In this document: positions 1 to 64,000 of the stretch, piece after piece
How positions within the stretch are numbered: the first letter of the stretch is position 1
Layout: each line of letters starts with the position of its first letter
IMG/VR virus record: IMGVR_UViG_3300028805_000080
Source: a virus
Lineage: Duplodnaviria > Heunggongvirae > Uroviricota > Caudoviricetes
Direction: 5' to 3' (one strand)
Length of the DNA: 64,000 bases
Notes under the pieces: generated by a model
Database searches by the model: none
What the model saw: the letters and a program-made list of their open reading frames with translations, nothing else
Told to the model about the DNA's origin: nothing
Translations under genes and position numbers: made by a program

Positions 1-3000
1 AACAATCATTAACCGATATTCTTGAATCATTTAGTTGTATTAGTAAAGATTATAATGAAATTGAAAATAAGATTGAATTAAATAAATATTCACATATATT
101 ATATTCAGATTGTAGTGAAGAAGAAAAAAATAATTTCTTTCAAGATCAATTACAATTATTAGAGTGTCTTGTTACAAATAGTGTATATGATAAGACTGGT
201 ATAGTATTAGATTGGAAAGAGATATATAATTTACTTTATGATGAAGATTATTCAAAAGTAGAGAAAGCTAATCGTAGAGTGGTTTATCCAACAAGTGGAA
301 ATGATCGTCCAATTGGAGATATGGCATTTCAAGTTTGGAATGGCTTACAAATTATTGACCTTGATATTAAAGATGAAGTAATTTCTGATAATCTTAAACC
401 AATATTATTTGATGAGTTAAGCAAATTTCATTGGTTTTTAGGTGTGTGCAAATCAGCTTCTAAAAAATCTTTGCATATATGGACAAAGATAAGGCCAATA
501 TCTGTAGAATTCAAAAATCGTCGTATTGAGTATCTTTGTAATTTTAGACATAAGTATTCATATATTTATATTATATTATCAAAATATATGGATCAATATG
601 GTTATACAAAAGATGATATATTAAAATATGTTGATATGGCAATGTCAAAACCACAACAAGGTATTTTCATATCATCAGATACAGCTATGATGTCTACTAA
701 TTTTAAAGATACTAGATTAGATGTTAATTTCGAAAGTGCATTCAATACCGGAATAGAAAGTATTGATTGGATTAGTCATCCAGAATTAAAACAAATATTC
801 TCAAAGCTTGAATGGTTTATTAATGATAATTTTGATGAAAAACAAAATGTAGAAATTTCAAATATTGAGAATATAAATGATTATGATATTTCTAAATCTA
901 AAGGCAAGAAACATTATAAGCACTTTCAACGTTGGCAATTAGCTAATACATTAGTAAATATATTTGGAGAACAAAAAGCATTTAATATATTAGTTAATTT
1001 ATGTAAAGATACAAATCCTAGAGAGTTAAAAGGAGATGTTAAGACAGCTGCAATACATAATAAGCCAATTAGTATATGGGCTGTTAAAGAATTGAATACA
1101 CAACATGGATTTAATATTAAAATTAAAGATAATAATGTAGATTCTAAAGTTGAAGAGATAAATAATGCTATTAATAATGCCGATGTAAAGTCTGATCCAA
1201 TAAAGATATTGAATGACAATACTAAACAAGTAAATTTATTTATCAAGAAAGATCAATATTTAAGTGATATTAAAGATGATATTATAAAGAATCTTGATCA
1301 AATAACTCTTTTAGAAGCTGGTGCTGGATATGGTAAGACTGAGATGATTAAAGCTTTGAAAGACAAGACTTTATTGATTTTACCATTCACATCAACAATT
1401 AAAGCAAAAGTAGAAGCTAGTGAAGTAACAAAGAATTGGTTATATTTCTATGGTAATAAAAAACCAACACTTCAAGATATATTAGGAGAACAAAATATGT
1501 CAATGACAATAGACAAGTTCTCAAGATTAAATGTATATGAATTAGCTGCAGCAAATTTCAAATATATTGTCATTGATGAGTCACATTTATTATTTACGAG
1601 TTCTTATAGAGATGTAATGGGTCCTTGTATTCAAAGATTAGCTAATTGTAAAGCCAAAGTAATTATGATGACTGGTACTCCTACTGGCGAGATGTTATTC
1701 TTTCCAAATATCAAGCACATCAAAGTAAAGAAGGAAGATATGCGTATAAAAGAATGTATTATCAATCTTGTGCCAACACATACTGAACAATTATTAGATA
1801 TGTGTAATTCAATGGTTGATGATATATTAGAGAATAGAAAGATATTGTTTCCAACTAACAATGGTAATCTTTATTATGAACAAGTAACAGGTATCTTGCA
1901 AAAGATATTAAATGAAAGAAAATCTGCACATCAACTTAAATCATTCTATTATAAGAAATCACAATATGGTGAAGAGTCAATGGATAATATCAATATAAAC
2001 AAGACAATTGGAGATAATGATATTATATTTTGCTCTACATATCTTTCAGTTGGTGTTGATATTTGTGATAGAAAACCATTCTCGGTATATTTTAATGAGA
2101 CATGGATTCCGCAAGATATTGAGCAGTTTGCCAATAGATTACGCAATAATGATTTATATATTAAGATTTATTTACCATTAGCGGATAATAATGGAGTTCC
2201 ATACAATTATTATTATACAAATCCATTAGACCTTAGTTTTAATCAAAAAGACTTGATGTTAGCCAGAGACTTAGTGAAGACTTGTAATGATATGCTTGAA
2301 CGTAATGAAGAAGAATCAAAATATAATCCATTGATTAGTTCTTTATTAAGTACAAACAAATATCTTAAATATGATGAGAATGATTGTAAGTATTATATAG
2401 ATGAGACAACATATAAATTAAAAGTATTTGAAGAACGTTATTCTGAATATTCTAAACAATTAGATGTTATGATGGAAGGAATGCGTTATTATGGATATGA
2501 TGTAAAATGTGTTAAAAGTGATAAAGAAATAGATAGTTTAGTAAAAGATGATATTGAAGAATTCATGAAGTCTTGTCGTAATCTTAAATTTAATGCCGAT
2601 ACGATAAAAGTACAAAAGCTTCTTGATCATATTAGTGATGGAAATATTGATATGTATAGAGAATTGCTTAAAGGTAATTATTCAATATTCAAAGACAAAG
2701 ATGATGAGAATGAGAAAATAAGAAAAGAAAATGATTTATATGTTGAAGATATTGAGATATTAGAGAAACATATACCTATCATATTAAGTCTTTATAAAAA
2801 TTATGATTGTGATACTATAAGAGATATTTATGAATATTGTATTGAAAGAAAGACAAATAGATTGAATTTCTCTAAACTTAAAAGAATCAAGACATTTGTA
2901 CACATCGAAAGTAATAGAAAAAAGAAAAGACTTGATTTTCCTATACTTAAATTTATTAAAGATTCTCAAGAATGGGCAAGAAATAATTCTACAACAACAA

Positions 3001-3581
3001 AACATGAAATAGAGTTATTCTTGGCAGAATGGACATGTAAGTATTGTAATTCAATAAAAGATGTTATAGTTGATGACAAGGATTATGCAGAAACAATATT
3101 TGAGATTATTAAAGAATATTGGAATGTAATAATTATTCAATCAAAACCAAAAAATGGTAATATTGTCATTTCTCCATTTGAGTTAATATGGAAAACAAAA
3201 CAACAACTTAATAATGCTTATGGAGATTGGAATACTCAAACTTTCTTCTTAGAGCAACTTATTAATGAAATGAAAGATGATGATAATGATCAAGTAGAAG
3301 AAGATGAAGTAATACCAGAATTTGAACATACAGAAAAAGTTAAGCTTGAAGATATAATTAATGAGCTTCCAAGTATAATTCACAAAGAGTTTGACTATTT
3401 TGATTATAGTGATAAGGATGAGTCTAATGATAGATTCTTAAGAAAGCAAGAGAATACAAATGCATTAAGAGAGAACATTTTTGTAAACAATAATGATGAA
3501 GAAGAGGTAAAACCAAAGAAAAAGAAAGATATGTCATTAGATATTGAGTTTGAAGAGAATAATGAAGAGTTACCATTTTAA
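1..3581 (+). CDS. Large SF2-type DNA helicase, probably replicative (5'-partial). The reading frame is open from nt 3, so the real start lies upstream of the window; the track's GTG start at 279 is an artefact.
   Basis: Walker A 'EAGAGYGKTEM' and DExH box 'VIDESHLL' are present. A motif III-like 'MMTGTPTGE' is also present. There is no stop codon in frame between nt 3 and 279. Confidence 0.5.
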   Translation, partial: QSLTDILESFSCISKDYNEIENKIELNKYSHILYSDCSEEEKNNFFQDQLQLLECLVTNSVYDKTGIVLDWKEIYNLLYDEDYSKVEKANRRVVYPTSGNDRPIGDMAFQVWNGLQIIDLDIKDEVISDNLKPILFDELSKFHWFLGVCKSASKKSLHIWTKIRPISVEFKNRRIEYLCNFRHKYSYIYIILSKYMDQYGYTKDDILKYVDMAMSKPQQGIFISSDTAMMSTNFKDTRLDVNFESAFNTGIESIDWISHPELKQIFSKLEWFINDNFDEKQNVEISNIENINDYDISKSKGKKHYKHFQRWQLANTLVNIFGEQKAFNILVNLCKDTNPRELKGDVKTAAIHNKPISIWAVKELNTQHGFNIKIKDNNVDSKVEEINNAINNADVKSDPIKILNDNTKQVNLFIKKDQYLSDIKDDIIKNLDQITLLEAGAGYGKTEMIKALKDKTLLILPFTSTIKAKVEASEVTKNWLYFYGNKKPTLQDILGEQNMSMTIDKFSRLNVYELAAANFKYIVIDESHLLFTSSYRDVMGPCIQRLANCKAKVIMMTGTPTGEMLFFPNIKHIKVKKEDMRIKECIINLVPTHTEQLLDMCNSMVDDILENRKILFPTNNGNLYYEQVTGILQKILNERKSAHQLKSFYYKKSQYGEESMDNININKTIGDNDIIFCSTYLSVGVDICDRKPFSVYFNETWIPQDIEQFANRLRNNDLYIKIYLPLADNNGVPYNYYYTNPLDLSFNQKDLMLARDLVKTCNDMLERNEEESKYNPLISSLLSTNKYLKYDENDCKYYIDETTYKLKVFEERYSEYSKQLDVMMEGMRYYGYDVKCVKSDKEIDSLVKDDIEEFMKSCRNLKFNADTIKVQKLLDHISDGNIDMYRELLKGNYSIFKDKDDENEKIRKENDLYVEDIEILEKHIPIILSLYKNYDCDTIRDIYEYCIERKTNRLNFSKLKRIKTFVHIESNRKKKRLDFPILKFIKDSQEWARNNSTTTKHEIELFLAEWTCKYCNSIKDVIVDDKDYAETIFEIIKEYWNVIIIQSKPKNGNIVISPFELIWKTKQQLNNAYGDWNTQTFFLEQLINEMKDDDNDQVEEDEVIPEFEHTEKVKLEDIINELPSIIHKEFDYFDYSDKDESNDRFLRKQENTNALRENIFVNNNDEEEVKPKKKKDMSLDIEFEENNEELPF

Positions 3582-3592
3582 TATTTTATTTT

Positions 3593-4333
3593 ATGCGTCT
3601 AATAATTGATAATACTTCTACAAGTGGAACATTTTTTGATAATATTCATAATACTAATTGGTTAGTAAGTGAATATGATATTGATAACATTGAAGAGATA
3701 AATGATTTTAAAGATAAGATTGGAAAATCTTCTAAAGTATATATTAAAGATGATTTAGTTGATAATAATGGATTCGTATATTATCAAACTAATCAATTAT
3801 ATTCTCTAACTAAATATGATTATATAAATGAAGATACAATAGAAGATTTTAAGACACCTTATTATGATAAACTTTTTGAAACTATTAATGACTCTTTTAT
3901 AATTACAAAAGAACAATATAATAATTGGCTTTATTATCAAGATGAACATAAAGATTGTCGTATAGATAAGAATACAGGTAAACATAAGTTTGGAACAATA
4001 GGTGGAGGATCTTCTCTTGTATTCCAAATAAACTATTGTTCTGAAGAGATGTTTCCTAAATTTGGATTTATTGGAGCTAAATGTAATGCTTGTGATAAGA
4101 TTAGTAAACTTACTGGAAAAAATGATCCAATAGAAAATTTAGATAGTAGATATGAAAAATTCAAGAAATATGGATTCAAATTTAATCTTGTAGAATTCTA
4201 TCGTTTTATTGAAATATATAATGAGTATAAATCTACTATGACAATATCATTTATGGGAACTGGATTAGGAAATTGTATTTCCATTAAAGTAAAAGATTTT
4301 GTATTTGAAATAACAGATAACTCACATTGGTAA
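3593..4333 (+). CDS. Hypothetical protein (246 aa) with a CxxC pair 'KCNACDK'.
   Basis: Long ORF whose codon usage matches its neighbours; no recognisable domain. Confidence 0.4.
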   Translation: MRLIIDNTSTSGTFFDNIHNTNWLVSEYDIDNIEEINDFKDKIGKSSKVYIKDDLVDNNGFVYYQTNQLYSLTKYDYINEDTIEDFKTPYYDKLFETINDSFIITKEQYNNWLYYQDEHKDCRIDKNTGKHKFGTIGGGSSLVFQINYCSEEMFPKFGFIGAKCNACDKISKLTGKNDPIENLDSRYEKFKKYGFKFNLVEFYRFIEIYNEYKSTMTISFMGTGLGNCISIKVKDFVFEITDNSHW

Positions 4334-4334
4334 T

Positions 4335-4613
4335 ATGAATAAAATTAAGAATATATTAGAAAGAAGGTCTGCTAAATGGCCAGAATATTATGATGAATGT
4401 GATGCCAAAGAGTATCATGAATGGTTTATAAAAGGTACTAATATCAAGTTAGGATTTGATTATATTGATGGCGAAACTAATGAACATTGTTGGTATTGTA
4501 TAATTTGTGATGGATATGATATGATGGATCCTTATGATAGTGAAAAAGATTTACTTGAGCATTTTGAATGGATGTTAATGAATAAGGATTTGATTTGGAG
4601 ATATTATGAATAG
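4335..4613 (+). CDS. Hypothetical small Cys/His-rich protein.
   Basis: Tightly packed 2 nt after the upstream gene. Confidence 0.35.
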   Translation: MNKIKNILERRSAKWPEYYDECDAKEYHEWFIKGTNIKLGFDYIDGETNEHCWYCIICDGYDMMDPYDSEKDLLEHFEWMLMNKDLIWRYYE

Positions 4614-4725
4614 AAATTTTCCTTATAATGATGAATATAAAATGGCTTATGAATTTGTTAGAATATATTTAAAAGCTAATACAAAAGAAGAACAAATAAA
4701 AATGGTTCATAAAATTTACAAATAA
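4606..4725 (+). CDS. Possible 39-aa small protein 'MNRNFPYNDEYKMAYEFVRIYLKANTKEEQIKMVHKIYK', missed by the 60-aa ORF cutoff.
   Basis: Its ATG overlaps the upstream TAG stop. It fills the gap to 4732 exactly. Confidence 0.25.
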   Translation: MNRNFPYNDEYKMAYEFVRIYLKANTKEEQIKMVHKIYK

Positions 4726-4731
4726 TTAATT

Positions 4732-6075
4732 ATGATTGAAAATATTAAAGGATATTCATATAATGACTTGACAATTGTACCTAGTGTGATTTCAAAGATT
4801 TCTTCTCGTTCTCAATGCTGTTGTTGGGAAAGTGAAGATTTTTTACCTATTTGGACAGCTCCAATGGCAAGTGTAGTATCTCCAAAAAATAGAGAAGAAT
4901 TTGAAAATCATGGTATACATGCAATTATTCCAAGAAATATACCTTTGGAAGATAGAATCAAAGAAATGAATGATCATAATTGGGTAGCTTTGTCTTTAAG
5001 AGAGTTTGAAGATTTATTTATTACAAATTATAAAGATAGAACTTCTTATTGGTATGGTATTTGTGTAGATATTGCAAATGGACATATGTTATCTCTTTAT
5101 GAAAAAATTGAAAAAGCTAAACAATTGATAAAAGAGAATAATTCTTATCTTTCTATAATGACTGGTAATATTGCTAATCCAAAAACTTATGAATATATTG
5201 TAAAAAATTTTAATATATATAATCAAAAGACTGGAAAATATGATTGCTTAATTGATTATATTAGAGTTGGTATAGGTGGTGGATCTGGCTGCATAACTAC
5301 TAGTAATGTTTCTATTCATTATCCACAAGCTTCTCTTATAAATGAAACTTATAAAGTTAAAAAGAAACTTAAAAGTGAAACTGAAAGAGAAAATGCTTAT
5401 GAAAGCAGAGGAGTTTGGGGTAATCTTCCAAAAATCATTGCTGATGGTGGTATTCGTAATTATGATCATGTAATTAAAGCATTAGCATTAGGAGCTGATG
5501 GAGTAATGATTGGTAGTATTTTCTCTCAATGTATTGAATCTTCTGGAGATAAAACAACTAAAAATATCAATCAAAAACTTAATCTTAGATTTCATATAGA
5601 AAGATATAGAGATTTCTATAAAGATGATAAAGGAAATTGGTGTGGATATTATACCAATGAATTTATAGAAGAGAATAGTAAAGTTTGGAAGAAATCATTT
5701 AATGATATAAAAACTAAAGTTATTGCTGGTTTATTGTCAAAAGATGATGCAGAATATAAATTAGCTGCTTTACAATATAAAGATAAGATTAATAGTCTTA
5801 AAGAAGCTAAGTTTATTGGTAATATTGATGTAAAATTCTTTGGAATGGCTTCTGCTGATGGGCAAAAATCTATTGATGGAGAAAAGAAAAAGACAGCAGA
5901 AGGAATTACTAAATGGTTACCAGTTAAATATACTATAGAAGGTTGGGTAAAGAATATGGAAAGCTATTTACAATCAGCTATGTCATATTGTGATTGTAAT
6001 AAATTGTCAGATTTTATTGGAAAACCAACTCTTATTGTCAATTCAATTTCGGAGATTCAAGCAGTAAATAAATAA
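4732..6075 (+). CDS. IMP dehydrogenase / GMP reductase family (TIM-barrel) protein.
   Basis: N-terminal 'YNDLTIVPSVIS', then 'PIWTAPMASVVS'. Active-site loop 'GIGGGSGCITT' with the catalytic Cys. 'IADGGIRNYDHVIKALALGADGVMIGS' is present. No CBS pair is evident. Confidence 0.6.
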   Translation: MIENIKGYSYNDLTIVPSVISKISSRSQCCCWESEDFLPIWTAPMASVVSPKNREEFENHGIHAIIPRNIPLEDRIKEMNDHNWVALSLREFEDLFITNYKDRTSYWYGICVDIANGHMLSLYEKIEKAKQLIKENNSYLSIMTGNIANPKTYEYIVKNFNIYNQKTGKYDCLIDYIRVGIGGGSGCITTSNVSIHYPQASLINETYKVKKKLKSETERENAYESRGVWGNLPKIIADGGIRNYDHVIKALALGADGVMIGSIFSQCIESSGDKTTKNINQKLNLRFHIERYRDFYKDDKGNWCGYYTNEFIEENSKVWKKSFNDIKTKVIAGLLSKDDAEYKLAALQYKDKINSLKEAKFIGNIDVKFFGMASADGQKSIDGEKKKTAEGITKWLPVKYTIEGWVKNMESYLQSAMSYCDCNKLSDFIGKPTLIVNSISEIQAVNK

Positions 6076-6077
6076 TT

Positions 6078-6506
6078 ATGGATTTAGAAGTAGTTTTTCC
6101 AAAATATATTGATATGGATGGAAGGTCTATTGTAATACGTAGAGGTAGACCTTATTATAGAGGCGAAGATATTCTTTGTAAATATTATAGGCCTTGTGGA
6201 GAATGGTCATGTATTATAAAATATAGAAAGTACTCTTATTGGTATACATTTGGATTTGATGGACAATTAGATTTTGAGCCTGTAGAGATTAATCTTATAA
6301 CTCCTGAAGAATTTCTTAATGATAATGCATATTGTATAAGTGAAGCAACATCAAGAATGTTCAAAGAAGCTTGGGAAGATATACCAGAAGATATAAGAGA
6401 TCATCAAGATATTTGGGAAGAAATTGATGAAGAAGGAACTTCTCATGGTTGGTGTCATAAAGAATATTATAAAGACTTGAATTATAAATACACAAATATT
6501 TGTTAA
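6078..6506 (+). CDS. Hypothetical protein (142 aa) lying between the IMPDH-like gene and nadE.
   Basis: ORF in the same operon-like run; Cys/His/Trp rich. Confidence 0.35.
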   Translation: MDLEVVFPKYIDMDGRSIVIRRGRPYYRGEDILCKYYRPCGEWSCIIKYRKYSYWYTFGFDGQLDFEPVEINLITPEEFLNDNAYCISEATSRMFKEAWEDIPEDIRDHQDIWEEIDEEGTSHGWCHKEYYKDLNYKYTNIC

Positions 6507-6507
6507 T

Positions 6508-7395
6508 ATGAATTATAAGAAAATTTTTGATACATTAGTTGAACATACAAGAAATTATCTTAATAGTTTTGGATTAAAGACAATGGTATTAGGAATAAGT
6601 GGTGGTATTGACTCAACAATTACTGCTGCTATTTGCTCTGAAGTTGTTAAAAGATATCATGATGATAATTTCAAATTTGTTGGTATAAGTCTTCCATGTA
6701 GTACTAATTCAGAAGAAGAAAATCATGCAGCACGATTGACAATGGATGCATTTTGCCAATATTCTTGGACTTGTAATTTAGAAGAGATATATTTACATAT
6801 GAAAAATGTATGTGAAGAACATATCAATTCTTCTACATTATCATTAGGTAATATAAAAGCTAGGCTTCGTATGATTTATCTTTATAATCTAGCATCAAGA
6901 ATGAATGGGTTAGTTATGGACACTGATAACCTTACTGAGCATTATTTAGGATTTTTTACTATTCATGGTGATGTTGGTGATTATAATCCAATAGGAGGAT
7001 TATGGAAGCATGAAATATATGAATTATGCAAGTTTATCAAAGAACAATATGATAATGATGTAGATCCTAATGGAGAAAACCAGCTTAAAGCTACTGCATT
7101 AGACTATGCTTATAAAATTATGCCTACTGATGGAAATGGAGTATTGCCTGGAGGAGACTTAGCACAAATTGCGCCAGGATATACTTATGAAGATGTTGAT
7201 AAAGTATTAAAATGGTTAGTTGAAGATTTCCATGAAATAAATCCTCCAGTAGAAGCTATCAAAGAATTTTCTAAGTCTACTGGATTTAGTGAAGAAATGA
7301 TTAATGGAATTATAAAAAGACATAGTAATTCTAGTTATAAAAGAGGAAGATTACCAGTTACAATACCACGTTCACATTTGATTTATTTGATATGA
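6508..7395 (+). CDS. nadE: NH3-dependent NAD+ synthetase.
   Basis: PP-loop 'GISGGIDSTITAA' (SGGxDS). Overall NadE-like length and layout. Confidence 0.75.
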   Translation: MNYKKIFDTLVEHTRNYLNSFGLKTMVLGISGGIDSTITAAICSEVVKRYHDDNFKFVGISLPCSTNSEEENHAARLTMDAFCQYSWTCNLEEIYLHMKNVCEEHINSSTLSLGNIKARLRMIYLYNLASRMNGLVMDTDNLTEHYLGFFTIHGDVGDYNPIGGLWKHEIYELCKFIKEQYDNDVDPNGENQLKATALDYAYKIMPTDGNGVLPGGDLAQIAPGYTYEDVDKVLKWLVEDFHEINPPVEAIKEFSKSTGFSEEMINGIIKRHSNSSYKRGRLPVTIPRSHLIYLI

Positions 7396-7988
7396 TAGCA
7401 ATATTTTTAGGAACTTTTAATCCACCACATATAGGACACTTGAATTGTATTCAAAGTGTTCTTGATCATGAAATAAGTAAGCAAATAACAAAAATACATA
7501 TTATTCCTTGCTATCAAAATCCTAATAAAGAAGGAAGTGTAGATTTTGATATCAGATTGAAAATGTGCCAAGAGCTATTCAAAGGATTTTCTGATAAAGT
7601 AGTTGTTGATGCTCTTGATAGAGATCATAAATGGATATTTACTTATGATATGCTTGAGTATTTTATGAGAAATGAAGATAGTTATATAAAAGCAGATTTC
7701 TTATGGATTATTACAAGAGAAACTTATGGAGAATTAAATAATAATAAATGGCATAATTCTGAAGAGATAATATCAAAATATATTACTAAGATGATTATTG
7801 TTGGTCCTAATCTTGAAATGGACATACAACCAGATAATATTTGGTGTAAACAATATGTTCAACTTAGGCCAGGAATAAATGTTCATTCAACAGATATTAG
7901 AAATCTTATTAAAAATAAGAAAACTCCAAATATATATTTGAATAATGATGTAATTAATACTATAAAAGAAAATAAGCTTTATATATAA
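7392..7988 (+). CDS. nadD: Nicotinate/nicotinamide mononucleotide adenylyltransferase (NMNAT/NadD-like).
   Basis: N-terminal (H/T)xGH nucleotidyltransferase motif 'IFLGTFNPPHIGHL'. Its ATG overlaps the nadE TGA (ATGA), which indicates translational coupling. Confidence 0.65.
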   Translation: MIAIFLGTFNPPHIGHLNCIQSVLDHEISKQITKIHIIPCYQNPNKEGSVDFDIRLKMCQELFKGFSDKVVVDALDRDHKWIFTYDMLEYFMRNEDSYIKADFLWIITRETYGELNNNKWHNSEEIISKYITKMIIVGPNLEMDIQPDNIWCKQYVQLRPGINVHSTDIRNLIKNKKTPNIYLNNDVINTIKENKLYI

Positions 7989-8005
7989 TTTAGATAAATT
8001 CTTTA

Positions 8006-8680
8006 ATGAAAACAAAAAAGAAAACATTATTTAATAAAAACCATATATTAATAGAAGAATATAATAATGAGTTTAGAAGTATACCATATGTTTGTCAAAA
8101 AGATGATATGATTGATAATAAATATGCTATATCTTCTAGACTTTATTATCCTTATGATGAAAATAGAAAATATAATGTAAAGACTATTGCAGAAATAAAA
8201 GAGTCTCCATTAGGGTTTTATTATAATCAAACAAAAACTGTCAAAGAATTAAAAGATAAATATCAAGAGAAAATTTTTGATAGACATCCTATATTATATA
8301 GAAATATTTATATATTTGGTCCTAAATATCATTATATAATCAAATATCCATATTTATATAATAATGTCAATATTGGAAAAGAGACTAGGCCTTATGATAT
8401 TGCAGACACTAATGGAATAGAAGATCATTTTATAGTTGACTTAAAGAATGTATTAGATACTATTTTTGAAATTTGCAAAAATGATAATATTTCATTAAAA
8501 GAAACAAATTATAAATATAGTAATCAAAAGTATGAGAAATTTCATATTGGAGAACTTAAAAAAGATGTATATATAGATATTTTTGGATTTGCTAATGGAC
8601 CATTATCACAATCAAATAATGATAAGATATTAAGTCATGGATTTGATTTGAAAGATAGCTTTAGAAAAAGAAAAGAATAA
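8006..8680 (+). CDS. Hypothetical protein (224 aa) downstream of nadD.
   Basis: ORF only. Confidence 0.35.
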   Translation: MKTKKKTLFNKNHILIEEYNNEFRSIPYVCQKDDMIDNKYAISSRLYYPYDENRKYNVKTIAEIKESPLGFYYNQTKTVKELKDKYQEKIFDRHPILYRNIYIFGPKYHYIIKYPYLYNNVNIGKETRPYDIADTNGIEDHFIVDLKNVLDTIFEICKNDNISLKETNYKYSNQKYEKFHIGELKKDVYIDIFGFANGPLSQSNNDKILSHGFDLKDSFRKRKE

Positions 8681-8682
8681 TT

Positions 8683-8892
8683 ATGTATTGGATATTATAT
8701 TTTATAACTTTTATTATTTCATATATCATTTTACGATATTTAGTAATTTCAAAAAAATGTGGATTTATTGATGATCCTCAGTTAGTTACTTTTTTATTAG
8801 CATTATTTTGGCCAGTATTTTTATCTATAATTGGAATATCTGAATGTGGTAATTATATTGATAACTTTATCAAATCAAAATTAAATAATTGA
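8683..8892 (+). CDS. Small membrane protein with two hydrophobic helices.
   Basis: 'ILYFITFIISYIIL...FLLALFWPVFLSIIGI'. Confidence 0.35.
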   Translation: MYWILYFITFIISYIILRYLVISKKCGFIDDPQLVTFLLALFWPVFLSIIGISECGNYIDNFIKSKLNN

Positions 8893-8910
8893 TTTTATCT
8901 ATATAGAATT

Positions 8911-9627
8911 ATGTATATTGCTGGTTATTATAAAGATCTATGGTTTTGGTATAAGAAAGAAAATAAGCCATTTTGTATAATGTTTGCAAAGTGGACTGAT
9001 GAATTATTGTCTTGGTCTATTACATTCTTTGATACTATTGAAGAAGTAAAAGAAGAGACAAAATTACTTGAAGAATTATATCAAAATGTTTCTAGGCCTT
9101 ATAAAGAAGTTATACCAGAAGAGTCATCATATTTTAATAAGAAATATAGAATAGTATTTGATAAAGATAATCAATATTATTGGGGATATATAGTAATTGA
9201 TTTCAATAATGAGAAAATTCAATATTTTAGAGATGGAGTATATATACCAACTACTACATTAAAAAAGAAATATTGGTTTCTTAATCAATGTTATCATTTT
9301 AGTAAAAAAGAAGATCAATTATTAATAAAAGATAAATTATTAAGAACTGAAAAGGATTCTAATATTAATGATTATAAATTTAATGCCGGAGAATATGATG
9401 GATGGCTTCAATTTCGTTGGGGAGATAGAAAAAACGCAATAGGAGTTTATAAACCTGAAGAAGAGAAAAGCAATAATAAACATAATAACTATAAGCCTAA
9501 AGATAAATATTTTAAAAAATATGAAGAAGACATTGAATTGACTGAAGAAGAAAAGATTCAAGAAGAAATGGATAAAGATCTTGATAAAGAAAATTCGAAG
9601 TATTTAATGAATAAGTATGGTTGGTAA
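8911..9627 (+). CDS. Hypothetical protein.
   Basis: ORF only. Confidence 0.35.
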   Translation: MYIAGYYKDLWFWYKKENKPFCIMFAKWTDELLSWSITFFDTIEEVKEETKLLEELYQNVSRPYKEVIPEESSYFNKKYRIVFDKDNQYYWGYIVIDFNNEKIQYFRDGVYIPTTTLKKKYWFLNQCYHFSKKEDQLLIKDKLLRTEKDSNINDYKFNAGEYDGWLQFRWGDRKNAIGVYKPEEEKSNNKHNNYKPKDKYFKKYEEDIELTEEEKIQEEMDKDLDKENSKYLMNKYGW

Positions 9628-10610
9628 AAAAATATATAAATATGAAAGATTATCTAGAATTAAATTATACTCCAAAGTTTATAAATCTTTTAAAAGATAA
9701 GCCAAAATTATCTGCACAAAAGAAACAATTAATCATATATTATTTAAGTAGTTATTTTTTAAAGAAAACAAAAAAAGAATTATTAAATGAATATGATCAT
9801 CATGCATTTAGTTGGAATACAAATAATGAATTAATATTAGAATTACATAATATATTAGGATATTCAGATTTATATGATAAAAAAGAAGATTATACATCAT
9901 GTGATAGTAAAAATATACATGATAACTCTCATTCAGTATTCTTTTTATTATATAATTTTAATACAAAACAAATAGCTATTCAAGGATATTTAAAAAATGA
10001 AAGAAAGAAAATAAATTATTGGGATAATGCAGTAATTGAAGATATTGAAAAATTTACAGAATATGATTTTGATAGAATACTATCATGTGTTCCTGTTGAT
10101 TATCATATTAGAGATGAGCAAATCAAAATAGCATTAGATGATATTTTAGAAACTTTTCCAGTAAATAGATTCTATACTTATAGAAGTAGTTCATATTATG
10201 ATAATGAAACAATAATAGGATATCTCTATAAAAGAGTAAGAAATAAAGATTCTATTACATTATATTTTAATAGATATTCTGTTGCTAATGAAAAATTATC
10301 TGACAAAAAAGATAAATATGAAGTTTATTTCTTAAAAAAAGATAAATTTATTAGTGATCATAAGATTGAATTAAAAGAAGATATTTATGTTAAAGAAAAA
10401 ATATATAAACATAGAGAATCAATAATTAAGAATCTTAAAGATAAAATCAATCAAAATAAGAGTTCAATTAATAAACATGAGTCAATAATTAAGTCTTCTC
10501 AAAATACTATTAAAGATTTAAATAATGATATTTTAAAAATCAATAAAGAAATTGAACAAAAAACTAATGATTTAAATAATACAATTATAGAAGATATTAA
10601 AATTTTATAA
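9621..10610 (+). CDS. Hypothetical protein with a C-terminal coiled coil.
   Basis: K/E/N-rich heptad-like C-terminus. Confidence 0.35.
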   Translation: MVKKYINMKDYLELNYTPKFINLLKDKPKLSAQKKQLIIYYLSSYFLKKTKKELLNEYDHHAFSWNTNNELILELHNILGYSDLYDKKEDYTSCDSKNIHDNSHSVFFLLYNFNTKQIAIQGYLKNERKKINYWDNAVIEDIEKFTEYDFDRILSCVPVDYHIRDEQIKIALDDILETFPVNRFYTYRSSSYYDNETIIGYLYKRVRNKDSITLYFNRYSVANEKLSDKKDKYEVYFLKKDKFISDHKIELKEDIYVKEKIYKHRESIIKNLKDKINQNKSSINKHESIIKSSQNTIKDLNNDILKINKEIEQKTNDLNNTIIEDIKIL

Positions 10611-10613
10611 TAT

Positions 10614-11237
10614 ATGTCGAATTATTGTCATTTTGTCGGTTTTGAAAATTGTAAGTTTTCTGAGCCAAAGCTATTCAAGAATAAATATTGGATATCAGTA
10701 AATTATTTTTTATGTGATAATGATGATCCAAATTTTAGAATGCTTGATTTTTTAGAAAATAAATATGTTCCTGAAGGTTGTAGAATACCAACTAAAGAAG
10801 AATTTGAAGAATTAGTAAACGAATATCCATTTTTTGTAAAGCAAAAAAAAGATTTAATTAAAGGAGAATTTACAGAAAATTATTATGGAAAAGAAAGAAT
10901 ACAGAAATATGAATTGCCCGTATTCACTTTTAGAAATGAACTTGGATTAGAAGTAAGTGTATATACTTATGATGATAGCTGGTCTGGATTTAAATATGGT
11001 CCTATATGTTTTACTAAAGATGGATATGATGAATATATGGATAAATATAATGAGCCAGATAAATATAATGATGAAGGACTTAAATATTGGAATCCAGTAA
11101 AAGATGATAATAAAGCTTGGTATGGACAACAATGTTATGATATAGCATGTAAACAATATTATGAGCATTTTGACTATAGAGTACCACGTTGTATGATTTT
11201 AATAAAAGACCCAAATAAATATGAATTAATTTCATAA
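10614..11237 (+). CDS. Hypothetical protein.
   Basis: ORF only. Confidence 0.35.
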   Translation: MSNYCHFVGFENCKFSEPKLFKNKYWISVNYFLCDNDDPNFRMLDFLENKYVPEGCRIPTKEEFEELVNEYPFFVKQKKDLIKGEFTENYYGKERIQKYELPVFTFRNELGLEVSVYTYDDSWSGFKYGPICFTKDGYDEYMDKYNEPDKYNDEGLKYWNPVKDDNKAWYGQQCYDIACKQYYEHFDYRVPRCMILIKDPNKYELIS

Positions 11238-11251
11238 AATATATACTTTCA

Positions 11252-11300
11252 TATTTGAATTTTTTTAATTGTTTTCTATATTATTATTGTAATTAAAAAA
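11252..11300 (+). promoter_or_regulatory. Conserved promoter-like element 'TTGAAT-N16-TATATT...TTGTAATTAA', copy A of two (the other is at 42936..42985).
   Basis: About 45 nt nearly identical to the sequence upstream of the gene at 42993. It resembles a sigma-70 -35/-10 pair with 16-nt spacing, about 25 nt before the ATG. Coordinates approximate. Confidence 0.45.
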
Positions 11301-11307
11301 TTCAAAT

Positions 11308-12036
11308 ATGAAAGTTATAGGTTTCGCAAACAAGTTCTACACACTCTGGGAAGTTACTGAAGATACAAGAGATCTTGGTAATGGACATAAGTACGTTGTT
11401 ACCCACTTCGCCTATATCAAAAATATTTCCTTCGACAAGGAAACTGCTTTCTCTAAATATCCTGAATTGGATTTTGATGAGAATCTTAGAGGTAAGACTC
11501 AGTCTTGGGATACTGAGAAAGAGATTTGGGATAATGTTGATGTTTTCAGATTTGGCAAATATAAGTATGAGAAAATCGATAATACAGATTTGAACTATCT
11601 TACTTGGTATTGGGATCAGATTTCAGGTGAGCATAAAGCTTATGTTAGTTCAGTTCTTGAAGCTAATGGTTATGAGATTCGTACTTGGGGAGATAACAAT
11701 CAGTATTTAGTTGATCCTGAAACTATTGAGAATGAGAAGAAAGCTATAGAGGCTATGAATGAGATGACTGAGAAGTTGAATAGTTCAGATTCATTCGAGA
11801 TTTGCTTCGATCATAATCCTGATGAAGATGGTTATTGTAGAGTTGATGATATTCTTTATCACTTCCAGGAGGTTAAGGAGAATTGGTACAATGGATTTCC
11901 TTATTATCTTCCAGTTTTGAATGGTAAGTCTAAGAGAATCAAGAACAAGAATATCAATGTAACTAAGTTCAATACTAAAAATCTTGAGAATGATTCATTA
12001 GTAGTAGAGATTTTAGATTTTGAAATTATTAAGTAA
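11308..12036 (+). CDS. Hypothetical protein (242 aa) with a GC-richer codon profile.
   Basis: Strong ORF. Its codon usage differs from its neighbours (C/G-ending codons). Confidence 0.45.
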   Translation: MKVIGFANKFYTLWEVTEDTRDLGNGHKYVVTHFAYIKNISFDKETAFSKYPELDFDENLRGKTQSWDTEKEIWDNVDVFRFGKYKYEKIDNTDLNYLTWYWDQISGEHKAYVSSVLEANGYEIRTWGDNNQYLVDPETIENEKKAIEAMNEMTEKLNSSDSFEICFDHNPDEDGYCRVDDILYHFQEVKENWYNGFPYYLPVLNGKSKRIKNKNINVTKFNTKNLENDSLVVEILDFEIIK

Positions 12037-12238
12037 TATGAAAAGACTAAAAGCAATTTGGAATATATTAACTTGTGATGAATTCTTCTTAGCTTGTTAC
12101 TATAATAATTATAATCCTAATATACAAACAATGGATGAAGTAAAATATATACATCCGAAATTTAGTAAATATTTTGCTGATTGTATTCGAAGATGGATTG
12201 ATGATATATATGATAATTTACCTAAATTTAAAGAATAA
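12020..12238 (+). CDS. Hypothetical small protein.
   Basis: ORF that fills the gap; weak. Confidence 0.25.
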   Translation: MKLLSNMKRLKAIWNILTCDEFFLACYYNNYNPNIQTMDEVKYIHPKFSKYFADCIRRWIDDIYDNLPKFKE

Positions 12239-12240
12239 AT

Positions 12241-12873
12241 ATGAATAAAGAAACAACTTTTTATGTAAATTCGGCAATTGACTTTTCAGAAAATGGTAGT
12301 TATTCACTTATTGATAAATCATTGGAAAATAAAGCAATGATTGTAATTACAGATGAAAAGGTAAAAGTTTATTTTGAAAGTGGTGCTCCAGAAATGGATT
12401 TTGGAAAAGATTATGAGTATTGCATGAAATTCATCAAAGATAATGAATTGACAATGGTAAAACTCATGAGTGGTGATAAGCGTTGGCATGAATATAATCC
12501 AAATCCAAAGGAGCGTAATATTGGTGATTGTACACTTCGTTCTTATTGTGCAGCATTTGGAATTTCTTGGGATAAGGCATTTGATATTGCTTCAAAAGTT
12601 GCAAAAGAAAATTCTTCAATGATTCAATATGTTGCCGATAAAGTACTTACTGAAGAGTTTAATTGTGTTATTGATGAAAAATATAATAAAAAGACAGTTA
12701 AGTCTAAAGATCGTATTAAAGTAAATGAATTTGCTCTTTCACATCCTTATGGTACTTATATTCTTCATGTACCTAAGCATCAAGTAACAGTTATTAATGG
12801 TGAATATTGGGATAGCTGGGATAGTGGAGACAAGAAAATTGATACAGTTTATATTGTTCCTAAAAAGAAATAA
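12241..12873 (+). CDS. Hypothetical protein with a 'GDCTLRSYCAAFG' Cys motif (cysteine-peptidase-like?).
   Basis: ORF only; the motif is suggestive at best. Confidence 0.4.
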   Translation: MNKETTFYVNSAIDFSENGSYSLIDKSLENKAMIVITDEKVKVYFESGAPEMDFGKDYEYCMKFIKDNELTMVKLMSGDKRWHEYNPNPKERNIGDCTLRSYCAAFGISWDKAFDIASKVAKENSSMIQYVADKVLTEEFNCVIDEKYNKKTVKSKDRIKVNEFALSHPYGTYILHVPKHQVTVINGEYWDSWDSGDKKIDTVYIVPKKK

Positions 12874-12875
12874 TT

Positions 12876-13151
12876 ATGATTAATCATGAAACATTAGGAG
12901 CACATATAAGAAATATTCTTAGTCCTTATGCTAATATAATTCAGATTCTCGAAGAGTTACATTCTGAAAAGACAGATGAAAAGACTAAGGAATTAATCAA
13001 GAATTATCTTCTTAATGAAATCAATCCATTTGATCTTAAGAAAAATCTAGATCATTTTATTGATGTTTCAAATCTAAAAGAAGTAGAATCAATTAATTGG
13101 AGAGCTACAGAACTTTGTGAAAGATATTATAAAGAAATTGAGAATAGTTAA
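12876..13151 (+). CDS. Hypothetical protein.
   Basis: ORF only. Confidence 0.35.
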   Translation: MINHETLGAHIRNILSPYANIIQILEELHSEKTDEKTKELIKNYLLNEINPFDLKKNLDHFIDVSNLKEVESINWRATELCERYYKEIENS

Positions 13152-13179
13152 CATAAGTAATTTTAAAATTTAAAAAGAA

Positions 13180-14031
13180 ATGCGAAAATTTATTAATTGG
13201 ATGTTTGCACTTGTATGTGCATTTGTATTGACAACAGGATTGTCTAGTTGTATTGGTTGTACAACAGTTGATTCTGGTGAAGTAGGTATTAAGTTCCATA
13301 AGTGGTCTACTGATGAGACAAGCTATGGTGGTGTTGAAGGTACAGTTAAAGGTTGGGTATTCTATAATCCATTCTCAACCGATGTATTTACTTATCCAGT
13401 AAATGTTCAACGTAAGAATTATGAGGCTTTTACAGTAAATGCAAAGGATGCTTCAACATTTACTATGGATCCTATGATTGCTTATCATATCAATCCTGAC
13501 AAGGCATGTGATATTTTCGTGAAGTATCGTAAGCCAATTGAGGAGATTGAGAATGGCTATATTAGGACTTGTATTTATGAAGCTTATCGAACATGTGCTA
13601 ATAAGTATACATCTGATAGTTTGATGTCTAATCGAGAAAGATTTGAAGCAGATGTACGTACACGTCTAGAGAAGTCACTTGCAAATGAAGGATTTATTGT
13701 AGATGAGTTTACTTCAGCTATTAAGCCACCACAATCATTGAGTGATATGATTGATGCAAAGAATAAGGCGGTACAAGCAGCATTGAAAGCCGAGAATGAG
13801 GTAAAGGAAGCAGAAGCTAATGCAAAGATTAATGTTGCCAAGGCTAAAGGTAATGCAGAAGCTACAAAGATTAAGGCAGATGCTGAAGCTTATTACAATC
13901 GAACAATTGCAGCTTCACTTAGTCCTTTGATTGTACAAGAGGATTGGATTGAGAAGTGGGATGGTACTCTTCCTCAAACAGTTACTGGTGGAGCTTCAGG
14001 TACAATGTTAATGATAGGAGCAAATAAGTAA
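13180..14031 (+). CDS. SPFH/band-7 (prohibitin-like) domain lipoprotein.
   Basis: Signal peptide with lipobox 'LSSC'. 'GEVGIKFHKW...' SPFH-like core. Ala/Lys/Glu-rich C-terminal helix. Confidence 0.6.
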   Translation: MRKFINWMFALVCAFVLTTGLSSCIGCTTVDSGEVGIKFHKWSTDETSYGGVEGTVKGWVFYNPFSTDVFTYPVNVQRKNYEAFTVNAKDASTFTMDPMIAYHINPDKACDIFVKYRKPIEEIENGYIRTCIYEAYRTCANKYTSDSLMSNRERFEADVRTRLEKSLANEGFIVDEFTSAIKPPQSLSDMIDAKNKAVQAALKAENEVKEAEANAKINVAKAKGNAEATKIKADAEAYYNRTIAASLSPLIVQEDWIEKWDGTLPQTVTGGASGTMLMIGANK

Positions 14032-14270
14032 TGAATATAGGAATTATCATAGGGCTAGTGACAGTTGTCTTAGCCCTAATTTTAAATTATCTTATCCTCT
14101 TTAAATTTGAGGATTATGGAAAGAAAGTAAAGCATTTTACAATAACATATTATTGGACTTGGTTTATTTCATTAGTTCCATTTGTTGGATTTATATGGAT
14201 GATAGTTTGGTTTATTTGTTATTGTGCAGCTGGATTTAAATGTACATCTAAACTTTTTGAAGAGAAATAA
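14031..14270 (+). CDS. Small two-TM membrane protein coupled to the SPFH gene.
   Basis: Its start overlaps the upstream stop. Hydrophobic helices. Confidence 0.4.
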   Translation: MNIGIIIGLVTVVLALILNYLILFKFEDYGKKVKHFTITYYWTWFISLVPFVGFIWMIVWFICYCAAGFKCTSKLFEEK

Positions 14271-14324
14271 ATATTATAAAGTGACTATATTAATTAAAAT
14301 ATATGGTCACTTTATTTTTGCATA

Positions 14325-16301
14325 ATGTCTGAATATAATAAAGAAGGAATAACTGATAATATAAATAATTGGGTAACATTTAATTTAGAAGGTTTTGAGT
14401 TTAGAAAATATCAATTAGAGACAATTGTTGATATTATATATAATATTTTAAATCCAGATACTGAAAACACTAATGGGTGTCAGATTATTGAAGCTCCTAC
14501 TGGTAGTGGTAAGTCAATTATAAATATTATTTCTGCTTGTGTATTAGCAGAATGTTATGGATTACGTTCATATATATTAGCAAGTGATCTTTATCTTTGG
14601 CAACAATATTATGATTTTATTCAAGCAAATATGATATTAAGAGAAAAGATTGGTTGTCTTAAAGGTAAAGTTGGAAATTATAAATGTAGAAGAAATAATG
14701 AAGATTTATCAGCTGCCGAATGTAAGATGGCTGGTTTATCATGGGCTTCATTATATAGTATAGATACTGCGAAAAAACATGGATTTGATTGTGCAAAGAA
14801 TTGCAAGTATATCAAAGAACGTAAACATGCATTAAAGACACAAGTTACATTAATGACTTATCAATTATATTCGTTAATAGTTGATGGAAATAATGAAGAT
14901 GATAAAGTACCTGTATTTGATGTGAGAGATGTGATATTTTGTGATGAGTGTCATAATATACCAAATATTGTACAAATGCAAATGTCTCCTACAATAAGGT
15001 ATTCAGATGCTAATCATGTATTCAATATATATAATTATGCAAATAGTAATGGACTAGACTTATTTGATGATGTAAAAGACAAGATAATTGACCAAATTCT
15101 TCTAGATAAATATCCTACTTTTGACAAATTAAGAGAAGATTGGGAAAATATTTGGAGCGTTGCATCTAACTATAGAAATGATAATGACACTGATTATAGT
15201 AATATTCTACAAATATTAAGATATTTTACACAATTTGAAGTTACTATCAATCAAATTTGTGATGATATAATGAAACGAATAAAAGATAATTCTATTGTCA
15301 CAAAACAAGATATGGATATTTATAAAGAATGTGATCATGTATTGAAATATTTAGGTCCATTGTATCAATTTACAAATATTATCAGTATGACTGGTAAGAA
15401 ATATTTTGTAAAGCAAATAAATATAAAAGAAGAAGAAATATCTAATATCGAATATCATTGTGCCAAAGAAGACTTTTTAGTATATTTGACTATATTGATA
15501 AAGACTAGATTTAAAGTAATGGTAAGTGCTACTGTAGGAGATCAAGAGTCTTATGAAGATAGTATTGGAATAAAATACTTTGGGATGAGAGTAAAAGGTC
15601 TACCTATAAAAGAATTATCTAAAGAAATAACAACAAATTCATTAGAAGAAAATATATTAGAAGGAGCAGAAACTATATTTGATGAGTCTTCAATATATAA
15701 TAGAATTCCTTCTACATTTGATTTCTCAAAATCTCCTATACATTTCTATAATAGATATAAGATGAGTTTTAGAGACCAAGAACAATCTATACATAATCTC
15801 AAACCAATTATATATAAGATATTAGAACAACAACTTAAGAATCAACGAGGAATTATACAAACAGGATCTTATAAGATTGCCCAAGATATTATTAAAGATG
15901 CTCCTCCAAATATTAAGAAAAGATTTTTATATTATAATGGATCTCACGAAAAAATAAGTAATGTAACAATACATAAGATGAGTATTGATACTATTCTTAT
16001 TGGACCAACTCTTAATGAAGGTATTGATTTACCTGGTGATCAATGTAGATTTATATTTATTCTTAAAGTTCCTTATCCACAAATTAAAGATAGATTAGTT
16101 GATGCTAAAATGAAATTATTTCCTACTTGGTATAATTATACTACTTCTAATTTGATTATACAAGGAATAGGAAGAGGTAATCGTTTTAAAGATGATTGGT
16201 GCATAACTTATATATTTGATGCATGTTTTTATAATTTATTTTTAGCAACTAAAGAGCAATATCCTAAAGAATTACAAGAAAGACTAAAAATATATAATTA
16301 A
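14325..16301 (+). CDS. Rad3/XPD/DinG-family SF2 helicase with a 4-Cys FeS-cluster insert.
   Basis: Walker A 'APTGSGKS' and DEAH 'FCDECHN'. Four Cys (CLKG...C...C...C) between motifs I and II. C-terminal 'LIGPTLNEGIDLPGDQCRFIFILKVPYP'. Confidence 0.65.
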   Translation: MSEYNKEGITDNINNWVTFNLEGFEFRKYQLETIVDIIYNILNPDTENTNGCQIIEAPTGSGKSIINIISACVLAECYGLRSYILASDLYLWQQYYDFIQANMILREKIGCLKGKVGNYKCRRNNEDLSAAECKMAGLSWASLYSIDTAKKHGFDCAKNCKYIKERKHALKTQVTLMTYQLYSLIVDGNNEDDKVPVFDVRDVIFCDECHNIPNIVQMQMSPTIRYSDANHVFNIYNYANSNGLDLFDDVKDKIIDQILLDKYPTFDKLREDWENIWSVASNYRNDNDTDYSNILQILRYFTQFEVTINQICDDIMKRIKDNSIVTKQDMDIYKECDHVLKYLGPLYQFTNIISMTGKKYFVKQINIKEEEISNIEYHCAKEDFLVYLTILIKTRFKVMVSATVGDQESYEDSIGIKYFGMRVKGLPIKELSKEITTNSLEENILEGAETIFDESSIYNRIPSTFDFSKSPIHFYNRYKMSFRDQEQSIHNLKPIIYKILEQQLKNQRGIIQTGSYKIAQDIIKDAPPNIKKRFLYYNGSHEKISNVTIHKMSIDTILIGPTLNEGIDLPGDQCRFIFILKVPYPQIKDRLVDAKMKLFPTWYNYTTSNLIIQGIGRGNRFKDDWCITYIFDACFYNLFLATKEQYPKELQERLKIYN

Positions 16302-16313
16302 TATTTAACTATT

Positions 16314-16547
16314 ATGAAAGATAAAGAATATTTGTCAAGGATAACTGTAGAAAACAACGAAATGAATGAAAAGAAAGTTGTTTGGGAAATTCCTTATAAT
16401 GATGCAAATCTAGATGATTGGCTTCAAGGATTCTTAACTTGTATGGTTGGTATTACTTTTAATGAAAAACAAGTTTTACGTGGTATGAAAGAATTTGCGG
16501 AAGAAAGATTATCCGATGAAAATTCTGGTGATTATTTATTTGAATAA
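16314..16547 (+). CDS. Hypothetical protein.
   Basis: ORF only. Confidence 0.3.
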   Translation: MKDKEYLSRITVENNEMNEKKVVWEIPYNDANLDDWLQGFLTCMVGITFNEKQVLRGMKEFAEERLSDENSGDYLFE

Positions 16548-16763
16548 TTCTTATTACAAGATCTATATTTAAAATATAAATGTTTAACATATTTTTTAAT
16601 TACGTAATTTTAATGGTTTAAACCTTTAGTTAAACATTAGGATGCTGGAAATCCTTCAAACCAGTGAGAAGATTTTAGAAGATAGAAGATGGTAGGTGTA
16701 ACCAGTTCGAGAGAATAGGTTACACTTTTATTAAAGAAACATATTAATTAAAAACAATATATT

Positions 16764-17645
16764 ATGAGACAAATTGATACAATATTTTTTGGAAATAATG
16801 GTTTGACAAGTACTTCAGCTAATTATATTGCTAATAAAGCTAAAGAATATATTAAAGAAATTGAATTAAGATTATCTAAATTGAATTTTGTAAGTGAAGC
16901 AGTTTGTTTGAATAATGAAGAAACAGGAACAATTATAAAAATTGGAAATACAAAAGAAGAATTACAAAATATTGTAGATACCGATATTAATAAGATTGGA
17001 GATATAAAGTCTTTAATTGCTTGGTTAAGAGAAGCTATTAAAGCAAAAGAGCATAATTCTATATATATTTCTTCAATTTATACTTATAATGATTTCAAGA
17101 AAGAAAATAATATTGAAGAGAAAGCGCCACAAAAAGAGACTATACCAACTGAAGAAGATATTATTTTTTCTTGGGATATAGAGAAACGAAAGAAATATTA
17201 TGATTTAGAAGCTAGATGTGCTGTTATTGGCCAATTGATTCATAATAATGGTCCTTTAGTAAAAGCAAGAGAAGATCTTATTAATGTTGAAAAAACTCCA
17301 AATATTGTAGATACTTCAAAAGAACAAATTATAGTATATAGAAAAACTCCTACTATAGATATTGAAGATTTATCTAATATTATTATGAATCTTCAAAATC
17401 AACATCGTAAACTTCAATCTGAATTAAATAGAATGAAACATGAGATTGATATCAAGATTAATCAAATGACTAATGAGATTAATAAGAAGTATAATCAAGA
17501 ATTAAATGAGTATAATCAATCTTATAAAGCTAACTATTCTAGATATTCAGAAGAATTGATTAAAAAACAAAATGAATTATTTAATGCAAAGATTATCATA
17601 CCAGAGTCTTTGAAAGAAATATATGAGTTTATCAATAAACTTTAA
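16764..17645 (+). CDS. Hypothetical coiled-coil protein.
   Basis: Q/N/K/E-rich C-terminal half. Confidence 0.35.
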   Translation: MRQIDTIFFGNNGLTSTSANYIANKAKEYIKEIELRLSKLNFVSEAVCLNNEETGTIIKIGNTKEELQNIVDTDINKIGDIKSLIAWLREAIKAKEHNSIYISSIYTYNDFKKENNIEEKAPQKETIPTEEDIIFSWDIEKRKKYYDLEARCAVIGQLIHNNGPLVKAREDLINVEKTPNIVDTSKEQIIVYRKTPTIDIEDLSNIIMNLQNQHRKLQSELNRMKHEIDIKINQMTNEINKKYNQELNEYNQSYKANYSRYSEELIKKQNELFNAKIIIPESLKEIYEFINKL

Positions 17646-18010
17646 AATCCAAACAATATTGTAAGTAAAATAATTATAAAGATTACTGGAGATTATTTGT
17701 ATATATGAATAAAATTTAATGCATTTTCATGCTATATTTAAATGGTATCGAAAACCATTTAGCCATAATATAGACTGATAAACTATATTTAGGCTTTGTC
17801 TGAACATTTATCTGACTCATATTATAAATTTTATTATTTAATCTTTTGTTACATTTGTAAAGTAATATTAGTGAATATGAAATACATTAAATAGTTTCAT
17901 TAGATGATTTTGATTTTGCTTTTGGATAATATGAGGTTTTTGATCTTATTCTTGTTCATTGTAAATTTTATTCATATAACTTACATATTGTTTTCTATTA
18001 TATATTCTTT

Positions 18011-18044
18011 AGCCTTATTGCTTTATTAGTGATAAGGCTTTTTT
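18011..18044 (+). terminator. Rho-independent terminator-like hairpin agccttat..ataaggct followed by TTTTT.
   Basis: 8-bp stem plus a T-run. It lies inside the 463-nt non-coding gap. Coordinates approximate. Confidence 0.4.
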
Positions 18045-18108
18045 GTTTTAAATATTGAATATATTAAAAAAAGTACTATATTTAATAAGTAAATTTAATT
18101 AAATTTTT

Positions 18109-18585
18109 ATGAAACATAAAGATATTATAACTCCACTTTCTAAATTTCCAACAGAGGTAATATTACATTTTTACCGTAAGAATCGTTTGTGCTCTACAGA
18201 TCGTTATAAATTTCATCGTCATTATAATCATAAAACACATAAAGAAGAATATTGGATTCCTTTTTATGGACCATTTGAGAAAGATGGATTTAAATGTGAA
18301 AGTATGATCATTGGCTTTCGTAAATCAACTGGTGAAGAATGTCATAAATTATTTACTGAAATCAAATGTAAGAATGATAAATACTGGGATGAAGATGGAT
18401 ATTACTATGGCTATAATGAATGGCATTATGGAGATAAAATGAAATTTAAATTTGATGGAATGTTCTGGGAAGGAACAATCAAAGAAATCAAAGATGAATT
18501 AAATAAACGAGAACATGTAGGAATATTCAACAAGAAAGATTATCGTAAATGGTTAATTAATTATAGGAAAACCAATAAAAAATAA
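18109..18585 (+). CDS. Hypothetical protein.
   Basis: ORF only. Confidence 0.35.
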   Translation: MKHKDIITPLSKFPTEVILHFYRKNRLCSTDRYKFHRHYNHKTHKEEYWIPFYGPFEKDGFKCESMIIGFRKSTGEECHKLFTEIKCKNDKYWDEDGYYYGYNEWHYGDKMKFKFDGMFWEGTIKEIKDELNKREHVGIFNKKDYRKWLINYRKTNKK

Positions 18586-18590
18586 TATTT

Positions 18591-18869
18591 ATGCTCAATA
18601 AGTTTATTTATAATTATCCTGATAGTAATAAAGAACAGAAAATTGTTATATTTGGTGTTAAAGGAGATATAATGATTTGTAAATGGTGGCCAAGTATTAG
18701 ACAATGGGTAGATGCAAAATATGAACAAGGAAATTGTCCTTATGGAACAATCTCATATCTTGAATGTGATGCAAGTATAAGTCAAGGAATTGTACGTTGG
18801 TGCTATTATTCAGATTTTTTAAGATTTATGAATATCCAACAAATTTTAAATATTAAAGAAGAAACATAA
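18591..18869 (+). CDS. Hypothetical protein.
   Basis: ORF only. Confidence 0.3.
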   Translation: MLNKFIYNYPDSNKEQKIVIFGVKGDIMICKWWPSIRQWVDAKYEQGNCPYGTISYLECDASISQGIVRWCYYSDFLRFMNIQQILNIKEET

Positions 18870-18874
18870 AATAT

Positions 18875-19090
18875 ATGATAGGAAAACCAAAATATAAAAT
18901 AGGTGATAAAGTTCAATTTTTCCTTAAAGGAGAAGGAACTTTTAGTGGTGAAGTATTTATAGTTGATAAATATGGTACTTTTGAAGATTCTAGTGATGTA
19001 TCTTATGATATTATGGTAGATAATTATGGCCCAAAAAAAGAACAATGTCTTTTTAAACATATTACAGAATCATTAGTAACATTACAATAA
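18875..19090 (+). CDS. Hypothetical protein.
   Basis: ORF only. Confidence 0.3.
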   Translation: MIGKPKYKIGDKVQFFLKGEGTFSGEVFIVDKYGTFEDSSDVSYDIMVDNYGPKKEQCLFKHITESLVTLQ

Positions 19091-19092
19091 TT

Positions 19093-19296
19093 ATGAAAGT
19101 AACTATAAATGATGGTAAAATTAGAGAGTATGATGTAAATGTAAAACTTGAACATAAGATATATTCTCAAATTTATACTATATTATTAGATTTGAAAAAT
19201 AATAAAAAGTATTTAGATATTCATTTAAAGAATATTGATATTAATAAATTATGTGATGCTTTTTGGAATAATAAAGATAAAGATATAATTGATTAA
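19093..19296 (+). CDS. Hypothetical protein.
   Basis: ORF only. Confidence 0.3.
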   Translation: MKVTINDGKIREYDVNVKLEHKIYSQIYTILLDLKNNKKYLDIHLKNIDINKLCDAFWNNKDKDIID

Positions 19297-19298
19297 AT

Positions 19299-19517
19299 AT
19301 GGATAAGATATTTCACAATTCATCAGAAACACCAATTGCTGGTAGTTATTATTATCTTATAAGAAAATTTGGAAGATATGGTAGAATAATTGGTGAAGGA
19401 GAATGGGAAGAAGATAATGAATGTTTTTATGACAATGATAATGACAGAACTTATCATTTAAGTGAGATTGATTATTATATGGAATTACCAGAACAAGATC
19501 AATTAGATAATTTATGA
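19299..19517 (+). CDS. Hypothetical protein.
   Basis: ORF only. Confidence 0.3.
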   Translation: MDKIFHNSSETPIAGSYYYLIRKFGRYGRIIGEGEWEEDNECFYDNDNDRTYHLSEIDYYMELPEQDQLDNL

Positions 19518-19687
19518 AAAGTTATTTAGTTTTAAGATATATTAGTTTTATATTTATTATTGGATCTATAATTATATATTCAATTATAAATAATCATGAA
19601 ATAAGATTTGGTTGTATTATGTTTACTATATTAGGAATATATGCACTAATCAATTCAAAAATAAATAAACATAGATTTTATAAATGA
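19514..19687 (+). CDS. Small 57-aa membrane protein 'MKSYLVLRYISFIFIIGSIIIYS...', missed by the ORF-length cutoff.
   Basis: ATGA overlap with the upstream stop and ATGA overlap with the downstream start. Length is in frame. Two hydrophobic segments. Confidence 0.45.
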   Translation: MKSYLVLRYISFIFIIGSIIIYSIINNHEIRFGCIMFTILGIYALINSKINKHRFYK

Positions 19688-20013
19688 ATAAAAAGAAAAT
19701 TTATATTAGTTTACCTATTGCATTTCAAGAAGATACTGTATATCAACGTAATAATGATGCAAAATCTTATTTGAAGACCAATTTTAGAAAATATGAATGG
19801 ATTTCACCTATAGATAATAATCATATTGACGATGAAGCATTAGGTAATCACTTAGCAATTGAGAGAACTGCTTACTACATGGGAAAAGATATTGAGCAAG
19901 TAATTCTTTGTGATGCAATATTGATGTGTCCTGGTTGGGAAAACTCTAAAGGTTGTAAAGTTGAGAAATTCACCGCTGAGACTTATGGAAAAGAAGTATT
20001 ATATATGAAATGA
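19684..20013 (+). CDS. DUF4406-like / nucleoside 2-deoxyribosyltransferase-like protein (paralog 1).
   Basis: 'KIYISLP...CDAILMCPGWENSKGCKVE...GKEV' pattern. Confidence 0.5.
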   Translation: MNKKKIYISLPIAFQEDTVYQRNNDAKSYLKTNFRKYEWISPIDNNHIDDEALGNHLAIERTAYYMGKDIEQVILCDAILMCPGWENSKGCKVEKFTAETYGKEVLYMK

Positions 20014-20348
20014 TTATGAAGAAGAAAATTTATTTAAGTCTTCCAATGACAGTGATGCCAAATGATATAAAAGAGAGATATATAGAACTATCTAAATATG
20101 TAAGTAAGCTTCCAAAATATAAAGATTATATTCAAGTTGGTCCAATAAACATTTGGTCGTATTTGAATATTCCAGATTATAAAGAAGTAAGTTTAAGATA
20201 TTCAAATTGTATAGGGCAAGATATTGAGAATCTTATTGAATGTGATGCAATCATAATGGGTCGTCATTGGGAAAAAGGACCTGGATGTAGATTAGAGCAT
20301 GAAGCTGCAAAGATTTACAACAAAGAAATAATCTATCAATTATATTAA
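20010..20348 (+). CDS. DUF4406-like / nucleoside 2-deoxyribosyltransferase-like protein (paralog 2).
   Basis: 'KIYLSLP...CDAIIMGRHWEKGPGCRLE...NKEI'. Clearly homologous to the upstream gene. ATGA overlap. Confidence 0.5.
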   Translation: MIMKKKIYLSLPMTVMPNDIKERYIELSKYVSKLPKYKDYIQVGPINIWSYLNIPDYKEVSLRYSNCIGQDIENLIECDAIIMGRHWEKGPGCRLEHEAAKIYNKEIIYQLY

Positions 20349-20358
20349 TATTTATATT

Positions 20359-20709
20359 ATGATTATATATTCTATTTCTGATTTAGTATCTAAGCCTTTT
20401 GATGATGAAGAAATTGAAAAGGTCAATAAGTATTTGATTTATTCATTGGTAATAGGCATGTTCAAACATGTTAAAATAAATCTTGATGATAAAGAGATAA
20501 TCTCATTAATCAAGAAAGATAATTGGTTTGCCAAATATAATTGGACAAAGAAACAACGAGATAGCTATAAGAAAATCCTTGATAAGATATTCTATAATCT
20601 ATATCGATTTGGCCCAATAAAATGTTCAAACTCATCTGAGGAGTTTCTTATTAAATATGGGTTTGAAATAAAATTAATAAAGCCAATAAAGAAAAATGGT
20701 AAAAAATAA
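20359..20709 (+). CDS. Hypothetical protein.
   Basis: ORF only. Confidence 0.3.
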   Translation: MIIYSISDLVSKPFDDEEIEKVNKYLIYSLVIGMFKHVKINLDDKEIISLIKKDNWFAKYNWTKKQRDSYKKILDKIFYNLYRFGPIKCSNSSEEFLIKYGFEIKLIKPIKKNGKK

Positions 20710-21079
20710 AATAATATATGCTTTATTTTTTTTAATATTTACTATTTTTATATTTTCACTTATATTTAATAGTATAAGTATTAATTATCTTTCTTATAAA
20801 TATAATATTGTAAATATTCAAGAAAAAACAGTATATGATAATGGGACTTATCATTATTATTTTAATTTTATAAAAGATAATAAACTTATAGAAGGAAGAA
20901 CTACACAAATAGAGAATATTCCTTGGGATAGTATCAATGCTAAAAAATGCCAATTAGTAAAATATAGAAAAGAAAGAATATTATTGTTTTTTGATCCTAT
21001 AAGAATAAGACTTATAGAATTTAGAGATACAGTAAAAAGTAGTTCAGATGAAATAATATATAAGAATGGAAAAAATTAA
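20696..21079 (+). CDS. Hypothetical protein with an N-terminal TM anchor.
   Basis: 'IIYALFFLIFTIFIFSLIF'. Confidence 0.3.
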   Translation: MVKNKIIYALFFLIFTIFIFSLIFNSISINYLSYKYNIVNIQEKTVYDNGTYHYYFNFIKDNKLIEGRTTQIENIPWDSINAKKCQLVKYRKERILLFFDPIRIRLIEFRDTVKSSSDEIIYKNGKN

Positions 21080-21464
21080 ACATCACTTGATTATAATTGG
21101 ATTTATATTCATTACTTTTATATTTTATATGTTTTCATTTACCAATATTGACTATGCGTATGATGATTTTGATATAAAAGAAATGACTCATATATCTGAA
21201 TATGATTGGTATGCTAAAAGATATATGAATCATAAGAAAAACTATGGATATACATTAATATATTATGATAAAGACAATAAAGAACAAAAAGTTTCGTTTG
21301 AACAAGATGATTGGTGGGCAAGCTATGATGTAAAGAACTTAAAACTTAGATTCAAATATAAATATAGAATCCATTTATCATTATTTGAATTTCCATTTGA
21401 AAAAGAAATAAAACTTGTAAATACCGAAAAATATATATATCGACCACAAAAATCTAACAATTAA
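21066..21464 (+). CDS. Hypothetical protein with an N-terminal TM anchor.
   Basis: 'LIIIGFIFITFIFYMF'. Confidence 0.3.
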   Translation: MEKIKHHLIIIGFIFITFIFYMFSFTNIDYAYDDFDIKEMTHISEYDWYAKRYMNHKKNYGYTLIYYDKDNKEQKVSFEQDDWWASYDVKNLKLRFKYKYRIHLSLFEFPFEKEIKLVNTEKYIYRPQKSNN

Positions 21465-21529
21465 TTAAATAGTTGTTAGATTTTTTTCTATTTTATATAT
21501 ATTCCATAAATATATTTTATATATTGTAA

Positions 21530-22159
21530 ATGGAAGTTTTTGTGGGTATTGACCAATCAATTAATAGTACTGGTATAACAATACAATGTTTTGAAAGAGA
21601 AAAGAAATTAAAAGAGAATTTCTATATTATCAAACCAAACAAATTAAAGAAAACAGAAATTGCTGCTTCTGAGAAAATATCTAATTTTGAATACCTTTGT
21701 TATAATAAACAAGAAAAATCAGAAGCAAAAGACAATAATGAGTTTGAGTTGAATAAATTACAAAATAATATAGAAATTACAGATTTCATTATTGAATTAA
21801 TAAAAAAGAATGTAAGTAATCTTGATAGACTATATGTTGCAATGGAAGGAATATCTTATCAATCTCATAAGACTCAATCTATTGTGGATTTGTCAGGGCT
21901 TTCTTATTTGATTAGATATAGAATATATAAATATTTCTTATCTCATCAAGATCAAATGGGTTGCATTAAGATATTCTCTCCTAATGAAATCAAGAAATTT
22001 GCAACTGGCAATGGATTAGCTCAAAAAGAAATAATGGTTAACTTATTCAAGACAATGAATAAAGAGTTTTCTATTATTCCAAAAATAGATGATTTAGCTG
22101 ACTCATTTTGGATATGTTCTTATATGAGAAAAATATTCTTAGATGAATATAAATATTAA
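21530..22159 (+). CDS. RuvC-like Holliday junction resolvase.
   Basis: N-terminal 'VGIDQSINSTGI' (RuvC 'GIDPG..TG'-like). C-terminal 'DDLADSFWI' acidic catalytic motif. Confidence 0.5.
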   Translation: MEVFVGIDQSINSTGITIQCFEREKKLKENFYIIKPNKLKKTEIAASEKISNFEYLCYNKQEKSEAKDNNEFELNKLQNNIEITDFIIELIKKNVSNLDRLYVAMEGISYQSHKTQSIVDLSGLSYLIRYRIYKYFLSHQDQMGCIKIFSPNEIKKFATGNGLAQKEIMVNLFKTMNKEFSIIPKIDDLADSFWICSYMRKIFLDEYKY

Positions 22160-22225
22160 ACTATCCAGGAGGCCCAGGTTTGCACACTGTTAATTTAAAT
22201 TCAAAAAGATATAAAACTATACAAC

Positions 22226-23218
22226 ATGGCAAAAATTTTAATTCTGATAATGTCCTGTGAAGATGATTTTTTCAAAAAACAAGAAAATCTTATAAGAGAG
22301 ACTTGGCTCAAGCCAGTAATTGATGGAAATTTTGAGAATATTGATTATTGTTTCTATTCCGGACAAGTAATTGAAAAACATAAATATAATAAAGATATTC
22401 ATTATCTAACATTAAGGTGTGAAGATAATATAAAGAACACATTTAAGAAGACTTATTATGCATTCAATGCTTGTAATAAAATCTTCAAAGATTATGATTA
22501 TATATTTAGGACAAACACATCAACTTATGTAAATATAGAGTTATTAGAAGGATTTGTCAATCATATTGCAAGTCAAAACAAGAATATATTATGGACTAGT
22601 GAATTATATTCATTAAGTAATTCATTTTGTCCTTATCCATTATATTTATATGGACGTGGTAATGGAATATTATTATCAAAAGAACTTATTGATATTATAT
22701 TAAAAAATGGATTAGGATATCTTTATCTTGAAAAATGCGATGATTGGATAATTGGAAATATATTAAATACTTATTGGATTAATCAAGGAAAGAATTATTT
22801 GGATTATATAAAAGGATATAAACATGGATGGTTTAAGTGTGTACCTGAGGAACAACCAAACAATCATAAACTTTGTGTATATGGAAACAAGAATAAAGAT
22901 TGGGAATTCTTAAGACAATTTATTACAATTCAAGTCAAGAGATATAGAGAAAGACATTTGGAAGAAGAACATTACAAAGAACTAGACCAAGCATTCAAAG
23001 AAAACAAATATGATTCAAAAGAGCAAATACTTATGTTTGCTAATGATAATTATGCTTATAGTAAAAATCCATCAGTTTTTATAGGATCTATATTAGGTTA
23101 TGCAAATTATGATGATTGGGTCAAATGTAATAAGATGCAATTATATAATTATCAAGTAAACAATAAAGCTAGTGATGATGAAGAAAGATATAATGAAGAA
23201 AACAAGATTTGGATGTAA
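22226..23218 (+). CDS. GT31-family (Fringe/beta-1,3-galactosyltransferase-like, GT-A fold) glycosyltransferase.
   Basis: 'KILILIMSCEDDFFKKQENLIRETW' (Galactosyl_T signature '...R..IReTW'). 'IFRTNTSTYVN' and 'YLYGRGNGILLS' follow. Confidence 0.5.
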   Translation: MAKILILIMSCEDDFFKKQENLIRETWLKPVIDGNFENIDYCFYSGQVIEKHKYNKDIHYLTLRCEDNIKNTFKKTYYAFNACNKIFKDYDYIFRTNTSTYVNIELLEGFVNHIASQNKNILWTSELYSLSNSFCPYPLYLYGRGNGILLSKELIDIILKNGLGYLYLEKCDDWIIGNILNTYWINQGKNYLDYIKGYKHGWFKCVPEEQPNNHKLCVYGNKNKDWEFLRQFITIQVKRYRERHLEEEHYKELDQAFKENKYDSKEQILMFANDNYAYSKNPSVFIGSILGYANYDDWVKCNKMQLYNYQVNNKASDDEERYNEENKIWM

Positions 23219-23223
23219 AAATA

Positions 23224-23251
23224 AAAGAGGTAAACTTATGTTTACCTCTTT
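23224..23251. terminator. Bidirectional rho-independent terminator between convergent genes.
   Basis: Perfect 12-bp stem aaagaggtaaac/gtttacctcttt with loop ttat. Flanked by A-run and T-run. Confidence 0.6.
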
Positions 23252-23256
23252 GTATA

Positions 23257-23532
23257 TTATTTGAAATCTTCTTCGAAATTTTCTATCCATTTGTCAAAGC
23301 TTTCTGAATTTTCATTAGCTGGATGTGTTAATTCAGATAATTCATCATCTGATAAATCATATTCATCCGCAAAATCTGCAACATTATCATAGATGTATTC
23401 TTTGAACTCTTCAAACTTATTCAAATTATTTTCATCTTTTAATGAATTAGCCCATTCAATAAAATTATCTTGAATTTCATATAGTCTATCTTTCTTTATA
23501 GATTCCGTAATAAATTCATTAATATGTTTCAT
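23257..23532 (-). CDS. CTS-tagged small acidic protein (putative capsid-internal/injected protein).
   Basis: N-terminus 'MKHINEFITE' matches the T4 internal-protein capsid targeting sequence (MKTYQEFIAE; I-x-E cleavage site). The body is highly acidic. Confidence 0.5.
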   Translation of the reverse strand: MKHINEFITESIKKDRLYEIQDNFIEWANSLKDENNLNKFEEFKEYIYDNVADFADEYDLSDDELSELTHPANENSESFDKWIENFEEDFK

Positions 23533-23543
23533 AATTACTAATT

Positions 23544-25040
23544 TTATTTTTTACCAGCAGCAGCTAATTTCTTTGCTTCTTCTTCAGCTTTCTTTTGTTC
23601 TTCTTCTTGTTTTTTCTTTTCTTCTTCTGCTTTCTTAGCTTCTTCCTCTTCTAACTTTTTCTTTTCATCTTCAATTTTCTTTTGTTCTTCTTCGGCTTTC
23701 TTAGCAGCTTCTTCTTGAGCTTTCTTCATTGCATCTTGATGAGTCTTATCACCATTATTCTCCAAAAGAGCTAAGTCACGAGCAGCTTTGTTAAGAACAG
23801 CAATAATTGCAGGATCATTCTTATATTGTTCAGCTAACATAGCAATCTTCTTCTTACGAGCTTCCATTTGAGCTTCTTTTTGTGCAGCTAACTCTTCTTG
23901 AATTTGCTTATATTCATCTGGACTTTGTTTCTTTACATCTTCATTAATTCTATCTTCAAAAAGATGTCTTAAATCAATACCTGAAACAGCTGTAACTTCT
24001 TTAAGAGCTTCTGTCATATAATCGAAGTCTTTTGTATAAGTACCATTATGAATAGAACTATTAACTGACATTGTTACATTTTCTTTAGCTTCAATGATAG
24101 TGCAAATAGTACCTGTTGAAGTACGAAGAACTTTAGCACAATCCATTACAAATACTTGACCAAATGATTCAAATACTTGACCAATTGCAGAAGTCTTGCT
24201 CATGAAATCAAATCTTTCATTCATTGTAAGTGCCTTAGAAAGAGTATCACAATATTCCATCCATTTTCCAGCATCTTCAAATGTTTCATTAATACGTTGT
24301 CCTTTGGTAAATTCAAGAGTTGTCTTTTCTTCGGCTTCTTTAATGACTACTTTACAGGTATCAAAACCAGATTTCCAAGAATAAGATAAAACACCTTCAT
24401 CATTTGCAAATGACTCAAGAAGAGCATTGATATTTCTGAATTTTACATCATCACAAACAGCTTCACAAACTTTTGTTTGATCTTTGTTAATCTTATATGT
24501 CTTATTCAACACATTGAAGTATTTATCACCTTCTTCATTCTCATATACATAAGAAATTGGATTTACAACTGAATATTGAGGAGTTGCAGCTTCTGTAATA
24601 GTTGACTTGAATACTTGCTTGCATACATTTCTAAATTCAGGAATATATTGTACTCCTTTAAGAGCTCCTGACTTAATATAAGAAACAACTTGTGATTCAT
24701 CCATTTCAAGAAGTTTTCCAACTTGCTCAACACCAGTCTTTGCAATATAGTTGTAAGTAGATCTATTATTCTCAATAGATTCACATGCACTAGCTAATTG
24801 CCAAGAAATCTTATTTTCATTAATAAAACCTAATACAGACTCTAAAATACCAGCTAGACCTGTATCGAAGCTATATTTTTGTGCTTCATGTAAGAAGCCA
24901 TTAACAATACCACAAGATGCAGGATTTGTAAACAAATAAGCCTTGTAGTTCTTAACCATCTCTTTACCTGCTTCAGTCACAGCATTGCAATTATTCAATT
25001 TGCTTGCGAAATCGAGGTCTTTAAGTAATTTTATGTTCAT
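23544..25040 (-). CDS. Virion/scaffold-like protein with a long C-terminal E/K-rich coiled coil.
   Basis: C-terminal '(EEAKK/AEEEKKK)n' coiled coil. GC-richer codon usage suggests high expression. Confidence 0.45.
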   Translation of the reverse strand: MNIKLLKDLDFASKLNNCNAVTEAGKEMVKNYKAYLFTNPASCGIVNGFLHEAQKYSFDTGLAGILESVLGFINENKISWQLASACESIENNRSTYNYIAKTGVEQVGKLLEMDESQVVSYIKSGALKGVQYIPEFRNVCKQVFKSTITEAATPQYSVVNPISYVYENEEGDKYFNVLNKTYKINKDQTKVCEAVCDDVKFRNINALLESFANDEGVLSYSWKSGFDTCKVVIKEAEEKTTLEFTKGQRINETFEDAGKWMEYCDTLSKALTMNERFDFMSKTSAIGQVFESFGQVFVMDCAKVLRTSTGTICTIIEAKENVTMSVNSSIHNGTYTKDFDYMTEALKEVTAVSGIDLRHLFEDRINEDVKKQSPDEYKQIQEELAAQKEAQMEARKKKIAMLAEQYKNDPAIIAVLNKAARDLALLENNGDKTHQDAMKKAQEEAAKKAEEEQKKIEDEKKKLEEEEAKKAEEEKKKQEEEQKKAEEEAKKLAAAGKK

Positions 25041-25123
25041 ATGATTTTATTTGGTATATTTATGTTCTTTATTTAATAAAAATAAATTTTTCTATAAATA
25101 ATAATATAAAAAAATAATTATGA

Positions 25124-25408
25124 TTAAAGACGCCAACCCATGGTGCCACATACACTTGCTAACACAAGGCGACTTGTCATAAGTGATCCTAATGAGCCTT
25201 TTGGATCAATTCCTAAAGCTTTACAAATTGCTTGTCCAAGCTTAGGTCCTATAGAAGCTCCAAGAATAGCTCCTCCAATAGCTCCTAATATGCCTTCATC
25301 AATTGGTATGCCTGCTTCTTTAGCTTCTTGTAATTTTTGAATTATATCATCATAAGACAAGTCTTCTGTCAAAGGCTTCTCTGTTACAAATTCATCGATA
25401 TCTTTCAT
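25124..25408 (-). CDS. CTS-tagged glycine-zipper membrane-active small protein.
   Basis: 'MKDIDEFVTE' CTS. 'GILGAIGGAILGASIG' GxxxG zipper. Confidence 0.5.
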   Translation of the reverse strand: MKDIDEFVTEKPLTEDLSYDDIIQKLQEAKEAGIPIDEGILGAIGGAILGASIGPKLGQAICKALGIDPKGSLGSLMTSRLVLASVCGTMGWRL

Positions 25409-25413
25409 AATTA

Positions 25414-25770
25414 TTATAATTTATTTTGAATATTTCGTAATATATTAATCATTATATTATATAAATCTTTCCAAGTTCCTGATTCAGTCCATTCAGAGTC
25501 TACTTCTTTAGAAAATTTCATATATTTTCCTAAATCTTTTAATCTCATTGAAATATTACAAATATTATTATTAAATTTTGTAAATTCAATATAGCAAACT
25601 CCTAATTTTCCACAATCTACTGAAATATAAGTATCTTTTTTAGACTCTAATGATTTTTGAATTTTCTTAAATAAAAAAGAATCATTACGTTTACCACTTT
25701 CTATTTGTGATATATTACAAGAAAACTCCTGATTTAATGATTCTAAAATAAAAGTCTTAATATCTTTCAT
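25414..25770 (-). CDS. CTS-tagged hypothetical protein.
   Basis: 'MKDIKTFILE'. Confidence 0.45.
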   Translation of the reverse strand: MKDIKTFILESLNQEFSCNISQIESGKRNDSFLFKKIQKSLESKKDTYISVDCGKLGVCYIEFTKFNNNICNISMRLKDLGKYMKFSKEVDSEWTESGTWKDLYNIMINILRNIQNKL

Positions 25771-25787
25771 AATTATATAATATTATT

Positions 25788-26066
25788 TTAATCTAAGTGT
25801 CTAGGACTACCACTATGTGAAAGCTCATAGTCATACCATTTTTCTACAAAACGATCTTTGACTTCCTTTTCATCAAAAGATTTCTTAGCTCTTTCTAATA
25901 GATCATACCATAGTTTCTTATAGTCTTTATAGTTATAATTATTTACTTCATCTCCCCATCCAGCAGTAAATGCTAAAGAATAAAGTATCTTATCTAAATC
26001 ATCAATAGTTAATGAAAATGTTGCTGATGATTTTTCTTCATTTATAAAATCATTGATATTCTTCAT
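25788..26066 (-). CDS. CTS-tagged hypothetical protein.
   Basis: 'MKNINDFINE'. Confidence 0.45.
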   Translation of the reverse strand: MKNINDFINEEKSSATFSLTIDDLDKILYSLAFTAGWGDEVNNYNYKDYKKLWYDLLERAKKSFDEKEVKDRFVEKWYDYELSHSGSPRHLD

Positions 26067-26083
26067 ATTTATAATAAAAATAT

Positions 26084-26398
26084 TTATTCAGTTACAGGAT
26101 TTTGATAATAGAATCTTGCTAAGTCTACATCATCGCCAATTTTCATTGCATCATCTTCTTGTTCTGTACCGATATAGCAATCTTGAATTTCTTTAATCCA
26201 AATTTTTATTTCTTTATCAGAAAGATTAGCAAACATATCTCTATATTGATCTTCTTCTAAATTTACATTAGTGACAAGTCTATTAAACCATTGCCAGTCA
26301 CTTGCAAATTTTTCTTGATCACTTCTACTATCATCAATTATTTGAGAATTCTTATTGACTTTAAGTTTCTCATCAATAAAATTATTAATAGTCTTCAT
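26084..26398 (-). CDS. CTS-tagged hypothetical protein.
   Basis: 'MKTINNFIDE'. Confidence 0.45.
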   Translation of the reverse strand: MKTINNFIDEKLKVNKNSQIIDDSRSDQEKFASDWQWFNRLVTNVNLEEDQYRDMFANLSDKEIKIWIKEIQDCYIGTEQEDDAMKIGDDVDLARFYYQNPVTE

Positions 26399-26583
26399 TT
26401 ATAAATTATATGTATTTTATTTACATCTTTACAATCTCTAGTTTTTGATAAGATATCCATATATAATTGAGGTTCATTATTATTATAATACTTATCAAAA
26501 ATTAGATTATTTTCTTTATCATAAATCTCTAATTTTAATACGTCTCTATATATTATAACTGTATATAATATATTCTTTTCCAT
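26395..26583 (-). CDS. Hypothetical small protein (no CTS).
   Basis: ORF with ATGA-type overlap. Confidence 0.3.
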   Translation of the reverse strand: MEKNILYTVIIYRDVLKLEIYDKENNLIFDKYYNNNEPQLYMDILSKTRDCKDVNKIHIIYK

Positions 26584-26594
26584 TTTTTTGTTTT

Positions 26595-27011
26595 TTAAAT
26601 GGATAAATTCTCATATATTTTCTTGAAATTTACCCCATATTTTTTTATTTTCTTCTTTATATCTTCATCATATAAAGATTCATCAAAACAATATAATGGT
26701 AATTTATTTGCTAAATTCATTGACTTATTATATAATTTTGCGTCAACGTATATGTCATCAAAATTCTTGTTTTCAAATAGTTTCTTTAATTTATCAATAT
26801 TTTCATTATCTTCATATAAGAATAGAATATGATTATCATTTATATTGAATTCATATACTATTTGAGATTTATTTAATTTTCCAAAATCAATATCTTCTTT
26901 GAATTTTCCTTCATAAAGAATTTTTTGATTATAAGTTACTTTACATTCAAATTCAAAAAGTTTATCATATAATTCTTTATTATTTTCTTTTATATATGAT
27001 AGGTTTTCCAT
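26595..27011 (-). CDS. Hypothetical protein (no CTS).
   Basis: ORF only. Confidence 0.35.
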   Translation of the reverse strand: MENLSYIKENNKELYDKLFEFECKVTYNQKILYEGKFKEDIDFGKLNKSQIVYEFNINDNHILFLYEDNENIDKLKKLFENKNFDDIYVDAKLYNKSMNLANKLPLYCFDESLYDEDIKKKIKKYGVNFKKIYENLSI

Positions 27012-27015
27012 ATTA

Positions 27016-27333
27016 TTAATTATTTTGTTGTTTTTCTAACCATTCTAATGATTGATGATAACATTTATTAAAATCATTATATTCACTTTCCCAATCACCA
27101 TCAAATCCTATATCATATCTTGTAGATCCATTTTTGTATATAAATATTGTAAAATCTCCAGTATTTCCACCAGGATGATTTTTAAAAGTTATTTTACAAT
27201 TATATTTTTTAGCTTCTTCTTTTAAATCATTTATAGCTATTTTATAATTTGATTTATTATATTCAATAGTTTTTAGTTTTGTATCTTTATTGATTTTTAG
27301 CTTTTCTATTATATATTCAACTATTTTCTTCAT
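27016..27333 (-). CDS. CTS-tagged hypothetical protein.
   Basis: 'MKKIVEYIIE'. Confidence 0.45.
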   Translation of the reverse strand: MKKIVEYIIEKLKINKDTKLKTIEYNKSNYKIAINDLKEEAKKYNCKITFKNHPGGNTGDFTIFIYKNGSTRYDIGFDGDWESEYNDFNKCYHQSLEWLEKQQNN

Positions 27334-27724
27334 TTAATAAATCTATTATTTTTTTGAATGTATCTATAGAAGAAATTGGAAAAAATGATCTATCCATAAA
27401 TATTCCTAATACCGAACGATTCTTGTCTCCATCATCATTCAATAAATCATAATTATTAATAGTACCAGTTATTTGTGGATAATGCTTAGCTGTCTTTGCA
27501 CGAATCCATTCCATATTACGTACATGTTCTTTACTATTAATATTAATATCTTTATCTGCTATTAAGAACATTGGCTCTCTTGACCACTCAAACTTATTCT
27601 CATCCCAATTAGCCATACGTTTCATAATAGCATTGATAATATCTCCATCTAAAAGTTTTGATATTTTCTTTCCTATTGTAGATTGATCTTTAGATTCATT
27701 AATAAATTCATCAATATTCTTCAT
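27317..27724 (-). CDS. CTS-tagged hypothetical protein.
   Basis: 'MKNIDEFINE'. Confidence 0.45.
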   Translation of the reverse strand: MKNIDEFINESKDQSTIGKKISKLLDGDIINAIMKRMANWDENKFEWSREPMFLIADKDININSKEHVRNMEWIRAKTAKHYPQITGTINNYDLLNDDGDKNRSVLGIFMDRSFFPISSIDTFKKIIDLLNEENS

Positions 27725-27756
27725 AAAAACTATTCGTGATTTATTAAAAATAAAAT

Positions 27757-27787
27757 AAATAAAAAAAGAGAAGTATTAAACTTCTCT
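27757..27787 (-). terminator. Rho-independent terminator on the - strand, inside the CTS gene array.
   Basis: 9-bp stem aagagaagt/acttctctt with loop attaa. The A-run on + equals a U-run after the hairpin on the - strand. Confidence 0.5.
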
Positions 27788-27803
27788 TAATTTATATTAA
27801 TTA

Positions 27804-28811
27804 TTATATTTCTTTAATTAAACTTTCAAATATTGCTTTAAATTTCTTAAGAGGTAAAACAGTAGAATGTTCTAATGCATATCCATAAAGTCCTCCTCCT
27901 TCATTAGTTACAATATCAAATGTTATATCTTTTGACTTATCTCCTTTAGTAACTGTTACAATAAATCCTTCAGTCCATGCTCTACCATTTCTATTCATAA
28001 TAGCTTTACCTTCAGAAGTCTTAGCATTCTTAAATGCTTCTTTCCATTCAATTGTATAATCTTTTAATGACTCAAAATATTTATATACTGATTTTGTAAT
28101 CCAGCTTTCAGATATTTTCTTTGTTTCTTTATCAAGACGTTTCATATCTGAGTCATCAACTTTTTGATCTTTGTATTTTTCAGTATAAGCAACAATTTCT
28201 GCTTTATTCAAAAGTTTCCTATTTTCAATTTCATATCCAAATACTGAAACTGCTTCAGGCCAACTAATAAGCATTGCAGCTAGCCAACGAGCAACTAATT
28301 TCTTATCATCTTTAATAGATTTAACTAGTCTTTCTGGATCTGAATGCTTATTGAAATATCCTTTCATCTTGTCAATATGCTTTTGATCTGTAGAATATTT
28401 TGAAGTATCTGCGTTCTTTACTTCTTCTTCAAATTTTTCAGCTGCTTCTTTCTCTCTTGCAGCTTCTCCATCTACTGCCTCTTGATATGACTCATCTTTA
28501 GATCTATCATATTTAAAACAAAGTATTGCATAATATTTAGAATTAGCATTAACTTTTCTAAATCTACTTATACCTTTATTCTTACTAAGTCTTTCTTTCC
28601 ATTCATCAACTGAATCTCTAGAAATTCCATAAAGAGCATGTGTTTGAACTTTATCAAATAATGATTGAACATAAACTCCATATCTATCTCCACTACCATA
28701 TTGATAATTAAGCCATTCAGTATCACTCATATTCTTGATTCTTCCTTCTAAAACCAAGTCACTAATATTAAGAGTTCTTTGCTCTCTTATAAATCTATTA
28801 AAAGATTTCAT
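27804..28811 (-). CDS. CTS-tagged 335-aa protein.
   Basis: 'MKSFNRFIRE'. Confidence 0.45.
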   Translation of the reverse strand: MKSFNRFIREQRTLNISDLVLEGRIKNMSDTEWLNYQYGSGDRYGVYVQSLFDKVQTHALYGISRDSVDEWKERLSKNKGISRFRKVNANSKYYAILCFKYDRSKDESYQEAVDGEAAREKEAAEKFEEEVKNADTSKYSTDQKHIDKMKGYFNKHSDPERLVKSIKDDKKLVARWLAAMLISWPEAVSVFGYEIENRKLLNKAEIVAYTEKYKDQKVDDSDMKRLDKETKKISESWITKSVYKYFESLKDYTIEWKEAFKNAKTSEGKAIMNRNGRAWTEGFIVTVTKGDKSKDITFDIVTNEGGGLYGYALEHSTVLPLKKFKAIFESLIKEI

Positions 28812-28836
28812 AATTATACTAATTTTATTATTTTAT

Positions 28837-29043
28837 TTAATATTGTATATTTTCATCATCATCAAAATGAGCAAAAATATTTCCTTCTTCTTTTTTGCCA
28901 AATTCAGATAATTGCTTAGAATATTTAGAATCTATAGAAATCTCACATGATATTGGTAATCCTTCTTCATCTACTAAATCATTAAAAGCAACATGTATTG
29001 TTTTCGTTTTATTTTCATTAATAAAATTATCTAAATGCTTCAT
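28837..29043 (-). CDS. CTS-tagged small protein.
   Basis: 'MKHLDNFINE'. Confidence 0.4.
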   Translation of the reverse strand: MKHLDNFINENKTKTIHVAFNDLVDEEGLPISCEISIDSKYSKQLSEFGKKEEGNIFAHFDDDENIQY

Positions 29044-29067
29044 ATCTTATTAATATATTTTTAAATA

Positions 29068-29550
29068 TTAATCTGCTTCTAAATCTTTTATTGTAAGTTT
29101 TGTCTCTGGATTAAGTTCTTTAATTAATTCATAAAAGAATTTAGCACTTTTATCACCAAAAATGTTAACTTTATCTTGGAATTTTTCACCTGATACATAA
29201 GTACCAGGTCCACTTCCACCATATGTTACTTCAAATCCAAATAATTCATCACTATTAATAACATAATAAATAGATGTTTTTGGTATACGTATAAATATAT
29301 CATCATAATTTAAGTGACGACATAATCTACGTGTTTCACCATCCCATACTTCAGGAAATCTTATAAAAAATTCTCCTTCACTCATATACTTATCAAAATA
29401 TTTTGGTAATTCTTCTTTACCACGTTTAAAATATTTATTAAGTATATCTTGTAATTTTTTAACTTCTGGTGAATAACGTTTTTTATCTGCTTCTTTACCA
29501 GTAGGTCCATATTTACCTTCAATTATTAAGAACTCTTTTAAATGTTTCAT
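29068..29550 (-). CDS. CTS-tagged hypothetical protein.
   Basis: 'MKHLKEFLIIE'. Confidence 0.45.
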   Translation of the reverse strand: MKHLKEFLIIEGKYGPTGKEADKKRYSPEVKKLQDILNKYFKRGKEELPKYFDKYMSEGEFFIRFPEVWDGETRRLCRHLNYDDIFIRIPKTSIYYVINSDELFGFEVTYGGSGPGTYVSGEKFQDKVNIFGDKSAKFFYELIKELNPETKLTIKDLEAD

Positions 29551-29561
29551 TTTTATATATA

Positions 29562-31193
29562 TTAATATTTTTTACCTCCACGATCTGCTTGAAGTTTCAT
29601 TTGTGTTGTAATCATTGATTTAGCATCTTCATCTGTAAAATCTGGATCATCATCACAAGCTTCAAATATTTTTGAGCATATGCCAAAAGTACGAATTGAG
29701 ATTTCCATCTTTGATTTGTTCTCAGCTAGTTCTTTAAGATATTCAAATGCTTTTTGCTTTGCTTTAGGAGAAAGATGTTCTGGATCAAGATTTGGTATAA
29801 GCTTCTCAATAATCTTCAATATATCTTCTGTTGAGAAATGAATATCTTGTATAAATGAACGTCCTCTTAAAGCAGTATCTAATTGACCAGCATTATAGTT
29901 TGTTATTATAATTATAGATCCATTATAATAGAATTTCTTTGGAATATCCATACCTTCATCATCTTTAAGAGGTCCACTAATTCCATATTTTACTAATCTT
30001 CCTTCATCATCACTTGTGGAATCTAATGCAGCTTTAAGAATATTGATTACTTCTTCAGGAGCTTTTGGCCCTACTAATCCATCTGCATCATCAATAACAA
30101 TGACATCTCCTTTATTCTTATAATCTAATAGTTGCATATATAATACTCGAGGAGTGCATTTTCCTTTTATAGTACAAAGATTATGACCTTCATGATATCC
30201 ATTAGCTTTAAGAAGTTGTTTTACTCTATAAGACTTACCAACACCAGGAGCACCACAAAGAATAACAGATGGAGTGATTCCTTTCATGACCATCTTTATA
30301 TATTTCTCCATTTCTTTGAACACTTGTTCTGGTTCTTTTTTGATACTATTTATCTCATTTTCTGCTTCTATCTCTTCTTTTGATGATTGAACCTTGACAA
30401 CTACATTCTTTTGAATAGCTAACTTGACTTCTTCAATAGTTGCTGCTCCACCCTTTACAGCTTTCTTTATCTCATCATATTCAGAAGCTAATCTTTTGAA
30501 TCTTTCTTTAGCTTCTGGAGAATCTTTACGATGATCAATAGCATCTTTCAATTCTTCTAGTCTTTCTTTTTTCCAATTCAACAAGTCTTCATAACTACCT
30601 TCCATAAATACATTATTTTTTAAGTTATAAATAAATGTATCTGTTACTAATTTTTCTTTTAATCCTTCTTGTATAATATAAGGAAATGCACCAATATAAA
30701 ATGGATATTCAACTCCTTCTTTTACACCATTTGCAAATATTGACTTAATGAACTTTGTAGCTGAATTTTTCTCCAAATTAAAATCTTTAGTATTGATTAC
30801 ATAAGAGATTAATGGAATAAAATAAGCTATTGAACAACCAAATGTCTCAATAGTCATATCTGATTTTCCTTGACCATTAAAGAAAACATCCATATTCTTG
30901 AAAAAAGAAATAGAATAAATCTCACTTGATTTTCCTGAATTAAGCCAATTGAATGTAAAGCAAATAGGATTCTTAGACTTAGCAATTACAAACAATTCAG
31001 AATAACATTCATTCTTGTTTATCTCTAAATCAAAATTTCCTAATGATACAATAGTTTCTTTAGTTTCTTTTTTCAATAAGTCTAATATAATTTTTTGAGC
31101 TTTTCCTAATTCAGAATTCTTAAAAGCCTCAACAACTATATTTCTATTTTTATCATTGATTTTCTTATTTTCAACAAACTCTAAAAAATTCAT
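29562..31193 (-). CDS. AAA+ ATPase domain protein.
   Basis: Walker A 'LCGAPGVGKSY' and Walker B 'VIVIDDADGL'. Sensor 'IIIITNY' and Arg 'LRGR'. The N-terminus 'MNFLEFVENK' is only partly CTS-like. Confidence 0.55.
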   Translation of the reverse strand: MNFLEFVENKKINDKNRNIVVEAFKNSELGKAQKIILDLLKKETKETIVSLGNFDLEINKNECYSELFVIAKSKNPICFTFNWLNSGKSSEIYSISFFKNMDVFFNGQGKSDMTIETFGCSIAYFIPLISYVINTKDFNLEKNSATKFIKSIFANGVKEGVEYPFYIGAFPYIIQEGLKEKLVTDTFIYNLKNNVFMEGSYEDLLNWKKERLEELKDAIDHRKDSPEAKERFKRLASEYDEIKKAVKGGAATIEEVKLAIQKNVVVKVQSSKEEIEAENEINSIKKEPEQVFKEMEKYIKMVMKGITPSVILCGAPGVGKSYRVKQLLKANGYHEGHNLCTIKGKCTPRVLYMQLLDYKNKGDVIVIDDADGLVGPKAPEEVINILKAALDSTSDDEGRLVKYGISGPLKDDEGMDIPKKFYYNGSIIIITNYNAGQLDTALRGRSFIQDIHFSTEDILKIIEKLIPNLDPEHLSPKAKQKAFEYLKELAENKSKMEISIRTFGICSKIFEACDDDPDFTDEDAKSMITTQMKLQADRGGKKY

Positions 31194-31211
31194 AAAATAT
31201 CATAAATATCT

Positions 31212-32894
31212 TTATATAAAAATAACATTTACAGGATCAAGACGTAATGATGTTTCTTTACCTAATGAAGAATTCTTATTTGGATAATACAATATATCTC
31301 CATGTAATAATCCTAAATAAAGATTGTTGTCAATAGATATATTTCCTATATTGTCTAATCCTAAATTCAAGTTAGTCTCATAATTATATCTTATCTTATC
31401 ATATCTTATTTGACCATTCAATAAAGTATTTGAATATTTATAATAATATCCATTATAGAATGCTTGTTCATTAGCTTCAGATATAATCTCTATATGTAAA
31501 GACTTTATATTTTGTACATGATCTAATATATATTTCACTATATCTGATTTTGATATGAAAGTAATATTATAATTCAATTTAGAAAAATATTTTATAACAG
31601 TATTTTGTACTTCTGTTTGTATAGTATCTTTATAATATAAATCAGTAGGCTTTATATAGCAAATTATAGAATATTTATATATAACTGGATCAATGAATTT
31701 CACTTGTATACCAGCAAAAGTATTGTTTGAATTCTTAAGTACGGTTATTATGTCATTCTTTTGCGAATTGGTCAAAATCAAATCTTTATCATTCAAGTCT
31801 TTATATTCAGAAATATCTTTTATATCTTTTATCTTATTACTAATAGCACTAATTATCAATGTATTAGAATTATTCTCTGTCCAAATATTAAAATTACCAA
31901 TAAATGAGAAATGCTTCAAGAATAATGTATAATTATCTAATGAAGCTAATACATTGCTTCTAGAATTATATCCTATCATTTTACGAACATCATCAATAGT
32001 ATCTGCATCAGTTCCTCCACTTATATAATTATTTATCTTGAGATTAATATAATTATTCAAATTGATTTGATTTCCATTATAGTCATATCCTCTATCTACA
32101 AAAGAAAAATTGACATTACTTATATTGTTTATGTTTCCAGATTTACCATTATGCAAAAGATATTCTACTTTGATATTTGATCCTCCTTCAGGTATTTTTC
32201 CATAAATTCCATTACCAAAAGTAATATCTAATTCATTATCAAATCCTCCACTAATGACATATTCTTCTCCATCTTGAGTCATATCATACATATTTGATAC
32301 CGGTTGCCATTCAATATTATTAACAAATACTTTTGTATAATTCTTATCATACATACCATTTACATTAATATGTATAGACTCTAATTCTTCTCCTTTAGCG
32401 GTATAGTTTGCTGTCTTTAAATATCCTTGAACAATCTTGAAGTCATAGTTTACCAATGGATAATTTATATCAAACACATATCTATCACTTTGTATATACA
32501 ATATATAATTCATATTATTCTCTGTATTTTGAATAGATATATGGTTATCAATATATATCTTACGTATTTCTTTTGAAAGATTTGTATTGCTAATCAAAGA
32601 AGCTGTCAATATTCCTGTAGCTGCTGATCCATAATAAGGCTCATATCCAGAAAGCTTAGCTAATGAATATATAGATTTCTTACGTACTGCTGTCTCAATA
32701 TTTTGTTCTGTGAAAGCATCTTCAATATATATCATAATATTTTGAACAATACCTTTCAATCCATTGAATATTATCTTGAAAATTTGATTATCACTATATT
32801 TTATACCTAAGTTAGAGAAAATCTTACTTAAGTATGTATTTACAGAATTATCAAAATTATTAAAATTAGTTTCTATTAATGTAAATAGTTTCAT
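31212..32894 (-). CDS. Putative baseplate wedge protein (gp6/J-like by position).
   Basis: Immediately downstream of the gp25-like gene. Called from size and synteny only. Confidence 0.3.
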   Translation of the reverse strand: MKLFTLIETNFNNFDNSVNTYLSKIFSNLGIKYSDNQIFKIIFNGLKGIVQNIMIYIEDAFTEQNIETAVRKKSIYSLAKLSGYEPYYGSAATGILTASLISNTNLSKEIRKIYIDNHISIQNTENNMNYILYIQSDRYVFDINYPLVNYDFKIVQGYLKTANYTAKGEELESIHINVNGMYDKNYTKVFVNNIEWQPVSNMYDMTQDGEEYVISGGFDNELDITFGNGIYGKIPEGGSNIKVEYLLHNGKSGNINNISNVNFSFVDRGYDYNGNQINLNNYINLKINNYISGGTDADTIDDVRKMIGYNSRSNVLASLDNYTLFLKHFSFIGNFNIWTENNSNTLIISAISNKIKDIKDISEYKDLNDKDLILTNSQKNDIITVLKNSNNTFAGIQVKFIDPVIYKYSIICYIKPTDLYYKDTIQTEVQNTVIKYFSKLNYNITFISKSDIVKYILDHVQNIKSLHIEIISEANEQAFYNGYYYKYSNTLLNGQIRYDKIRYNYETNLNLGLDNIGNISIDNNLYLGLLHGDILYYPNKNSSLGKETSLRLDPVNVIFI

Positions 32895-33236
32895 TTATCT
32901 AAATTCATATTCTTTTTGTATTTTATGATCTTGATCAATATATAAATCAATCTTCAATCTATATATGCTTCTATATTCACCTTCTAAAAATTCTACATCA
33001 AAATTATAATTGAAGAATTTCAAATAGAATAATGTTGAAAGTTTTTCTGATATATATTGTCTTAATGATTCAGTTGTTGGTGTCAATGTCCAAAGAAATT
33101 GATCAAGACTAACTCCATATTGTGTATTTCCAATTAATTCAGTGCATTCTGTATTGAACAACAAATCTAATTCTTGAATTGCTGCATCTAAATTATTTTC
33201 AATGAATATTCTATTATCAAGAGCTAAATCTAACAT
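32895..33236 (-). CDS. gp25-like baseplate wedge protein (GPW/gp25 family).
   Basis: 113 aa. 'GVSLDQFLWTLTPTTESLRQYISEKL' resembles T4 gp25 'GCDLSDQLFENMTPLTADTVERNIESAV'. Confidence 0.5.
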   Translation of the reverse strand: MLDLALDNRIFIENNLDAAIQELDLLFNTECTELIGNTQYGVSLDQFLWTLTPTTESLRQYISEKLSTLFYLKFFNYNFDVEFLEGEYRSIYRLKIDLYIDQDHKIQKEYEFR

Positions 33237-33238
33237 AA

Positions 33239-35419
33239 TTAATATATTGTATAATTTCCAGATGTTATATATTCAAAATTATTGTCTAAGATATTATATA
33301 TTCCATTCATATTCTCTAATAAATTAGAATTAATATTGAATATGACATTGATGTCATTTCTTGAACTTTCTTTAATATTATTTCCATCAATATTCAAAAT
33401 AAACAAATCAACTTTATTCATGAATTCACTTAAGTTGATACCAATATTTTGAGTTACTCCTTGTCTTAATCTTATGTTTTGCAAGTCTTGTACTTTATAG
33501 AATACTGGCTTATATATAATTTTGGTTGAACCAGTATTAGTATTTGATGAATCAATATTTGTTTCTTTTTTATCTACTATAATGCAATTCAATTTATCTA
33601 TCAAATTAAATCCTTTGTTTATATTCATAAAATCACTAGTAATAAGATTATTTTGGTTTTCAAAAAGAATATGGTCAACTTTAATATCATTTATAAGATA
33701 TTTGAACCATTCTTTTGTCAATACTACATTATTTCCTGTTATAATAATATTTAATCTCTTGTCAATAAACTTGCTTCTTATAACTAATATGTCATTCAAT
33801 TGTTTCCAATCATTTACAATATTATCTAATGAGAAACTAAAATCATATATGAAATTATTATTTTGGTTATCAGTGTTTATTTTGGATTCAAATATTATCT
33901 CATTGAAGTTTATATCATTAGCAATTTGGATAATGTAACCAGTAGATCTAATTTCTTCAATATCTAATTCTTCTCTAAATTCATCTTGAATTAATTTACC
34001 TTCTTCATCAAACAAATCAGAGATATTCTCATTTATATAGAAAGAATTATAGTATTTTGTAACTTGATTGACATATTTGTCTTCATATTCATTATTATCT
34101 AATTTTCCATGAATATCTACATTATAATAATTATCATCTTTATGTATTTTTCCAGGAAACTCAAATGAATTCAATATGCTAATTATATTGTTGTCAAATC
34201 CTAATTTAGACTCCAATCTAAAATCAATATTATCAATAATAGATGTTGTTATCGGATTAATATCAGAATTAGAATATATGTTATTGTTTATATTATCATA
34301 AGGATATAAAGTCAAATTAAGAGACTTATTGATATATCCATTACTATATAAGTTTGATAACAAGAATATTTTTTCATTATTATCAACAATATATGGTTTT
34401 ATCAATGTTGACAAATAGCATTTATTAGTTCCATCATCAACTTCTATTTCTTCTTGATGAGATGGTTCTACATTAGAAATCTCTTGGATATTCAATTGAG
34501 CGATTTTCCTAACTTTTGAATTATCTCCAGCATCATAATCATGAGATGTATACCATATCAAAGCTTTAAGATAATTAGCAGCAAGATAATTCATTTCAGC
34601 ATCATCAGTATAATTACCTTCTAAGATATTGGAGTGGGCATCAAATACCCATACTTTTGCATCTTCTCTACCACTCTCAAACTTTAATGCATCATGAAGT
34701 ATGCTATATTTAGATTCTATATAATTGAATATTTGTGAATGATCTACAGATTTCTCTCTACTTAAATGAGAGTACATTGCAGAAGTTATACCATATCTAT
34801 GACGAAGCTCATGAAACAATACATGATTTGTACAATAGTTTCCACCAGATGTTTGCACTAATCCATAATTACCTTGTACATTGCTTTTATAATAATAAGC
34901 AGAAGCAGTTTGCTCTTCAGGATTATATTTTATAGGTATAGTCTTTGCATATTGTGCATAACTGTTATATGAGTTATTTACATAAGCTCCTAACTTGTTT
35001 ATATATCTTAATACTTCTTCTATCTTATTTTTTACAATCAAATCATTTGAAGTATTTTCTGTTGCTATTAAATTATATGATATATTACCATAAGCCAATG
35101 TTGTCTCAATAATAGGATCAGTCAATTGTACTTTATGCTCTTTATGATAAACATAATATATTATATATGGTACAATAGTTATTTCAGTCAAAGCTGGTAA
35201 ATCATCTATAATAATTATAATAGAATTGATATGAAAATTTAAACTTGCTTCTTTGTTAAATGTTTGTCCATTATAAGAATATTGAATTCGAATTTTACCA
35301 ACATTCTTAGATACTAATATGCTTTTATCTATACTAGTATCTATCAATGAAAACATGATTACATTTGCACCAACTGAATATTCAAATCTTATATTATTAA
35401 ATATTTCAATATTAGCCAT
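33239..35419 (-). CDS. Large baseplate/tail-associated protein with an HExxH motif.
   Basis: Sits upstream of gp25 where hub/spike genes usually are. 'LFHELRHRYG' is a possible Zn-metallopeptidase motif. Confidence 0.3.
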   Translation of the reverse strand: MANIEIFNNIRFEYSVGANVIMFSLIDTSIDKSILVSKNVGKIRIQYSYNGQTFNKEASLNFHINSIIIIIDDLPALTEITIVPYIIYYVYHKEHKVQLTDPIIETTLAYGNISYNLIATENTSNDLIVKNKIEEVLRYINKLGAYVNNSYNSYAQYAKTIPIKYNPEEQTASAYYYKSNVQGNYGLVQTSGGNYCTNHVLFHELRHRYGITSAMYSHLSREKSVDHSQIFNYIESKYSILHDALKFESGREDAKVWVFDAHSNILEGNYTDDAEMNYLAANYLKALIWYTSHDYDAGDNSKVRKIAQLNIQEISNVEPSHQEEIEVDDGTNKCYLSTLIKPYIVDNNEKIFLLSNLYSNGYINKSLNLTLYPYDNINNNIYSNSDINPITTSIIDNIDFRLESKLGFDNNIISILNSFEFPGKIHKDDNYYNVDIHGKLDNNEYEDKYVNQVTKYYNSFYINENISDLFDEEGKLIQDEFREELDIEEIRSTGYIIQIANDINFNEIIFESKINTDNQNNNFIYDFSFSLDNIVNDWKQLNDILVIRSKFIDKRLNIIITGNNVVLTKEWFKYLINDIKVDHILFENQNNLITSDFMNINKGFNLIDKLNCIIVDKKETNIDSSNTNTGSTKIIYKPVFYKVQDLQNIRLRQGVTQNIGINLSEFMNKVDLFILNIDGNNIKESSRNDINVIFNINSNLLENMNGIYNILDNNFEYITSGNYTIY

Positions 35420-35427
35420 TATAAATC

Positions 35428-36609
35428 TTAATATCTTATTATAATTTTATTTATTCTAGATGTTTCTGGTAATGAATATATCTTATAATATGTACCATCT
35501 AACACATTAAAGAAATCAAATGGTTGATTTCCATCATAACTAACATCTGTATTATTCTCTTTCCATCCTATTGATGTCCAATCAGTAAAATATGTTGGAA
35601 TCATAAGATGAAATGGATTGCCATTCTTTGCAATGCTTATCTCATATGCATATTCACCATTATTAAGTGTTCCATAATGTCCAATTAATCCAGATCCTTC
35701 TCTATTAAGATAACCACAATTGATATTATTAGGCATTGATATATTGTTGAAATATAAATTAGAATATTCTGTATAACAAGTCCTATAGCAAATCCATGAT
35801 CTATTCTTTGGCGGTTGTATTATATAATATGAAGGTTCTAGACAATTATAGTATATTCTTGAACTTATGAATTTCTTAGTTGATGAATTGACTCCTAAAA
35901 TACCAATTTTCAAATCATTTGTATTGTTTTCAGCTAATGTGTAATCAATACAAATTCTTGAAAAGTCAATTGTAGCCTGTTGGATATTTGGCTTACAGTA
36001 TTTTATAACTGGTATAGGATTTCCAACATCATCAGTTACAAGCAATTCATTGCTAATTGCCATTATTTCTGTCAAACCAACTTCTTCATTCACATTATCA
36101 TATTTATAGAATGAAACATAATGTTTTGTCTTGCCATTTTCTACTTCAGTAGATATTTCTTCTTTACATCCAGGAAGATTTCTCTCATATTTAATATAGA
36201 AATCATTAGTGAATGTAGTTTTTTCTGGATCAACTAACAATGCTTTTAATCCACCACTATGTTGTAAATATAATCTATCACATTCTTCTCCATATTCATA
36301 TACTCTTGTAACATTAAACAATACAACTTCTTCATACGTTGAATAGTCAATATAATAGATTTTGCATGTATGTTCATGATTCAAATCATATTGACCAACA
36401 TCTTCTAATAACCAAATATAATTGTTTAATTTACCTAATAGCCAACTATTGTTATATTGATAATTAGAAGTCTCTGTACAATATTGGCTTTCAGTAGTAT
36501 CTTCTATTAACAATTTAACACGACCATTATTCACTTTATCATCATTTATGAATAATAGCATAGATGAATTATGTTCTGGTAAAAGTATCTCTTTAGTAAA
36601 ATTAGGCAT
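35428..36609 (-). CDS. Cys/Tyr/Asn-rich virion-associated protein.
   Basis: Called from position in the structural module. Confidence 0.3.
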   Translation of the reverse strand: MPNFTKEILLPEHNSSMLLFINDDKVNNGRVKLLIEDTTESQYCTETSNYQYNNSWLLGKLNNYIWLLEDVGQYDLNHEHTCKIYYIDYSTYEEVVLFNVTRVYEYGEECDRLYLQHSGGLKALLVDPEKTTFTNDFYIKYERNLPGCKEEISTEVENGKTKHYVSFYKYDNVNEEVGLTEIMAISNELLVTDDVGNPIPVIKYCKPNIQQATIDFSRICIDYTLAENNTNDLKIGILGVNSSTKKFISSRIYYNCLEPSYYIIQPPKNRSWICYRTCYTEYSNLYFNNISMPNNINCGYLNREGSGLIGHYGTLNNGEYAYEISIAKNGNPFHLMIPTYFTDWTSIGWKENNTDVSYDGNQPFDFFNVLDGTYYKIYSLPETSRINKIIIRY

Positions 36610-36733
36610 TGATTATTGTTTGTGTATTTAATTTACTAAGAAGCTCTTTCTTAATATCTAATAATGATTTTCCTTCAATAGGATTCAAAATTTTTTCTTG
36701 ATCTTCTTTTTTATGAAATGATAATGTAGACAT
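36602..36733 (-). CDS. Possible 43-aa small protein 'MSTLSFHKKEDQEKILNPIEGKSLLDIKKELLSKLNTQTIINA'.
   Basis: Fills the gap. Its stop overlaps the downstream start. Confidence 0.25.
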   Translation of the reverse strand: MSTLSFHKKEDQEKILNPIEGKSLLDIKKELLSKLNTQTIINA

Positions 36734-36741
36734 GATTATAA

Positions 36742-37389
36742 TTAATTTTTTTGTCTTAAATATGTATTGATATCTTCAGTGGTGTTTATTTGATTAAAGT
36801 CTTCTATAAAATACACTTTGTTTTTCTCATCAAAGATAAAGTCAATATTTGGAATCTTTATTTCTATATATCCAATATACTTTTGATAATTATAAGTCAA
36901 TTCTTTCTCATAGATTTTATTATAATTGCTTGATAAATTACAAATATAATGAAAATGAATATCATTAATGTAATTGTCAATATATATGATATAATCTAAG
37001 TCTTTCTTAATAGTAGGATTATATATTCTTATCTTATCACATTTTATTAAATCATTAGTCTTATCACACTTTATCTCATAAGCAAAGTCTTTTATAGAAG
37101 ATATATGATAATAGCTATATAACTCTCCTAAATTTGAGAATTTGATTACATTATGATCATCATGTATTGGATATACTATTTGACTAGTCTCGGTATTCTT
37201 TTCTAGTTTATTGTATATATCTTTCTCAATAAAGAAAATATCTTTATCATATACAATATCATTATAAATCTCAAATTTTCTAAGTATTACAAACTTACTT
37301 TGACAATTATAATCTATAAAATCTTTACCATTCTTATACAATTCACAAATATATTGATAATCACCTAAATGAATTTGTGTTCTTTTCAT
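36742..37389 (-). CDS. Hypothetical protein, first gene of the - strand module.
   Basis: ORF only. Confidence 0.3.
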   Translation of the reverse strand: MKRTQIHLGDYQYICELYKNGKDFIDYNCQSKFVILRKFEIYNDIVYDKDIFFIEKDIYNKLEKNTETSQIVYPIHDDHNVIKFSNLGELYSYYHISSIKDFAYEIKCDKTNDLIKCDKIRIYNPTIKKDLDYIIYIDNYINDIHFHYICNLSSNYNKIYEKELTYNYQKYIGYIEIKIPNIDFIFDEKNKVYFIEDFNQINTTEDINTYLRQKN

Positions 37390-37439
37390 ATAAGAGCTTA
37401 TTTATCTTTTATTAAAAATAATTTTTAATCTATATTTTT

Positions 37440-37468
37440 TTGATCTAAGGCTTATATTTATCTATATT
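37440..37468 (+). promoter_or_regulatory. Sigma-70-like promoter TTGATC-N17-TATATT in the divergent intergenic region.
   Basis: -10 element about 35 nt upstream of the ATG at 37502. Coordinates approximate. Confidence 0.3.
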
Positions 37469-37501
37469 AAAATGATTATTAACAAATAAATATTTTAGAT
37501 T

Positions 37502-38092
37502 ATGGAGAATTTTCCTGTAGATTATATTGATAAAGAGACTGGTGAAAAGAAAGTAGCTTGGATTAGTCGTAGTGTAGCTGTTTCTGGTATTGTATTTTGT
37601 AAAGACCTAGATGGTGATTGGTGTATATTAGCTAATAAGCGTGGTAAAGGTACTCCAGATTTCCAAGGTTATTGGAATTGTATTTGTGGATATCTTGACT
37701 ATGATGAGAATGCTAATCAAGCAATGAATCGTGAGATATTTGAAGAGACAGGACTAGATATTCCTGGAAGAAGATTCATTCATTATTTTGTAAACTCTAA
37801 TCCTAAAGAGAATAGACAAAATGTAACTATTAGATTCTATTGTATACTTAAGTCAGATATTACAGAATGGAGTAATTTCTCAAAAGACAAGATGGAGAAA
37901 GATGAAGTAGCTGATATCAAATGGATTAAAGTAAAAGATATTAATGATTATCAATGGGCATTTAATCATAATGACTTGATTAATTATACATATAATACAT
38001 TTGTAAATATAAGTTGGTGGAAGAGAATTATTATTAATTGGTATAATACTCATATCATTAAGCAATTAGTTGAAAGTTTATATAAGAAATAA
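37502..38092 (+). CDS. Nudix hydrolase.
   Basis: Perfect Nudix box 'GYLDYDENANQAMNREIFEETGL' (Gx5Ex7REUxEExGU). Confidence 0.65.
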   Translation: MENFPVDYIDKETGEKKVAWISRSVAVSGIVFCKDLDGDWCILANKRGKGTPDFQGYWNCICGYLDYDENANQAMNREIFEETGLDIPGRRFIHYFVNSNPKENRQNVTIRFYCILKSDITEWSNFSKDKMEKDEVADIKWIKVKDINDYQWAFNHNDLINYTYNTFVNISWWKRIIINWYNTHIIKQLVESLYKK

Positions 38093-38628
38093 TGGATAAA
38101 GACAAATATTTACAATCTATAAAAGATGATAAGATCTATAAAGTAATGGATAATTATCTTCTTCAAATGTCACCATGGGAACATGGTGACAATCGTCGTT
38201 TATATGAATTTGAAGATGATGACTTTATGATTGTTACTTATCAAAATGCTTGTATGATTGTAAATAAACAATTTCTTGAATCTGATGAAGAATGGGAGCA
38301 TAATGGAAAACAATATATTGCACGTTCTTTAAAAAATAAGACAATAGAAGAACATACTGCAATGTTGAATATGCTTCCTTCTCATTATGTGAAAGATTCT
38401 ACAAAAGTAATGTTGACTACTCCTAATATTGATAACATATCTATTCAAGATATGCAAGGAAATACTTTCAAAATGGTAAAACATAAAGGAAAGATTTATT
38501 ATATGCTTATTATAAATTCTTTCTTACCAAAAGTAAATCTTTATGATACATTTGGAAAGTTTTGTCAAATAGTCAATATTAAGAATGTCAAGCCAATATT
38601 TAATGTAACTGATAGAAAATATATATAA
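38092..38628 (+). CDS. Hypothetical protein.
   Basis: ORF only. Confidence 0.3.
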   Translation: MDKDKYLQSIKDDKIYKVMDNYLLQMSPWEHGDNRRLYEFEDDDFMIVTYQNACMIVNKQFLESDEEWEHNGKQYIARSLKNKTIEEHTAMLNMLPSHYVKDSTKVMLTTPNIDNISIQDMQGNTFKMVKHKGKIYYMLIINSFLPKVNLYDTFGKFCQIVNIKNVKPIFNVTDRKYI

Positions 38629-38633
38629 ACAAT

Positions 38634-38873
38634 ATGGAGAATTTAGGAATATTTATTAAAAATCAAACAGAAGATATTCAAGATACTTATCCTAAAATAG
38701 AAGAGCTCCCTGATGGTAGTTATACAGGATTATTTTATGCATATACCTTTGAACTTCCTGACGGTAGAAAATTTAAAACTCCTTATGGAATAAAATGTGG
38801 TCGTTGGACAAATCATAAAGAAACTTTTGAAATTAAAGATCATAAATTAACTAATTATAAATATGACTATTGA
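38634..38873 (+). CDS. Hypothetical protein.
   Basis: ORF only. Confidence 0.3.
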   Translation: MENLGIFIKNQTEDIQDTYPKIEELPDGSYTGLFYAYTFELPDGRKFKTPYGIKCGRWTNHKETFEIKDHKLTNYKYDY

Positions 38874-39045
38874 AGATTTTAAAGATTATGATATATTTGT
38901 TGATTTTTCTAATGGAGATAAATTCTATTTAAAAGATTTTGAAATAGATGAAGTCAATAAAAAAATTATATTTAAAGGATCTCCTAGCCAAGCTAATTGG
39001 ATTAAAATTGATGCTTTATATCCTACTATGAAAAATATGAAATAA
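38863..39045 (+). CDS. Hypothetical small protein.
   Basis: ORF only. Confidence 0.3.
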   Translation: MTIEDFKDYDIFVDFSNGDKFYLKDFEIDEVNKKIIFKGSPSQANWIKIDALYPTMKNMK

Positions 39046-39051
39046 TTATTA

Positions 39052-41748
39052 ATGGCCATTTTAGATTTTATTGATTGTATAAATACATTTTCAAGTAATA
39101 TAAATATAAATATATCTTCCAGTTCTACTCTTACTAATTATCTTCAAGATATATATAATGAATGTAAAGATCAATATAATGGAACAACTAGAAATGGATT
39201 ATCATTATTTTATAATCAATCATTATTTCCTAATGTATATGATTATTTTGTAAATGATAGTTCATCTTTAGGAACTACTGATAATGCTATAAATTCATTA
39301 ATAGGATGGTGTATGGCATTAGTATTAACCGAAATTATACCTAAAAAAAGAAATACTATATTAAAAGTCGGATATGAATTAGGAGGATATGATAAAAATA
39401 GTAGATTATATGGATATAGCTTTAAAAAAGATCCAATGGTTGCTAGATTAGTAGCAGGAGCTATTTATGTTACAATGAGATCAACAAAAAATCCAGATAA
39501 AGCTACTATGAAAAGTGAAGTAGGAACTAATAGTGATGGTTGGAACTGGAGTTTTCAAAATGGATATGATACATCATCTACTGCAGTAGGAGAAGATAAT
39601 TTTTTTATTGATTTTAGAGGTTTTATGCCTACTGCGCCAGGTCCTAATCATTCTTCTAGTATACCTGATTCAAAAGATAGTTATAATAATATACAAGTTG
39701 ATAGAGATATTCATGAAAATACAATAGTACCTAATTATAATTTAGATAGTGGATCTTATCGTCAAGAAACTGCTCAAGCTATATCCGATAAAGATATGGA
39801 AGTTGAACATTATTTTGGATCTAGTATTACAGTTTCTGGATATACAATTAGTCCTATATTTGGATCATTACATAGTAAAATTGATCGTACCGATGGCTTT
39901 GGGAAGTTTATGCATTGGGTTACAAGAACTGGAATGGCATCTAGAAAAATTTTACAAAATACATCTGAATATTATAGATTTAGACCAGGATGTGGATGGG
40001 ATTCAGCTAATACAAAAAATTCAACTAGTGATGATAGACGTAATGCTTTAGCTGACTTTGATATAGAAGATAGTGATGGAAGTAAGGAATTTTGGGATGA
40101 ATCAGGTACTGGAATATCCCACTATTATTATGATGAAAATGGTAATTGGACTAAATCAGATATAAAATCTGCATCAGAATATAAAAATGCTCAACAAACT
40201 TCATTACATAATAATTCTTATCCTTCCGGACATTCATCTGGTATTTGGTGTGTTGGACAGACTTTAATGGAATTATATCCAAGTCAAGCTACTACTATTA
40301 TGCAAACTTGTAATAGATTTGCTATTGAGAGAACTATTTGTAGATATCACTGGACATCAGATACAATTATAGGAAGAGTATTAGGAAGTGCAGCTAATGC
40401 ATTATTACATGCTACAAGTGATTATGATACAATTAAAGGAGGAAATTATAGTTCTTTAACTAATCTTACATTACCATCAGGAGGATCTTCTGGTGGAGGA
40501 AGCTCTATTACAACAGAAACAGGTGATGCTAATTTAAATAATGAACCAACCGAAGTTAATAGAGAAGGTAATTTTTCTGCAACTGGCAAACATAATAGTC
40601 TTAGTGGTGGTTTAAATGCTGATGGAACAACTTATACATCACCAGAAGAATTAGGAACTATAACATTAATAAATACGACATTAGGAGTTCCTAGTATTCT
40701 AGGTATATATATAGCAGAAGGAGGATCTTCTATGTTGAATTTAGCAGATATTTTCATTGAACAACCTGTAGAAACTCCTAATACATTAACAATTAAAACA
40801 TCAAAAGTATTATCTAATGGAAATAATACATATCGTAGAGTTAAAGTAGCATTTGGATGGAATAGTGGAGCTATACAAGGTTATGTAAATGTATATCAAA
40901 AAGCTAATTCTGGATCTGGAGGAAGTGGAGGATCAGGTGGATCTGGTGGTGGTTCTAATGTAAATCCAAGTGGTGGCTCAACTGGTTCTAGTGATGATAG
41001 TGGAACTCAAGGATCAGATAATATTGGAGGAATAGGAAATATTAGACTATTAAAATATAAGAAAGATATTATTCATGAAGTAGCATCTAGAATATCTCCA
41101 ATAGATGATCTTCAAATATATGGACTTTCTTATAATGGACTTACTTTATATTCATATTTTCATAATGATATTTGTATTGACTTACAAGATTTATGGAGTC
41201 ATTATTATAATTTAAGAGTAGAATATGACAAACTTAAATTATTTTATGATAGCTATAAAACATGGGCAGATAATAATTTAGAAGATTTAAATACAATACT
41301 ATCTGAATTACCAGGTATTTATAATGCTATTAACCAAGCAAATAGTGATATTCCTGATTTTGATTATACTGAAACAGTAATAGATAGTATAACTGTTAAT
41401 GATGATGGTGATCCAGTAGTTTCATCACATACAGAAACACATTATCCATTTAGTGGATGGTCAATGGATAATTTTACAGTTTCTCAATTAAATGATAATA
41501 ATATTCCTGATCCTAATGATATTGATCCTCCAGTAGTTAATCTAGCTGAGCAAGGAAAGCTTTATGATGAATATACTTATACTTGGCATAAAGGATCATC
41601 AACTTATGGAATGCCTTATGAAGATGTGCAAATGCCAGATATAATTTCTTATGTGCCAACAATACAAAATTATTGGCAAGCACAAATCTATACTTATATG
41701 AAATGGAGTAACAATCAATTTGATAGTCATTATCCATTGACACCTTAA
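39052..41748 (+). CDS. Large modular protein with a PAP2/class-A acid-phosphatase-like domain and Gly/Ser linkers.
   Basis: '...YRFRP...', then 'SYPSGHSSG' (PSGH), then 'ERTICRYHWTSD' (R-x5-H-x3-D). Linkers 'GGSSGGGSS' and 'SGSGGSGGSGGSGGGS'. Confidence 0.45.
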   Translation: MAILDFIDCINTFSSNININISSSSTLTNYLQDIYNECKDQYNGTTRNGLSLFYNQSLFPNVYDYFVNDSSSLGTTDNAINSLIGWCMALVLTEIIPKKRNTILKVGYELGGYDKNSRLYGYSFKKDPMVARLVAGAIYVTMRSTKNPDKATMKSEVGTNSDGWNWSFQNGYDTSSTAVGEDNFFIDFRGFMPTAPGPNHSSSIPDSKDSYNNIQVDRDIHENTIVPNYNLDSGSYRQETAQAISDKDMEVEHYFGSSITVSGYTISPIFGSLHSKIDRTDGFGKFMHWVTRTGMASRKILQNTSEYYRFRPGCGWDSANTKNSTSDDRRNALADFDIEDSDGSKEFWDESGTGISHYYYDENGNWTKSDIKSASEYKNAQQTSLHNNSYPSGHSSGIWCVGQTLMELYPSQATTIMQTCNRFAIERTICRYHWTSDTIIGRVLGSAANALLHATSDYDTIKGGNYSSLTNLTLPSGGSSGGGSSITTETGDANLNNEPTEVNREGNFSATGKHNSLSGGLNADGTTYTSPEELGTITLINTTLGVPSILGIYIAEGGSSMLNLADIFIEQPVETPNTLTIKTSKVLSNGNNTYRRVKVAFGWNSGAIQGYVNVYQKANSGSGGSGGSGGSGGGSNVNPSGGSTGSSDDSGTQGSDNIGGIGNIRLLKYKKDIIHEVASRISPIDDLQIYGLSYNGLTLYSYFHNDICIDLQDLWSHYYNLRVEYDKLKLFYDSYKTWADNNLEDLNTILSELPGIYNAINQANSDIPDFDYTETVIDSITVNDDGDPVVSSHTETHYPFSGWSMDNFTVSQLNDNNIPDPNDIDPPVVNLAEQGKLYDEYTYTWHKGSSTYGMPYEDVQMPDIISYVPTIQNYWQAQIYTYMKWSNNQFDSHYPLTP

Positions 41749-41765
41749 AAATATTAAATTTATAT

Positions 41766-42335
41766 ATGCGAGATATATTTATTAGAAGTATTTTAGCTGG
41801 TATCTCTATTGGTTTAGGAGGAGCTATATTTCTTAAGCTTGGAGGAATTATTGGAGCAATTATGTTTGCTTTTGGATTATTGATAGTAGTTCACTTTAAA
41901 TTACCATTATATACAGGAACAGCAGGATTCATTGAAGTCAATAAGTTTCAAGAATGGCTTAATATGTTTATAATATTAATTGGAAACATTATTGGATGCT
42001 TCTTGTTATCATTATTGAATATAAAAGGAATTGATGGATCTCAAATAATCCAATCAAGAATAGATGGAGGATTATTGAATGGATTATTAATGGGTATTGG
42101 GTGTGGATTGATAATGACATTAATAGTTAAAGGAGGAAGAGATAAGAATCTTCTATTGATATTATTTGGAATTCCTTTATTTATTCTATTAGGATTCTAT
42201 CATTCAATTGCTGATGCTTTCTATTTTGCAGTTTCTAATATGAATTTAGAATATTTACCAATCTATTTTATAATTGTGTTAGGTAATTTTATTGGTTGTA
42301 ATATTCCTAGGATTTTAAAATATAATAAAGAATAA
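41766..42335 (+). CDS. Compact formate/nitrite transporter (FNT)-family channel-like membrane protein.
   Basis: Six hydrophobic helices. 'GFYHSIADA' resembles the FNT 'GFEHSIANM' signature. 'EWLNMFIILIGNIIG' and 'VLGNFIGCNI' resemble FocA segments. Confidence 0.45.
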   Translation: MRDIFIRSILAGISIGLGGAIFLKLGGIIGAIMFAFGLLIVVHFKLPLYTGTAGFIEVNKFQEWLNMFIILIGNIIGCFLLSLLNIKGIDGSQIIQSRIDGGLLNGLLMGIGCGLIMTLIVKGGRDKNLLLILFGIPLFILLGFYHSIADAFYFAVSNMNLEYLPIYFIIVLGNFIGCNIPRILKYNKE

Positions 42336-42337
42336 TT

Positions 42338-42757
42338 ATGAATAAAGCATTTGCAACTATTGAAGGTATTAGAGAAGAAATTGAAAGAAATGATTTGTTT
42401 GATTTTCAATTTATTCCAGAAGAATCAAAAGAATTATCAGGATGTATTTCTAGTATAGCATTTGGACATGATAGAAAAGAACTTTATATCATTTGTCAAG
42501 ATTGGACTAAAGAAACTATTATAAATTATAAAAATGAAGAAAGTACAGTAAGTTTGATAACAGAAGAATTAGTAAATAAAGGATATAAAATCTTATTATA
42601 TGATTGTACTGGTAAAATAACTTGTGTATTTGAATTTGAAGATTGTCATTTGAAAGATAAAGCAGAAATCAAATTAGAGTATGATATTGGGCCAATTAAA
42701 ATTCCTATGTTTGTTATTTCACTTTCTTATAAGAATATTTATAAATTAACTGAATAA
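42338..42757 (+). CDS. Hypothetical protein.
   Basis: ORF only. Confidence 0.3.
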   Translation: MNKAFATIEGIREEIERNDLFDFQFIPEESKELSGCISSIAFGHDRKELYIICQDWTKETIINYKNEESTVSLITEELVNKGYKILLYDCTGKITCVFEFEDCHLKDKAEIKLEYDIGPIKIPMFVISLSYKNIYKLTE

Positions 42758-42759
42758 AT

Positions 42760-42942
42760 ATGATATTATTTTTTTATATTCTTGGAGTTATATTATTTTT
42801 TATTACTCTAAGACAAGATTCAGAAAATCCATTATGGTGTGATATTATATTATCATTATTTTGGTTTATTTGTATAACTTTAATATTATTATTTATCATA
42901 GGAATATTGATATATAATATAATTTTATATATTAAAAATTGA
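42760..42942 (+). CDS. Small two-TM membrane protein.
   Basis: 'ILFFYILGVILFFITL...FWFICITLILLFIIGILIY'. Confidence 0.3.
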   Translation: MILFFYILGVILFFITLRQDSENPLWCDIILSLFWFICITLILLFIIGILIYNIILYIKN

Positions 42943-42985
42943 ATTTTTTAAATACTTTTCTATATTATAATTGTAATTAATAAAA
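42936..42985 (+). promoter_or_regulatory. Conserved promoter-like element, copy B (TTGAAT-N16-TATATT...TTGTAATTAA).
   Basis: Near-identical to copy A at 11252..11300, with the same spacing to the ATG. Coordinates approximate. Confidence 0.45.
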
Positions 42986-42992
42986 GAATAAT

Positions 42993-43364
42993 ATGGAAAA
43001 GTTATTTGTCACAGTATTTAGAGCCGCAGGATATCCTGATTGTACCGGTAATGGACTTTCAAGTCGAGTAGATTCATCAACATTGTTTTTTGATTGTTCT
43101 AGAGAGGAAGCTATTGAGTGGTGTAAGTCTAATGGAAAGTCTCCAGAGTATATGTTTTTCTTAGTTAAAAGAGAGCTATGGGGAGAAGATCATTCTTATG
43201 CTGAGCCGTTGATTAAGCCAGAAGGTAGAGTTCAGGTATTTGGAGGCAATTTCCTTTATACTTCTGACTCAAGAATGTATAAGACTGGAGGAGTATATAA
43301 AGCTCCTGTACCTATTCACGATAGATTTGAGACATGGGAAGAGTTTGATGCAATGTCAAGATAA
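42993..43364 (+). CDS. Hypothetical protein (123 aa) with a GC-richer codon profile.
   Basis: Strong ORF preceded by the conserved promoter element. Confidence 0.4.
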   Translation: MEKLFVTVFRAAGYPDCTGNGLSSRVDSSTLFFDCSREEAIEWCKSNGKSPEYMFFLVKRELWGEDHSYAEPLIKPEGRVQVFGGNFLYTSDSRMYKTGGVYKAPVPIHDRFETWEEFDAMSR

Positions 43365-43533
43365 ATAACGTTAAATCTAATATTCTTAAATCTAATTACT
43401 ATGAAAAACACTTTTTATTTAAAAATTTTTTATTATTAATTTGAAATTGATAAAATAATTTATCTATTTTAATTTAACAAGATGAAGAAATTCATTTTGG
43501 AGCAACTAAATATATTAACATAAAATTTAAATT

Positions 43534-45462
43534 ATGAGCAACAAAAAGATTATTGGTATCGATCTTGGTACTACAAATTCATGTGTAGCCGTATTTGAAG
43601 GTGGCGAATCACAAGTTATTGTAAATTCAGAAGGTAAACGTACTACTCCTTCAGTAGTTGGTTTTACTAAAGATGGAGAACGTAAAGTTGGTGATGCAGC
43701 AAAGCGTCAAGCAATTACAAATCCGAATAATACTGTTTATTCTATAAAGCGTTATATGGGTATTACTTATGATAAGGTTAAAGATACAGATAAGAAGGTG
43801 CCTTATCATCTTATTAATGAAAACAACCTTCCTAAAGTGGATATTGATGGAAAGAAATATACTCCACAAGAAATTTCTTCTATGATTCTTACTAAAATGA
43901 AAAAGACGGCAGAGGACTATCTTGGAAATGAAGTTACTGAAGCAGTTATTACTGTTCCAGCCTACTTTGATGACCAACAACGACAAGCAACAATTGAAGC
44001 TGGTAAAATTGCTGGTCTTGATGTAAAGCGTATTGTAAATGAGCCAACTGCTGCAGCACTTGCTTATGGTATTGATAAGTCAGATAAGGATATGAAGATT
44101 GTAGTATTTGATTTTGGTGGCGGTACTCATGATGTATCTATTCTAGATTTTGGAAGTGGAGTATTTGAAGTATTAGCTACTGGTGGAGACACTCATCTTG
44201 GTGGTGATGATATTGATAATATTCTTATTAATTATATGGTTGATGAGTTCAAGAAAGATAAAGGTGTTGACTTGACAAAAGATCCAATGGCAATGCAACG
44301 ACTTAAAGAAGCTGCAGAAAAAGCAAAGATTGAACTTTCTTCATCAACAACAACAGAGATTAATCTTCCTTATATTACAGCTAATGAGAATGGACCTCAA
44401 CATCTAGTAATGAATATTACTCGTGCTAAGTTTGAACAATTGATAGATCCTATTATCAAGCGTACTATTGAGCCATGTCGTACAACTCTTGAGCAAGCAA
44501 AGCTTTCTACATCAGATATTGATGAAGTTATTCTTGTTGGTGGTTCTACTCGTATTCCGGCAGTTCAAGAAGCTGTAAAGAATTTCTTTGGTAAAGAACC
44601 TTCTAAAGGTGTTAATCCTGATGAAGTAGTTGCTATTGGTGCATCTATTCAAGGAGCTATTCTTAATAAAGAAGAAGGAGTAGGTGATATTGTTCTTTTG
44701 GATGTAACTCCTATTTCTATGGGTATTGAAGCACATAATCAATTTGATCCTGAAGGACGTATGGCAAAGCTTATTGAGGCTCAAACAACTATTCCTTGTC
44801 GTAAGTCACAAACATTTACTACAGCAGTAGATAATCAAACAGCAGTAACTATTGTAGTTCTTCAAGGTGAGCGTACTTATGCAAAAGATTGTAAGACTAT
44901 TGGTACATTTAATCTTGAAGGCATTGCACCAGCTAAAGCAGGTATTCCTCAAATCGAAGTAACATTTGATATTGATGCTAATGGTGTATTGAAAGTTTCA
45001 GCAAAGGATCAAGCAACTGGTAAGGAGCAAAAGATTACAATTCAAAACAATAATCTTTCTGATGATGAAATTGAAAGAATGAAAGCTGATGCAGAAGTTC
45101 ATAAAGAGGAAGACAAGAAACGAGAAGAATTGATGAATAAGTTGAATATGAGTCAAATGTTTATTAATTCTATTGATCAAGCATTGAATGATGATAATCT
45201 AAAAGATAAGATTACAGATGAAGATCGTAATAATATAACTTCTGCAAAGGATAATCTTGACACACTTCTTAAGGAATATCAAAAAGCAGAAAATAAAGAA
45301 GATGCTATGTCAAAGATTGAGGAAGCACAAAAAGCTCTTGAAGAAGCATGGAATCCAGTAGCTCAAAAGATTTATGCTCAAGCACAAGCTTCTAATCCTC
45401 AAGGAGCACAAGCATCTAATCCATTTGGAGATATATTCAATGGAGCAGGTAATACTCAATAA
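43534..45462 (+). CDS. dnaK: Hsp70 chaperone DnaK.
   Basis: '[14 protein letters not shown]', '[10 protein letters not shown]' and '[11 protein letters not shown]' are present. Full-length with a C-terminal lid. Confidence 0.9.
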
Positions 45463-45546
45463 TAAATATATAATTTAAACTCTCAATAGGATTCTCTTGT
45501 AGAGTCCTTATAATAAAAAAATTCAATATAATTGGAGGTAATTATT

Positions 45547-45990
45547 ATGAAAAATGCTTTAAGTTTTTGGAAACCAATGAATTTATTTGGTTTTAATGAT
45601 GATTGGTTTGATGATTTTAAAGATCCATTCTTTGGAATTTCTAAGACTTTTACCAATTCCCCTAAAGTAAACATTAAGGAAACTGATAAAGCGTATGAAA
45701 TAGAAATTGCCAATCCTGGATTTACAAAAGATGAGACAAAGATTAAGATTGAAGATGGAGTACTTTATGTATCAATGATTTCTGAGTCTAAAGATGAGAA
45801 AGAAGATGATCAAAAGTATCATGTACATCAATGGTCAAAATCTACTTATCATGAATCTTGGAAACTTCCTGAAAATGTAATTGAAGATCAAATTGTTGCA
45901 AAGAACAATGATGGAGTTCTTGTTATTACATTACCTAAGAAGGAAGAAGAGATTAAGAAAGTTGAATCAAGGACAATTGAAATTGAATAA
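45547..45990 (+). CDS. Hsp20/alpha-crystallin small heat-shock protein. Start is probably this ATG, not the track's upstream non-ATG start.
   Basis: 'VNIKETDKAYEIEIANPGFTKDETKIKIEDGVLYV...LPKKEEE' ACD pattern. GGAGG Shine-Dalgarno sequence 8-9 nt upstream of the ATG. Confidence 0.7.
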   Translation: MKNALSFWKPMNLFGFNDDWFDDFKDPFFGISKTFTNSPKVNIKETDKAYEIEIANPGFTKDETKIKIEDGVLYVSMISESKDEKEDDQKYHVHQWSKSTYHESWKLPENVIEDQIVAKNNDGVLVITLPKKEEEIKKVESRTIEIE

Positions 45991-46049
45991 TTTTATTAAG
46001 AGTTTAATTGGGATGGGACATGTCCCATCCCATTTTTAATTTTTAATAT

Positions 46050-47093
46050 ATGGCAAAAGATTATTATAAGATATTAGGTATAGATAAGAATGCTACTGAA
46101 GATGAGATAAAGAAAGCTTATCGTAAAGCTGCAGTAAAATGGCATCCAGATAGATGGACAGATAAGTCAGAGAAAGAAAGAAAAGAAGCAGAAGATAAGT
46201 TCAAAGAAATCACAGAAGCAAATAATGTATTGAGTGATCCTGATAAGAGAGCTAAATATGACAAGTTTGGTGATAATTGGGAGCAAGCTCATGGATTTGA
46301 TTTTGACTTTGGTGGCTTTGATGATATAATGGGTGATTTCTTTGGAAGAAGACGTAAACCTAAAGGACCTTATCCAGGTCAAACAATTACAATGAACTAT
46401 TATATTGATATTCATGATATATTCAATGGTGTCAATAAAGATATTGAGATTGATGTAGATGTAAGATGTCCAAGTTGTAATGGTACTGGTGGTGAAAGTG
46501 AGATTTGTAGTCATTGTCATGGTACTGGTATGATTTCAAGAACTAACAAGACTCCATTTGGTATTATTTCTCAAGAGTCACCTTGCCCATATTGTCATGG
46601 ATTAGGAAGAATAATCAAGAAGACTTGCTCAGATTGTCATGGAGCAGGAATGAAAAAGAAGACTAGAAAAATCAAGTTGAATATCAAACCATTTACCCAA
46701 AATGGATATCCAATGAAATTTACTGGTATGGGATATGAGTCAAAAGATCCTAAAGGACTTAATGGAGATTTGATTATTCAAGTAATTTATAATATTGATT
46801 CAAAGAAATATGTAATTCAAGGAAATACTGTATATGAGAAAATAACTATTCCATATTATGATTGTATATTAGGAACAACTATGAAAGTAAAGTTGCCTAA
46901 TAACAAAGAAAAAGAGATTACTATTAAACCACTTTCTAATAATGGTGATAATGTTGTATTATATAATGAAGGAATAAATGGAGGACAATATATATTTGTT
47001 ATTGAACCAGAATTACCAAAGAGAACATTAAGTAACAAGCTTTCTAATGAAGAGAAAGAACTATTAGAAAAGATTAAGAAATTACATAAATAA
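46050..47093 (+). CDS. dnaJ: Hsp40 co-chaperone DnaJ.
   Basis: J-domain 'DYYKILGIDKNATEDEIKKAYRKAAVKWHPDR'. Four CxxCxGxG zinc-finger repeats. G/F region. Confidence 0.85.
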   Translation: MAKDYYKILGIDKNATEDEIKKAYRKAAVKWHPDRWTDKSEKERKEAEDKFKEITEANNVLSDPDKRAKYDKFGDNWEQAHGFDFDFGGFDDIMGDFFGRRRKPKGPYPGQTITMNYYIDIHDIFNGVNKDIEIDVDVRCPSCNGTGGESEICSHCHGTGMISRTNKTPFGIISQESPCPYCHGLGRIIKKTCSDCHGAGMKKKTRKIKLNIKPFTQNGYPMKFTGMGYESKDPKGLNGDLIIQVIYNIDSKKYVIQGNTVYEKITIPYYDCILGTTMKVKLPNNKEKEITIKPLSNNGDNVVLYNEGINGGQYIFVIEPELPKRTLSNKLSNEEKELLEKIKKLHK

Positions 47094-47141
47094 ATTTTTA
47101 TTTTTATATATAATAAACAATAAAAATATAAAATATTAAAT

Positions 47142-47720
47142 ATGACTAGTCAACAATTAGACGAAAAATATTCTCAATTAACTGGTATTCATACTGCAGT
47201 TTCTGAATTAATTGAAGCAGCTTCTACAGCTGAAGAAAAGAAAAAGACTTATGATCATTTAATGTGGCATATCAAGAATGGTCTTATTCGTGGTGTTGAT
47301 GGAATTAAAGAATTAGTAGAAGAAGTTCTTCCCGCTTTAGCCGAAGCTCTTGAACAACCATCTACAGCAGAACCAAGTGAAGAAGATGAATCTAAATATA
47401 CAGCAGAAGAAGCTGCTGCTTATAATTTACAACTTGATAATGCATTACAATATGGAGCAATTAAGACTCCTGCAGTAGAAGCTGTTGAAGCACAAGATGC
47501 GGTTCTTTATGAAGATGTTGAAGAATATAATGCCGCTAAAGGAACAGAATTAACTGAAGAGCAATTTGAAGAATTAGATGAAGAAGAAAAGATTAAGACT
47601 CCTGCAGTAGAAGCTGTTGAAGCACAAGATGCTATTCCTTATACAAATGAAGAAGTAGATGCTTATAATGCCACATTACTAGGAGCAGTACATGCGGGTG
47701 ATACAAAGTCTAATTCATAA
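47142..47720 (+). CDS. Acidic Ala/Glu-rich protein with an internal exact duplication.
   Basis: 'IKTPAVEAVEAQDA' occurs twice. GC-richer codon usage. Confidence 0.4.
   Translation: MTSQQLDEKYSQLTGIHTAVSELIEAASTAEEKKKTYDHLMWHIKNGLIRGVDGIKELVEEVLPALAEALEQPSTAEPSEEDESKYTAEEAAAYNLQLDNALQYGAIKTPAVEAVEAQDAVLYEDVEEYNAAKGTELTEEQFEELDEEEKIKTPAVEAVEAQDAIPYTNEEVDAYNATLLGAVHAGDTKSNS
47460..47632 (+). repeat. Two exact 41-bp direct repeats (attaagactcctgcagtagaagctgttgaagcacaagatgc) 132 bp apart, in frame within the CDS.
   Basis: Read directly from the sequence. Coordinates approximate. Confidence 0.7.
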
Positions 47721-47748
47721 TAAATGAATTTACATTTAATTATTATAT

Positions 47749-47780
47749 AAGGTGAACAGTAATGTTCACCTTTTCTATTT
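47749..47780 (+). terminator. Rho-independent terminator after the acidic-protein gene.
   Basis: 10-bp stem aaggtgaaca/tgttcacctt with loop gtaa, then ttttctattt. Confidence 0.55.
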
Positions 47781-47805
47781 TAAATATATTGAAATTAATT
47801 TAATT

Positions 47806-48018
47806 ATGCAATATAAATTCAAATATCAAAAAGACGGAATAACATTTGTATATAATAATGATAAGATAATAGCAAAATATAAATTAGATTATCGTTGGAA
47901 AGAAGTCAATTATTCATATAAAGATAATTATATACAAATAAGAATATTTAATGGAATAAAGAAATATCAAGATGTCTTAATAGAATTAAATAAAGAAGAA
48001 ATTCAAGAAATACCATAA
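47806..48018 (+). CDS. Small hypothetical protein. The ATG start is preferred; the track's 47752 start is a GTG inside the terminator hairpin.
   Basis: 'MQYKFKYQKDGITFVY...'. The upstream portion of the track ORF overlaps the terminator. Confidence 0.3.
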   Translation: MQYKFKYQKDGITFVYNNDKIIAKYKLDYRWKEVNYSYKDNYIQIRIFNGIKKYQDVLIELNKEEIQEIP

Positions 48019-48036
48019 ATAAATAAATCAAATAAG

Positions 48037-48291
48037 ATGTTACCAGGATTTATCACATTATTTAAAGATAAAGAAGGATTTGTACATTTATATTTTTTTC
48101 AAGGATTGACAGATGAAGAAAGGCCTTATTATAATAAATTGAATTTACAAAATGATAAATATAAATATAAGTTAATAGAACATACAGATAATTCTTTTGA
48201 ATACATATTTGAGAATAAGAAAATCAAAAGTATGACATGTAATTTAGTTTCTTATACTAACAAGACATATAATACAATATTGACATTATAA
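48037..48291 (+). CDS. Hypothetical small protein.
   Basis: ORF only. Confidence 0.3.
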   Translation: MLPGFITLFKDKEGFVHLYFFQGLTDEERPYYNKLNLQNDKYKYKLIEHTDNSFEYIFENKKIKSMTCNLVSYTNKTYNTILTL

Positions 48292-48294
48292 AAT

Positions 48295-48326
48295 TGGTAG
48301 GTAACTCTTAATTGAATTACCTACCA
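48295..48326. terminator. Bidirectional terminator hairpin between convergent genes.
   Basis: 10-bp stem tggtaggtaa/ttacctacca with a 12-nt loop. Confidence 0.45.
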
Positions 48327-48359
48327 TAATTAATTAGAAATTGTGTTTAAAATTATTTA

Positions 48360-50753
48360 TTAATCTGTAATATGTCCATCAACTATTGTTAAAGGATTAA
48401 ATGAAACATAGATTTCATCTGAACTTGTATGAGCAACATTATATCTACCAACTTTTACATAATTGTAAATATTATTTTGTGGAGTATTGATTACTAATAG
48501 AAGTTTTGTTCCTTTATAAAGTAATATATCACCAGGTAATAGATTCTTTGTCAATGAAGTGGTTTCATCATTATCTGTAAATATCTTGCTTGGTAAATTA
48601 ATTTCATAAGCAAATTTCTCTTTATTTTTAGTCAAAGTTATTCTATCAACCGATTCAAAATAATCTAAAAGATATTGTCCGCCAATATTATCATTTATAT
48701 TGAATTCAAATTCGGCTAAGTCTCCTTGATTATCATTTACTGGCATTACATATTCAATAGAAGTTCCATCAACATTAAGTTTCTCTTTATAATACATATA
48801 ATATTTCTTAATAAATGCAAGAGGATCTAATGTATATTGGAATTTAATTGGTTTAGAATTTGAAGTATATTTACCAGTTTCCATAATTTCATCACCAAAA
48901 GCATTACGTAACTTTAGATATTCTTTTCTTGTCAAATCATGAGAATCTTGTCCTACAATAGATATATTACCACTAAATTCATTCAATCCAATATATTTTA
49001 ATTTCAATACATCATTTACTTTATAGTTTATAAAATTGATACCAACAAGATTTGTATTATTGACAATACCATCTTTTAATATTGATATTTCTTTTCCTTC
49101 AACTTGTGTATTATCGAGAATATCTACCCAAGTCTTAATGAATGATTGAATATTCAAACCAGCACCACTTACATTATTCAAAGTTACATTTATCAAATTA
49201 GATGTTGGAGTATAATTGAACTCATCGATTTGAATATTCTTTAATGATAATGTATTCAATGTTTCTGGTAATGATATATATTCAAATTCAAGATTTTGTT
49301 TAGGAATAAATGATTTGATATTACTTCCAATAGCATTGAATATCTTAAGATTAGATAATTTATTCAATGTAAAATCTTTCTTCAAATTAGAACAATTTAC
49401 AATATCAATTTCTTTAAGAGACTTTAGATTACTAATACCATAAATTTCTTCTATAGGACTTTCATAATCCATTGAGCCAATACGTAAATATTCAAGATTA
49501 GAAACATTATTATTTTCAATTATCCAGTTAGTATTTGTAGTCTCATATACATTAATCTTCTTATCATATTTATTGATAAGATTAATCTTCTTTATATTAT
49601 TAGAAATACTTGTAAAATCTAATCCTTTAATATTTTCTGGATTTACAATATCAAATGTTTGTATTTCTTCAAGATCTTCTAAATTACTAATATTGAATTC
49701 TGTCAAATCATCACATAGTTTATCTTGTCCACAAACTTTATTAGTATTTATATTTACATTGAAATAATTTTCATTCAATGGATCAACTTTTACTAATAAG
49801 TCATTTTCTTGTAAATTAGTAGTATCAATATCAAAAGTAATTCTATTATTGAACCAATTATTATATTTACTATTGAAATTGAAATAAGCATAAAGATTCT
49901 TATTATTCAAAGAATAAGTATTCAAGTTAAGGGTCAATACATTATCTAATTCAGATATAAAATAAGTCTTCAAATCTCCATATTCTTCAACAACTCTGCT
50001 AGTATTGTTTTCAAAGAATAATTCCATACGGTTATCAAATCTATTAATATCTGATATAGAATATGTATAATATGTATTGAATCCTGTATAAGTTTGATCT
50101 GTAGGAACATAAGCAATTGTACCATCAGCTAATGTAATTTGACGCATGATGTAACCAGTATAAGCAACATCATAAGCAATTTCCATATAGTTATAGTCTA
50201 CAAATTGATTACTAAAGTCATATGTTTTTGTCTCAAATCCTTCTGTAACTGTATAGATAGTATTTTCTCCTCTATAAGGATATTTCTTATGTGCATATGA
50301 TATTTCTTTAAGCTCTACATTATTCTTATAGTAATTAAGCTTATTGAATCTCATATCATTAACATTCAATAACAATTCAATTAATTTTTGAGATGGAATC
50401 ATATATGTATTATCAAAATCACTATTCAAGTCATCTTCATAATTATAATTGAAAGTAAGAATATTCTTATCAATTTTAATATCAACTTGATTATTCTTGA
50501 ACTTACCCATATATGATATAGTTGCATTGATAATATCACCAATATTATTATATTTAGTAGGATTTTCACCAAATATATTAGAAGGCATATTTGACCAATA
50601 ACTATTATTATCTCGTGTTAATGATAATTCTCCAAAATATGATGTTTCAGTGCCATATAGTCTATTCTCTACAGCATAAGCAGCTTCTTCAGCTTCTCTA
50701 CCAGAATAGAATGTGATATTTGGCAATACTGATACTGTTATTGTTTTATTCAT
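48360..50753 (-). CDS. Tail fibre / receptor-binding-like protein with leucine-rich-repeat-like segments.
   Basis: 'NLEYLRIGS...ISNLKSLKEIDIVNCSNLK...LSNLKIFNA' LRR-like periodicity. Asn/Tyr-rich. Adjacent to the fibre genes. Confidence 0.4.
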   Translation of the reverse strand: MNKTITVSVLPNITFYSGREAEEAAYAVENRLYGTETSYFGELSLTRDNNSYWSNMPSNIFGENPTKYNNIGDIINATISYMGKFKNNQVDIKIDKNILTFNYNYEDDLNSDFDNTYMIPSQKLIELLLNVNDMRFNKLNYYKNNVELKEISYAHKKYPYRGENTIYTVTEGFETKTYDFSNQFVDYNYMEIAYDVAYTGYIMRQITLADGTIAYVPTDQTYTGFNTYYTYSISDINRFDNRMELFFENNTSRVVEEYGDLKTYFISELDNVLTLNLNTYSLNNKNLYAYFNFNSKYNNWFNNRITFDIDTTNLQENDLLVKVDPLNENYFNVNINTNKVCGQDKLCDDLTEFNISNLEDLEEIQTFDIVNPENIKGLDFTSISNNIKKINLINKYDKKINVYETTNTNWIIENNNVSNLEYLRIGSMDYESPIEEIYGISNLKSLKEIDIVNCSNLKKDFTLNKLSNLKIFNAIGSNIKSFIPKQNLEFEYISLPETLNTLSLKNIQIDEFNYTPTSNLINVTLNNVSGAGLNIQSFIKTWVDILDNTQVEGKEISILKDGIVNNTNLVGINFINYKVNDVLKLKYIGLNEFSGNISIVGQDSHDLTRKEYLKLRNAFGDEIMETGKYTSNSKPIKFQYTLDPLAFIKKYYMYYKEKLNVDGTSIEYVMPVNDNQGDLAEFEFNINDNIGGQYLLDYFESVDRITLTKNKEKFAYEINLPSKIFTDNDETTSLTKNLLPGDILLYKGTKLLLVINTPQNNIYNYVKVGRYNVAHTSSDEIYVSFNPLTIVDGHITD

Positions 50754-50762
50754 ATATTATCA

Positions 50763-53450
50763 TTAATTAATTATATTTATTGTACATTTTTGACTTAAGT
50801 TAGTTCCATCAATAGTCTTTACAAATATTTCAGTTTCACCTTCTGATATACTTAAGATATTACCTAAATTATCAATAGTTGCTATTTCTGGATTTGTTGA
50901 TTCAAATGTAATATTTTGATTTGTTGTATTATCAGGAACTACTGTGGCAATTAATGAATAAGTCTCATTTACATTCAATGTCAATTGGGTATCTGATAAT
51001 AACAATTCTCTAGTAGGTATAGAAACATTTGCATTTATACTTGTAATGATACCACTATTATCATCGGCCATAGCATAAATCTTAGCTTTACCTTCACCTA
51101 TAGCTGTTACACGACCATTCATAACTTTGATTATATCTTCATCAGATGTGTACCAAATAAGTGTCTTGTTATATGCATCAGCAGGAGTAATTACATAAGG
51201 TATATTGTATTCATTACCAATATAAAGATCAATGTCATTTCCTTCATTCATCTCTATTGCTGTAATCAATGTTACAGAGCTTACATGACATCTAGCAAAA
51301 ACTCCACTTCCATCAGCAGCTTCAGCAGTTATTACAGCATCTCCTCCAGCAATTGATCTAACAAATCCAGTTTGGTCTACAGAAACTTTATCTGGATCAC
51401 TTGATGTCCAAATGATTGTCTTGTCATCAGCATCATCATTTACTGTAGCTTCTAATTGATAAGTATCTCCTAAGTCAAGTGATACTACAGATTCATTCAA
51501 TTCTAAGCTTCTTACAGGAGTATAGCTAATTATTGTAACGTAAGTATGAACATCTGATCCATCCTTTGGTGAAACAACAATTTCAGTATTTGTCTTAGAA
51601 CTAATATATATTCTACCATCTATACCATTAGTTTCATTACCAATAGATACTGAACTATTTGGAGTAACCACTGACCAATTAAGAGTCTTATTAGATGCAT
51701 TTTCTGGTCCTACTTCAGCTTCAATCTTAGTAGAATGTCCTACTAATATATTCAATGAATCTTTAACTTCAAACTCTTCAACATTAGGATCAGCTATTAT
51801 ATTGATAAGAGTATCATCAATAGTAAGCTTAGAATTTCCTTGTTGAGCTAAAGTAATAGTCTTAGTTCTATTGTTTAATGTAAGATTACTTGAAATCTTG
51901 ATTATAGAATCATCTTTCATAATTTCTTCTCCAAGTAATTCATTTATTGTTTCTTTATTCAATTGAGATCCAATATTACCAATAATTACTTTATTAGTAT
52001 TCTTTACATAAATAGTTTCAACAGCTGTATCAACTGTTACATCAATACGACTAATAATATCACTACCATCGGTAGACTCAGCATAAATTGTTACACGACC
52101 TTCAGAGTTCAATGTAATCTTACCAGTCTCATCAACAGTGGCAATTTCATCATCGCTAGAATACCAATTGATTGTTGGGTTTGTAGCATCTTCAGGAACA
52201 ACTGTAGCATGTATTTGTTGCTCATATCCCTTGAATGCTTTAATAGTTGTTGTATCAAATAATATATCAATTACTGGAATTACAACATTAATATTTATTG
52301 TGGCAAATATACTTGAATTTTCTTCTGAGTAAATCTTGATGCTTGTTTCTCCACGCTTACCTAATGCCATAATTCTACCATCTTCAAATACCTTAACCAT
52401 CTCTTCATCATATTCAATACATATTGGTGAATTAAGATAATCAGTAGGTAATATATCAATACTCTTTGTAATGATTGAATTGATAGGTAATGTGATATTT
52501 GGATTAACAACTGTAATACTAGTAATTGGTTTATGAAGTATGACAATTTCTTCTTCTTTAGGATCTTTATCTACTACTCCATCATCACCTAATTCTTCAT
52601 CACTATATATCAATGTAGCTTTGACATCTTCTGATTTAGTAACAAACTCTAAATCCATCCAAACCGGTATACTAACCTTCTCATATACCCACTCAGAAAC
52701 ACCTTCACCTGTATCTTCATTAGTAATAGTTGTCTTAAGCCATCTAGTATAGTATTCTCTATCTGGATTTCCAAGATAATAATCATTCCAAATATCAAAT
52801 GAAGAATTAGCTTCAACATAGTCATTCAATGTCTCATCGAAATAATAATATCTTTCATCAGCTTCATCTTCATAAGTCCAATATTTGATATAAGTCTTAT
52901 GATTTACATTGTCATTATGGATAATAAAAGTATTTTGATTATTATTTCTTGTTCTAAACTCTAAATCAATAAATACTTGCTCATTGAATCTAAGTTGATA
53001 TTCTTCATCAGTCATTATTACTTCAGATATTGACTTCAAGAAATCTTCTAATACTTTACCACGATAAGCAGACCAAACTTTAGTGCTATCATTTGTAACA
53101 TCATCATTAACAATAACAAGAACATCTTGAGCACGATTCAATACTTCTTGTTGATTGAAAGATTGACCTTTATCACCTTGAGGACCTTTGTTACCATCTT
53201 CTCCAGTTTCTCCTTGGGTACCATTATAAACATAAAGATATTGACTTTCATTAGTATCATAATCAATACGAATAGAATTCAAATGATCATTACCATCACC
53301 TAATTGATTGATACCAACGATTTTTCTACCTTTAATAGATGATAAATCAATTTTATAGTTACTTTTACCAGATGCAACAATAGTCTTACCACCAGTTATG
53401 AGTTTATATAGAATAGGTAAATCTGATAGTTTATTTACTTTTGTTATCAT
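50763..53450 (-). CDS. Tail fibre protein with a collagen-like Gly-X-Y segment and multiple Big_2 (bacterial Ig-like) domains.
   Basis: 'GETGEDGNKGPQGDKGQS'. At least four Big_2-like repeats, e.g. 'YQLEATVNDDADDKTIIWTSSDPDKVSVDQTGFV...'. Confidence 0.55.
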   Translation of the reverse strand: MITKVNKLSDLPILYKLITGGKTIVASGKSNYKIDLSSIKGRKIVGINQLGDGNDHLNSIRIDYDTNESQYLYVYNGTQGETGEDGNKGPQGDKGQSFNQQEVLNRAQDVLVIVNDDVTNDSTKVWSAYRGKVLEDFLKSISEVIMTDEEYQLRFNEQVFIDLEFRTRNNNQNTFIIHNDNVNHKTYIKYWTYEDEADERYYYFDETLNDYVEANSSFDIWNDYYLGNPDREYYTRWLKTTITNEDTGEGVSEWVYEKVSIPVWMDLEFVTKSEDVKATLIYSDEELGDDGVVDKDPKEEEIVILHKPITSITVVNPNITLPINSIITKSIDILPTDYLNSPICIEYDEEMVKVFEDGRIMALGKRGETSIKIYSEENSSIFATININVVIPVIDILFDTTTIKAFKGYEQQIHATVVPEDATNPTINWYSSDDEIATVDETGKITLNSEGRVTIYAESTDGSDIISRIDVTVDTAVETIYVKNTNKVIIGNIGSQLNKETINELLGEEIMKDDSIIKISSNLTLNNRTKTITLAQQGNSKLTIDDTLINIIADPNVEEFEVKDSLNILVGHSTKIEAEVGPENASNKTLNWSVVTPNSSVSIGNETNGIDGRIYISSKTNTEIVVSPKDGSDVHTYVTIISYTPVRSLELNESVVSLDLGDTYQLEATVNDDADDKTIIWTSSDPDKVSVDQTGFVRSIAGGDAVITAEAADGSGVFARCHVSSVTLITAIEMNEGNDIDLYIGNEYNIPYVITPADAYNKTLIWYTSDEDIIKVMNGRVTAIGEGKAKIYAMADDNSGIITSINANVSIPTRELLLSDTQLTLNVNETYSLIATVVPDNTTNQNITFESTNPEIATIDNLGNILSISEGETEIFVKTIDGTNLSQKCTINIIN

Positions 53451-53467
53451 ATGTTATTTATCTATAT

Positions 53468-53641
53468 TTAATTTTTCCAACCATCAGTATTAGACCATGG
53501 TTTATCATTTATCCAATATCCACGACCAAAACAACTTCTAATATATTGCCATATAAGCTTATGTCCTTCATATATAGCAGCTATATGACGTGTACCTTTA
53601 TATATGGTTGTTATTTGTCTATTATCTACATATAAAGCCAT
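53468..53641 (-). CDS. Possible 57-aa protein 'MALYVDNRQITTIYKGTRHIAAIYEGHKLIWQYIRSCFGRGYWINDKPWSNTDGWKN'. It probably replaces the + strand track ORF 53441..53635.
   Basis: Lies between two - strand fibre genes with short gaps. Trp/Gly-rich. Confidence 0.3.
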   Translation of the reverse strand: MALYVDNRQITTIYKGTRHIAAIYEGHKLIWQYIRSCFGRGYWINDKPWSNTDGWKN

Positions 53642-53659
53642 GATTAATAATTGATTTTT

Positions 53660-54199
53660 TTATTCTTCAAATATATAATATTTTGTATCATCATATATTC
53701 TTCCTTCACTTTCAGCTCTATCATATTCATCTTGAGTATCAAAATAAACTTCTTTAAGTTCTGAAACTTGTTGATTAAGAATCATACCCATTGCAGCACT
53801 AAGCATACGTTCAGTAAGCTCTTCATCAGTAAAGTTTGCACCATCTAAAGAATTTACAATCAAACTCTTGATGTCATCAGCTGTTTGGTTATATAATGCA
53901 ATACCACTATCACCACGTTCACCTTTATCACCAGTTTGACCTTTTAGGCCTTGTGAACCTTTCTTACCATTATAGATAGTAAATGATTGTGATGTTCCAT
54001 CATTAAGATTCATAGTAATAGTATTTGCAGCACCATCGCCATCATTATTTGTTTGTGTAATACTGTTAATAATATTACCAATTAAAAGTTGAGTTGGAAT
54101 TTTATAAGATTTACCTTTATAAGCAACCATTAAATACTCATCACCAGTAAGATTATTTAATTGGTTAAAACTAGATATTTTTCTTCCATTTACAGCCAT
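53660..54199 (-). CDS. Short tail-fibre-like protein with a collagen-like segment.
   Basis: 'GKKGSQGLKGQTGDKGERGDSG'. Its N-terminal ~90 aa are homologous to the N-terminus of the 50763..53450 protein. Confidence 0.45.
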   Translation of the reverse strand: MAVNGRKISSFNQLNNLTGDEYLMVAYKGKSYKIPTQLLIGNIINSITQTNNDGDGAANTITMNLNDGTSQSFTIYNGKKGSQGLKGQTGDKGERGDSGIALYNQTADDIKSLIVNSLDGANFTDEELTERMLSAAMGMILNQQVSELKEVYFDTQDEYDRAESEGRIYDDTKYYIFEE

Positions 54200-54254
54200 T
54201 TTAGTATATTATAAATAATTTTAAACATTTCTATTAATCAATTTAGAGTAGTAT

Positions 54255-54437
54255 TTACACATATTCCATGACCATAAAAGCATCTTCCTCTTCAGTCATG
54301 ATAATATCTTTGTTGTTTTCTCCCATGATTACAACAAATCCACTAAAATTCTTATTGATATAATTATCTAGGAAATCACCTTCATTAAGGTCAAAGTTTT
54401 CACTATCTGTATAAATCAATATACTCTTTTTATCCAT
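54255..54437 (-). CDS. Hypothetical small acidic protein.
   Basis: ORF only. Confidence 0.25.
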   Translation of the reverse strand: MDKKSILIYTDSENFDLNEGDFLDNYINKNFSGFVVIMGENNKDIIMTEEEDAFMVMEYV

Positions 54438-54544
54438 AATTCTTAATTAATTTATTTAAGTCTTTAATTTATTAAAAATAAATATTATTGAAAGGTTATT
54501 TTAGGAAATACTATTTTAAATTATAAAAATACAAAGTAGATTAT

Positions 54545-54868
54545 ATGGATTTCATTAATTCAATATCAACTATTGAAAATGTTAATTTTTCAAAACCAAC
54601 AACAACTTTAGATGAAGATTTATTCAAAGAAGATGTTATTGATGAGAATGATATTGATAATTGGACAATTGATGATTTGTTTGGTGCTATTCCTAAGACA
54701 TTAGAATGCTTTGGTGAACATATTTGTAGTTTTCATCTATGGTATAATAAAGAAATGAATATGTGGAATTGCTCATATGATACTGATTGGGGAGACCATT
54801 GTTATGCGAATCATCATGAAGACTTGTTTGAATGTTTAAAACTATTATATACTGAGATAAATGAATAA
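54545..54868 (+). CDS. Hypothetical protein.
   Basis: ORF only. Confidence 0.3.
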   Translation: MDFINSISTIENVNFSKPTTTLDEDLFKEDVIDENDIDNWTIDDLFGAIPKTLECFGEHICSFHLWYNKEMNMWNCSYDTDWGDHCYANHHEDLFECLKLLYTEINE

Positions 54869-55304
54869 AATAAATTGGAGTACTCTTAAAAAAGAAGATA
54901 AATTATATTTATTGATTCCTATATTAGAAAATGATGGAATCATTAATTATATTTATCAAGAGAGTCAAGTAATTAATGTTCATCATTATAGTTGGTGTGC
55001 TAATATCAGATTTAAGTATACTAACAATAATGGTAAAAGACAACGTGTAGAATTATGTGTCAATAAATTAAAATTTGACTATCCTGTGGTCAATATTTCA
55101 AAAGAGACAGGATGGGCAAGAGATAATGAAATCAATTTTGGAGATATTCTTGTATCATTTGAAAAAGATAATCTTAAAATAATATTTAGAGATGTTATTA
55201 GCAATACAATTGACTTAGAATATAAAAGAATAGAAACTATAAAGAATAATATAAATAATCTTAAAAAATCATATGAAAAATTTTTTAGAGAAACAAAAAT
55301 ATAA
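54861..55304 (+). CDS. Hypothetical protein.
   Basis: Overlapping start. Confidence 0.3.
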   Translation: MNKINWSTLKKEDKLYLLIPILENDGIINYIYQESQVINVHHYSWCANIRFKYTNNNGKRQRVELCVNKLKFDYPVVNISKETGWARDNEINFGDILVSFEKDNLKIIFRDVISNTIDLEYKRIETIKNNINNLKKSYEKFFRETKI

Positions 55305-55722
55305 AATAATGAAAGACTTGCAGAATGGAGATTTTGTATATATATTAAATGTAAATAAAGATCCAATGATTATACTAGATTGTATTATTCAAAATGTATT
55401 TACAAATGGACCAGGAATTTCTTCAATATATTCAAATAAGTTTAAAATCATATTACCTGATGGAAGTATTAGATATTTTTACTCAAATGTTCCGAATATT
55501 AGTTTTGGAAAATTTGAAATATATGATATAGAATATCCTGATTTAGATTATGATAAAGGAGATGAATATTTTATTTGTACTAATAGAGATTACTTGATTG
55601 ATGAATATATAAGTAATTCTAAGAAAGCAATTGATTATTGGGAAACTATTATAAAAAACTATACTGAATTACTAGAAACTGAAAAGAAAAGAATATTATA
55701 TATTGAACAACAAAGAATATGA
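55273..55722 (+). CDS. Hypothetical protein.
   Basis: ORF only. Confidence 0.3.
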   Translation: MKNFLEKQKYKIMKDLQNGDFVYILNVNKDPMIILDCIIQNVFTNGPGISSIYSNKFKIILPDGSIRYFYSNVPNISFGKFEIYDIEYPDLDYDKGDEYFICTNRDYLIDEYISNSKKAIDYWETIIKNYTELLETEKKRILYIEQQRI

Positions 55723-56309
55723 TAAAATGGAAAACCGGAGATATATTCAATACTTCTTGTAAGACAATTGTCAATACAGTAAATTGTGAAGGAGTAATGG
55801 GTAAAGGACTAGCATTAGAGTGTAAGAAACGTTATCCATTTATGTTTAAAGTATATCAATATGCTTGTGCTTATGGAAAGAATGGAACACCAGATCATCC
55901 TATATTAAAAGAAGGTGGAGATTTATATTTCTATTGGAATCCTAAAGCTAATAAAGATGAAGCTTGGTTACCATTTGATAATGAATTAGAGAAAATACTT
56001 CCTAATATTTATGAAGTATATGATAAGCACCATATATTGAATTTTGCCACAAAAGTATTTTGGAGAAATCCATCAAAATTAGAATGGATAGAAAGAGGAC
56101 TTTATAATTTTTGTATAAAAGATTATGAATATGGAGATATAAAACATAAATATTATAATTTAGGTCCAGATACTTATAATAAAGCATTGACTTCTATTGC
56201 ATGGCCAAAATTAGGATGTTCAAATGGAGGACTAAGATGGGAAGATGTAAAACAATTAATGATTAAATATTTAGATCCATTACCATTTGTTTGTGAAATT
56301 TATGAATAA
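55719..56309 (+). CDS. Macro domain (ADP-ribose binding/hydrolase) protein.
   Basis: 'GDIFNTSCKTIVNTVNCEGVMGKGLALE' resembles the macro 'GDIT..DAIVNAAN..L..GGGV..AI' pattern. 'IAWPKLGCSNGG' resembles 'iAfPaistG'. Confidence 0.5.
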   Translation: MIKWKTGDIFNTSCKTIVNTVNCEGVMGKGLALECKKRYPFMFKVYQYACAYGKNGTPDHPILKEGGDLYFYWNPKANKDEAWLPFDNELEKILPNIYEVYDKHHILNFATKVFWRNPSKLEWIERGLYNFCIKDYEYGDIKHKYYNLGPDTYNKALTSIAWPKLGCSNGGLRWEDVKQLMIKYLDPLPFVCEIYE

Positions 56310-56337
56310 AGAAATATTAAATTAATTTAAATATATT

Positions 56338-56688
56338 ATGATAGATAGTTATACAAAAGTTATTTATGGATGGAAATTAACCGGAGATAATGTTAATAAA
56401 ATCCAAAAAGAATTAGAGAATATTGATGAAGATTATATAAATATATTGGATTCATTTATTATTGAAGATCCAATGTGTGGCAATTATTTTTATTTTGGTG
56501 CATTATTAGGTTCATTTGATAATGATTTTGGAGATGATGATGCAGAAATTAAAGTTGATGAAAAACTAGTAGAAAAATGCACTTCTAAATATAATAAGAT
56601 GCTTGAAGATAATCCTAAGATAGATAAGGTATTTAAAAAGTATCAAAAAGAAACTCCTCATCTTTATATAATGTTAAACAAATGGTAA
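56338..56688 (+). CDS. Hypothetical protein.
   Basis: ORF only. Confidence 0.3.
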   Translation: MIDSYTKVIYGWKLTGDNVNKIQKELENIDEDYINILDSFIIEDPMCGNYFYFGALLGSFDNDFGDDDAEIKVDEKLVEKCTSKYNKMLEDNPKIDKVFKKYQKETPHLYIMLNKW

Positions 56689-56694
56689 ATTATT

Positions 56695-57411
56695 ATGATT
56701 TATTTTAATAAACAATTAGTAACTGATTTTTATCAATATGATTTAAAGAATTTTACCAAAGATAATTATATATGTTCTTCAGATTCTTATTATAAAGAGT
56801 TTTTTGAAATAATCAAAATGACAGATGAAATTATTGAGCAATTATTTGAAAATTCTCTTTATGAGTTTAGTTTTGTATATTCAATTTCTGGAGAAGGATT
56901 AAATAAAGAAATAGAATTCAAGAAATTCAAGATATTCACAACATGTAATAATATATTCAAAAGAATGTATTATGAACATCATATAACACCTTTAATAGAA
57001 ATTGAAGATAATTGTGGCTGCTTGAGAATCCATATAACTTCTAGTTATAAAAAGAACTATGTATATGATAGTAATGGATGGGGAGATAATACTAGACAAT
57101 CTGGAAGAACAACTAAAAATGCTAATCAATGTATAGAATTAGCTTATAATCAATGGACAACTGAAAGTAATACTCCTGTTAATATAATAGATCATGCCAC
57201 ATTCTCAATGTATTGTAGTGATCCATGGATGAGGGGTAGAAGAATGACTGGAATGAATCAATGTAATAAGCTTTTATTTGATAAAATTAGAGGAAGAATA
57301 GATAATGAATTTCCAGATGAAATGATTAAATTTATTAGAATGACAAATAATTGTGATATATTGTTTATGTTTCCTCATTCTAATAAAATTGATTATGATA
57401 ATATTAGTTAA
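56695..57411 (+). CDS. Hypothetical Cys-rich protein.
   Basis: ORF only. Confidence 0.3.
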   Translation: MIYFNKQLVTDFYQYDLKNFTKDNYICSSDSYYKEFFEIIKMTDEIIEQLFENSLYEFSFVYSISGEGLNKEIEFKKFKIFTTCNNIFKRMYYEHHITPLIEIEDNCGCLRIHITSSYKKNYVYDSNGWGDNTRQSGRTTKNANQCIELAYNQWTTESNTPVNIIDHATFSMYCSDPWMRGRRMTGMNQCNKLLFDKIRGRIDNEFPDEMIKFIRMTNNCDILFMFPHSNKIDYDNIS

Positions 57412-57517
57412 ATATATTAAAAAGTGTTAAATAATAGAATTAATTAATTTTTATTATTTAACATTTTATTTTTTATTGTCTATATTAAAATATTGATTCC
57501 CAAAATAATATAGATAA

Positions 57518-58768
57518 TTGGGAAACGTGGCTAGAATTGTTAATATTAATTTATGTAAAACTAATCAAGCAAAAGTTGATAAGTGGCTTGTTAAATATAG
57601 AAAATCAACAGAAATTCTTGAAGATGATTATAATTATTTAATACAGTTATTAAATAATATTATCAAGAAAGATACATATTCACTTAAAGCTTGTTCTGAA
57701 AAGAATATTGTAGAATTTTATTTAGATTATCTTACAATAGATATGAATAAGAACAAGATAGAAATTTACAATAATAAATATTGGGAAGAAGTCAAGAAAA
57801 ATGTTAGAAAGAAATTAGCATCAAAGTATACAGATGGCAAATTCTTTGATAATAATATTGATATTTATTTTAATGAAGTAAAAGGTGAATATATAAGAAT
57901 TCCATATAATGAATCTGATAATCTTGAACTTTGTGAAGAAAATTATGATATATTCATAAAAAATAATCTTAAATTAGTTATTGAATGCGCAAAAAGGTAT
58001 CAAAATCTTGGATTACCATTTGAAGACTTGATACAAGCTGGTAATATGGGATTATTAATGTGTCTTAAGAAATACAAAAAAGACAAAGCTAATCTTCGAG
58101 TATCAATGCTTAAGATATTAGATCAATCTGAATTAACAAAATTTGATTATGATGAAAGTGAGAAATTAGTTAGAAAGGCTTTTGTATATAATAAGAATTT
58201 AGACACAACTATCAATAAGCTTCCTAAAGATGGATTCAAGAATAAATTAGATTTTGAAATATGGATAAAGAATAATATAAAACCAGCTTCTTTTGCTTCT
58301 GTAGCATTTATGTGGATACGCGCTTATATTATCATTGAGTTAAATCAAGTATCAAGTTTAGTTCATGTACCACAATCAGCTCAAAAGACCGGAACATCAG
58401 TTGCAAATATTATTAGATTAGATAGTATAAATCCACATACAGATGATTGTTACCATGATAATCAAACTTCTAAAATCACTGATGAAGAATTCATTATAGA
58501 AGATGAGAATCTTGAGAATATAGAAAGACAAAATATATTCAAAGATTTAATAGATAATTCATTATATAATCTATCAAATGTAGAAAGAAGAATAGTCAAG
58601 AAAAGATTTGGAATAGATTATCCTTATGAATTATCAATAAATGATATTGCCGAGAATGAAAACCTATCTATTAATAAAGTTAAGTACATATTGAATAATT
58701 CATTAAAGAAAATAGCAAATAGTATACCAGAAAGAGATAAAGAAGTAATACATCAATTATTATCATAA
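57518..58768 (+). CDS. Sigma-70 family RNA polymerase sigma factor (phage-encoded). Start uncertain: the track uses TTG, and the first in-frame ATG is at ~57743.
   Basis: Region 2 'LVIECAKRYQNLGLPFEDLIQAGNMGLLMCLKKY'. Region 4 HTH 'LSNVERRIVKKRFGIDYPYELSINDIAENENLSINKVKYI'. Confidence 0.65.
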   Translation: MGNVARIVNINLCKTNQAKVDKWLVKYRKSTEILEDDYNYLIQLLNNIIKKDTYSLKACSEKNIVEFYLDYLTIDMNKNKIEIYNNKYWEEVKKNVRKKLASKYTDGKFFDNNIDIYFNEVKGEYIRIPYNESDNLELCEENYDIFIKNNLKLVIECAKRYQNLGLPFEDLIQAGNMGLLMCLKKYKKDKANLRVSMLKILDQSELTKFDYDESEKLVRKAFVYNKNLDTTINKLPKDGFKNKLDFEIWIKNNIKPASFASVAFMWIRAYIIIELNQVSSLVHVPQSAQKTGTSVANIIRLDSINPHTDDCYHDNQTSKITDEEFIIEDENLENIERQNIFKDLIDNSLYNLSNVERRIVKKRFGIDYPYELSINDIAENENLSINKVKYILNNSLKKIANSIPERDKEVIHQLLS

Positions 58769-59403
58769 TGCAATATAGAAGTAAATATTTAGAAATCAAT
58801 ATAAAGAAAAAGCAACATTTAGCTTTTGAGTTTATGCCTTATGGATTTGGATATGATAATCCATTATTAATAATTAAATTATTCATTATATCATTTTACA
58901 TTACATTACCATTTAAGATTAAAGAAAAAGATAGTGATATTAGTTATGGATTTATATTCTATGATTTAGATCATCCGCATTGGTGGCCAGATTGCCTACG
59001 AATTTCATTTGGAAATTATAGTAAGTCTTATGATATGCCTTGGCTATTAGTATTATTTGATACCCAATATGAATCTAATTTTGTTAAAGGAAATATTCAT
59101 TTAAAAGATACTAATAAAAATGATAATATATTTAAACAATCAGCAAGAATATTATTAAATAATGGAAATTCATTAGGGCTTAAATATTATAAAGAAACAA
59201 GAATCTTAAAAATGAAACCATTTGGGCATTATATAGAATTTAGGAAAAAAATTTTAAATGTATTAAATATAGAATATAATGAGCCAAATTATGATATAAG
59301 TGATAAAGGAAGAACTTTTGATATGATATTTTTTAATAAGAATGAAACTACACAAGAAGCTTTTGAAAGATATTGTAAAAAATATAATTTAAAATTAATA
59401 TAA
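58768..59403 (+). CDS. Hypothetical protein.
   Basis: ORF only. Confidence 0.3.
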   Translation: MQYRSKYLEINIKKKQHLAFEFMPYGFGYDNPLLIIKLFIISFYITLPFKIKEKDSDISYGFIFYDLDHPHWWPDCLRISFGNYSKSYDMPWLLVLFDTQYESNFVKGNIHLKDTNKNDNIFKQSARILLNNGNSLGLKYYKETRILKMKPFGHYIEFRKKILNVLNIEYNEPNYDISDKGRTFDMIFFNKNETTQEAFERYCKKYNLKLI

Positions 59404-59487
59404 AAGGAGACTTAATCAAGTTTCCTTTTATTTTTTATAAGAATTAAACTATATTAAATATACTTAAATTTTAAATATTGAATATTA

Positions 59488-61380
59488 ATGGCAAAGAAGA
59501 TTGAAGAGAAATATCAAGAGTTATCTGAAGTACAGCATATTCTTCAACGTCCTGGCATGTGGGTAGGATCAACAAAGTCTGAAGAAAAGGATGCATTCAT
59601 ATATAATAGTAAGACAGGTAAATTTGAAATGAAAATCATCAATTATATTCCTGCGATGTCGAAAGTAGTAGATGAAGTTATATCAAATTCTGTAGATGAA
59701 TTCAGACGTAAAGATAATATGGGTCTCACTGAGCTTTATGTAAAGATTGATAAAAATACCGGAGAAATCATTGTAAGAGACAATGGTGGCATTCCTATTG
59801 TAAAACATAAAGAAGTAGGTATTTATATTCCTGAGTTTATATTTGGACGTTTAAGAACATCTTCAAACTATGATGATACTGAAGATAGAAATGTAATTGG
59901 CACAAATGGAGTTGGTGTAAAAATTGCAAATATTTTTTCTACTAAATTTGAAGTAATATCTGCAGATGGCAAAAATGAGTTTCATCGTTCATGGTCAAAT
60001 AATATGGAGACATTGAATAATGATCTTAAAATTACAAAATGTGGAAAGAAGACTCATTATACTCAAACACGTTTTAAATTAGATTTTAGTAGATTTGAAA
60101 CAGAATTGGCAACTTTTGATAATGATTTCATTAATATAATTCATAAAAGATGTATTGATGCCGCAGCAGCTAATCCTGGACTTAAAGTAACATTCAATAG
60201 TGGTGATGAAGATATAGAATGGAAATTTAAGAAACTTGATGAATATATTGATCTTTATTCTAATCTTTTGAATATTTCTGATAAGATTCCATTTGAAAAT
60301 AATTTGTGTACTGCATATATATTTCCAGATAGTTCAGTAGATATTGGTTTTGTAAATGGTGCGGAATGTTCAAAAGGTACACATATGAGAGCATTACGAA
60401 ATGAGATTAATCAAACTATTGTAGAATATATTACTAAAAAAGATAAAATCAAAGATTTGACAACTCGTGGAGTAGATAATAAGTATAGTGTATTTATAAA
60501 TATCAATGTATCAAATCCTAGCTACGATTCACAAACTAAAGATACGTTGACTACTCCTATTGATAAATTCTCAAAAGATGAAAATATTAAATGGGAAGTA
60601 AATGAAAAATTCTTAAATAAAATTATTAAATCAGAAATTGTAGAATTAGTTCGTGACTGGTATAAACAAAAAACTGCAGCAGAAGATGAAAAAGCATTAA
60701 GAAAAATCAATAGAGAGTCTAGTAAAGGATTAAATCGACCAGATAAATATATTACTTGTTCTTCAAAAAGAAAATCAGAAAGACAACTTTGGATATTTGA
60801 GGGAGATTCTGCAAAATCTGGTCTAAGAGGTGGAAGAAATCCGGAAATTCAAGCAGGCTTGATTATGAGAGGTGTACCATTGAATTGTTATGGTATGACC
60901 CCAGTACAGATTATGAAAAATGAAGTATTTAATGATATTGTAACAGTACTTGGTCTTAAATGGGGTAAAGAATTTAATATTGAAGATCTTAATTTTGGCA
61001 AGATTGTAATAGCTACAGATGCTGATGTTGATGGAGATAAGATTGCAAGTCTTCTTTTAGTTTTCTTTAATAATTGGCCTGAACTATTTGAAAAAAATAT
61101 TGTATGTAGAAATATTTCACCTATTATTATTTCTAGAAAAGGAAAAGATTGTAAGAAATTTTATAATATTGAAGAATTTAAAGAAGCTGAAAAGAAACTT
61201 AAAGGATATTCACATAAATATGTAAAAGGTCTTGGTGGTCTTTCAAATCAAGAGTCAAAGGAAATGTATCAAGAGCCAAAATTTATGTATTTCAAAAAAG
61301 ATGAAGCTGCAGATAGTATGTTTAGAAAATGGTTTGCAAAGGGAGATGCAGAAACAAGAAAGAAGATGCTAAATTCATAA
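59488..61380 (+). CDS. Type II DNA topoisomerase ATPase/TOPRIM subunit (T4 gp39-like / GyrB-like).
   Basis: GHKL ATPase 'VDEVISNSVDE...VRDNGGIP...GTNGVGVK'. TOPRIM 'LWIFEGDSAKSG' and 'ATDADVDGDKI'. Confidence 0.8.
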   Translation: MAKKIEEKYQELSEVQHILQRPGMWVGSTKSEEKDAFIYNSKTGKFEMKIINYIPAMSKVVDEVISNSVDEFRRKDNMGLTELYVKIDKNTGEIIVRDNGGIPIVKHKEVGIYIPEFIFGRLRTSSNYDDTEDRNVIGTNGVGVKIANIFSTKFEVISADGKNEFHRSWSNNMETLNNDLKITKCGKKTHYTQTRFKLDFSRFETELATFDNDFINIIHKRCIDAAAANPGLKVTFNSGDEDIEWKFKKLDEYIDLYSNLLNISDKIPFENNLCTAYIFPDSSVDIGFVNGAECSKGTHMRALRNEINQTIVEYITKKDKIKDLTTRGVDNKYSVFININVSNPSYDSQTKDTLTTPIDKFSKDENIKWEVNEKFLNKIIKSEIVELVRDWYKQKTAAEDEKALRKINRESSKGLNRPDKYITCSSKRKSERQLWIFEGDSAKSGLRGGRNPEIQAGLIMRGVPLNCYGMTPVQIMKNEVFNDIVTVLGLKWGKEFNIEDLNFGKIVIATDADVDGDKIASLLLVFFNNWPELFEKNIVCRNISPIIISRKGKDCKKFYNIEEFKEAEKKLKGYSHKYVKGLGGLSNQESKEMYQEPKFMYFKKDEAADSMFRKWFAKGDAETRKKMLNS

Positions 61381-61438
61381 AATAAAGGTAGACTTAAATC
61401 TACCTTTTTATATTTTATTATATAATTTAATTCATATA

Positions 61439-62098
61439 TTAAATCTTATAGAATACTCCTGTATTTAATGCTGTCATATTATTAATATGTTCTTTGTAAA
61501 ATTTTAAATCATCATAATTAAAAAAATCTTTTATCATTTTAAAGTTTCCACATTTACAATATAATGATGTTACTCGTTTATCTTTACCATGTGCACATAT
61601 ATAAATTTTATGTTCTTTCTTACACATTTCTTTTAATTTTTCAAAAAACACTTTAATTGTCGCAATAGGACTAATATCTAATTCTTTTGAATTATCAGGT
61701 AACATTTCTAAATAAGTAACATATATAGATTTTTCTAAAAATGCTGAAGGACTAATATTTGTATTACGTATTATAGGTCTACTAAATATTTCATATATAA
61801 ATTTACAATAAAATTGAAGTATTTTATCATTTTTATATTTAATATATGTCTTCTCAGTATTTATAAAATCAAATATTGCAAAAATACCAATACATTTATT
61901 TTTATACATCATTTTATAATGTTGAGAATCTTCCCAATATGGTAATTCTGAAGAATCATTCACTCCTAATTTTTTGAATCCATCATTATGATTTAATATT
62001 TTTTCAGCATCATTATGTGACATTTGTTCTATTTTAAATTCTTTTGATAATTCATTTGATAGAATTGATTCTAATATATATTGTACTAATGAAACCAT
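61439..62098 (-). CDS. Hypothetical protein on the opposite strand between the two topoisomerase genes.
   Basis: ORF only. Confidence 0.3.
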   Translation of the reverse strand: MVSLVQYILESILSNELSKEFKIEQMSHNDAEKILNHNDGFKKLGVNDSSELPYWEDSQHYKMMYKNKCIGIFAIFDFINTEKTYIKYKNDKILQFYCKFIYEIFSRPIIRNTNISPSAFLEKSIYVTYLEMLPDNSKELDISPIATIKVFFEKLKEMCKKEHKIYICAHGKDKRVTSLYCKCGNFKMIKDFFNYDDLKFYKEHINNMTALNTGVFYKI

Positions 62099-62176
62099 AT
62101 ATTAATTATTTCTATTTTTATAAAAATAAAATTAAATATATTTGAACTATATTTATATAATATTTATATATTAAAC

Positions 62177-63559
62177 ATGGATAAAATACAAAAGAGAACT
62201 ATAACAAATTTTCTTAATACAGAATATCTTAATTATGCATTTTCTGTATTAGAAGAACGTGCTATTCCTTCAGTCATTGATGGATTCAAGCCTGGAGCAC
62301 GTAAGATAATGCATGCAAGTCTTGCTGGTACAACAAAAGATGGTAAATTATATAAATTGTTAGCATTGTCTGGAGATGCAATGAGAGTATCATTATATGC
62401 ACATGGTGATCAATCACTTAATGATACAATTGTAAGAATGTGTAGAACATTTACAGATAACTTAAACCCACTTGAATCTGATTCACAAGTAGGATCATTG
62501 AGAGATCCTGACTCAGCTGGTGCTCCTCGTTATCTTTATGTTAAGCATTCAAAGTATATGAATCTTATTTATAAGATTGATTATGATTTGTTAGATTTTG
62601 TATTTGAAGAAGGACAATATGTTGAACCTATGACATATCTTCCAATTATTCCAACAATATTATGCAAGAATAATATTGGTGTTGCTGTTGGCTATTCAAT
62701 GCACAATCAAGCATATGATCCAATTGATATTATTGATGCTTGTAAAGATGTATTAAATTGTCGAGCTGATAAGAAAGATAAGATAAAGACTTTAATAAGA
62801 CCATATATAAAAGGTATTAAAAAAGAAAATTGGAGATTTGAAGAAGGTAATTGGTATAATTATGGTGAATGGAAATTAAATCAATCAAAAGATTTAATGA
62901 TTGTAACTGATTTACCTGCTGATGTTTCTTATGAAGATTTTGAGAAGCTCCTTAATAAGTTTAAAGAAGAAGATTATATTAAAATGTGGAAAAATAAATC
63001 TACTGATGGTGGAGTTAATTATGAAATAACATTTTCAAAGAAACAACTTTCAATTGAAATGAAAAAAGATCGTTCAGGAAAACGAATTGCAAATAAATTC
63101 AAGTTGATAAAGCAAGTTCCTGATGATTTACTTTGGCTGCTTGATGAAAATCATAAGTTGAAGAATTTCCAAAATAAGAATGAAGTAATTGAATATTTTG
63201 TTTCTTATCGTCTTGGAATCTATACCGAAAGAAAAAAGAAAATGGTTAAGATTCTTGAAGAAAGAATCAAGAAGAATGATGAGTTAGTCAAGTTTATTGA
63301 ATTAGTATGTAAAGGAAAACTTAAAATTCGTAATCGTAATAAAAAAGATATTAAAGTAGATATGGATAATTACAAACTTCCTATGGAATTGATTACTACT
63401 CCAATGTCTAAAGTAACTATTGAAGAACGAGATGAATTATTACGTCAAAATCAAGAAATGAAAAAAGAACTTGAATATATTAAGAATACAACTGAGAAAC
63501 AAATGTATATTAATGATTTGAATAGCCTTAGAAAAGAAATTGAAAAAGATTTTAAATAA
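62177..63559 (+). CDS. Type II DNA topoisomerase breakage-reunion subunit (T4 gp52-like / GyrA N-terminal-like).
   Basis: 'LEERAIPSVIDGFKPGARKIM' (GyrA N-terminal pattern). A probable catalytic Tyr region 'RYLYVK' (residues 118-123). Confidence 0.7.
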   Translation: MDKIQKRTITNFLNTEYLNYAFSVLEERAIPSVIDGFKPGARKIMHASLAGTTKDGKLYKLLALSGDAMRVSLYAHGDQSLNDTIVRMCRTFTDNLNPLESDSQVGSLRDPDSAGAPRYLYVKHSKYMNLIYKIDYDLLDFVFEEGQYVEPMTYLPIIPTILCKNNIGVAVGYSMHNQAYDPIDIIDACKDVLNCRADKKDKIKTLIRPYIKGIKKENWRFEEGNWYNYGEWKLNQSKDLMIVTDLPADVSYEDFEKLLNKFKEEDYIKMWKNKSTDGGVNYEITFSKKQLSIEMKKDRSGKRIANKFKLIKQVPDDLLWLLDENHKLKNFQNKNEVIEYFVSYRLGIYTERKKKMVKILEERIKKNDELVKFIELVCKGKLKIRNRNKKDIKVDMDNYKLPMELITTPMSKVTIEERDELLRQNQEMKKELEYIKNTTEKQMYINDLNSLRKEIEKDFK

Positions 63560-63560
63560 T

Positions 63561-64000
63561 ATGAAACTAATTAATTGTTTAGGAAAAGATTTTGATAATG
63601 CTTGTTTTAATTTAGCAAGTGATATGATTTCTCATGGAGCAATTCCAGATATTATTATAGGAGTAGCAACAGGAGGATCACATGTAGCTCTTAGAGTATT
63701 TAATTATATGAAAGTCTCTAATCCACATATTAAATATTGTGAGGTGACTATACAACGTCCATATACATTATTCATGAAGAATATAGGAATCAAGAAAATA
63801 TTTAAGATAATTCCTAAATGGCTATTAGATCAAATACGAATTTGGAATATTAATATACATGAATATTTTTATGAGCATATTAATAAGAATACAAAAAGAA
63901 AAGGTAATATATTTATACCAAACAATATAACAGATATAATTAATGGAAAAGATCCAATTCATATTATGCTTATTGATGATACTGTTGATAGTGGGACAAC
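63561..64000 (+). CDS. Type-I phosphoribosyltransferase-fold protein (3'-partial; runs off the window).
   Basis: 'DIIIGVATGGSHVAL' hood/flexible-loop-like segment. PRPP-binding motif 'IMLIDDTVDSGT'. Confidence 0.45.
   Translation, partial: MKLINCLGKDFDNACFNLASDMISHGAIPDIIIGVATGGSHVALRVFNYMKVSNPHIKYCEVTIQRPYTLFMKNIGIKKIFKIIPKWLLDQIRIWNINIHEYFYEHINKNTKRKGNIFIPNNITDIINGKDPIHIMLIDDTVDSGT

Follow-up and report, generated by a model that had tools for sequence, protein, structure and literature searches.

An overlapping NadE-NadD gene pair with a displaced Nudix gene in a giant rumen phage: a putative cassette for the last two steps of NAD+ synthesis

The DNA analyzed here (the window) is a stretch of 64,000 nt from a Caudoviricetes record of IMG/VR (IMGVR_UViG_3300028805_000080). 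It lies within an ENA metagenome contig of 321,221 bp, of which 77 kb (24%; window position -3,492 to +73,559) were inspected. A phage origin is supported by a T4 gp13-like gene directly upstream and by viral relatives, namely IMG/VR viral contigs and Lak-type megaphages. The source is a giant rumen phage, with Prevotella (Bacteroidota) as the probable host. Five ORFs on the + strand occupy 4732-8680, exactly where a preliminary description of this DNA had placed them, and two further genes are located downstream:

4732..6075, + strand: 447-aa IMPDH/GMPR-family protein, GMP-reductase-like, with an insertion of ~80 aa (Pfam IMPDH, 1.4e-29)
6078..6506, + strand: 142-aa ORF with conserved Cys/His, clade-restricted
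6508..7395, + strand: NadE, single-domain NH3-type NAD+ synthetase, 295 aa (PF02540, TIGR00552)
7392..7395, + strand: ATGA overlap of the NadE stop and the NadD start, read from the sequence
7392..7988, + strand: NadD-family nicotinate/nicotinamide mononucleotide adenylyltransferase, 198 aa (TIGR00482, CTP_transf_like)
8006..8680, + strand: 224-aa ORF of a stand-alone protein family that is widespread in phages
37502..38092, + strand: Nudix hydrolase (Pfam NUDIX, 1.7e-12)
38092..38628, + strand: 178-aa ORF after the Nudix gene, 67% identical to an ORF of the related phages L098 and L099

Read from the sequence, the IMPDH-like ORF is closed by TAA (6073-6075) with an ATG following at 6078, and the 142-aa ORF by TAA (6504-6506) with the NadE ATG following at 6508. 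The ATG that opens NadD (7392-7394) overlaps the TGA that closes NadE (7393-7395), and the ATG at 8006 follows after a spacer of 17 nt.

NadE belongs to the NH3-dependent NAD+ synthetases, with full-length HMM matches above curated cut-offs (Pfam NAD_synthase PF02540: 7e-43, 146.9 bits at a cut-off of 21, profile positions 3-239 of 242; TIGR00552: 128.6 bits at a cut-off of 63.65). PF02540 is its only domain, and the nitrilase-like glutaminase domain is absent from its 295 aa. The PP-loop SGGIDS is present (S31-G-G-I-D35-S36), and neither it nor GNIKARLRM, TDNLTE144, GFFTIHGD and PTDG differ from Prevotella NadE; across the phage and Prevotella sequences, SGGxDS, GNIxARxRM, TDNxTE, GFxTIHGD, PTDG and KR..P are invariant. 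In the PDB, NadE is closest to NH3-dependent NAD synthetases (3p52, 4.6e-22). Judging from family and motifs, the phage enzyme would amidate NaAD in an ATP-dependent manner. Chromosomal NadE of Prevotella is 55–58% identical to the phage protein over 98% of the latter, and this full-length identity indicates that the gene was captured from the host. The Prevotella gene has housekeeping neighbours (parAB, relA, alaS), and a NadB-like flavoprotein is encoded nearby. Prevotella NadE is a full-length orthologue with all motifs in common and presumably identical chemistry, whereas the phage copy is virus-encoded and ameliorated to 30% GC, its composition being fully that of the phage (GC3 0.14).

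The second gene of the pair encodes a protein that matches TIGR00482 over positions 1-194 of 194 (2.9e-23) with 82.9 bits, below the equivalog cut-off of 112.45, so it is filed as "NadD-family" and not as an equivalog. It also matches Pfam CTP_transf_like (4.5e-11) and, in the PDB, most closely S. aureus NadD (2h29, 2.7e-8), aligned end to end; NadR models match it only marginally. GTFNPPHIGH (residues 7-16) and HSTDIR (165-170) are invariant among three phage sequences, and GxFxPPHIGH and S166..R170 are invariant in the phage NadD alignment. The preliminary description had reported a nadE with the SGGIDS PP-loop, coupled through ATGA to an NMNAT with an HxGH motif; the pair can be read directly in the sequence and its family assignments, like that of the IMPDH/GMPR-like gene, are backed by HMM matches far beyond chance, and a check for loss of catalytic residues found the motifs intact in both proteins. 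Homologues of the adenylyltransferase are found in 60 IMG/VR loci at 27–57% identity and in cellular genomes at 22–33%. By these comparisons it belongs to a phage-specific lineage and, set against bacterial housekeeping NadD, is not host-like (about 22–33% identity to the cellular relatives found).

We summarized the genes within 8 kb of NadD in these 60 IMG/VR viral loci. A Nudix gene is found in 58 of them, NadE in 55, PncB in 46, a PncA-like isochorismatase in 44 and an IMPDH-like gene in two, while the 142-aa and 224-aa ORFs are each found in none (0 of 60); these counts overstate independence because the loci are redundant, representing ~5–6 lineages with many near-identical members. For example, complete modules verified by Pfam are carried by MT835470 (PncA-like, PncB, NadE, AAA, NadD and Nudix) and by a 356-kb phage (L100). 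The closest NadD relative (L098) has PncB and NadE together, and a 376-kb relative has 16 kb between PncB and NadD. The recurrent association with PncA, PncB and NadE speaks for a role of this NadD lineage in the deamidated route (NaMN -> NaAD -> NAD+), to which NadE plus NadD had already been assigned as distinct from NARP1 and NARP2.

The Nudix hydrolase at 37502 had been listed as a gene elsewhere in the window, and comparative genomics now ties it to the NadE-NadD pair, ~30 kb away. It contains an intact Nudix box (GYLDYDENANQAMNREIFEETGL), is 47% identical (3e-55) to the MT835470 Nudix encoded immediately downstream of NadD, and as sole query matches 58 of the 60 NadD-bearing viral loci. 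On this sequence evidence it is the orthologue of the NadD-adjacent Nudix and the third module member, displaced from the other two. The counterpart of the following 178-aa ORF in L098 and L099 is located immediately downstream of NadD; a family search with this ORF gave no match, and it is possibly associated with the NAD module.

No PncA/isochorismatase, PncB/NAPRTase, Nampt or NadC/QRPTase was found within the 77 kb (24%) inspected of this contig. The NaMN used by the pair would therefore come from the host or from a gene elsewhere on the contig. The 460-aa ORF at 62177 encodes a topoisomerase subunit. The 206-aa ORF at 63561, described earlier as a type-I PRTase, does contain a PRPP-binding-type motif (IHIMLIDDTVDSGTT), but its HGPRT/APRT-type matches are weak (HGPRT 1.7e-3, far below cut-off); it is purine-PRTase-like and not of the type-II NaPRT/Nampt fold. 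The macro domain noted at 55719 is indeed present and DarG-like (2e-37), and a weak Acb3-like match was also seen in the window. No NAD+-dependent phage enzyme that could explain the demand (e.g. LigA) was seen in the window.

The locus is probably a two-gene NadE-NadD cassette, with a displaced Nudix, that boosts the last two steps of NAD+ synthesis. NadD would adenylylate nicotinate mononucleotide (NaMN + ATP -> NaAD + PPi) and NadE would then amidate the product with ammonia (NaAD + ATP + NH3 -> NAD+ + AMP + PPi), giving more flux through these final two steps in the infected Prevotella cell. NaMN could be supplied by host de novo synthesis, by host PncB or by a gene elsewhere on the contig, and the Nudix enzyme most likely cleaves ADP-ribose or a similar dinucleotide derived from NAD. 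The cassette would be a reduced, split form of a module consisting of a PncA-like nicotinamidase, PncB, NadE, NadD and Nudix; the full five-gene set, kept in several large gut phage lineages, would rebuild NAD+ from nicotinamide.

A less likely reading is that the cassette and Nudix form a dedicated counter-defence of the NARP type, under selection precisely for making good the NAD+ lost to Thoeris, DSR, SIR2 or similar NADases; nicotinamide would be returned as NaMN by host PncA/PncB or by phage copies elsewhere. The full module of the relatives starts at nicotinamide (PncA-like) and the Nudix could recycle ADP-ribose, both of which are NADase products, and the principle works in NARP1-3. The window holds other candidate anti-defence genes (the DarG-like macro domain and the weak Acb3-like match), and the cassette segment is hyperdivergent compared with the phage backbone, as expected of arms-race loci. 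However, the steps that act on NADase products (PncA/PncB) were not found in the inspected 77 kb; by themselves, NadD and NadE cannot remake NAD+ from nicotinamide and ADPR, and both of their steps already exist in the host. Moreover, numerous cyanophages, pelagiphages and jumbo phages carry NadE simply as an auxiliary metabolic gene, and a literature search found no experiment on the deamidated route, although counter-defence has been proposed by Li et al. for such phages (PMC11662467).

The two reactions might also run in the order of Francisella, with NadE as NMN synthetase (NaMN -> NMN) and the adenylyltransferase as NMNAT (NMN -> NAD+), which we consider unlikely. In both cases the same two superfamilies turn NaMN into NAD+, and since the net chemistry is identical, genomic context cannot separate the two orders. 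The NadE gene does come first and the adenylyltransferase gene second, the PDB matches of NadE include 3fiu of F. tularensis (1.6e-15), and the adenylyltransferase is divergent, scoring below the NadD equivalog cut-off. However, the phage NadE is an orthologue of the Prevotella housekeeping enzyme over its full length, classical NAD synthetases are closer to it in the PDB than 3fiu, and the adenylyltransferase best matches NadD-type (NaMN-preferring) and not NadM or NadR enzymes, so that the sequences give no sign of a reversed order.

The remaining three genes of the run appear to be neighbours in a mosaic, fast-diverging segment and not parts of the pathway. The family assignment of the IMPDH/GMPR-like protein stands, with invariant Cys187, Thr189 and Glu269 and with the Cys187 loop GIGGGSGC. 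IMP dehydrogenase was rejected, as there is no Arg-Tyr flap dyad between GM(A/S) and EG, no CBS-domain match in a profile search, and only 74.7 bits to TIGR01302 (cut-off 481.5); the flap is short like that of GuaC, and the best model is PRK05458 (82 bits at a cut-off of 344). The gene had been counted as part of the NAD+ module, yet it occurs in all 15 of 15 Lak megaphages, none of them among the NadE/NadD matches, in the crAss-like phage cr108_1 inside a dNTP-metabolism cluster without NadE/NadD, and in LR756500 at 160 kb from NadE. By this distribution it travels independently of NadE/NadD and lies outside the module.

For the 142-aa and 224-aa ORFs, the suggestion that they supply NaMN or NMN found no backing, as HMM searches with both and a fold search with the 224-aa model gave no nicotinamidase, PncB or Nampt. 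The 142-aa ORF has only 8 homologues, all at least 54% identical, with invariant C34, C40, C45, C86, H109 and H127, and matches nothing in Pfam, NCBIfam or PHROG. It was rejected as a type-II PRTase, being ~1/3 of the needed length and giving no NAPRTase/QRPTase HMM match, a test of size and HMM because its AF2 model is unusable (pLDDT 39); the phage PncB genes verified in this study encode 387–407 aa. The 224-aa ORF matches nothing in Pfam or NCBIfam, and its C-terminal peptide alone weakly matches one PHROG (phrog_4243, unknown function, 1.7e-3). Neither an isochorismatase fold nor an invariant Cys was found in it, so PncA was rejected; a type-II PRTase (PncB/Nampt/NadC) is likewise disfavored by the HMM search and by its predicted model, which matched no known fold. 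It is very improbable that 4732-8680 is a single five-gene NAD+ operon, with these ORFs giving NaMN/NMN or the GMP-reductase-like enzyme giving NH3: GMP reductase does release ammonia, spacing on the same strand is tight with no terminator predicted across the run, and the sister phage L010 keeps the order IMPDH-like, 142-aa ORF, NadE, NadD, 224-aa ORF, but close packing is the rule across this whole genome, the 224-aa family occurs in phages without NAD genes nearby, unrelated small ORFs fill the slot of the 142-aa ORF in L101, and all three genes are rare or absent around NadD elsewhere.

Compared with known systems, the NadE-NadD cassette shares with NARP2 (NadV-NatV of Vibrio phage KVP40) a phage two-step route ending in an adenylyltransferase, and also a Nudix accompanying this enzyme, which is reportedly fused to NMNAT in NatV and is adjacent in 58 of 60 relatives here. 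NARP2 follows the amidated route (Nam -> NMN -> NAD+), in which NadE is not needed, whereas the route here is deamidated; NARP2 has Nampt, while no NAPRTase/Nampt-family match was found in the inspected 77 kb, and the adenylyltransferase is NadD-type instead of NadM-/NadR-type. Phage-encoded restoration of the NAD+ pool is shared with NARP1 (Adps + Namat) and NARP3 (PnuC + NadR-like). However, their substrates (ADPR and Nam for NARP1, nicotinamide riboside for NARP3) differ from those of the cassette, and neither the NARP1 proteins (PRPP-synthetase-like Adps, Nampt-like Namat; searched by Pfam) nor those of NARP3 (PnuC transporter, NadR kinase/adenylyltransferase), a system described later than NARP1 and NARP2 (PMC13464706), were found in the inspected 77 kb.

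The closest published likeness is the pncB-nadD-nadE clusters of Bacteroidota-infecting gut jumbo phages, e.g. Kuafu_71 and Kuafu_19, for which roles in supplying NAD+ and possibly in countering its depletion were proposed (Li et al., Microbiome 2024; PMC11662467). The NadE-NadD pair is an incomplete member of this kind of gene set, and the counter-defence idea has thus also been in print since 2024. An animal-gut jumbo phage, a Bacteroidota host (inferred here) and clustered nadD and nadE are common to both, and the contig (321,221 bp) exceeds the >200 kb set for NAD-jumbo phages. In those clusters pncB is part of a complete pathway; here none was found in the inspected 77 kb, so this phage may fall outside their definition, and its NadE and NadD genes directly overlap. 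The tight NadD-Nudix association, and the presence of the same module in 87–190-kb (non-jumbo) gut phages, are found here and not mentioned by Li et al. (PMC11662467). The NadE-NadD cassette could pay off through a general supply of NAD+ to a very large phage, through buffering against NAD+-depleting defences, or through both.

The window, with a GC content of 26%, is part of a metagenome contig of 321,221 bp that carries a T4 gp13-like gene directly upstream of it. Related sequences are found in IMG/VR viral contigs and in huge gut phages, among them the Lak megaphages. An alternative genetic code, as in Lak phages, is unneeded, because long ORFs cover 87% of the window under the standard code. 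In the preliminary description, five plus-strand ORFs in 4732-8680 were proposed to form one NAD+ module, possibly directed against NAD+-depleting defences. All five are present as described, with the same coordinates, and their junctions were read directly from the sequence.

ORFs in the region 4732-8680
4732-6075, + strand: IMPDH/GMPR-family barrel (1.4e-29), called IMPDH-like below
6078-6506, + strand: 142-aa ORF, no Pfam/NCBIfam family and no PHROG of known function
6508-7395, + strand: NadE, full-length NAD synthetase (Pfam 7e-43; TIGR00552 128.6 bits against a cut-off of 63.65)
7392-7988, + strand: NadD-family adenylyltransferase (TIGR00482 2.9e-23 end to end, below cut-off; GTFNPPHIGH and HSTDIR motifs)
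8006-8680, + strand: 224-aa ORF, no Pfam/NCBIfam family and no PHROG of known function

Stop codon TAA and start codon ATG are separated by 2 nt between the IMPDH-like gene and the 142-aa ORF (6073-6080) and by 1 nt between the 142-aa ORF and NadE (6504-6510), and a 17-nt spacer lies upstream of the ATG of the 224-aa ORF at 8006. The reported ATGA coupling is confirmed: at 7392-7395 the stop codon of NadE and the start codon of NadD overlap. Catalytic motifs are intact in both enzymes, with the NadE set complete and both NadD motifs present. A scan for promoters and terminators told little, giving 70 promoter-like sites, where 68.4 are expected by chance, and no terminators. Tight packing beside NAD genes does not imply shared function.

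Relatives of NadD were found on 60 IMG/VR contigs (14.5-435 kb; 27-57% identity) by an alignment-based NadD scan, while scanning IMG/VR with a single NadE protein as query gave no matches. Partner genes within ±8 kb were counted by tblastn with genes of the window and of a complete cluster. These 60 loci are redundant and represent about 5-6 lineages, several with many near-identical copies; across them the partner pattern is stable over NadD identity classes from 27% to 57%.

Genes within 8 kb of NadD in the 60 redundant viral loci
Nudix: 58/60
NadE: 55/60
PncB: 46/60
PncA-like isochorismatase: 44/60
AAA ATPase: 19/60
IMPDH-like: 2/60
142-aa ORF: 0/60
224-aa ORF: 0/60
238-aa ORF: 0/60

According to Pfam, complete modules exist in MT835470 (117 kb, human gut; isochorismatase, PncB, NadE, AAA, NadD and Nudix at 22.9-28.4 kb) and in IMG/VR 3300028887_000066 (356 kb; isochorismatase-like, NadE, PncB, Nudix and NadD). 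In the closest NadD relative, L098 (435 kb), both PncB and NadE lie upstream of NadD at a distance of a few kb, and the module is also carried by gut phages of 87-190 kb. NadE and NadD are separated by an AAA ATPase gene in 19/60 loci, and a radical-SAM gene follows NadE in L098.

The Nudix gene at 37502-38092, noted before only as lying elsewhere in the window, is linked to NadD by homology. Its Nudix box is intact, it shares 47% identity (3e-55) with the Nudix beside NadD in MT835470, and as sole query it matches 58/60 NadD-bearing loci. The ORF after it (o178, 38092-38628) is 67% identical to the ORF following NadD in L098 and in another locus, L099. These homologies point to a module split in the window phage, with NadE-NadD at 6.5-8.0 kb and Nudix(-o178) at 37.5-38.6 kb. 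The window Nudix has weak NrtR- and NadM-Nudix-type matches. In phage KVP40, NatV is a fusion of NMNAT with Nudix, which is paralleled by the NadD-Nudix association here.

It had been suggested that 6078-6506 and 8006-8680 supply a missing NaMN/NMN-forming step. This was not borne out: both are too small for type-II PRTases (the phage PncBs verified here have 387-407 aa), neither has nicotinamidase features, HMM searches of Pfam, NCBIfam and PHROGs gave no family of known function, and neither neighbours NadD in any of the 60 loci. Relatives have ordinary PncA and PncB genes for this step. In the window phage, NAPRTase/Nampt, isochorismatase, QRPTase, PnuC and NadR are absent from the precomputed Pfam calls between -3,492 and +73,559 of the window, a span that makes up 24% of the contig. 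PncA and PncB are also absent near the cassette in the same-backbone relatives L010 (the sister phage), L101 and L103. Since PncB lies about 16 kb from NadD in a 376-kb relative and 24% of the contig was covered, a distant PncB is possible; the window phage apparently has an incomplete NAD+ module.

The IMPDH-like gene has full-length homologues (38-41% identity) in 15/15 Lak megaphages, and Lak records are missing from the 4 NadD matches and from the 40 listed NadE matches, although 15 such records would outnumber every other organism group in the NadE tally. In LR756500 (462 kb) the gene and NadE are 160 kb apart, and in the crAss-like phage cr108_1 it comes after thymidylate synthase, clustered with genes for RNR, dUTPase and thioredoxin. 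Cys187, Thr189 and Glu269 are conserved in the family; the stretch from GM(A/S) to EG lacks an Arg-Tyr dyad, and no CBS domain was matched, which argues for a GMP-reductase-like rather than IMPDH-like product; a lineage-specific insertion of about 80 aa is also present. Its role would probably be in purine-nucleotide metabolism, where one option might be G-to-A rebalancing for a genome of 26% GC, perhaps with the HGPRT-like ORF at 63561.

Members of the 224-aa family (35 close clusters, 238 representatives) are stand-alone proteins of 190-260 aa, and a profile search of 1.84 billion representatives gave only stand-alone proteins of similar size, with no fusion to a known domain. Homologues at 33-34% identity in other huge phages have no NAD gene within 8 kb and are followed by a homologue of the window ORF 8911-9627, as is usual in the family. 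No invariant Cys exists. The family's most conserved element, noted in the window ORF and in L007, L009 and L010, is a C-terminal peptide, KILSHGFDLKxSFRK, which is disordered in the structure model and has the appearance of a docking motif; no ORF outside the family contains it, either in the window or in the loci checked. In PHROGs the sole match is that of this peptide to phrog_4243, of unknown function. The 142-aa ORF has only 8 homologues, all within the clade, with conserved Cys and His residues; the AlphaFold model from these 8 sequences is unusable (pLDDT 39), and in L101 its slot holds unrelated small ORFs. In all, the observations of the preliminary description hold, and its reading as an NAD+ module is supported in part, for the NadE-NadD pair, now with the Nudix link, but not for the neighbouring ORFs.

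The two cassette genes differ in origin. NadE shares 55-58% identity over 98% of its length with chromosomal Prevotella NadE, such as P0118 from a 3.3-Mb Prevotella genome, on whose contig nadE is accompanied by parA/parB, relA/spoT, alaS and a nearby NadB-like flavoprotein; the catalytic motifs are all common to phage and Prevotella sequences. As the phage copy is fully ameliorated to phage composition (GC 0.30, GC3 0.14), its capture is judged to be old. For NadD, the best matches in 185,579 species genomes reach 22-33% identity and come from many phyla, with Prevotella absent among the 80 matches listed. Because these cellular matches are weak and the 60 viral relatives closer, the pair is taken to combine a NadE of host origin with a NadD from a phage lineage.

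Compared with L010, backbone genes (helicase, o92, o242, o210, Band_7) show 82-89% protein identity, while segment 3593-9627 (L010 3115-9646) shows 45-67%: NadE 45%, the 224-aa ORF 49%, the 142-aa ORF 54%, the IMPDH-like gene 60% and NadD 67%. In both phages NadE resembles the Prevotella enzyme (about 56-57%) more than it does the NadE of the other phage. Both a mosaic segment exchanged between divergent phages and accelerated evolution fit.

Several other genes in the window were annotated. The macro-domain protein noted earlier (55719-56309, + strand) is DarG-like (NCBIfam antitoxin_DarG 2e-37, macro part only; phrog_335 1.3e-23) and could be a phage DNA ADP-ribosyl glycohydrolase against DarT-type defence. 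ORF 58768-59403 (+), directly preceded by a sigma-70 region-2-like ORF (57518-58768), weakly matches the CBASS inhibitor Acb3 (PF25187, 2.1e-5, 24.9 bits, below the cut-off of 27). At 63561 a 206-aa ORF runs past the window end (complete ORF: L013 11385-12005). This ORF, reported as a type-I PRTase, has a PRPP-binding-type motif, IHIMLIDDTVDSGTT, but its family matches are weak and HGPRT/APRT-type only (1.7e-3); its presence beside that of the GMP-reductase-like gene hints that the phage salvages and interconverts purines. It is preceded by a split type IIA topoisomerase (59488-61380, 62177-63559), and the 460-aa ORF before the PRTase was rejected as Nampt, being a GyrA/ParC-like subunit. Tandem DUF4406 ORFs (109 and 112 aa; 19684-20348, +), the first also matching the nucleoside 2-deoxyribosyltransferase-like phrog_355 (9e-17), possibly act in nucleotide salvage or base exchange. 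Also present are a 189-aa membrane protein of the formate/nitrite-transporter family (FNT; 41766-42335, +; Form_Nir_trans in the precomputed Pfam calls, FocA in NCBIfam with 1.3e-6), which falls short of the length of cellular FNTs, and a chaperone row (43534-47093, +) of HSP70/DnaK-like (642 aa), HSP20 (147-152 aa) and DnaJ (347 aa) proteins. Two very large ORFs (797 and 895 aa; 48360-53450, -), the former with a faint LRR_EndoS match and the latter with Big_2/Ig-like repeats, are probably surface or adhesion-type virion proteins.

We infer the substrates, reaction order and physiological payoff of the cassette as follows. NadD would most likely convert NaMN from host de novo or PncB routes to NaAD, and NadE most likely NaAD to NAD+ with NH3, so that more flux would pass through the two terminal NAD+ steps in the infected cell; the Francisella-type reverse order is possible and would leave the net chemistry unchanged. 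ADP-ribose or a related dinucleotide is the probable Nudix substrate. Depleting NAD+ is one of the major strategies of anti-phage defence, and experiments have established three pathways by which phages reconstitute NAD+: NARP1 (Adps+Namat) and NARP2 (Nampt+Nmnat) (10.1101/2024.02.11.579819) and NARP3 (PnuC and a NadR-like enzyme; PMC13464706). None uses NadD/NadE, and their defining genes were not found in the inspected 24% of the contig, in line with the earlier remark that this route differs from NARP1 and NARP2. No experiment testing the deamidated route turned up in the literature searched. Tentatively, and with more doubt than confidence, the five-gene set (PncA-like, PncB, NadE, NadD, Nudix) might be read as a fourth, deamidated reconstitution pathway of Bacteroidota phages using both NADase products: nicotinamide would enter via PncA/PncB, and the Nudix would turn ADP-ribose into ribose-5-phosphate for PRPP. 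The window phage would then be a reduced variant dependent on host PncA/PncB, and the hyperdivergent position would reflect an arms race with NAD+-depleting Prevotella defences.

Li et al. (2024) described 174 "NAD-jumbo phages" from animal guts, among them Bacteroidota-infecting "Kuafu" phages with pncB-nadD-nadE clusters (PMC11662467), and already proposed NAD+ supply and a possible counter to NAD+ depletion as their roles. New beyond that study are the Nudix as a nearly constant partner, the occurrence of the module in gut phages of 87-190 kb, the differing NadE and NadD origins and the negative results for the neighbour ORFs. What this locus contributes is a strong NadD-Nudix-PncB-PncA-NadE association over several large gut phage lineages, with complete five-gene candidates for experiments, e.g. 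MT835470 and IMG/VR 3300028887_000066. If the deamidated route works as counter-defence, the concept of NAD+ reconstitution would extend to abundant Bacteroidota phages of the gut and rumen.

Follow-up and report, generated by a model that had tools for sequence, protein, structure and literature searches.

A probable capsid-targeting leader of the T4 internal-protein type on arrays of unrelated small proteins in a jumbo phage family

The stretch of DNA analysed here (64,000 nucleotides, hereafter the window) is part of the 321-kb genome of an uncultivated jumbo phage, a member of the PAU/PTm1/Lak clade known from gut or rumen metagenomes, with a G+C content of 25% and no Shine-Dalgarno sequences visible upstream of its genes. 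On the minus strand, genes for a T4 gp6-like baseplate wedge protein (31212..32894; best phage match PAU gp17) and for a 543-aa AAA+ ATPase conserved in the family (29562..31193) are followed, in the same direction, by an array in which nine genes encode proteins that begin with a common leader of about ten residues. In the order of transcription these are an acidic 68-aa protein (28837..29043, MKHLDNFINE) with a homologue in the related locus L004; the largest cargo protein of the window, of 335 aa (27804..28811, MKSFNRFIRE), whose single-sequence AlphaFold2 model (pLDDT 45) was too poor for use; a 135-aa protein (27317..27724, MKNIDEFINE) belonging to a five-member cargo cluster spread over relatives; a 105-aa protein with the extended leader MKKIVEYIIEKLKINKDTK (27016..27333), again with a homologue in L004; a 104-aa protein with the extended leader MKTINNFIDEKLKVNKNSQ (26084..26398); proteins of 92 aa (25788..26066, MKNINDFINE) and 118 aa (25414..25770, MKDIKTFILE); a 94-aa protein with a glycine-zipper segment (25124..25408, MKDIDEFVTE); and a 91-aa protein (23257..23532, MKHINEFITE) that is very acidic after its leader (pI 4.1, net charge -17) and has no match in Pfam or PHROG. 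Contrary to an earlier note on this DNA, the genes are not strictly consecutive, since three minus-strand genes without a leader lie among them: one for a 138-aa protein conserved in relatives L004 and L006 (26595..27011), a 62-aa ORF whose stop overlaps the start of the next gene (ATGA; 26395..26583), and one for a 498-aa protein with a Lys/Glu-rich coiled C-terminus (23544..25040), which is kept at the same position in relatives (495 aa in L006, 434 aa in L008) and gave no tblastn match against phage genomes. A terminator-like hairpin with a 9 bp stem and a following T-run lies inside the array on the minus strand (27766..27788), near the internal terminator proposed earlier at 27757..27787, and a bidirectional terminator-like hairpin with a 12 bp stem (23224..23251), between convergent genes, is where the minus-strand operon of structural and leader genes ends.

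The leader was defined by a strict pattern, ^MK.[ILFVMY]..[FYW][ILVM].E, applied to the 530 ATG starts of the window, both strands included, that are followed by 30 aa or more. Exactly the nine genes listed above match; they lie within 23257 to 29043 on the minus strand and have the consensus MK-x-[ILF]-x-x-[FY]-[IV]-x-E, and no further match was found elsewhere in the window on either strand. Chance would supply 0.043 matches given the local amino-acid composition (Poisson P ~1e-18), or 0.13 per 64 kb at the rate of four matches in 1.92 Mb of unrelated phage loci (P ~3e-14). Of the ten leader genes counted previously, nine therefore stand as strict matches; the other, for a 160-aa protein (29068..29550, minus strand; MKHLKEFLIIEG), is a near match with one residue inserted before the Glu, which falls at position 11; a weight matrix derived from 67 leaders of the family gives it 14 bits. 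The ATPase, formerly regarded as a partial match, is not a leader protein, its N-terminus (MNFLEFVENK) scoring -16 bits on the same matrix, and the ending [I/L]-x-E ascribed to every member is V-T-E in the glycine-zipper protein. A 219-aa protein encoded at 61439..62098 on the minus strand (MVSLVQYILES) is a possible extra member by a relaxed match only. Codons inside the leader vary synonymously (AAA/AAG, ATT/ATC/ATA, GAA/GAG) and the DNA upstream of leader genes shows no conservation, so that the leader is conserved at the level of protein. When 22 residues are trimmed from the nine window proteins, pairwise BLASTP finds no similarity at E<1e-3, in agreement with the earlier description of them as unrelated beyond the motif.

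The search for tagged genes elsewhere in the genome, suggested by the same note, was productive: four more strict leader genes lie past the right end of the window on the same contig (64229-67664 in window coordinates; 12053-15488 of locus L011), bringing the total to at least 13 in 84 kb of this one genome. This second cluster sits among RecA-like, recombination and other non-structural genes, and consequently the association with baseplate genes holds for the gp6-like neighbour of the array but does not confine leader genes to that neighbourhood. Across the phage family the leader is found on at least 67 distinct proteins, which form 46 sequence clusters once it is trimmed; the relatives concerned reach down to 43% identity in the ATPase. 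Relatives with 70-78% identical ATPases have strongly different cargo, and in the near-identical metagenome contig L003 a 1-nt deletion in codon 4 frameshifts the 25788 gene. Leader genes form fast-turning-over arrays of unrelated cargo proteins, a turnover that would be expected of host-takeover or counter-defence proteins. Searches for function among the cargo returned nothing beyond DUF285 repeats and a handful of weak matches to enzymes; the leader-tagged proteins of relatives include cytidylyltransferase-like, HAD-like and DUF285 repeat proteins.

The leader resembles that of the T4 internal proteins, which is also about ten residues long (M-K-x-x-x-E-F-I-x-E) and ends in I-x-E. Building a logo from the N-termini had been proposed as a check, and the family weight matrix places T4 ipII and ipIII (MKTYQEFIAE) first and second among the 101 ATG starts of the T4 internal-protein region, at 11.0 bits; the next-best start there scores -1.8 bits, and a fraction of 4.5e-4 of 13,332 control starts reaches 11 bits. 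[quoted passage not shown] The claim that an arsenal of this size is far larger than T4's three holds for the numbers of one genome (three ip genes in T4, 13 or more strict leader genes over 84 kb here), but it is overstated as a novelty because T-even phages collectively have at least ten Ip types (PMC12373910, PMC3012670). There are further differences from T4. The family consists of jumbo phages of ~320-470 kb outside the Straboviridae, and the gp6-like protein of the window is only 25-30% identical to that of any sequenced phage; nearly half of the leaders here (~45%) are extended by K-L-x-I-N-K-D-S-K; some cargo of relatives is large and enzyme-like; and packaging, cleavage and injection are predictions in this phage.

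Head genes of the T4 type are present in the family. The protease, scaffold and capsid genes described here, among them that of the gp21-like protease for which the earlier note had proposed a search, come from relatives; the window's own contig was covered over 84 of its 321 kb. In 60 of 77 metagenome loci an S77-type protease is fused to the scaffold, a fusion that T4 lacks, and in L293-L301 a gp23-type capsid gene immediately follows this gene; the product of L299 8284-9897 matches PF03420 (Peptidase_S77) with 44 bits, the cut-off being 27. L299 shares a 376-kb contig with an ATPase and leader-gene locus (L027), and L301 shares one of 435 kb with an ATPase locus in which no leader gene was found (L024). 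A gene of L338 that is 77% nucleotide-identical to window 12235-12881 lies 4.4 kb from the capsid gene of that locus. In the capsid protein of the family an invariant Y-A-x-I-H-E-I-H-E occupies the expected maturation site, immediately ahead of the conserved N-terminal region of the mature protein; T4 gp23 has F-L-T-E before AEIGG. Leader genes also adjoin these head genes directly, with a 110-aa member between the protease-scaffold and capsid genes of L205 and at least ten immediately upstream of the protease in L294.

The closest cultured relative, Sphingomonas phage PAU (30.5% identity in the gp6-like protein), points in the same direction. At least 14 of its ORFs in ~100 kb share the leader M-K-[ST]-[LI]-x-x-L-[YF]-E; the proteins beginning MK[ST][LI]xxL[YF]E(AKLNEA) are gp142-146, 149, 150, 152, 153, 154, 270 and 16. 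Their genes cluster round those for the portal, protease and capsid in the head module (gp142-gp156, gp270). Residues K11 and L12 can be aligned with the extended leader of the window phage, and the tagged proteins include those labelled in RefSeq (NC_019521) as scaffolding (gp152) and internal capsid proteins (gp142, gp154, gp270), labels behind which no PDB entry or paper was found. Unlike the leader of the window, that of PAU has its Glu at position 9, one residue out of register, followed by a second L-N-E, and fails to score on the ungapped matrix; PAU also has separate genes for protease and scaffold.

Taken together, these comparisons give good support to the proposal of a T4-type targeting sequence cut at I-x-E by a gp21-like protease, and we put at roughly 70% the probability that the leader is a capsid-targeting propeptide of the internal-protein type. 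The first ~10 residues (M-K-x-[IL]-x-x-F-I-x-E) would form a short amphipathic helix, hydrophobic at positions 4, 7 and 8, which would dock the protein onto the scaffolding core during head assembly, the scaffold being the C-terminal part of the protease-scaffold fusion. The docked protein would thereby be enclosed in the prohead, and the S77 protease would cut after I-x-E, as is predicted for the major capsid protein after I-H-E. Mature cargo would be kept in the DNA-filled head, and most of it would probably exit with the DNA at infection, where it may act against host defences. If so, the leader tag could serve as a predictor of the proteins that travel in the virions of such phages and are probably injected. 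Several observations count against capsid targeting. The leader consensus is lost in distant homologues of the glycine-zipper protein, the body of which is conserved across the family while its leader decays (MENIDKFINDN, MKSMEELANAT); conservation of K-L-x-I-N-K-D-S-K beyond the predicted cut is unexplained by a simple 10-residue T4 model; the second leader cluster lies among non-structural genes; the PAU leader is shifted in register; the cargo gives few functional matches; and a scan of ~167 kb of the genome of PTm1, which has the same type of protease, turned up no leader of this kind.

An alternative that we consider improbable, while giving it some weight, is that the leader does target the prohead core, where the proteins would serve in assembly or architecture, as auxiliary scaffold, DNA-condensing or inner-shell components, rather than as injected effectors, the arrays then being a structural elaboration of a very large capsid and not the product of an arms race. 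The PAU scaffold itself carries the leader, and the PAU labels speak of internal capsid proteins and not of ejection. In L027, L028 and L029, leader proteins of 57-63 aa copy motifs of the capsid N-arm (ATPxNTxGMGN...GSGDIP) and have a basic tail at their end, features that suggest contacts with the inner surface or DNA, and some cargo is rich in coiled coil (for example L011 13433-13984). However, the strong variation in cargo between close relatives and the frameshifted 25788 gene are more readily reconciled with dispensable accessory genes than with structural parts, and the enzyme-like and DUF285 proteins carrying the leader in relatives also argue against an architectural role.

It is less likely again that the helix is a tag for a partner outside the capsid, either the AAA+ ATPase, as a chaperone, unfoldase or loader, or a baseplate or tail loaded with effectors. 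Leader genes follow the ATPase on the same strand in most of the relatives' loci examined, the ATPase adjoins baseplate genes, and its homologues share a conserved N-terminal FL-x-F-[LIV]-E motif. Against this, leader arrays also occur far from the ATPase, by the protease and capsid genes and among recombination genes, and PAU has the leader on head proteins, while no Sphingomonas (PAU) was among the ten commonest organism names in the ATPase search and PAU gp10 is dissimilar to the ATPase. In addition, the ATPase model is a generic AAA+ fold without informative match, and its homologue in T4-like phages is located in the early-gene region. We regard as very unlikely the possibility that the leader is a relic of one duplicated ancestor, or a recombination handle for shuffling cassettes, with no role in targeting: tandem arrays with rapid gain and loss would suit it, and T4-like phages are known to shuffle modules by way of conserved motifs that flank them (PMC4122927, in the part available), but amino acids are kept despite varying third-codon positions, upstream DNA is unconserved, the same peptide pattern recurs on all 46 clusters and in distant relatives, and it matches the experimentally defined T4 sequence. 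Least probable of all is a translation-initiation feature: a downstream-box-like, AT-rich 5' end of the coding sequence, favoured where the host lacks Shine-Dalgarno signals, which would imply nothing about protein fate. The base composition and lack of visible Shine-Dalgarno sequences would allow it, yet conservation is at the amino-acid level, only 9/530 ATG starts of the window have the motif, its structural, replication and chaperone genes lack it, and so do other AT-rich phage loci.

Capsid targeting by a cleaved leader would also have a counterpart in phiKZ-like giant phages, in which, according to the part of PMC5694885 available, a gp21-related protease (phiKZ gp175, SPN3US gp245) trims the N-terminal propeptides of many internal head proteins, and these propeptides are thought to direct incorporation. 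Most of them exceed 100 residues and end in an A-x-E-like motif ("ALE-111") in the same part of that source, whereas the tag described here is T4-like in length, at 10-22 residues, with I-x-E.

Nine genes of the window, at 23257, 25124, 25414, 25788, 26084, 27016, 27317, 27804 and 28837 on the minus strand, begin with a common ten-residue leader. They are the only matches to a strict pattern (^MK.[ILFVMY]..[FYW][ILVM].E) that was run on every ATG start of either strand of the 64 kb followed by 30 or more codons (530 starts), and all sit in the single long minus-strand gene block that contains 23257-31193. Local amino-acid composition gives a chance expectation of 0.043 strict matches, and unrelated phage loci, many of which are just as AT-rich, show 4 matches in 1.92 Mb, a background of 0.13 per 64 kb. 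The earlier note had described ten consecutive leader genes, with the adjoining AAA+ ATPase gene (29562-31193, minus strand) as a partial match. The tenth gene, at 29068 (MKHLKEFLIIEG), is shifted by one residue and is a near match; the ATPase, which begins MNFLEFVENK, fails to fit a weight matrix derived from leaders of the phage family; and three minus-strand genes lacking the motif interrupt the block (23544-25040, 26395-26583 and 26595-27011). The first of these encodes a 498-aa protein that also sits inside the array in some relatives and found no match by tblastn in 50,697 phage genomes. The [I/L]-x-E ascribed to residues 8-10 of every member is I-x-E in eight of the nine strict members, and V-T-E in one. 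The claim that the proteins are unrelated beyond the leader holds for these nine, which show no detectable similarity after trimming of 22 residues, and the ten window proteins have no match in Pfam or PHROGs. Where an internal terminator had been placed at 27757..27787, a terminator-like hairpin was found inside the array at 27766-27788, and a bidirectional terminator-like hairpin at 23224-23251 closes the gene block. In L003, a locus from another sample that matches the window exactly across the aligned stretch as far as this position, codon 4 of the leader gene 25788-26066 carries a 1-nt deletion causing a frameshift (around L003 3207-3220), possibly a natural pseudogene or an assembly error; since a near-identical contig has this deletion in its leader, the gene may be dispensable.

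Loci around homologues of the ATPase were taken from ENA, JGI, Logan and IMG/VR; as a single-protein query the ATPase returned no IMG/VR relatives, which were reached only with an alignment of its homologues. The ATPase search gave 1,175 database proteins at E<=1e-5, the best 120 of which are full-length homologues on contigs of up to 474 kb. Most examined loci whose ATPase is 43-78% identical to that of the window have leader genes, and the set varies between relatives: a phage with a 72%-identical ATPase has at least 12, and L008, a relative at 51%, retains only the glycine-zipper protein and the long conserved protein. The N-termini, whose alignment had been suggested, gave both a consensus and a weight matrix. 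For 31 leaders, taken from the window and its nearest relatives, the consensus reads M-K-[NS]-[IL]-x-[END]-F-I-x-E, with I at position 8 in 29 and E at position 10 in 30, and about 45% of these leaders continue with the extension K-L-x-I-N-K-D-S-K. With the leader removed (22 residues trimmed), 67 distinct leader proteins from 27 loci fell into 46 clusters.

The internal proteins of phage T4 carry a capsid targeting sequence (CTS) that attaches them to the scaffolding core, a principle known in T-even phages since the 1990s, and (L/I)-x-E is the motif recognised by the T4 gp21 protease. T4 ipII and ipIII start MKTYQEFIAE, and ipI starts MKTFKEF...ITE. The likeness to the T4 CTS put forward in the earlier note was borne out by the matrix from the 67 family leaders, which scored ipII and ipIII at 11.0 bits each and ranked them first of 101 ATG starts in the 15-kb T4 internal-protein region, the next start scoring -1.8; among 13,332 control starts, 0.045% (4.5e-4) reached 11 bits. 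A short CTS-like leader with an I-x-E end on mutually unrelated cargo is common to T4-type internal proteins and the window with its family, as are, at the level of the phage family, a gp21-family protease and a propeptide-bearing capsid protein. In contrast, the phiKZ/SPN3US type has long propeptides (~80-130 residues) on paralogous inner-head proteins (PMC5694885), whereas the conserved region here is 10-22 residues and the cargo is not paralogous. We put at about 70% the probability that the leader is a T4-type capsid-targeting propeptide which would dock the tagged protein onto the scaffold and would then be removed after I-x-E by an S77 protease. The extension K-L-x-I-N-K-D-S-K, lying after the predicted cut, is not accounted for by this propeptide model.

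Head-maturation genes were found in the phage family with a DNA pattern for the capsid block G-S-G-D...A-x-x-T-x-G...P of the clade, which led to locus L205; a first AT-rich pattern (capsid D-P-x-M...G-R-K) had missed the family because of codon choice. L205 has several leader genes of the same style (MKDLKQHIFEKLKISK..., MKSFKNFITEKLKITSN...), together with a 540-aa protease-scaffold fusion and a capsid gene between which lies a 110-aa leader gene. An IMG/VR search with the L205 capsid protein gave ten loci, each with a fusion of 537-583 aa ahead of the capsid gene, and a scan of JGI data added 77 further loci, 60 of them with the fusion before the capsid gene. The fusion matches T4 gp21 (phmmer, E ~1e-8), and that of L299, a capsid locus, scores 44 bits for PF03420 (Peptidase_S77) against a cut-off of 27. 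In the family capsid protein an invariant Y-A-x-I-H-E-I-H-E stands ahead of the conserved N-arm, the I-H-E-I-H-E corresponding in position to the F-L-T-E of T4 gp23 before its mature N-terminus. L299 and L027, a locus with the ATPase and leader genes, belong to one 376-kb contig; L301 shares a 435-kb contig with L024, an ATPase locus that yielded no leader gene; and in L294 ten or more leader genes stand immediately ahead of the protease gene. The gp21-like protease for which the earlier note had proposed a search is therefore present in the family, including the L299 contig with its leader locus, while none was seen in 84 of the 321 kb of the window's own contig. Head genes were likewise not found in any ATPase-centred locus examined. 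A search for homologues of the capsid protein of Tenacibaculum phage PTm1 gave 52 matches, none from the window's 321-kb contig; a capsid profile from Sphingomonas phage PAU and the huge uncultured phage LR756500 gave 3,206, the best 120 of which all came from another clade; a mixed capsid alignment against IMG/VR likewise reached only a clade other than this one; and four candidate capsid contigs from the window's sample came out of the JGI scan, none overlapping known sequence of the window's contig. L338, one of the JGI loci, has a gene 77% identical in nucleotide sequence to window 12235-12881, 4.4 kb from its capsid gene.

The closest cultured relative, PAU (NC_019521), offers the strongest indirect pointer to a tag that marks capsid-internal proteins in this clade, the proteins being so labelled by RefSeq annotation. 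RefSeq names gp147 as portal, gp151 as capsid maturation protease, gp152 as scaffolding protein, gp156 as major capsid protein, and gp142, gp154 and gp270 as internal capsid proteins. A leader M-K-[ST]-[LI]-x-x-L-[YF]-E, often followed by A-K-L-N-E-A, stands on at least 14 PAU ORFs (L178, NC_019521 105921-125654; L012 9332-9685; L014 30550-31593), and besides the scaffold protein and each of the three internal capsid proteins, ten or more small ORFs carry it. Most of these ORFs fall within the head module, and one, gp16, lies directly before the gene for the gp6-like protein. The PAU leader aligns with that of the window at M1 and K2, at hydrophobic positions 4, 7 and 8, and at K11-L12, with the Glu shifted by one residue. 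The N-terminus of the PAU capsid protein contains AKLNES. The PDB has no entry for gp154 or gp156, our literature search found no paper on the PAU internal proteins, and gp10, the internal vertex protein, has no similarity to the ATPase. In Prevotella phage Lak-A1, two genes of 349-387 aa near the capsid gene (L302 3539-4702 and 28472-29521) have the common N-terminus MNK[LQ]IK[RQ]L[IL]E[SN]LFDD, and the Lak megaphages may use a leader of their own.

Among the rival explanations, the one that survives best accepts an address inside the capsid and takes the leader proteins to be internal architecture proteins rather than injected effectors. The PAU labels agree with it, as would proteins of 57-63 aa in three relatives (L027 1248-1421, L028 1070-1261 and L029 15935-16123) in which the leader is followed by a copy of the capsid N-arm motif (ATPxNTxGMGN...GSGDIP) and a Lys/Arg-rich basic tail, and whose sequence would link leader-tagged proteins with the inside surface of the shell; neither the window nor its flanks yielded a gene of this kind. 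The turnover of the leader array between relatives and the frameshift variant are consistent with accessory cargo roles. Of 50 family members compared with Pfam and PHROGs only DUF285 (leucine-rich repeats) was recognised; among the larger cargo of relatives one protein is cytidylyltransferase-like, one is HAD-like, passing the Pfam cut-off for DUF2608 only, and one has a weak RNA-ligase-like match under the cut-off. The largest cargo cluster consists of DUF285 proteins (BspA-like leucine-rich repeat, WDVSNVTNM...) with the extended leader, found at L011 12053-12601 (the window's own contig), in tandem as three at L205 2128-4135, and in L028, L029, L031 and L040. The motif G-S...G-D-I-D-[IL] is typical of Pol-beta-type nucleotidyltransferases, and leader proteins of ~300 aa contain G-S-x-G-K-K...G-D-I-D-[IL] (L293 7159-8073, L295 2105-3025 and L294 159-1061). 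In the array of a close relative the same motif occurs without the leader (L004 12833-13771 and 14669-15577), and these versions appear, in a MAFFT alignment with BLAST not significant, to start where the leader would end. A single-sequence structure model of the 335-aa cargo protein reached a pLDDT of 45.

A second rival makes the leader a tag for the ATPase or for the tail. It draws on the position of the array, next to the ATPase gene and, as the earlier note had it, beside baseplate genes. Four further strict leader genes lie just outside the window on the same contig, in L011, where a RecA-like gene and other genes flank them, and so the tag is not confined to the neighbourhood of baseplate genes. 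A third rival is a recombination relic; the leader codons differ at synonymous sites and the DNA upstream of the leader genes is not conserved, and selection therefore acts on the peptide. The weakest alternative, a translation-initiation feature, was rejected on this peptide-level conservation and on restricted occurrence (9 of the 530 ATG starts). A secretion or lipoprotein signal was also rejected, as on inspection the leaders have neither a hydrophobic stretch nor a lipobox.

Under the favoured propeptide reading we infer that the leader proteins would be present in the virion, cleaved and injected, and may act in counter-defence. T-even internal proteins are diverse defence-countering proteins with only the CTS in common (PMC3012670); at least ten kinds exist, and the GmrSD enzyme that is blocked differs between Ip1, Ip2 and Ip3 (PMC12373910). 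A broader proposal, that the ten-residue tag is an ancient address label common to T4 and the PAU/Lak/gut-jumbo-phage clade, loading dozens of unrelated proteins per genome (repeat proteins and nucleotidyltransferase-, HAD- and ligase-like enzymes) into the capsid for delivery with the DNA, is one we advance tentatively, and we would sooner bet against it than on it. If it were true, the leader would be a simple sequence key by which one could tell, straight from metagenomes, which proteins the uncultivated jumbo phages of gut and rumen inject, candidate counter-defence factors among them. Injected proteins are a privileged class for counter-defence because they are active before any phage gene expression and, apart from those of T-even phages and a few other models, they are to our knowledge very difficult to identify. 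Were the tag to work in the T4 manner, this N-terminal pattern would mark virion-internal cargo of widespread uncultivated jumbo phages of 320-470 kb, which come from rumen and gut samples, giving tens of effector candidates for each genome; T4's CTS-scaffold-protease logic would be shared by very distant myoviruses, and the leader might be usable as a portable packaging tag in engineering. In the literature searched, no report of a T4-type leader in PAU, Lak, gut "Jug" or other huge phages was found. Compared with the T-even phages, what is new lies in the lineage, in the fusion of protease and scaffold, in the extended leader, in how many genes of a genome are tagged and in the enzyme-like cargo.

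The window corresponds to positions 88,796-152,795 of a 321,221-bp metagenome contig (ENA ERZ27256871 k141_3950003), and an identical stretch is present in a JGI sample. Its G+C is ~26%, and its genes include a T4 gp6-like baseplate wedge protein, topoisomerase II subunits, a helicase and a sigma-like factor, with a T4 gp13-like neck gene directly upstream. No close relative has been sequenced among 50,697 phage genomes, in which blastn of the neighbouring baseplate region gave no match. The gp6-like protein is 25-30% identical to those of PAU, the Tenacibaculum phages PTm1 and pT24 and the huge uncultured phages LR7565xx, with Lak megaphages as weaker matches below these; by capsid-protein similarity PAU, PTm1, pT24, LR7565xx and Lak form one clade. 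The predicted ATPase structure (pLDDT 70) matches only generic AAA+ folds. Its AAA domain has homologues in about 1,300 phage records, mostly Escherichia, Klebsiella, Vibrio and similar phages, the best among those listed being T4-like (Straboviridae-type); the homologue of Aeromonas phage UP87 (L177 3743-4717), annotated hypothetical, lies in an early region near asiA and a holin gene. In genome size (its contigs span 320-474 kb), in G+C and in coming from gut or rumen, the family resembles the "Jug" jumbo gut phages (PMC12880540), to which it may be related; L349, L354 and L366 are human-gut contigs of the family.

The window also encodes a chaperone set at 43534-47093, consisting of DnaK (Hsp70, E=2e-240), a small heat-shock protein of the HSP20 type and DnaJ. 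A cluster of NAD-related genes (IMPDH/FMN-dehydrogenase-like, NAD synthetase and nicotinamide-nucleotide adenylyltransferase-like), together with a NUDIX hydrolase encoded elsewhere in the window (4732-7988 and 37502-38092 in all), may serve NAD replenishment against NAD-depleting defences. At 39052-42335 lie two genes unusual in phages, one for an 898-aa protein carrying a PAP2 phosphatase domain and, after it, one for a formate/nitrite-transporter-like membrane protein. Two genes adjoining the sigma-factor-like gene 57518-58768, at 55719-56309 and 58768-59403 (L011 3543-4133 and 6592-7227), give faint Pfam hints to a Macro domain and to Acb3, and may be counter-defence genes.

Follow-up and report, generated by a model that had tools for sequence, protein, structure and literature searches.

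The formate channel FocA of E. coli and Salmonella (3kcu, 3q7k, 9g49) uses its N-terminal helix in gating and in coupling to PflB, and two other channels of the FNT family, the hydrosulfide channel HSC of C. difficile (3tdo) and NirC (4fc4), have their genetic links with operons for sulfite or nitrite reductase. Among enzymes with PAP2 motifs, the class A nonspecific acid phosphatases (E. blattae 1d2t, PhoN 2a96 and PhoC 9qcj) are secreted, periplasmic, stand-alone proteins of about 230 aa (about 25 kDa) that carry a signal peptide and form homo-oligomers. The membrane lipid phosphatases of the same superfamily (PgpB, LpxE/LpxF and BcrC) place these catalytic motifs on transmembrane helices, and the vanadium haloperoxidases share the active-site motifs within a two-lobed helical architecture that is thought to have arisen by duplication. 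FNT genes have also been described in phages: cyanophages carry a focA next to nirA that is full-length, 86% identical to Prochlorococcus FocA and a recent acquisition from the host (Gazitua et al. 2021, PMC8115048), and its product, which includes a C-terminal regulatory region, has been proposed to carry nitrite (PMC8115048). Formate itself is the reductant of class III ribonucleotide reductase (RNR), according to Mulliez 1995 as cited in PMC4493059 and PMC11226230.

The window considered here is a stretch of 64,000 nucleotides of IMGVR_UViG_3300028805_000080, a huge, uncultivated, myovirus-like phage from the rumen whose contig spans 321 kb at about 26% GC. Two ORFs to which an earlier note, made from the sequence, had drawn attention lie exactly where that note placed them, both on the plus strand: one of 898 aa at 39052–41748, and one of 189 aa at 41766–42335, which starts 18 nt past the stop codon of the first.

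The 189-aa protein belongs, as a minimal version, to the FNT family of anion channels, just as the earlier note had proposed from its six helices and the string GFYHSIADA. Pfam Form_Nir_trans (PF01226) matches it at 57.3 bits against a cut-off of 34.6, with aa 2–178 covering profile positions 19–230 of 240, and hhalign aligns it with E. coli FocA at a probability of 98.2% (E 5e-14). The AF2 monomer model (pLDDT 87.4, pTM 0.82) is a complete six-TM, aquaporin-like FNT protomer in which TM2 and TM5 are broken at aa 43–49 and 142–147. Foldseek returned HSC 3tdo, NirC 4fc4, FocA and PfFNT for this model at TMq 0.73–0.84, with aquaporins next, and the family sequence profiles detected no solved FNT structure at E≤1. 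A FocA orthologue was considered and rejected: the FocA equivalog TIGR04060 (NCBIfam) scored 27.8 bits against a cut-off of 290.1, the N-terminal helix and the length of ~280 aa are absent, and the ORF allows no upstream extension.

The pore of this mini-FNT can be followed residue by residue. In the hhalign profile alignment, FocA F75/L79/L89/T91/K156/F202/H209 correspond to F34/L38/L48/T50/R98/F139/H146, which gives the phage protein two Phe constrictions (F34 and F139), the paired L38 and L48, an omega-loop Thr (T50), a central His (H146) and a vestibule Arg (R98). Both L48 and T50 belong to the segment LYTG (41907–41918, plus strand), H146 belongs to GFYHSIADA (aa 143–151; 42192–42218, plus strand), and F139 lies four residues upstream of the latter string. 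Across 51 diverse short FNTs, F34, L48, T50, F139 and H146 never vary and conservation of L38 is 90% or more, and R98 is invariant in the window's close FNT clade. The central His/Phe constriction, which the earlier note had left to be checked by alignment, is thus in place, since the His, the omega-loop Thr and both Phe map to E. coli FocA.

The earlier note had also called such a channel very unusual in a phage, but short FNTs turn out to form a large family on uncultivated phage contigs, and the mini-FNT family appears to be phage-only. Close relatives of the window protein fall into 1,922 clusters at 90% identity, and the short-FNT family comprises 2,132 clusters at 50% identity, almost all of 185–220 aa and found only on phage-sized metagenomic contigs. 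In IMG/VR, 41 mini-FNT loci lie on contigs of up to 435 kb. Matches labelled as genomes all lie on rumen MAG contigs (8 of 8), one of which also figures in IMG/VR, as a viral genome of 410 kb. No member from a cultured organism was present in the 29 clusters looked up, none of these was on a contig above 305 kb, and the family is absent from deposited phage genomes and from PHROGs.

A new result is the occurrence of the mini-FNT inside phage nrdD-nrdG operons, which was seen on about 30 viral contigs and in four gene orders, including nrdD-nrdG-FNT (loci L038, L039 and L046), FNT-x-nrdD-nrdG (L037) and one with the FNT gene between nrdD and nrdG. An FNT gene lies downstream on the same strand in 22 of 80 NrdD-anchored loci, and the linkage was replicated in a motif-defined sample, where 9 of 65 loci carry one. 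The two FNT-linked NrdD lineages (the L038 type and L037) are only 25% identical to each other, and P. copri, T4 and 9d3x are among their best matches in the PDB. Both keep TMGC408R, RGN428 and the C-terminal glycyl-radical motif RVTGY invariant, so that the thiyl Cys of the finger loop, C408, is present and N428 replaces the third Cys; the two residues align with C416 and N435 of P. copri NrdD. A thiyl Cys together with an Asn in place of the third active-site Cys is the criterion for formate-type NrdD, and the P. copri enzyme requires formate (PMC11226230). Judged by these residues, the two linked lineages examined are formate-type (NrdD1/NrdDc type) class III RNRs. A rough NJ tree shows the NrdD-linked FNTs, which are only 30–45% identical to the window protein, as basal and the window's clade as nested. 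The best explanation is that the nrdD-nrdG operon of a formate-dependent class III RNR is the ancestral and commonest home of the mini-FNT family.

The window's own clade has other conserved neighbours, namely a NUDIX gene and a 178-aa gene of unknown function upstream (37502–38628, plus strand) and a DnaK-Hsp20-DnaJ chaperone cluster downstream (43534–47093, plus strand), within whose span a terminator-like hairpin occurs at 46009–46032. These chaperone, NUDIX and 178-aa neighbours are uninformative about formate. Within contig positions 82,388–162,354, which cover the window and about 6–10 kb on each side of it in the 321-kb contig, there is no nrdD, nrdG or other formate-using gene. On the reading preferred here, the FNT gene has moved beside the chaperone genes in this lineage, with its function presumably kept.

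The mini-FNT's repeated occurrence within nrdD-nrdG operons speaks for a role in formate supply, and the best reading is that it is most likely a phage formate channel serving class III RNR. It would conduct formate (formic acid) across the host membrane, presumably in the direction that feeds the reductase, and the infected anaerobic cell would thereby have formate enough to reduce ribonucleotides for phage DNA synthesis. This suggests that phages bring their own supply line of reductant for making DNA building blocks. The substrate of an FNT is not readable from its sequence, and it is conceivable, if unlikely, that a different small anion (nitrite, hydrosulfide, lactate or acetate) passes through the protein for a purpose unrelated to ribonucleotide reduction, such as detoxification or pH or anion homeostasis of the infected rumen cell. 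Such a role would suit the top fold match to the HS- channel HSC, the name NirC given to some family members by JGI/IMG annotation, and the loss of NrdD adjacency in the window's clade, with no RNR in the ~80 kb inspected. However, a nitrite- or sulfite-reductase gene adjoins none of the viral loci surveyed, formate-type NrdD/NrdG is the sole recurrent enzymatic partner across the family, and a DsrC-like match of the neighbouring 178-aa protein was weak, below threshold and not reproduced. The earlier note had further suggested a holin-like gate, and a small, very hydrophobic phage membrane protein might indeed be imagined to depolarise the membrane for lysis timing or superinfection exclusion rather than to pass a metabolite; glucosaminidases also make up 2 of the 140 flanking ORFs in other loci. 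A hole-forming protein would nevertheless have no need of the FNT selective-pore residues that stay invariant across the 51 diverse short FNTs, and linkage to endolysin or spanin genes is not consistent, whereas that to nrdDG is. Because of this linkage, the mini-FNT belongs among nucleotide-metabolism rather than lysis genes, nothing points to lysis, and a holin-like role is very improbable.

The 898-aa protein (39052–41748, plus strand, as are all its parts) is modular. From the N-terminus it consists of a PAP2 module (aa 1–470; 39052–40461), of which ~460 aa are conserved; the Gly/Ser linker PSGGSSGGGSS (aa 475–485; 40474–40506), modelled with pLDDT below 50; a middle domain predicted to be all-beta (aa 486–618; 40507–40905); a second Gly/Ser-rich linker (aa 619–652; 40906–41007); and an orphan C-terminal domain (aa 653–898; 41008–41748). 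The linkers therefore bracket the middle beta-rich domain and not, as the earlier note had it, the PAP2 domain. The middle domain is possibly Ig-like, an assignment of low confidence drawn from strands modelled at aa 509–613 with pLDDT of 30–50 and from weak Foldseek matches to an Ig-domain at E above 0.3. The C-terminal half of the protein has a low-confidence AF2 model, and for its last domain no homologue was found at E≤1e-3 and none in deposited phages. A Kyte-Doolittle scan of the whole protein found no segment with a hydropathy of 1.6 or more and no N-terminal hydrophobic stretch, so the protein is taken to be soluble, without signal peptide or TM helix.

The PAP2 assignment was right, and the HMM search and structure prediction that the earlier note had suggested gave both a PAP2 match and an acid-phosphatase fold. 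Pfam PAP2 (PF01569) scores 37.8 bits against a cut-off of 27.2, and class A acid phosphatases in the PDB were matched at E 1e-11 by the single sequence and at E 3e-21 by the family profile. The module is modelled by AF2 with pLDDT mostly of 85–98, and its best Foldseek matches are the class A acid phosphatases PhoN, PhoC and that of E. blattae (TMt 0.6–0.73). It is a pseudo-tandem of 460 aa: a degenerate half-copy of PAP2 at the N-terminus is packed against a catalytic domain that resembles class A acid phosphatases. This half-copy corresponds to the C-terminal half of PAP2, and the duplication was detected by hhalign between aa 86–156 (39307–39519) and aa 399–464 (probability 91.6%, E 8e-7); the degenerate copy has no PSGH and has Ser at the catalytic His position (NSRLYGYSFKKD).

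All three strings quoted in the earlier note are found in the catalytic domain, and PSGH and R-x5-H-x3-D are positioned as in known enzymes, aligning residue for residue with those of E. blattae, PhoC and PhoN. In motif 2 (YPSGHSS, aa 390–396; 40219–40239), P391-S-G-H394 aligns with the PSGH of 1iw8, 9qcj and 8yc1 (SYPSGHTS), H394 is the counterpart of the proton-donor His150 of the E. blattae enzyme, and N388 to S395 are invariant in the family. Motif 3 (ERTICRYHWTSD, aa 426–437; 40327–40362) reads E426-R427-x5-H433-x3-D437 and aligns with SRVICGYHWQSD, the nucleophile being H433. Its R427, R431, H433, W434, S436 and D437 are invariant; R431 is an extra, family-specific Arg, and the Ser of SR-x5-H-x3-D is Glu or Asn in this family. 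Between H394 and E426 there are 31 residues, a spacing compatible with PSGH-X31-54-SRX5HX3D. Motif 1 survives as the remnant RFRP (aa 309–312; 39976–39987), with R309 and R311 invariant and P312 nearly so. The residue seven before R311 is Thr (T304) and is not conserved within the family; since the sequence alignments to solved enzymes stop short of motif 1, it is by linear comparison with the KX6RP motif of the E. blattae enzyme that we take T304 to stand in place of its Lys. The missing Lys could reduce or alter catalysis, though R298, R309 or R431 might occupy its site. Across the family there is no variation at the nucleophile His, at the proton-donor His, at either Arg or at the Asp, and the domain would be catalytically competent on this pattern.

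Homologues of the module number more than 120 and, at 34–47% identity, extend over no more than roughly the N-terminal half of the query (~aa 1–470); Pfam PAP2 matched 28 of the 29 family members tested. The module occurs in modular phage proteins of 500–1,500 aa, at the C-terminus in most homologues as against the N-terminus in the window protein, and it is found fused to Ig-like (Big_2), BACON, tail Collar and Gp10_C domains. The family is mobile, and single genomes carry several copies of it. Baseplate wedge genes are among the neighbours of the PAP2-module gene in three loci, and the window's own baseplate genes lie 2.4 kb upstream of it. The window's PAP2 gene sits in a variable slot surrounded by metabolic and anti-defence-type genes.

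Since Big_2, BACON, Collar and Gp10_C domains occur in homologues, the virion association that the earlier note had proposed is plausible, although it stands as an inference from these fusions, and the protein is probably a virion-peripheral phosphatase. It would be a soluble histidine phosphatase displayed at the baseplate or in the fibre region, acting on a phosphorylated molecule of the host surface or environment. The substrates named by the earlier note, C55-PP or lipid A, do not suit a domain of the soluble class A type without a hydrophobic segment, which for this reason is not a membrane-embedded lipid phosphatase. Candidates of the PgpB, LpxE/F or UppP-like kind were rejected on the same absence of hydrophobic segments: PgpB enters the Foldseek list for the module only at E 0.7, and the match to the undecaprenyl-diphosphatase model SepP stays at 12.7 bits where 250 are required. 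A rather doubtful alternative is that the protein is no part of the virion and acts within the host cell during infection, as a phosphatase with an accessory or counter-defence role, for example on nucleotides or nucleotide-derived signals. NUDIX, Macro, Acb3, NAD synthase and NMNAT-like genes around it would fit such a role, as would an ADP-ribosylglycohydrolase or glycosyltransferase in the same slot of relatives, the lack of a signal peptide, and a module family that is mobile and present in several copies per genome. Yet the fusions listed above typify proteins exposed on virions, cytoplasmic enzymes seldom have long Gly/Ser linkers or an Ig-like middle domain, and nonspecific activity in the cytoplasm would drain nucleotides. 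It is quite improbable that the module is no phosphatase at all and serves instead as a phosphate- or oxyanion-binding receptor-recognition domain or as a vanadate-dependent haloperoxidase; the missing motif-1 Lys, the extra invariant R431 and a pseudo-tandem, two-lobed module that recalls the vanadium haloperoxidases lean that way, but both His, both Arg and the Asp are invariant, and acid phosphatases account for all top fold matches, with no haloperoxidase among the 50 best. That the PAP2 protein works with the FNT channel as a functional pair, for instance in phosphate or anion handling at the membrane, as the earlier note had implied, is scarcely credible in spite of the 18-nt gap, the common strand and the want of any strong terminator-like site between them. 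The two lie side by side in this window only, an arrangement that recurs in 0 of about 60 other FNT loci and 0 of about 28 other PAP2-module loci, and the slot between the NUDIX/178-aa genes and the FNT gene, which holds the PAP2 gene here, is filled in relatives by an ADP-ribosylglycohydrolase, a GT2 glycosyltransferase or no large gene. The comparative context thus largely refutes a pairing. Taken as a whole, the reading that seems somewhat better than an even prospect is that the two are unrelated accessory genes, brought together by chance in a variable slot of a long same-strand block, the FNT channel serving formate supply for class III RNR and the PAP2 protein a phosphatase function at the virion periphery.

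Set beside the class A acid phosphatases, the window's PAP2 domain is alike in its PSGH and (S)R-x5-H-x3-D motifs, its all-helical fold and its solubility. It differs in being fused to a degenerate half-copy inside an 898-aa protein without a signal peptide, in the roughly 60 aa that are inserted between its first two motifs, and in having an extra invariant Arg and no motif-1 Lys; the PhoC equivalog model, at 85.2 bits against a cut-off of 430, is not reached. The membrane lipid phosphatases have the superfamily and the catalytic motifs in common with it, as the vanadium-dependent haloperoxidases do the active-site motifs. The mini-FNT has the six-TM fold and pore residues of FocA, and formate is the proposed common substrate, but it is 189 aa long as against 285 aa, its loops and C-terminus are shorter, FocA residues 1–32 (the N-terminal cytoplasmic helix) and the long loops have no counterpart, FocA E208 is replaced by Tyr, and the genetic partner is nrdDG instead of pflB. 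HSC and NirC, its best structural matches (TMq 0.81–0.84, 16–20% identity), are about 70 residues longer, and they too have the regulatory N-terminal helix and long loops that the mini-FNT lacks. The cyanophage focA offers the nearest likeness in arrangement, being a phage-borne FNT auxiliary metabolic gene beside an enzyme that uses the transported anion (PMC8115048); the mini-FNT family, in contrast, consists of short and deeply divergent members, apparently occurs in viruses alone and has its link with NrdD.

Both open reading frames described in the earlier note are present on the plus strand of the window, one of 898 aa at 39052-41748 and one of 189 aa at 41766-42335. The assignment of the shorter one to the formate/nitrite transporter (FNT) family has held up well, as Pfam Form_Nir_trans matches it over nearly its full length with 57.3 bits (cut-off 34.6). 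Its AlphaFold model, built with 37 homologues, is confident (pLDDT 87.4, pTM 0.82) and has six transmembrane helices, of which TM2 and TM5 are broken in the manner typical of FNT channels. At E<=1, neither the protein alone nor a family profile found a solved FNT in the PDB by sequence, so a fold search and an hhalign comparison with FocA were used instead. In the Foldseek search of the PDB, solely FNT channels matched at E < 1e-3, with aquaporins ranking after them; the matches were HSC (3tdo), NirC (4fc4), FocA (3kcu/3q7k/9g49) and PfFNT (6vqr), at query-normalised TM-scores of 0.7-0.84.

Despite the remoteness of the sequences, the alignment of the family profile with E. coli FocA (taken from NC_000913.3; probability 98.2%, E 5e-14) is decisive. 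It pairs the FocA pore residues F75, L79, L89, T91, K156, F202 and H209 with F34, L38, L48, T50, R98, F139 and H146, respectively. Among 51 aligned short FNTs, which are 32-77% identical to the window protein, F34, L48, T50, F139 and H146 never vary. The central His/Phe constriction, whose absence on alignment had been named beforehand as evidence against such a channel, is thus present, with H146, F34 and F139 both mapping to FocA and invariant. Compared with FocA, this mini-FNT lacks the cytoplasmic N-terminal helix (FocA residues 1-32), the greater part of the loops and roughly 30 residues at the C-terminus, and the reading frame cannot be extended in the 5′ direction because its start lies 18 nt past the upstream stop codon.

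The window has a GC content of about 26% throughout and spans ~88.8-152.8 kb of the ENA metagenome contig ERZ27256871:k141_3950003 (321,221 bp). No tRNA genes were found in it, and deposited phage genomes (INPHARED) gave no match for the region. Its phage hallmark genes are, on the minus strand, a baseplate wedge subunit (31212-32894) and an Ig-rich structural protein (50763-53450), together with helicases, topoisomerase II subunits, a DnaK-Hsp20-DnaJ cluster and genes of NAD metabolism. Close relatives are 388-410-kb contigs from rumen datasets. One 410,106-bp contig appears among them as ONIZ01000001.1, IMGVR_UViG_2799112330_000002 and ERZ1063406:scaffold_25 (loci L015, L023 and L001), and the first of these records bears the MAG label "uncultured Firmicutes bacterium RUG343" but is in fact a huge-phage genome syntenic with the window. 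Together, the hallmark genes and these relatives identify the source as a huge uncultivated rumen phage. Binning labels of MAGs (Bacteroidales, Prevotellaceae) and the occurrence of BACON domains hint weakly at a Bacteroidales host.

A channel of this kind had been thought very unusual in a phage, a view that must be given up, as the short FNT belongs to a large family on phage contigs. An exhaustive search of representatives at 50% identity gave 2,132 clusters at E<=1e-3 (1,149 at E<=1e-10), the best 150 mostly of 185-220 aa. A word-indexed search gave 1,922 clusters at 90% identity, of which the best 120 are 74-88% identical to the window protein, 186-205 aa long and carried on contigs of up to 460 kb and none longer. 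IMG/VR holds at least 41 mini-FNT loci, on contigs of up to 435 kb; for these locus searches the wide FNT alignment (A3) was too diverse and a narrower one (A1) was used, and all counts from such collection scans, for FNT and NrdD loci alike, are lower bounds. BFVD contains one member (a 191-aa entry, "Siphoviridae sp. ctTnV63"), INPHARED genomes gave no match, and PHROGs has no family for the FNT protein, the 898-aa protein or the small neighbouring ORFs. In the species-representative genomes of GTDB, all eight matches lie on rumen MAG contigs, including the mis-binned 410-kb phage, and like it are likely to be mis-binned phage DNA. Among 29 clusters checked for the source of their members, none was attributed to a cultured organism and no contig exceeded ~305 kb; the sole NCBI names were "MAG: ... 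[Bacteroidaceae bacterium]" (a 27.6-kb contig) and "MAG TPA: Formate/nitrite transporter [Caudoviricetes sp.]". This distribution makes the family appear virus-specific, and the mini-FNT is apparently a new, virus-restricted minimal variant of the FNT channel.

The neighbours of the gene point to a function. In 36 more distant IMG/VR loci, the ORFs flanking FNT include the class III (anaerobic) ribonucleotide reductase NrdD, with its ATP-cone and glycyl-radical domains, and the activase NrdG. The order is nrdD-nrdG-FNT in L038, L039 and L046 and FNT-x-nrdD-nrdG in L037, and the NrdD proteins of L037 and L038 are only 25% identical. When IMG/VR loci were instead anchored on NrdD (±3 kb), a mini-FNT lay downstream on the same strand in 22 of the 80 loci listed, in four arrangements: nrdD-FNT-nrdG, nrdD-nrdG-FNT, nrdD-nrdG-x-FNT and nrdD-x-FNT-nrdG. 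A second sample was chosen solely by the NrdD active-site DNA motif in IMG/VR. Of its 65 loci that extend far enough downstream, 9 have an FNT gene, five of the nine being new contigs. In all, at least some 30 distinct contigs carry the linkage, and a linkage that outlasts repeated rearrangement is a classical sign of functional connection.

Some of these phages appear to read their genes by another code. Both the FNT and nrdD genes, otherwise intact and conserved, contain in-frame TAG in L065, L112 and L118 and in-frame TGA in L100, which indicates stop-codon recoding (alternative genetic codes); standard ORF calling cuts their FNT genes to 42-75 aa.

Class III ribonucleotide reductase takes its hydrogen from formate (Mulliez et al. 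1995, as cited in PMC4493059). The best PDB relatives of the L038-type and L037 NrdDs include the Prevotella copri enzyme (8p23, E 4e-111), 9d3x and phage T4 NrdD, and the thioredoxin-type T. maritima NrdD matches them only locally. Both have a TMGC408R finger-loop and an Asn (RGN428) at the position of the third Cys of the thioredoxin type, a criterion also applied to P. copri NrdD, whose formate requirement has been shown experimentally (PMC11226230). By these features, the two FNT-linked lineages examined in detail belong to the formate-dependent kind. In a FocA-rooted neighbour-joining tree (rough and without support values), NrdD-linked FNTs occupy basal branches, and the window's clade, linked to DnaK, is nested within a set of lineages, the NrdD-linked L037 and L038 among them. 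This topology suggests an ancestral linkage to NrdD and a move of the gene in the lineage of the window. Tblastn of the window, Pfam on all its ORFs and one step past each of its ends, together covering positions 82,388-162,354 of the 321,221-bp contig, turned up neither nrdD nor nrdG nor any further formate-using gene. A relatives search with the L037 NrdD and the motif scan of IMG/VR, directed at this contig and its close relatives, gave no overlap with FNT-anchored contigs among the matches listed.

Many phages of anaerobes obtain their dNTPs from class III ribonucleotide reductase, which uses one formate per turnover. As a channel for formate (formic acid), the mini-FNT would maintain the infected anaerobe's supply of reductant for making phage dNTPs, the formate most plausibly coming by uptake from formate-rich rumen or gut surroundings or by re-uptake of what the cell has exported. 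Given the nrdDG linkage, the formate-type NrdDs and the tree, a formate channel is the best-supported mechanism; its substrate, direction and oligomeric state we infer. A bolder proposal, which we would rate somewhat below an even chance, is that short viral FNTs form a virus-specific lineage that evolved as the third component of phage class III reductase operons, as a dedicated formate conduit.

Were this so, formate supply would be a rate-limiting, phage-controlled step of DNA precursor synthesis in anaerobes. Replicating a 321-kb genome takes tens of millions of formate molecules per cell even at a modest burst. On this proposal, gut and rumen bacteria would, once infected, tap the extracellular, interspecies formate pool or cease exporting their own formate, and phage replication would be coupled to the formate/hydrogen economy that also feeds methanogens. 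A phage channel found repeatedly within nrdD-nrdG operons would be the first sign that phages control how this enzyme is provided with reductant, and would make a new type of auxiliary metabolic gene tied to formate turnover in rumen and gut. The minimal protomer of 185-200 aa would also be the smallest natural FNT, of use to FNT biophysics as a natural channel without the gating N-terminus.

In the window's own clade, NUDIX is followed by a 178-aa gene, a variable slot and FNT, then in some cases by ADP-ribosylglycohydrolase, and last by DnaK, Hsp20 and DnaJ. The 178-aa gene (38092-38628, plus strand) is the most consistent upstream neighbour of FNT, at 61-77% identity in at least six IMG/VR loci, and has no assigned function. 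Pfam, PHROGs and the PDB gave no match to its product apart from a DsrC-like one, which would have favoured a sulfide channel; at E 0.13 it is below threshold, is backed by neither PHROGs nor the PDB, and is put down to chance. The slot that follows holds the 898-aa gene and two small ORFs in the window (38629-41765), an ADP-ribosylglycohydrolase and a 50-aa ORF in L001 (7034-8004), a GT2 glycosyltransferase in L005 (6898-7986) and no large gene in L025 and L028, so that the interval looks like a hotspot for accessory genes. Among the loci compared, only the window places the 898-aa protein's phosphatase module next to FNT, and the two are therefore no functional pair.

The 898-aa protein does contain the PAP2 domain proposed for it (Pfam PAP2, 37.8 bits; cut-off 27.2), and scores 85 bits with NCBIfam PhoC, whose equivalog cut-off, 430, is far higher. 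Solved structures of class A acid phosphatases (E. blattae 1d2t/1iw8, PhoC 9qcj, 8yc1, PhoN 2a96) align to aa 381-456 at E 1e-11, or E 3e-21 with the family profile, pairing SYPSGHSS with SYPSGHTS and ERTICRYHWTSD with SRVICGYHWQSD. In more than 120 listed clusters, the homologues (505-1,545 aa) align at 34-47% identity with no more than the first ~460 residues, and the model has pLDDT values mostly of 85-98 in this module and below 50 in the remainder. Residues 86-156 are a degenerate copy of the motif-3 helices at aa 399-464 (hhalign probability 91.6%, E 8e-7) that has lost PSGH and, in the window, has Ser at the position of the nucleophile His, making the module a pseudo-tandem with one live active site. 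Across the family, R311 (motif 1), N388 to S395 (NSYPSGHS), R427, R431, H433, W434, S436 and D437 are invariant and P312 nearly so, which argues that the histidine-phosphatase machinery is under selection. The motif-1 Lys is absent (T304 in the window, a position not conserved in the family), a loss that R431, an additional invariant Arg two positions ahead of the nucleophile, may make up for. On these alignments, the module is a putative new pseudo-tandem variant of class A acid phosphatases within modular phage proteins.

The Gly/Ser linkers (aa 475-485 and 619-652), earlier placed on either side of the PAP2 domain, actually bracket a middle domain predicted, with low confidence, to be all-beta. 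Beyond it lies an orphan C-terminal domain of ~240 aa (aa 660-898; 41029-41745), with no homologue at E<=1e-3 in a collection of 5.8 billion protein clusters and none in INPHARED, where the PAP2 module itself matched only a 74-aa fragment. The full protein was not returned as a self-hit in either homology search, though its gene is called on the source contig.

What the enzyme might do must be judged from its fold and its company. In the fold search, soluble class A acid phosphatases rank highest (target-normalised TM-score 0.6-0.73) and PgpB comes in only at E 0.7. As the protein also lacks any hydrophobic segment, the lipid substrates first suggested, undecaprenyl pyrophosphate and lipid A in the membrane, are unlikely. 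A vanadium haloperoxidase is a minor rival reading of the pseudo-tandem module, and no haloperoxidase occurs among the 50 best fold matches. In other members, the module is usually C-terminal (N-terminal in the window) and is fused to Big_2 and other Ig-like domains, BACON, viral BACON_2, tail Collar or Gp10_C. Three loci have baseplate wedge genes among its neighbours and three have endolysins, and the window's own baseplate genes lie on the opposite strand, ending 2.4 kb upstream of it. Most economically, the protein is read as a phosphomonoesterase on a flexible tether at the virion periphery, with activity, substrate and virion location all conjectural. An intracellular accessory role is a serious rival, favoured by the gene's place in an interval of variable content and by its company of NUDIX, Macro, Acb3 and NAD-synthesis genes. 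In several huge phages the genome has at least two paralogues, in some cases as tandem ORFs: L286 and L307 on a 435-kb contig, L289 and L300 on a 412.5-kb contig, L291 and L296 on a 129.5-kb contig, and the tandem ORFs L287 and L288. The 435-kb contig also has a mini-FNT (L048), at an unrelated position. The module thus defines an unannotated multi-copy family of modular huge-phage proteins whose histidine-phosphatase site is apparently intact; if virion-borne as we favour, it would represent a phage surface enzyme of a new class.

The window is also rich in genes related to NAD and ADP-ribose or of counter-defence type (4732-7988, 37502-38092, 55719-56309 and 58768-59403): IMPDH/GMP-reductase-like, NAD synthase, cytidylyltransferase-like (NMNAT-type), NUDIX, Macro domain and an Acb3-like CBASS inhibitor, to which relatives add NAPRTase and ADP-ribosylglycohydrolase. 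The complete phage-encoded chaperone set DnaK-Hsp20-DnaJ (43534-47093, plus strand) is 50-89% identical across related huge phages and has a strong terminator-like hairpin 3′ of Hsp20 (46009-46032). In the 410-kb relative (L001, 9536-13001), DnaK looks split into a 207-aa HSP70 N-terminal and a 456-aa C-terminal fragment, set apart by a 373-aa ORF without a Pfam match that could be an intervening mobile element of intron or homing-endonuclease type. A 416-aa ORF with a sigma-70 region 2 match (57518-58768, plus strand), upstream of the Acb3-like and topoisomerase II subunit genes, may encode a phage sigma factor. A promoter scan of the window was uninformative (80 sites against 82.7 expected). 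Two large structural-type ORFs on the minus strand (48360-53450), one of 797 aa with an EndoS-like LRR match just under threshold and one of 895 aa with four Big_2 repeats, may be the true adhesin or fibre genes.

Neither protein has an orthologue among characterised systems: the PAP2 protein belongs to its superfamily and misses the PhoC and SepP models widely, and the mini-FNT lies within the FNT Pfam superfamily yet misses the FocA and fnt models widely. The mini-FNT family is annotated automatically, but no discussion of it, nor any description of an association between class III reductase operons and FNT, was found in the searchable literature. The sole viral FNT described there is a focA gene adjoining nirA in a cyanophage (PMC8115048); that gene is full-length and recently acquired from its host, whereas the family found here is short and apparently virus-specific.
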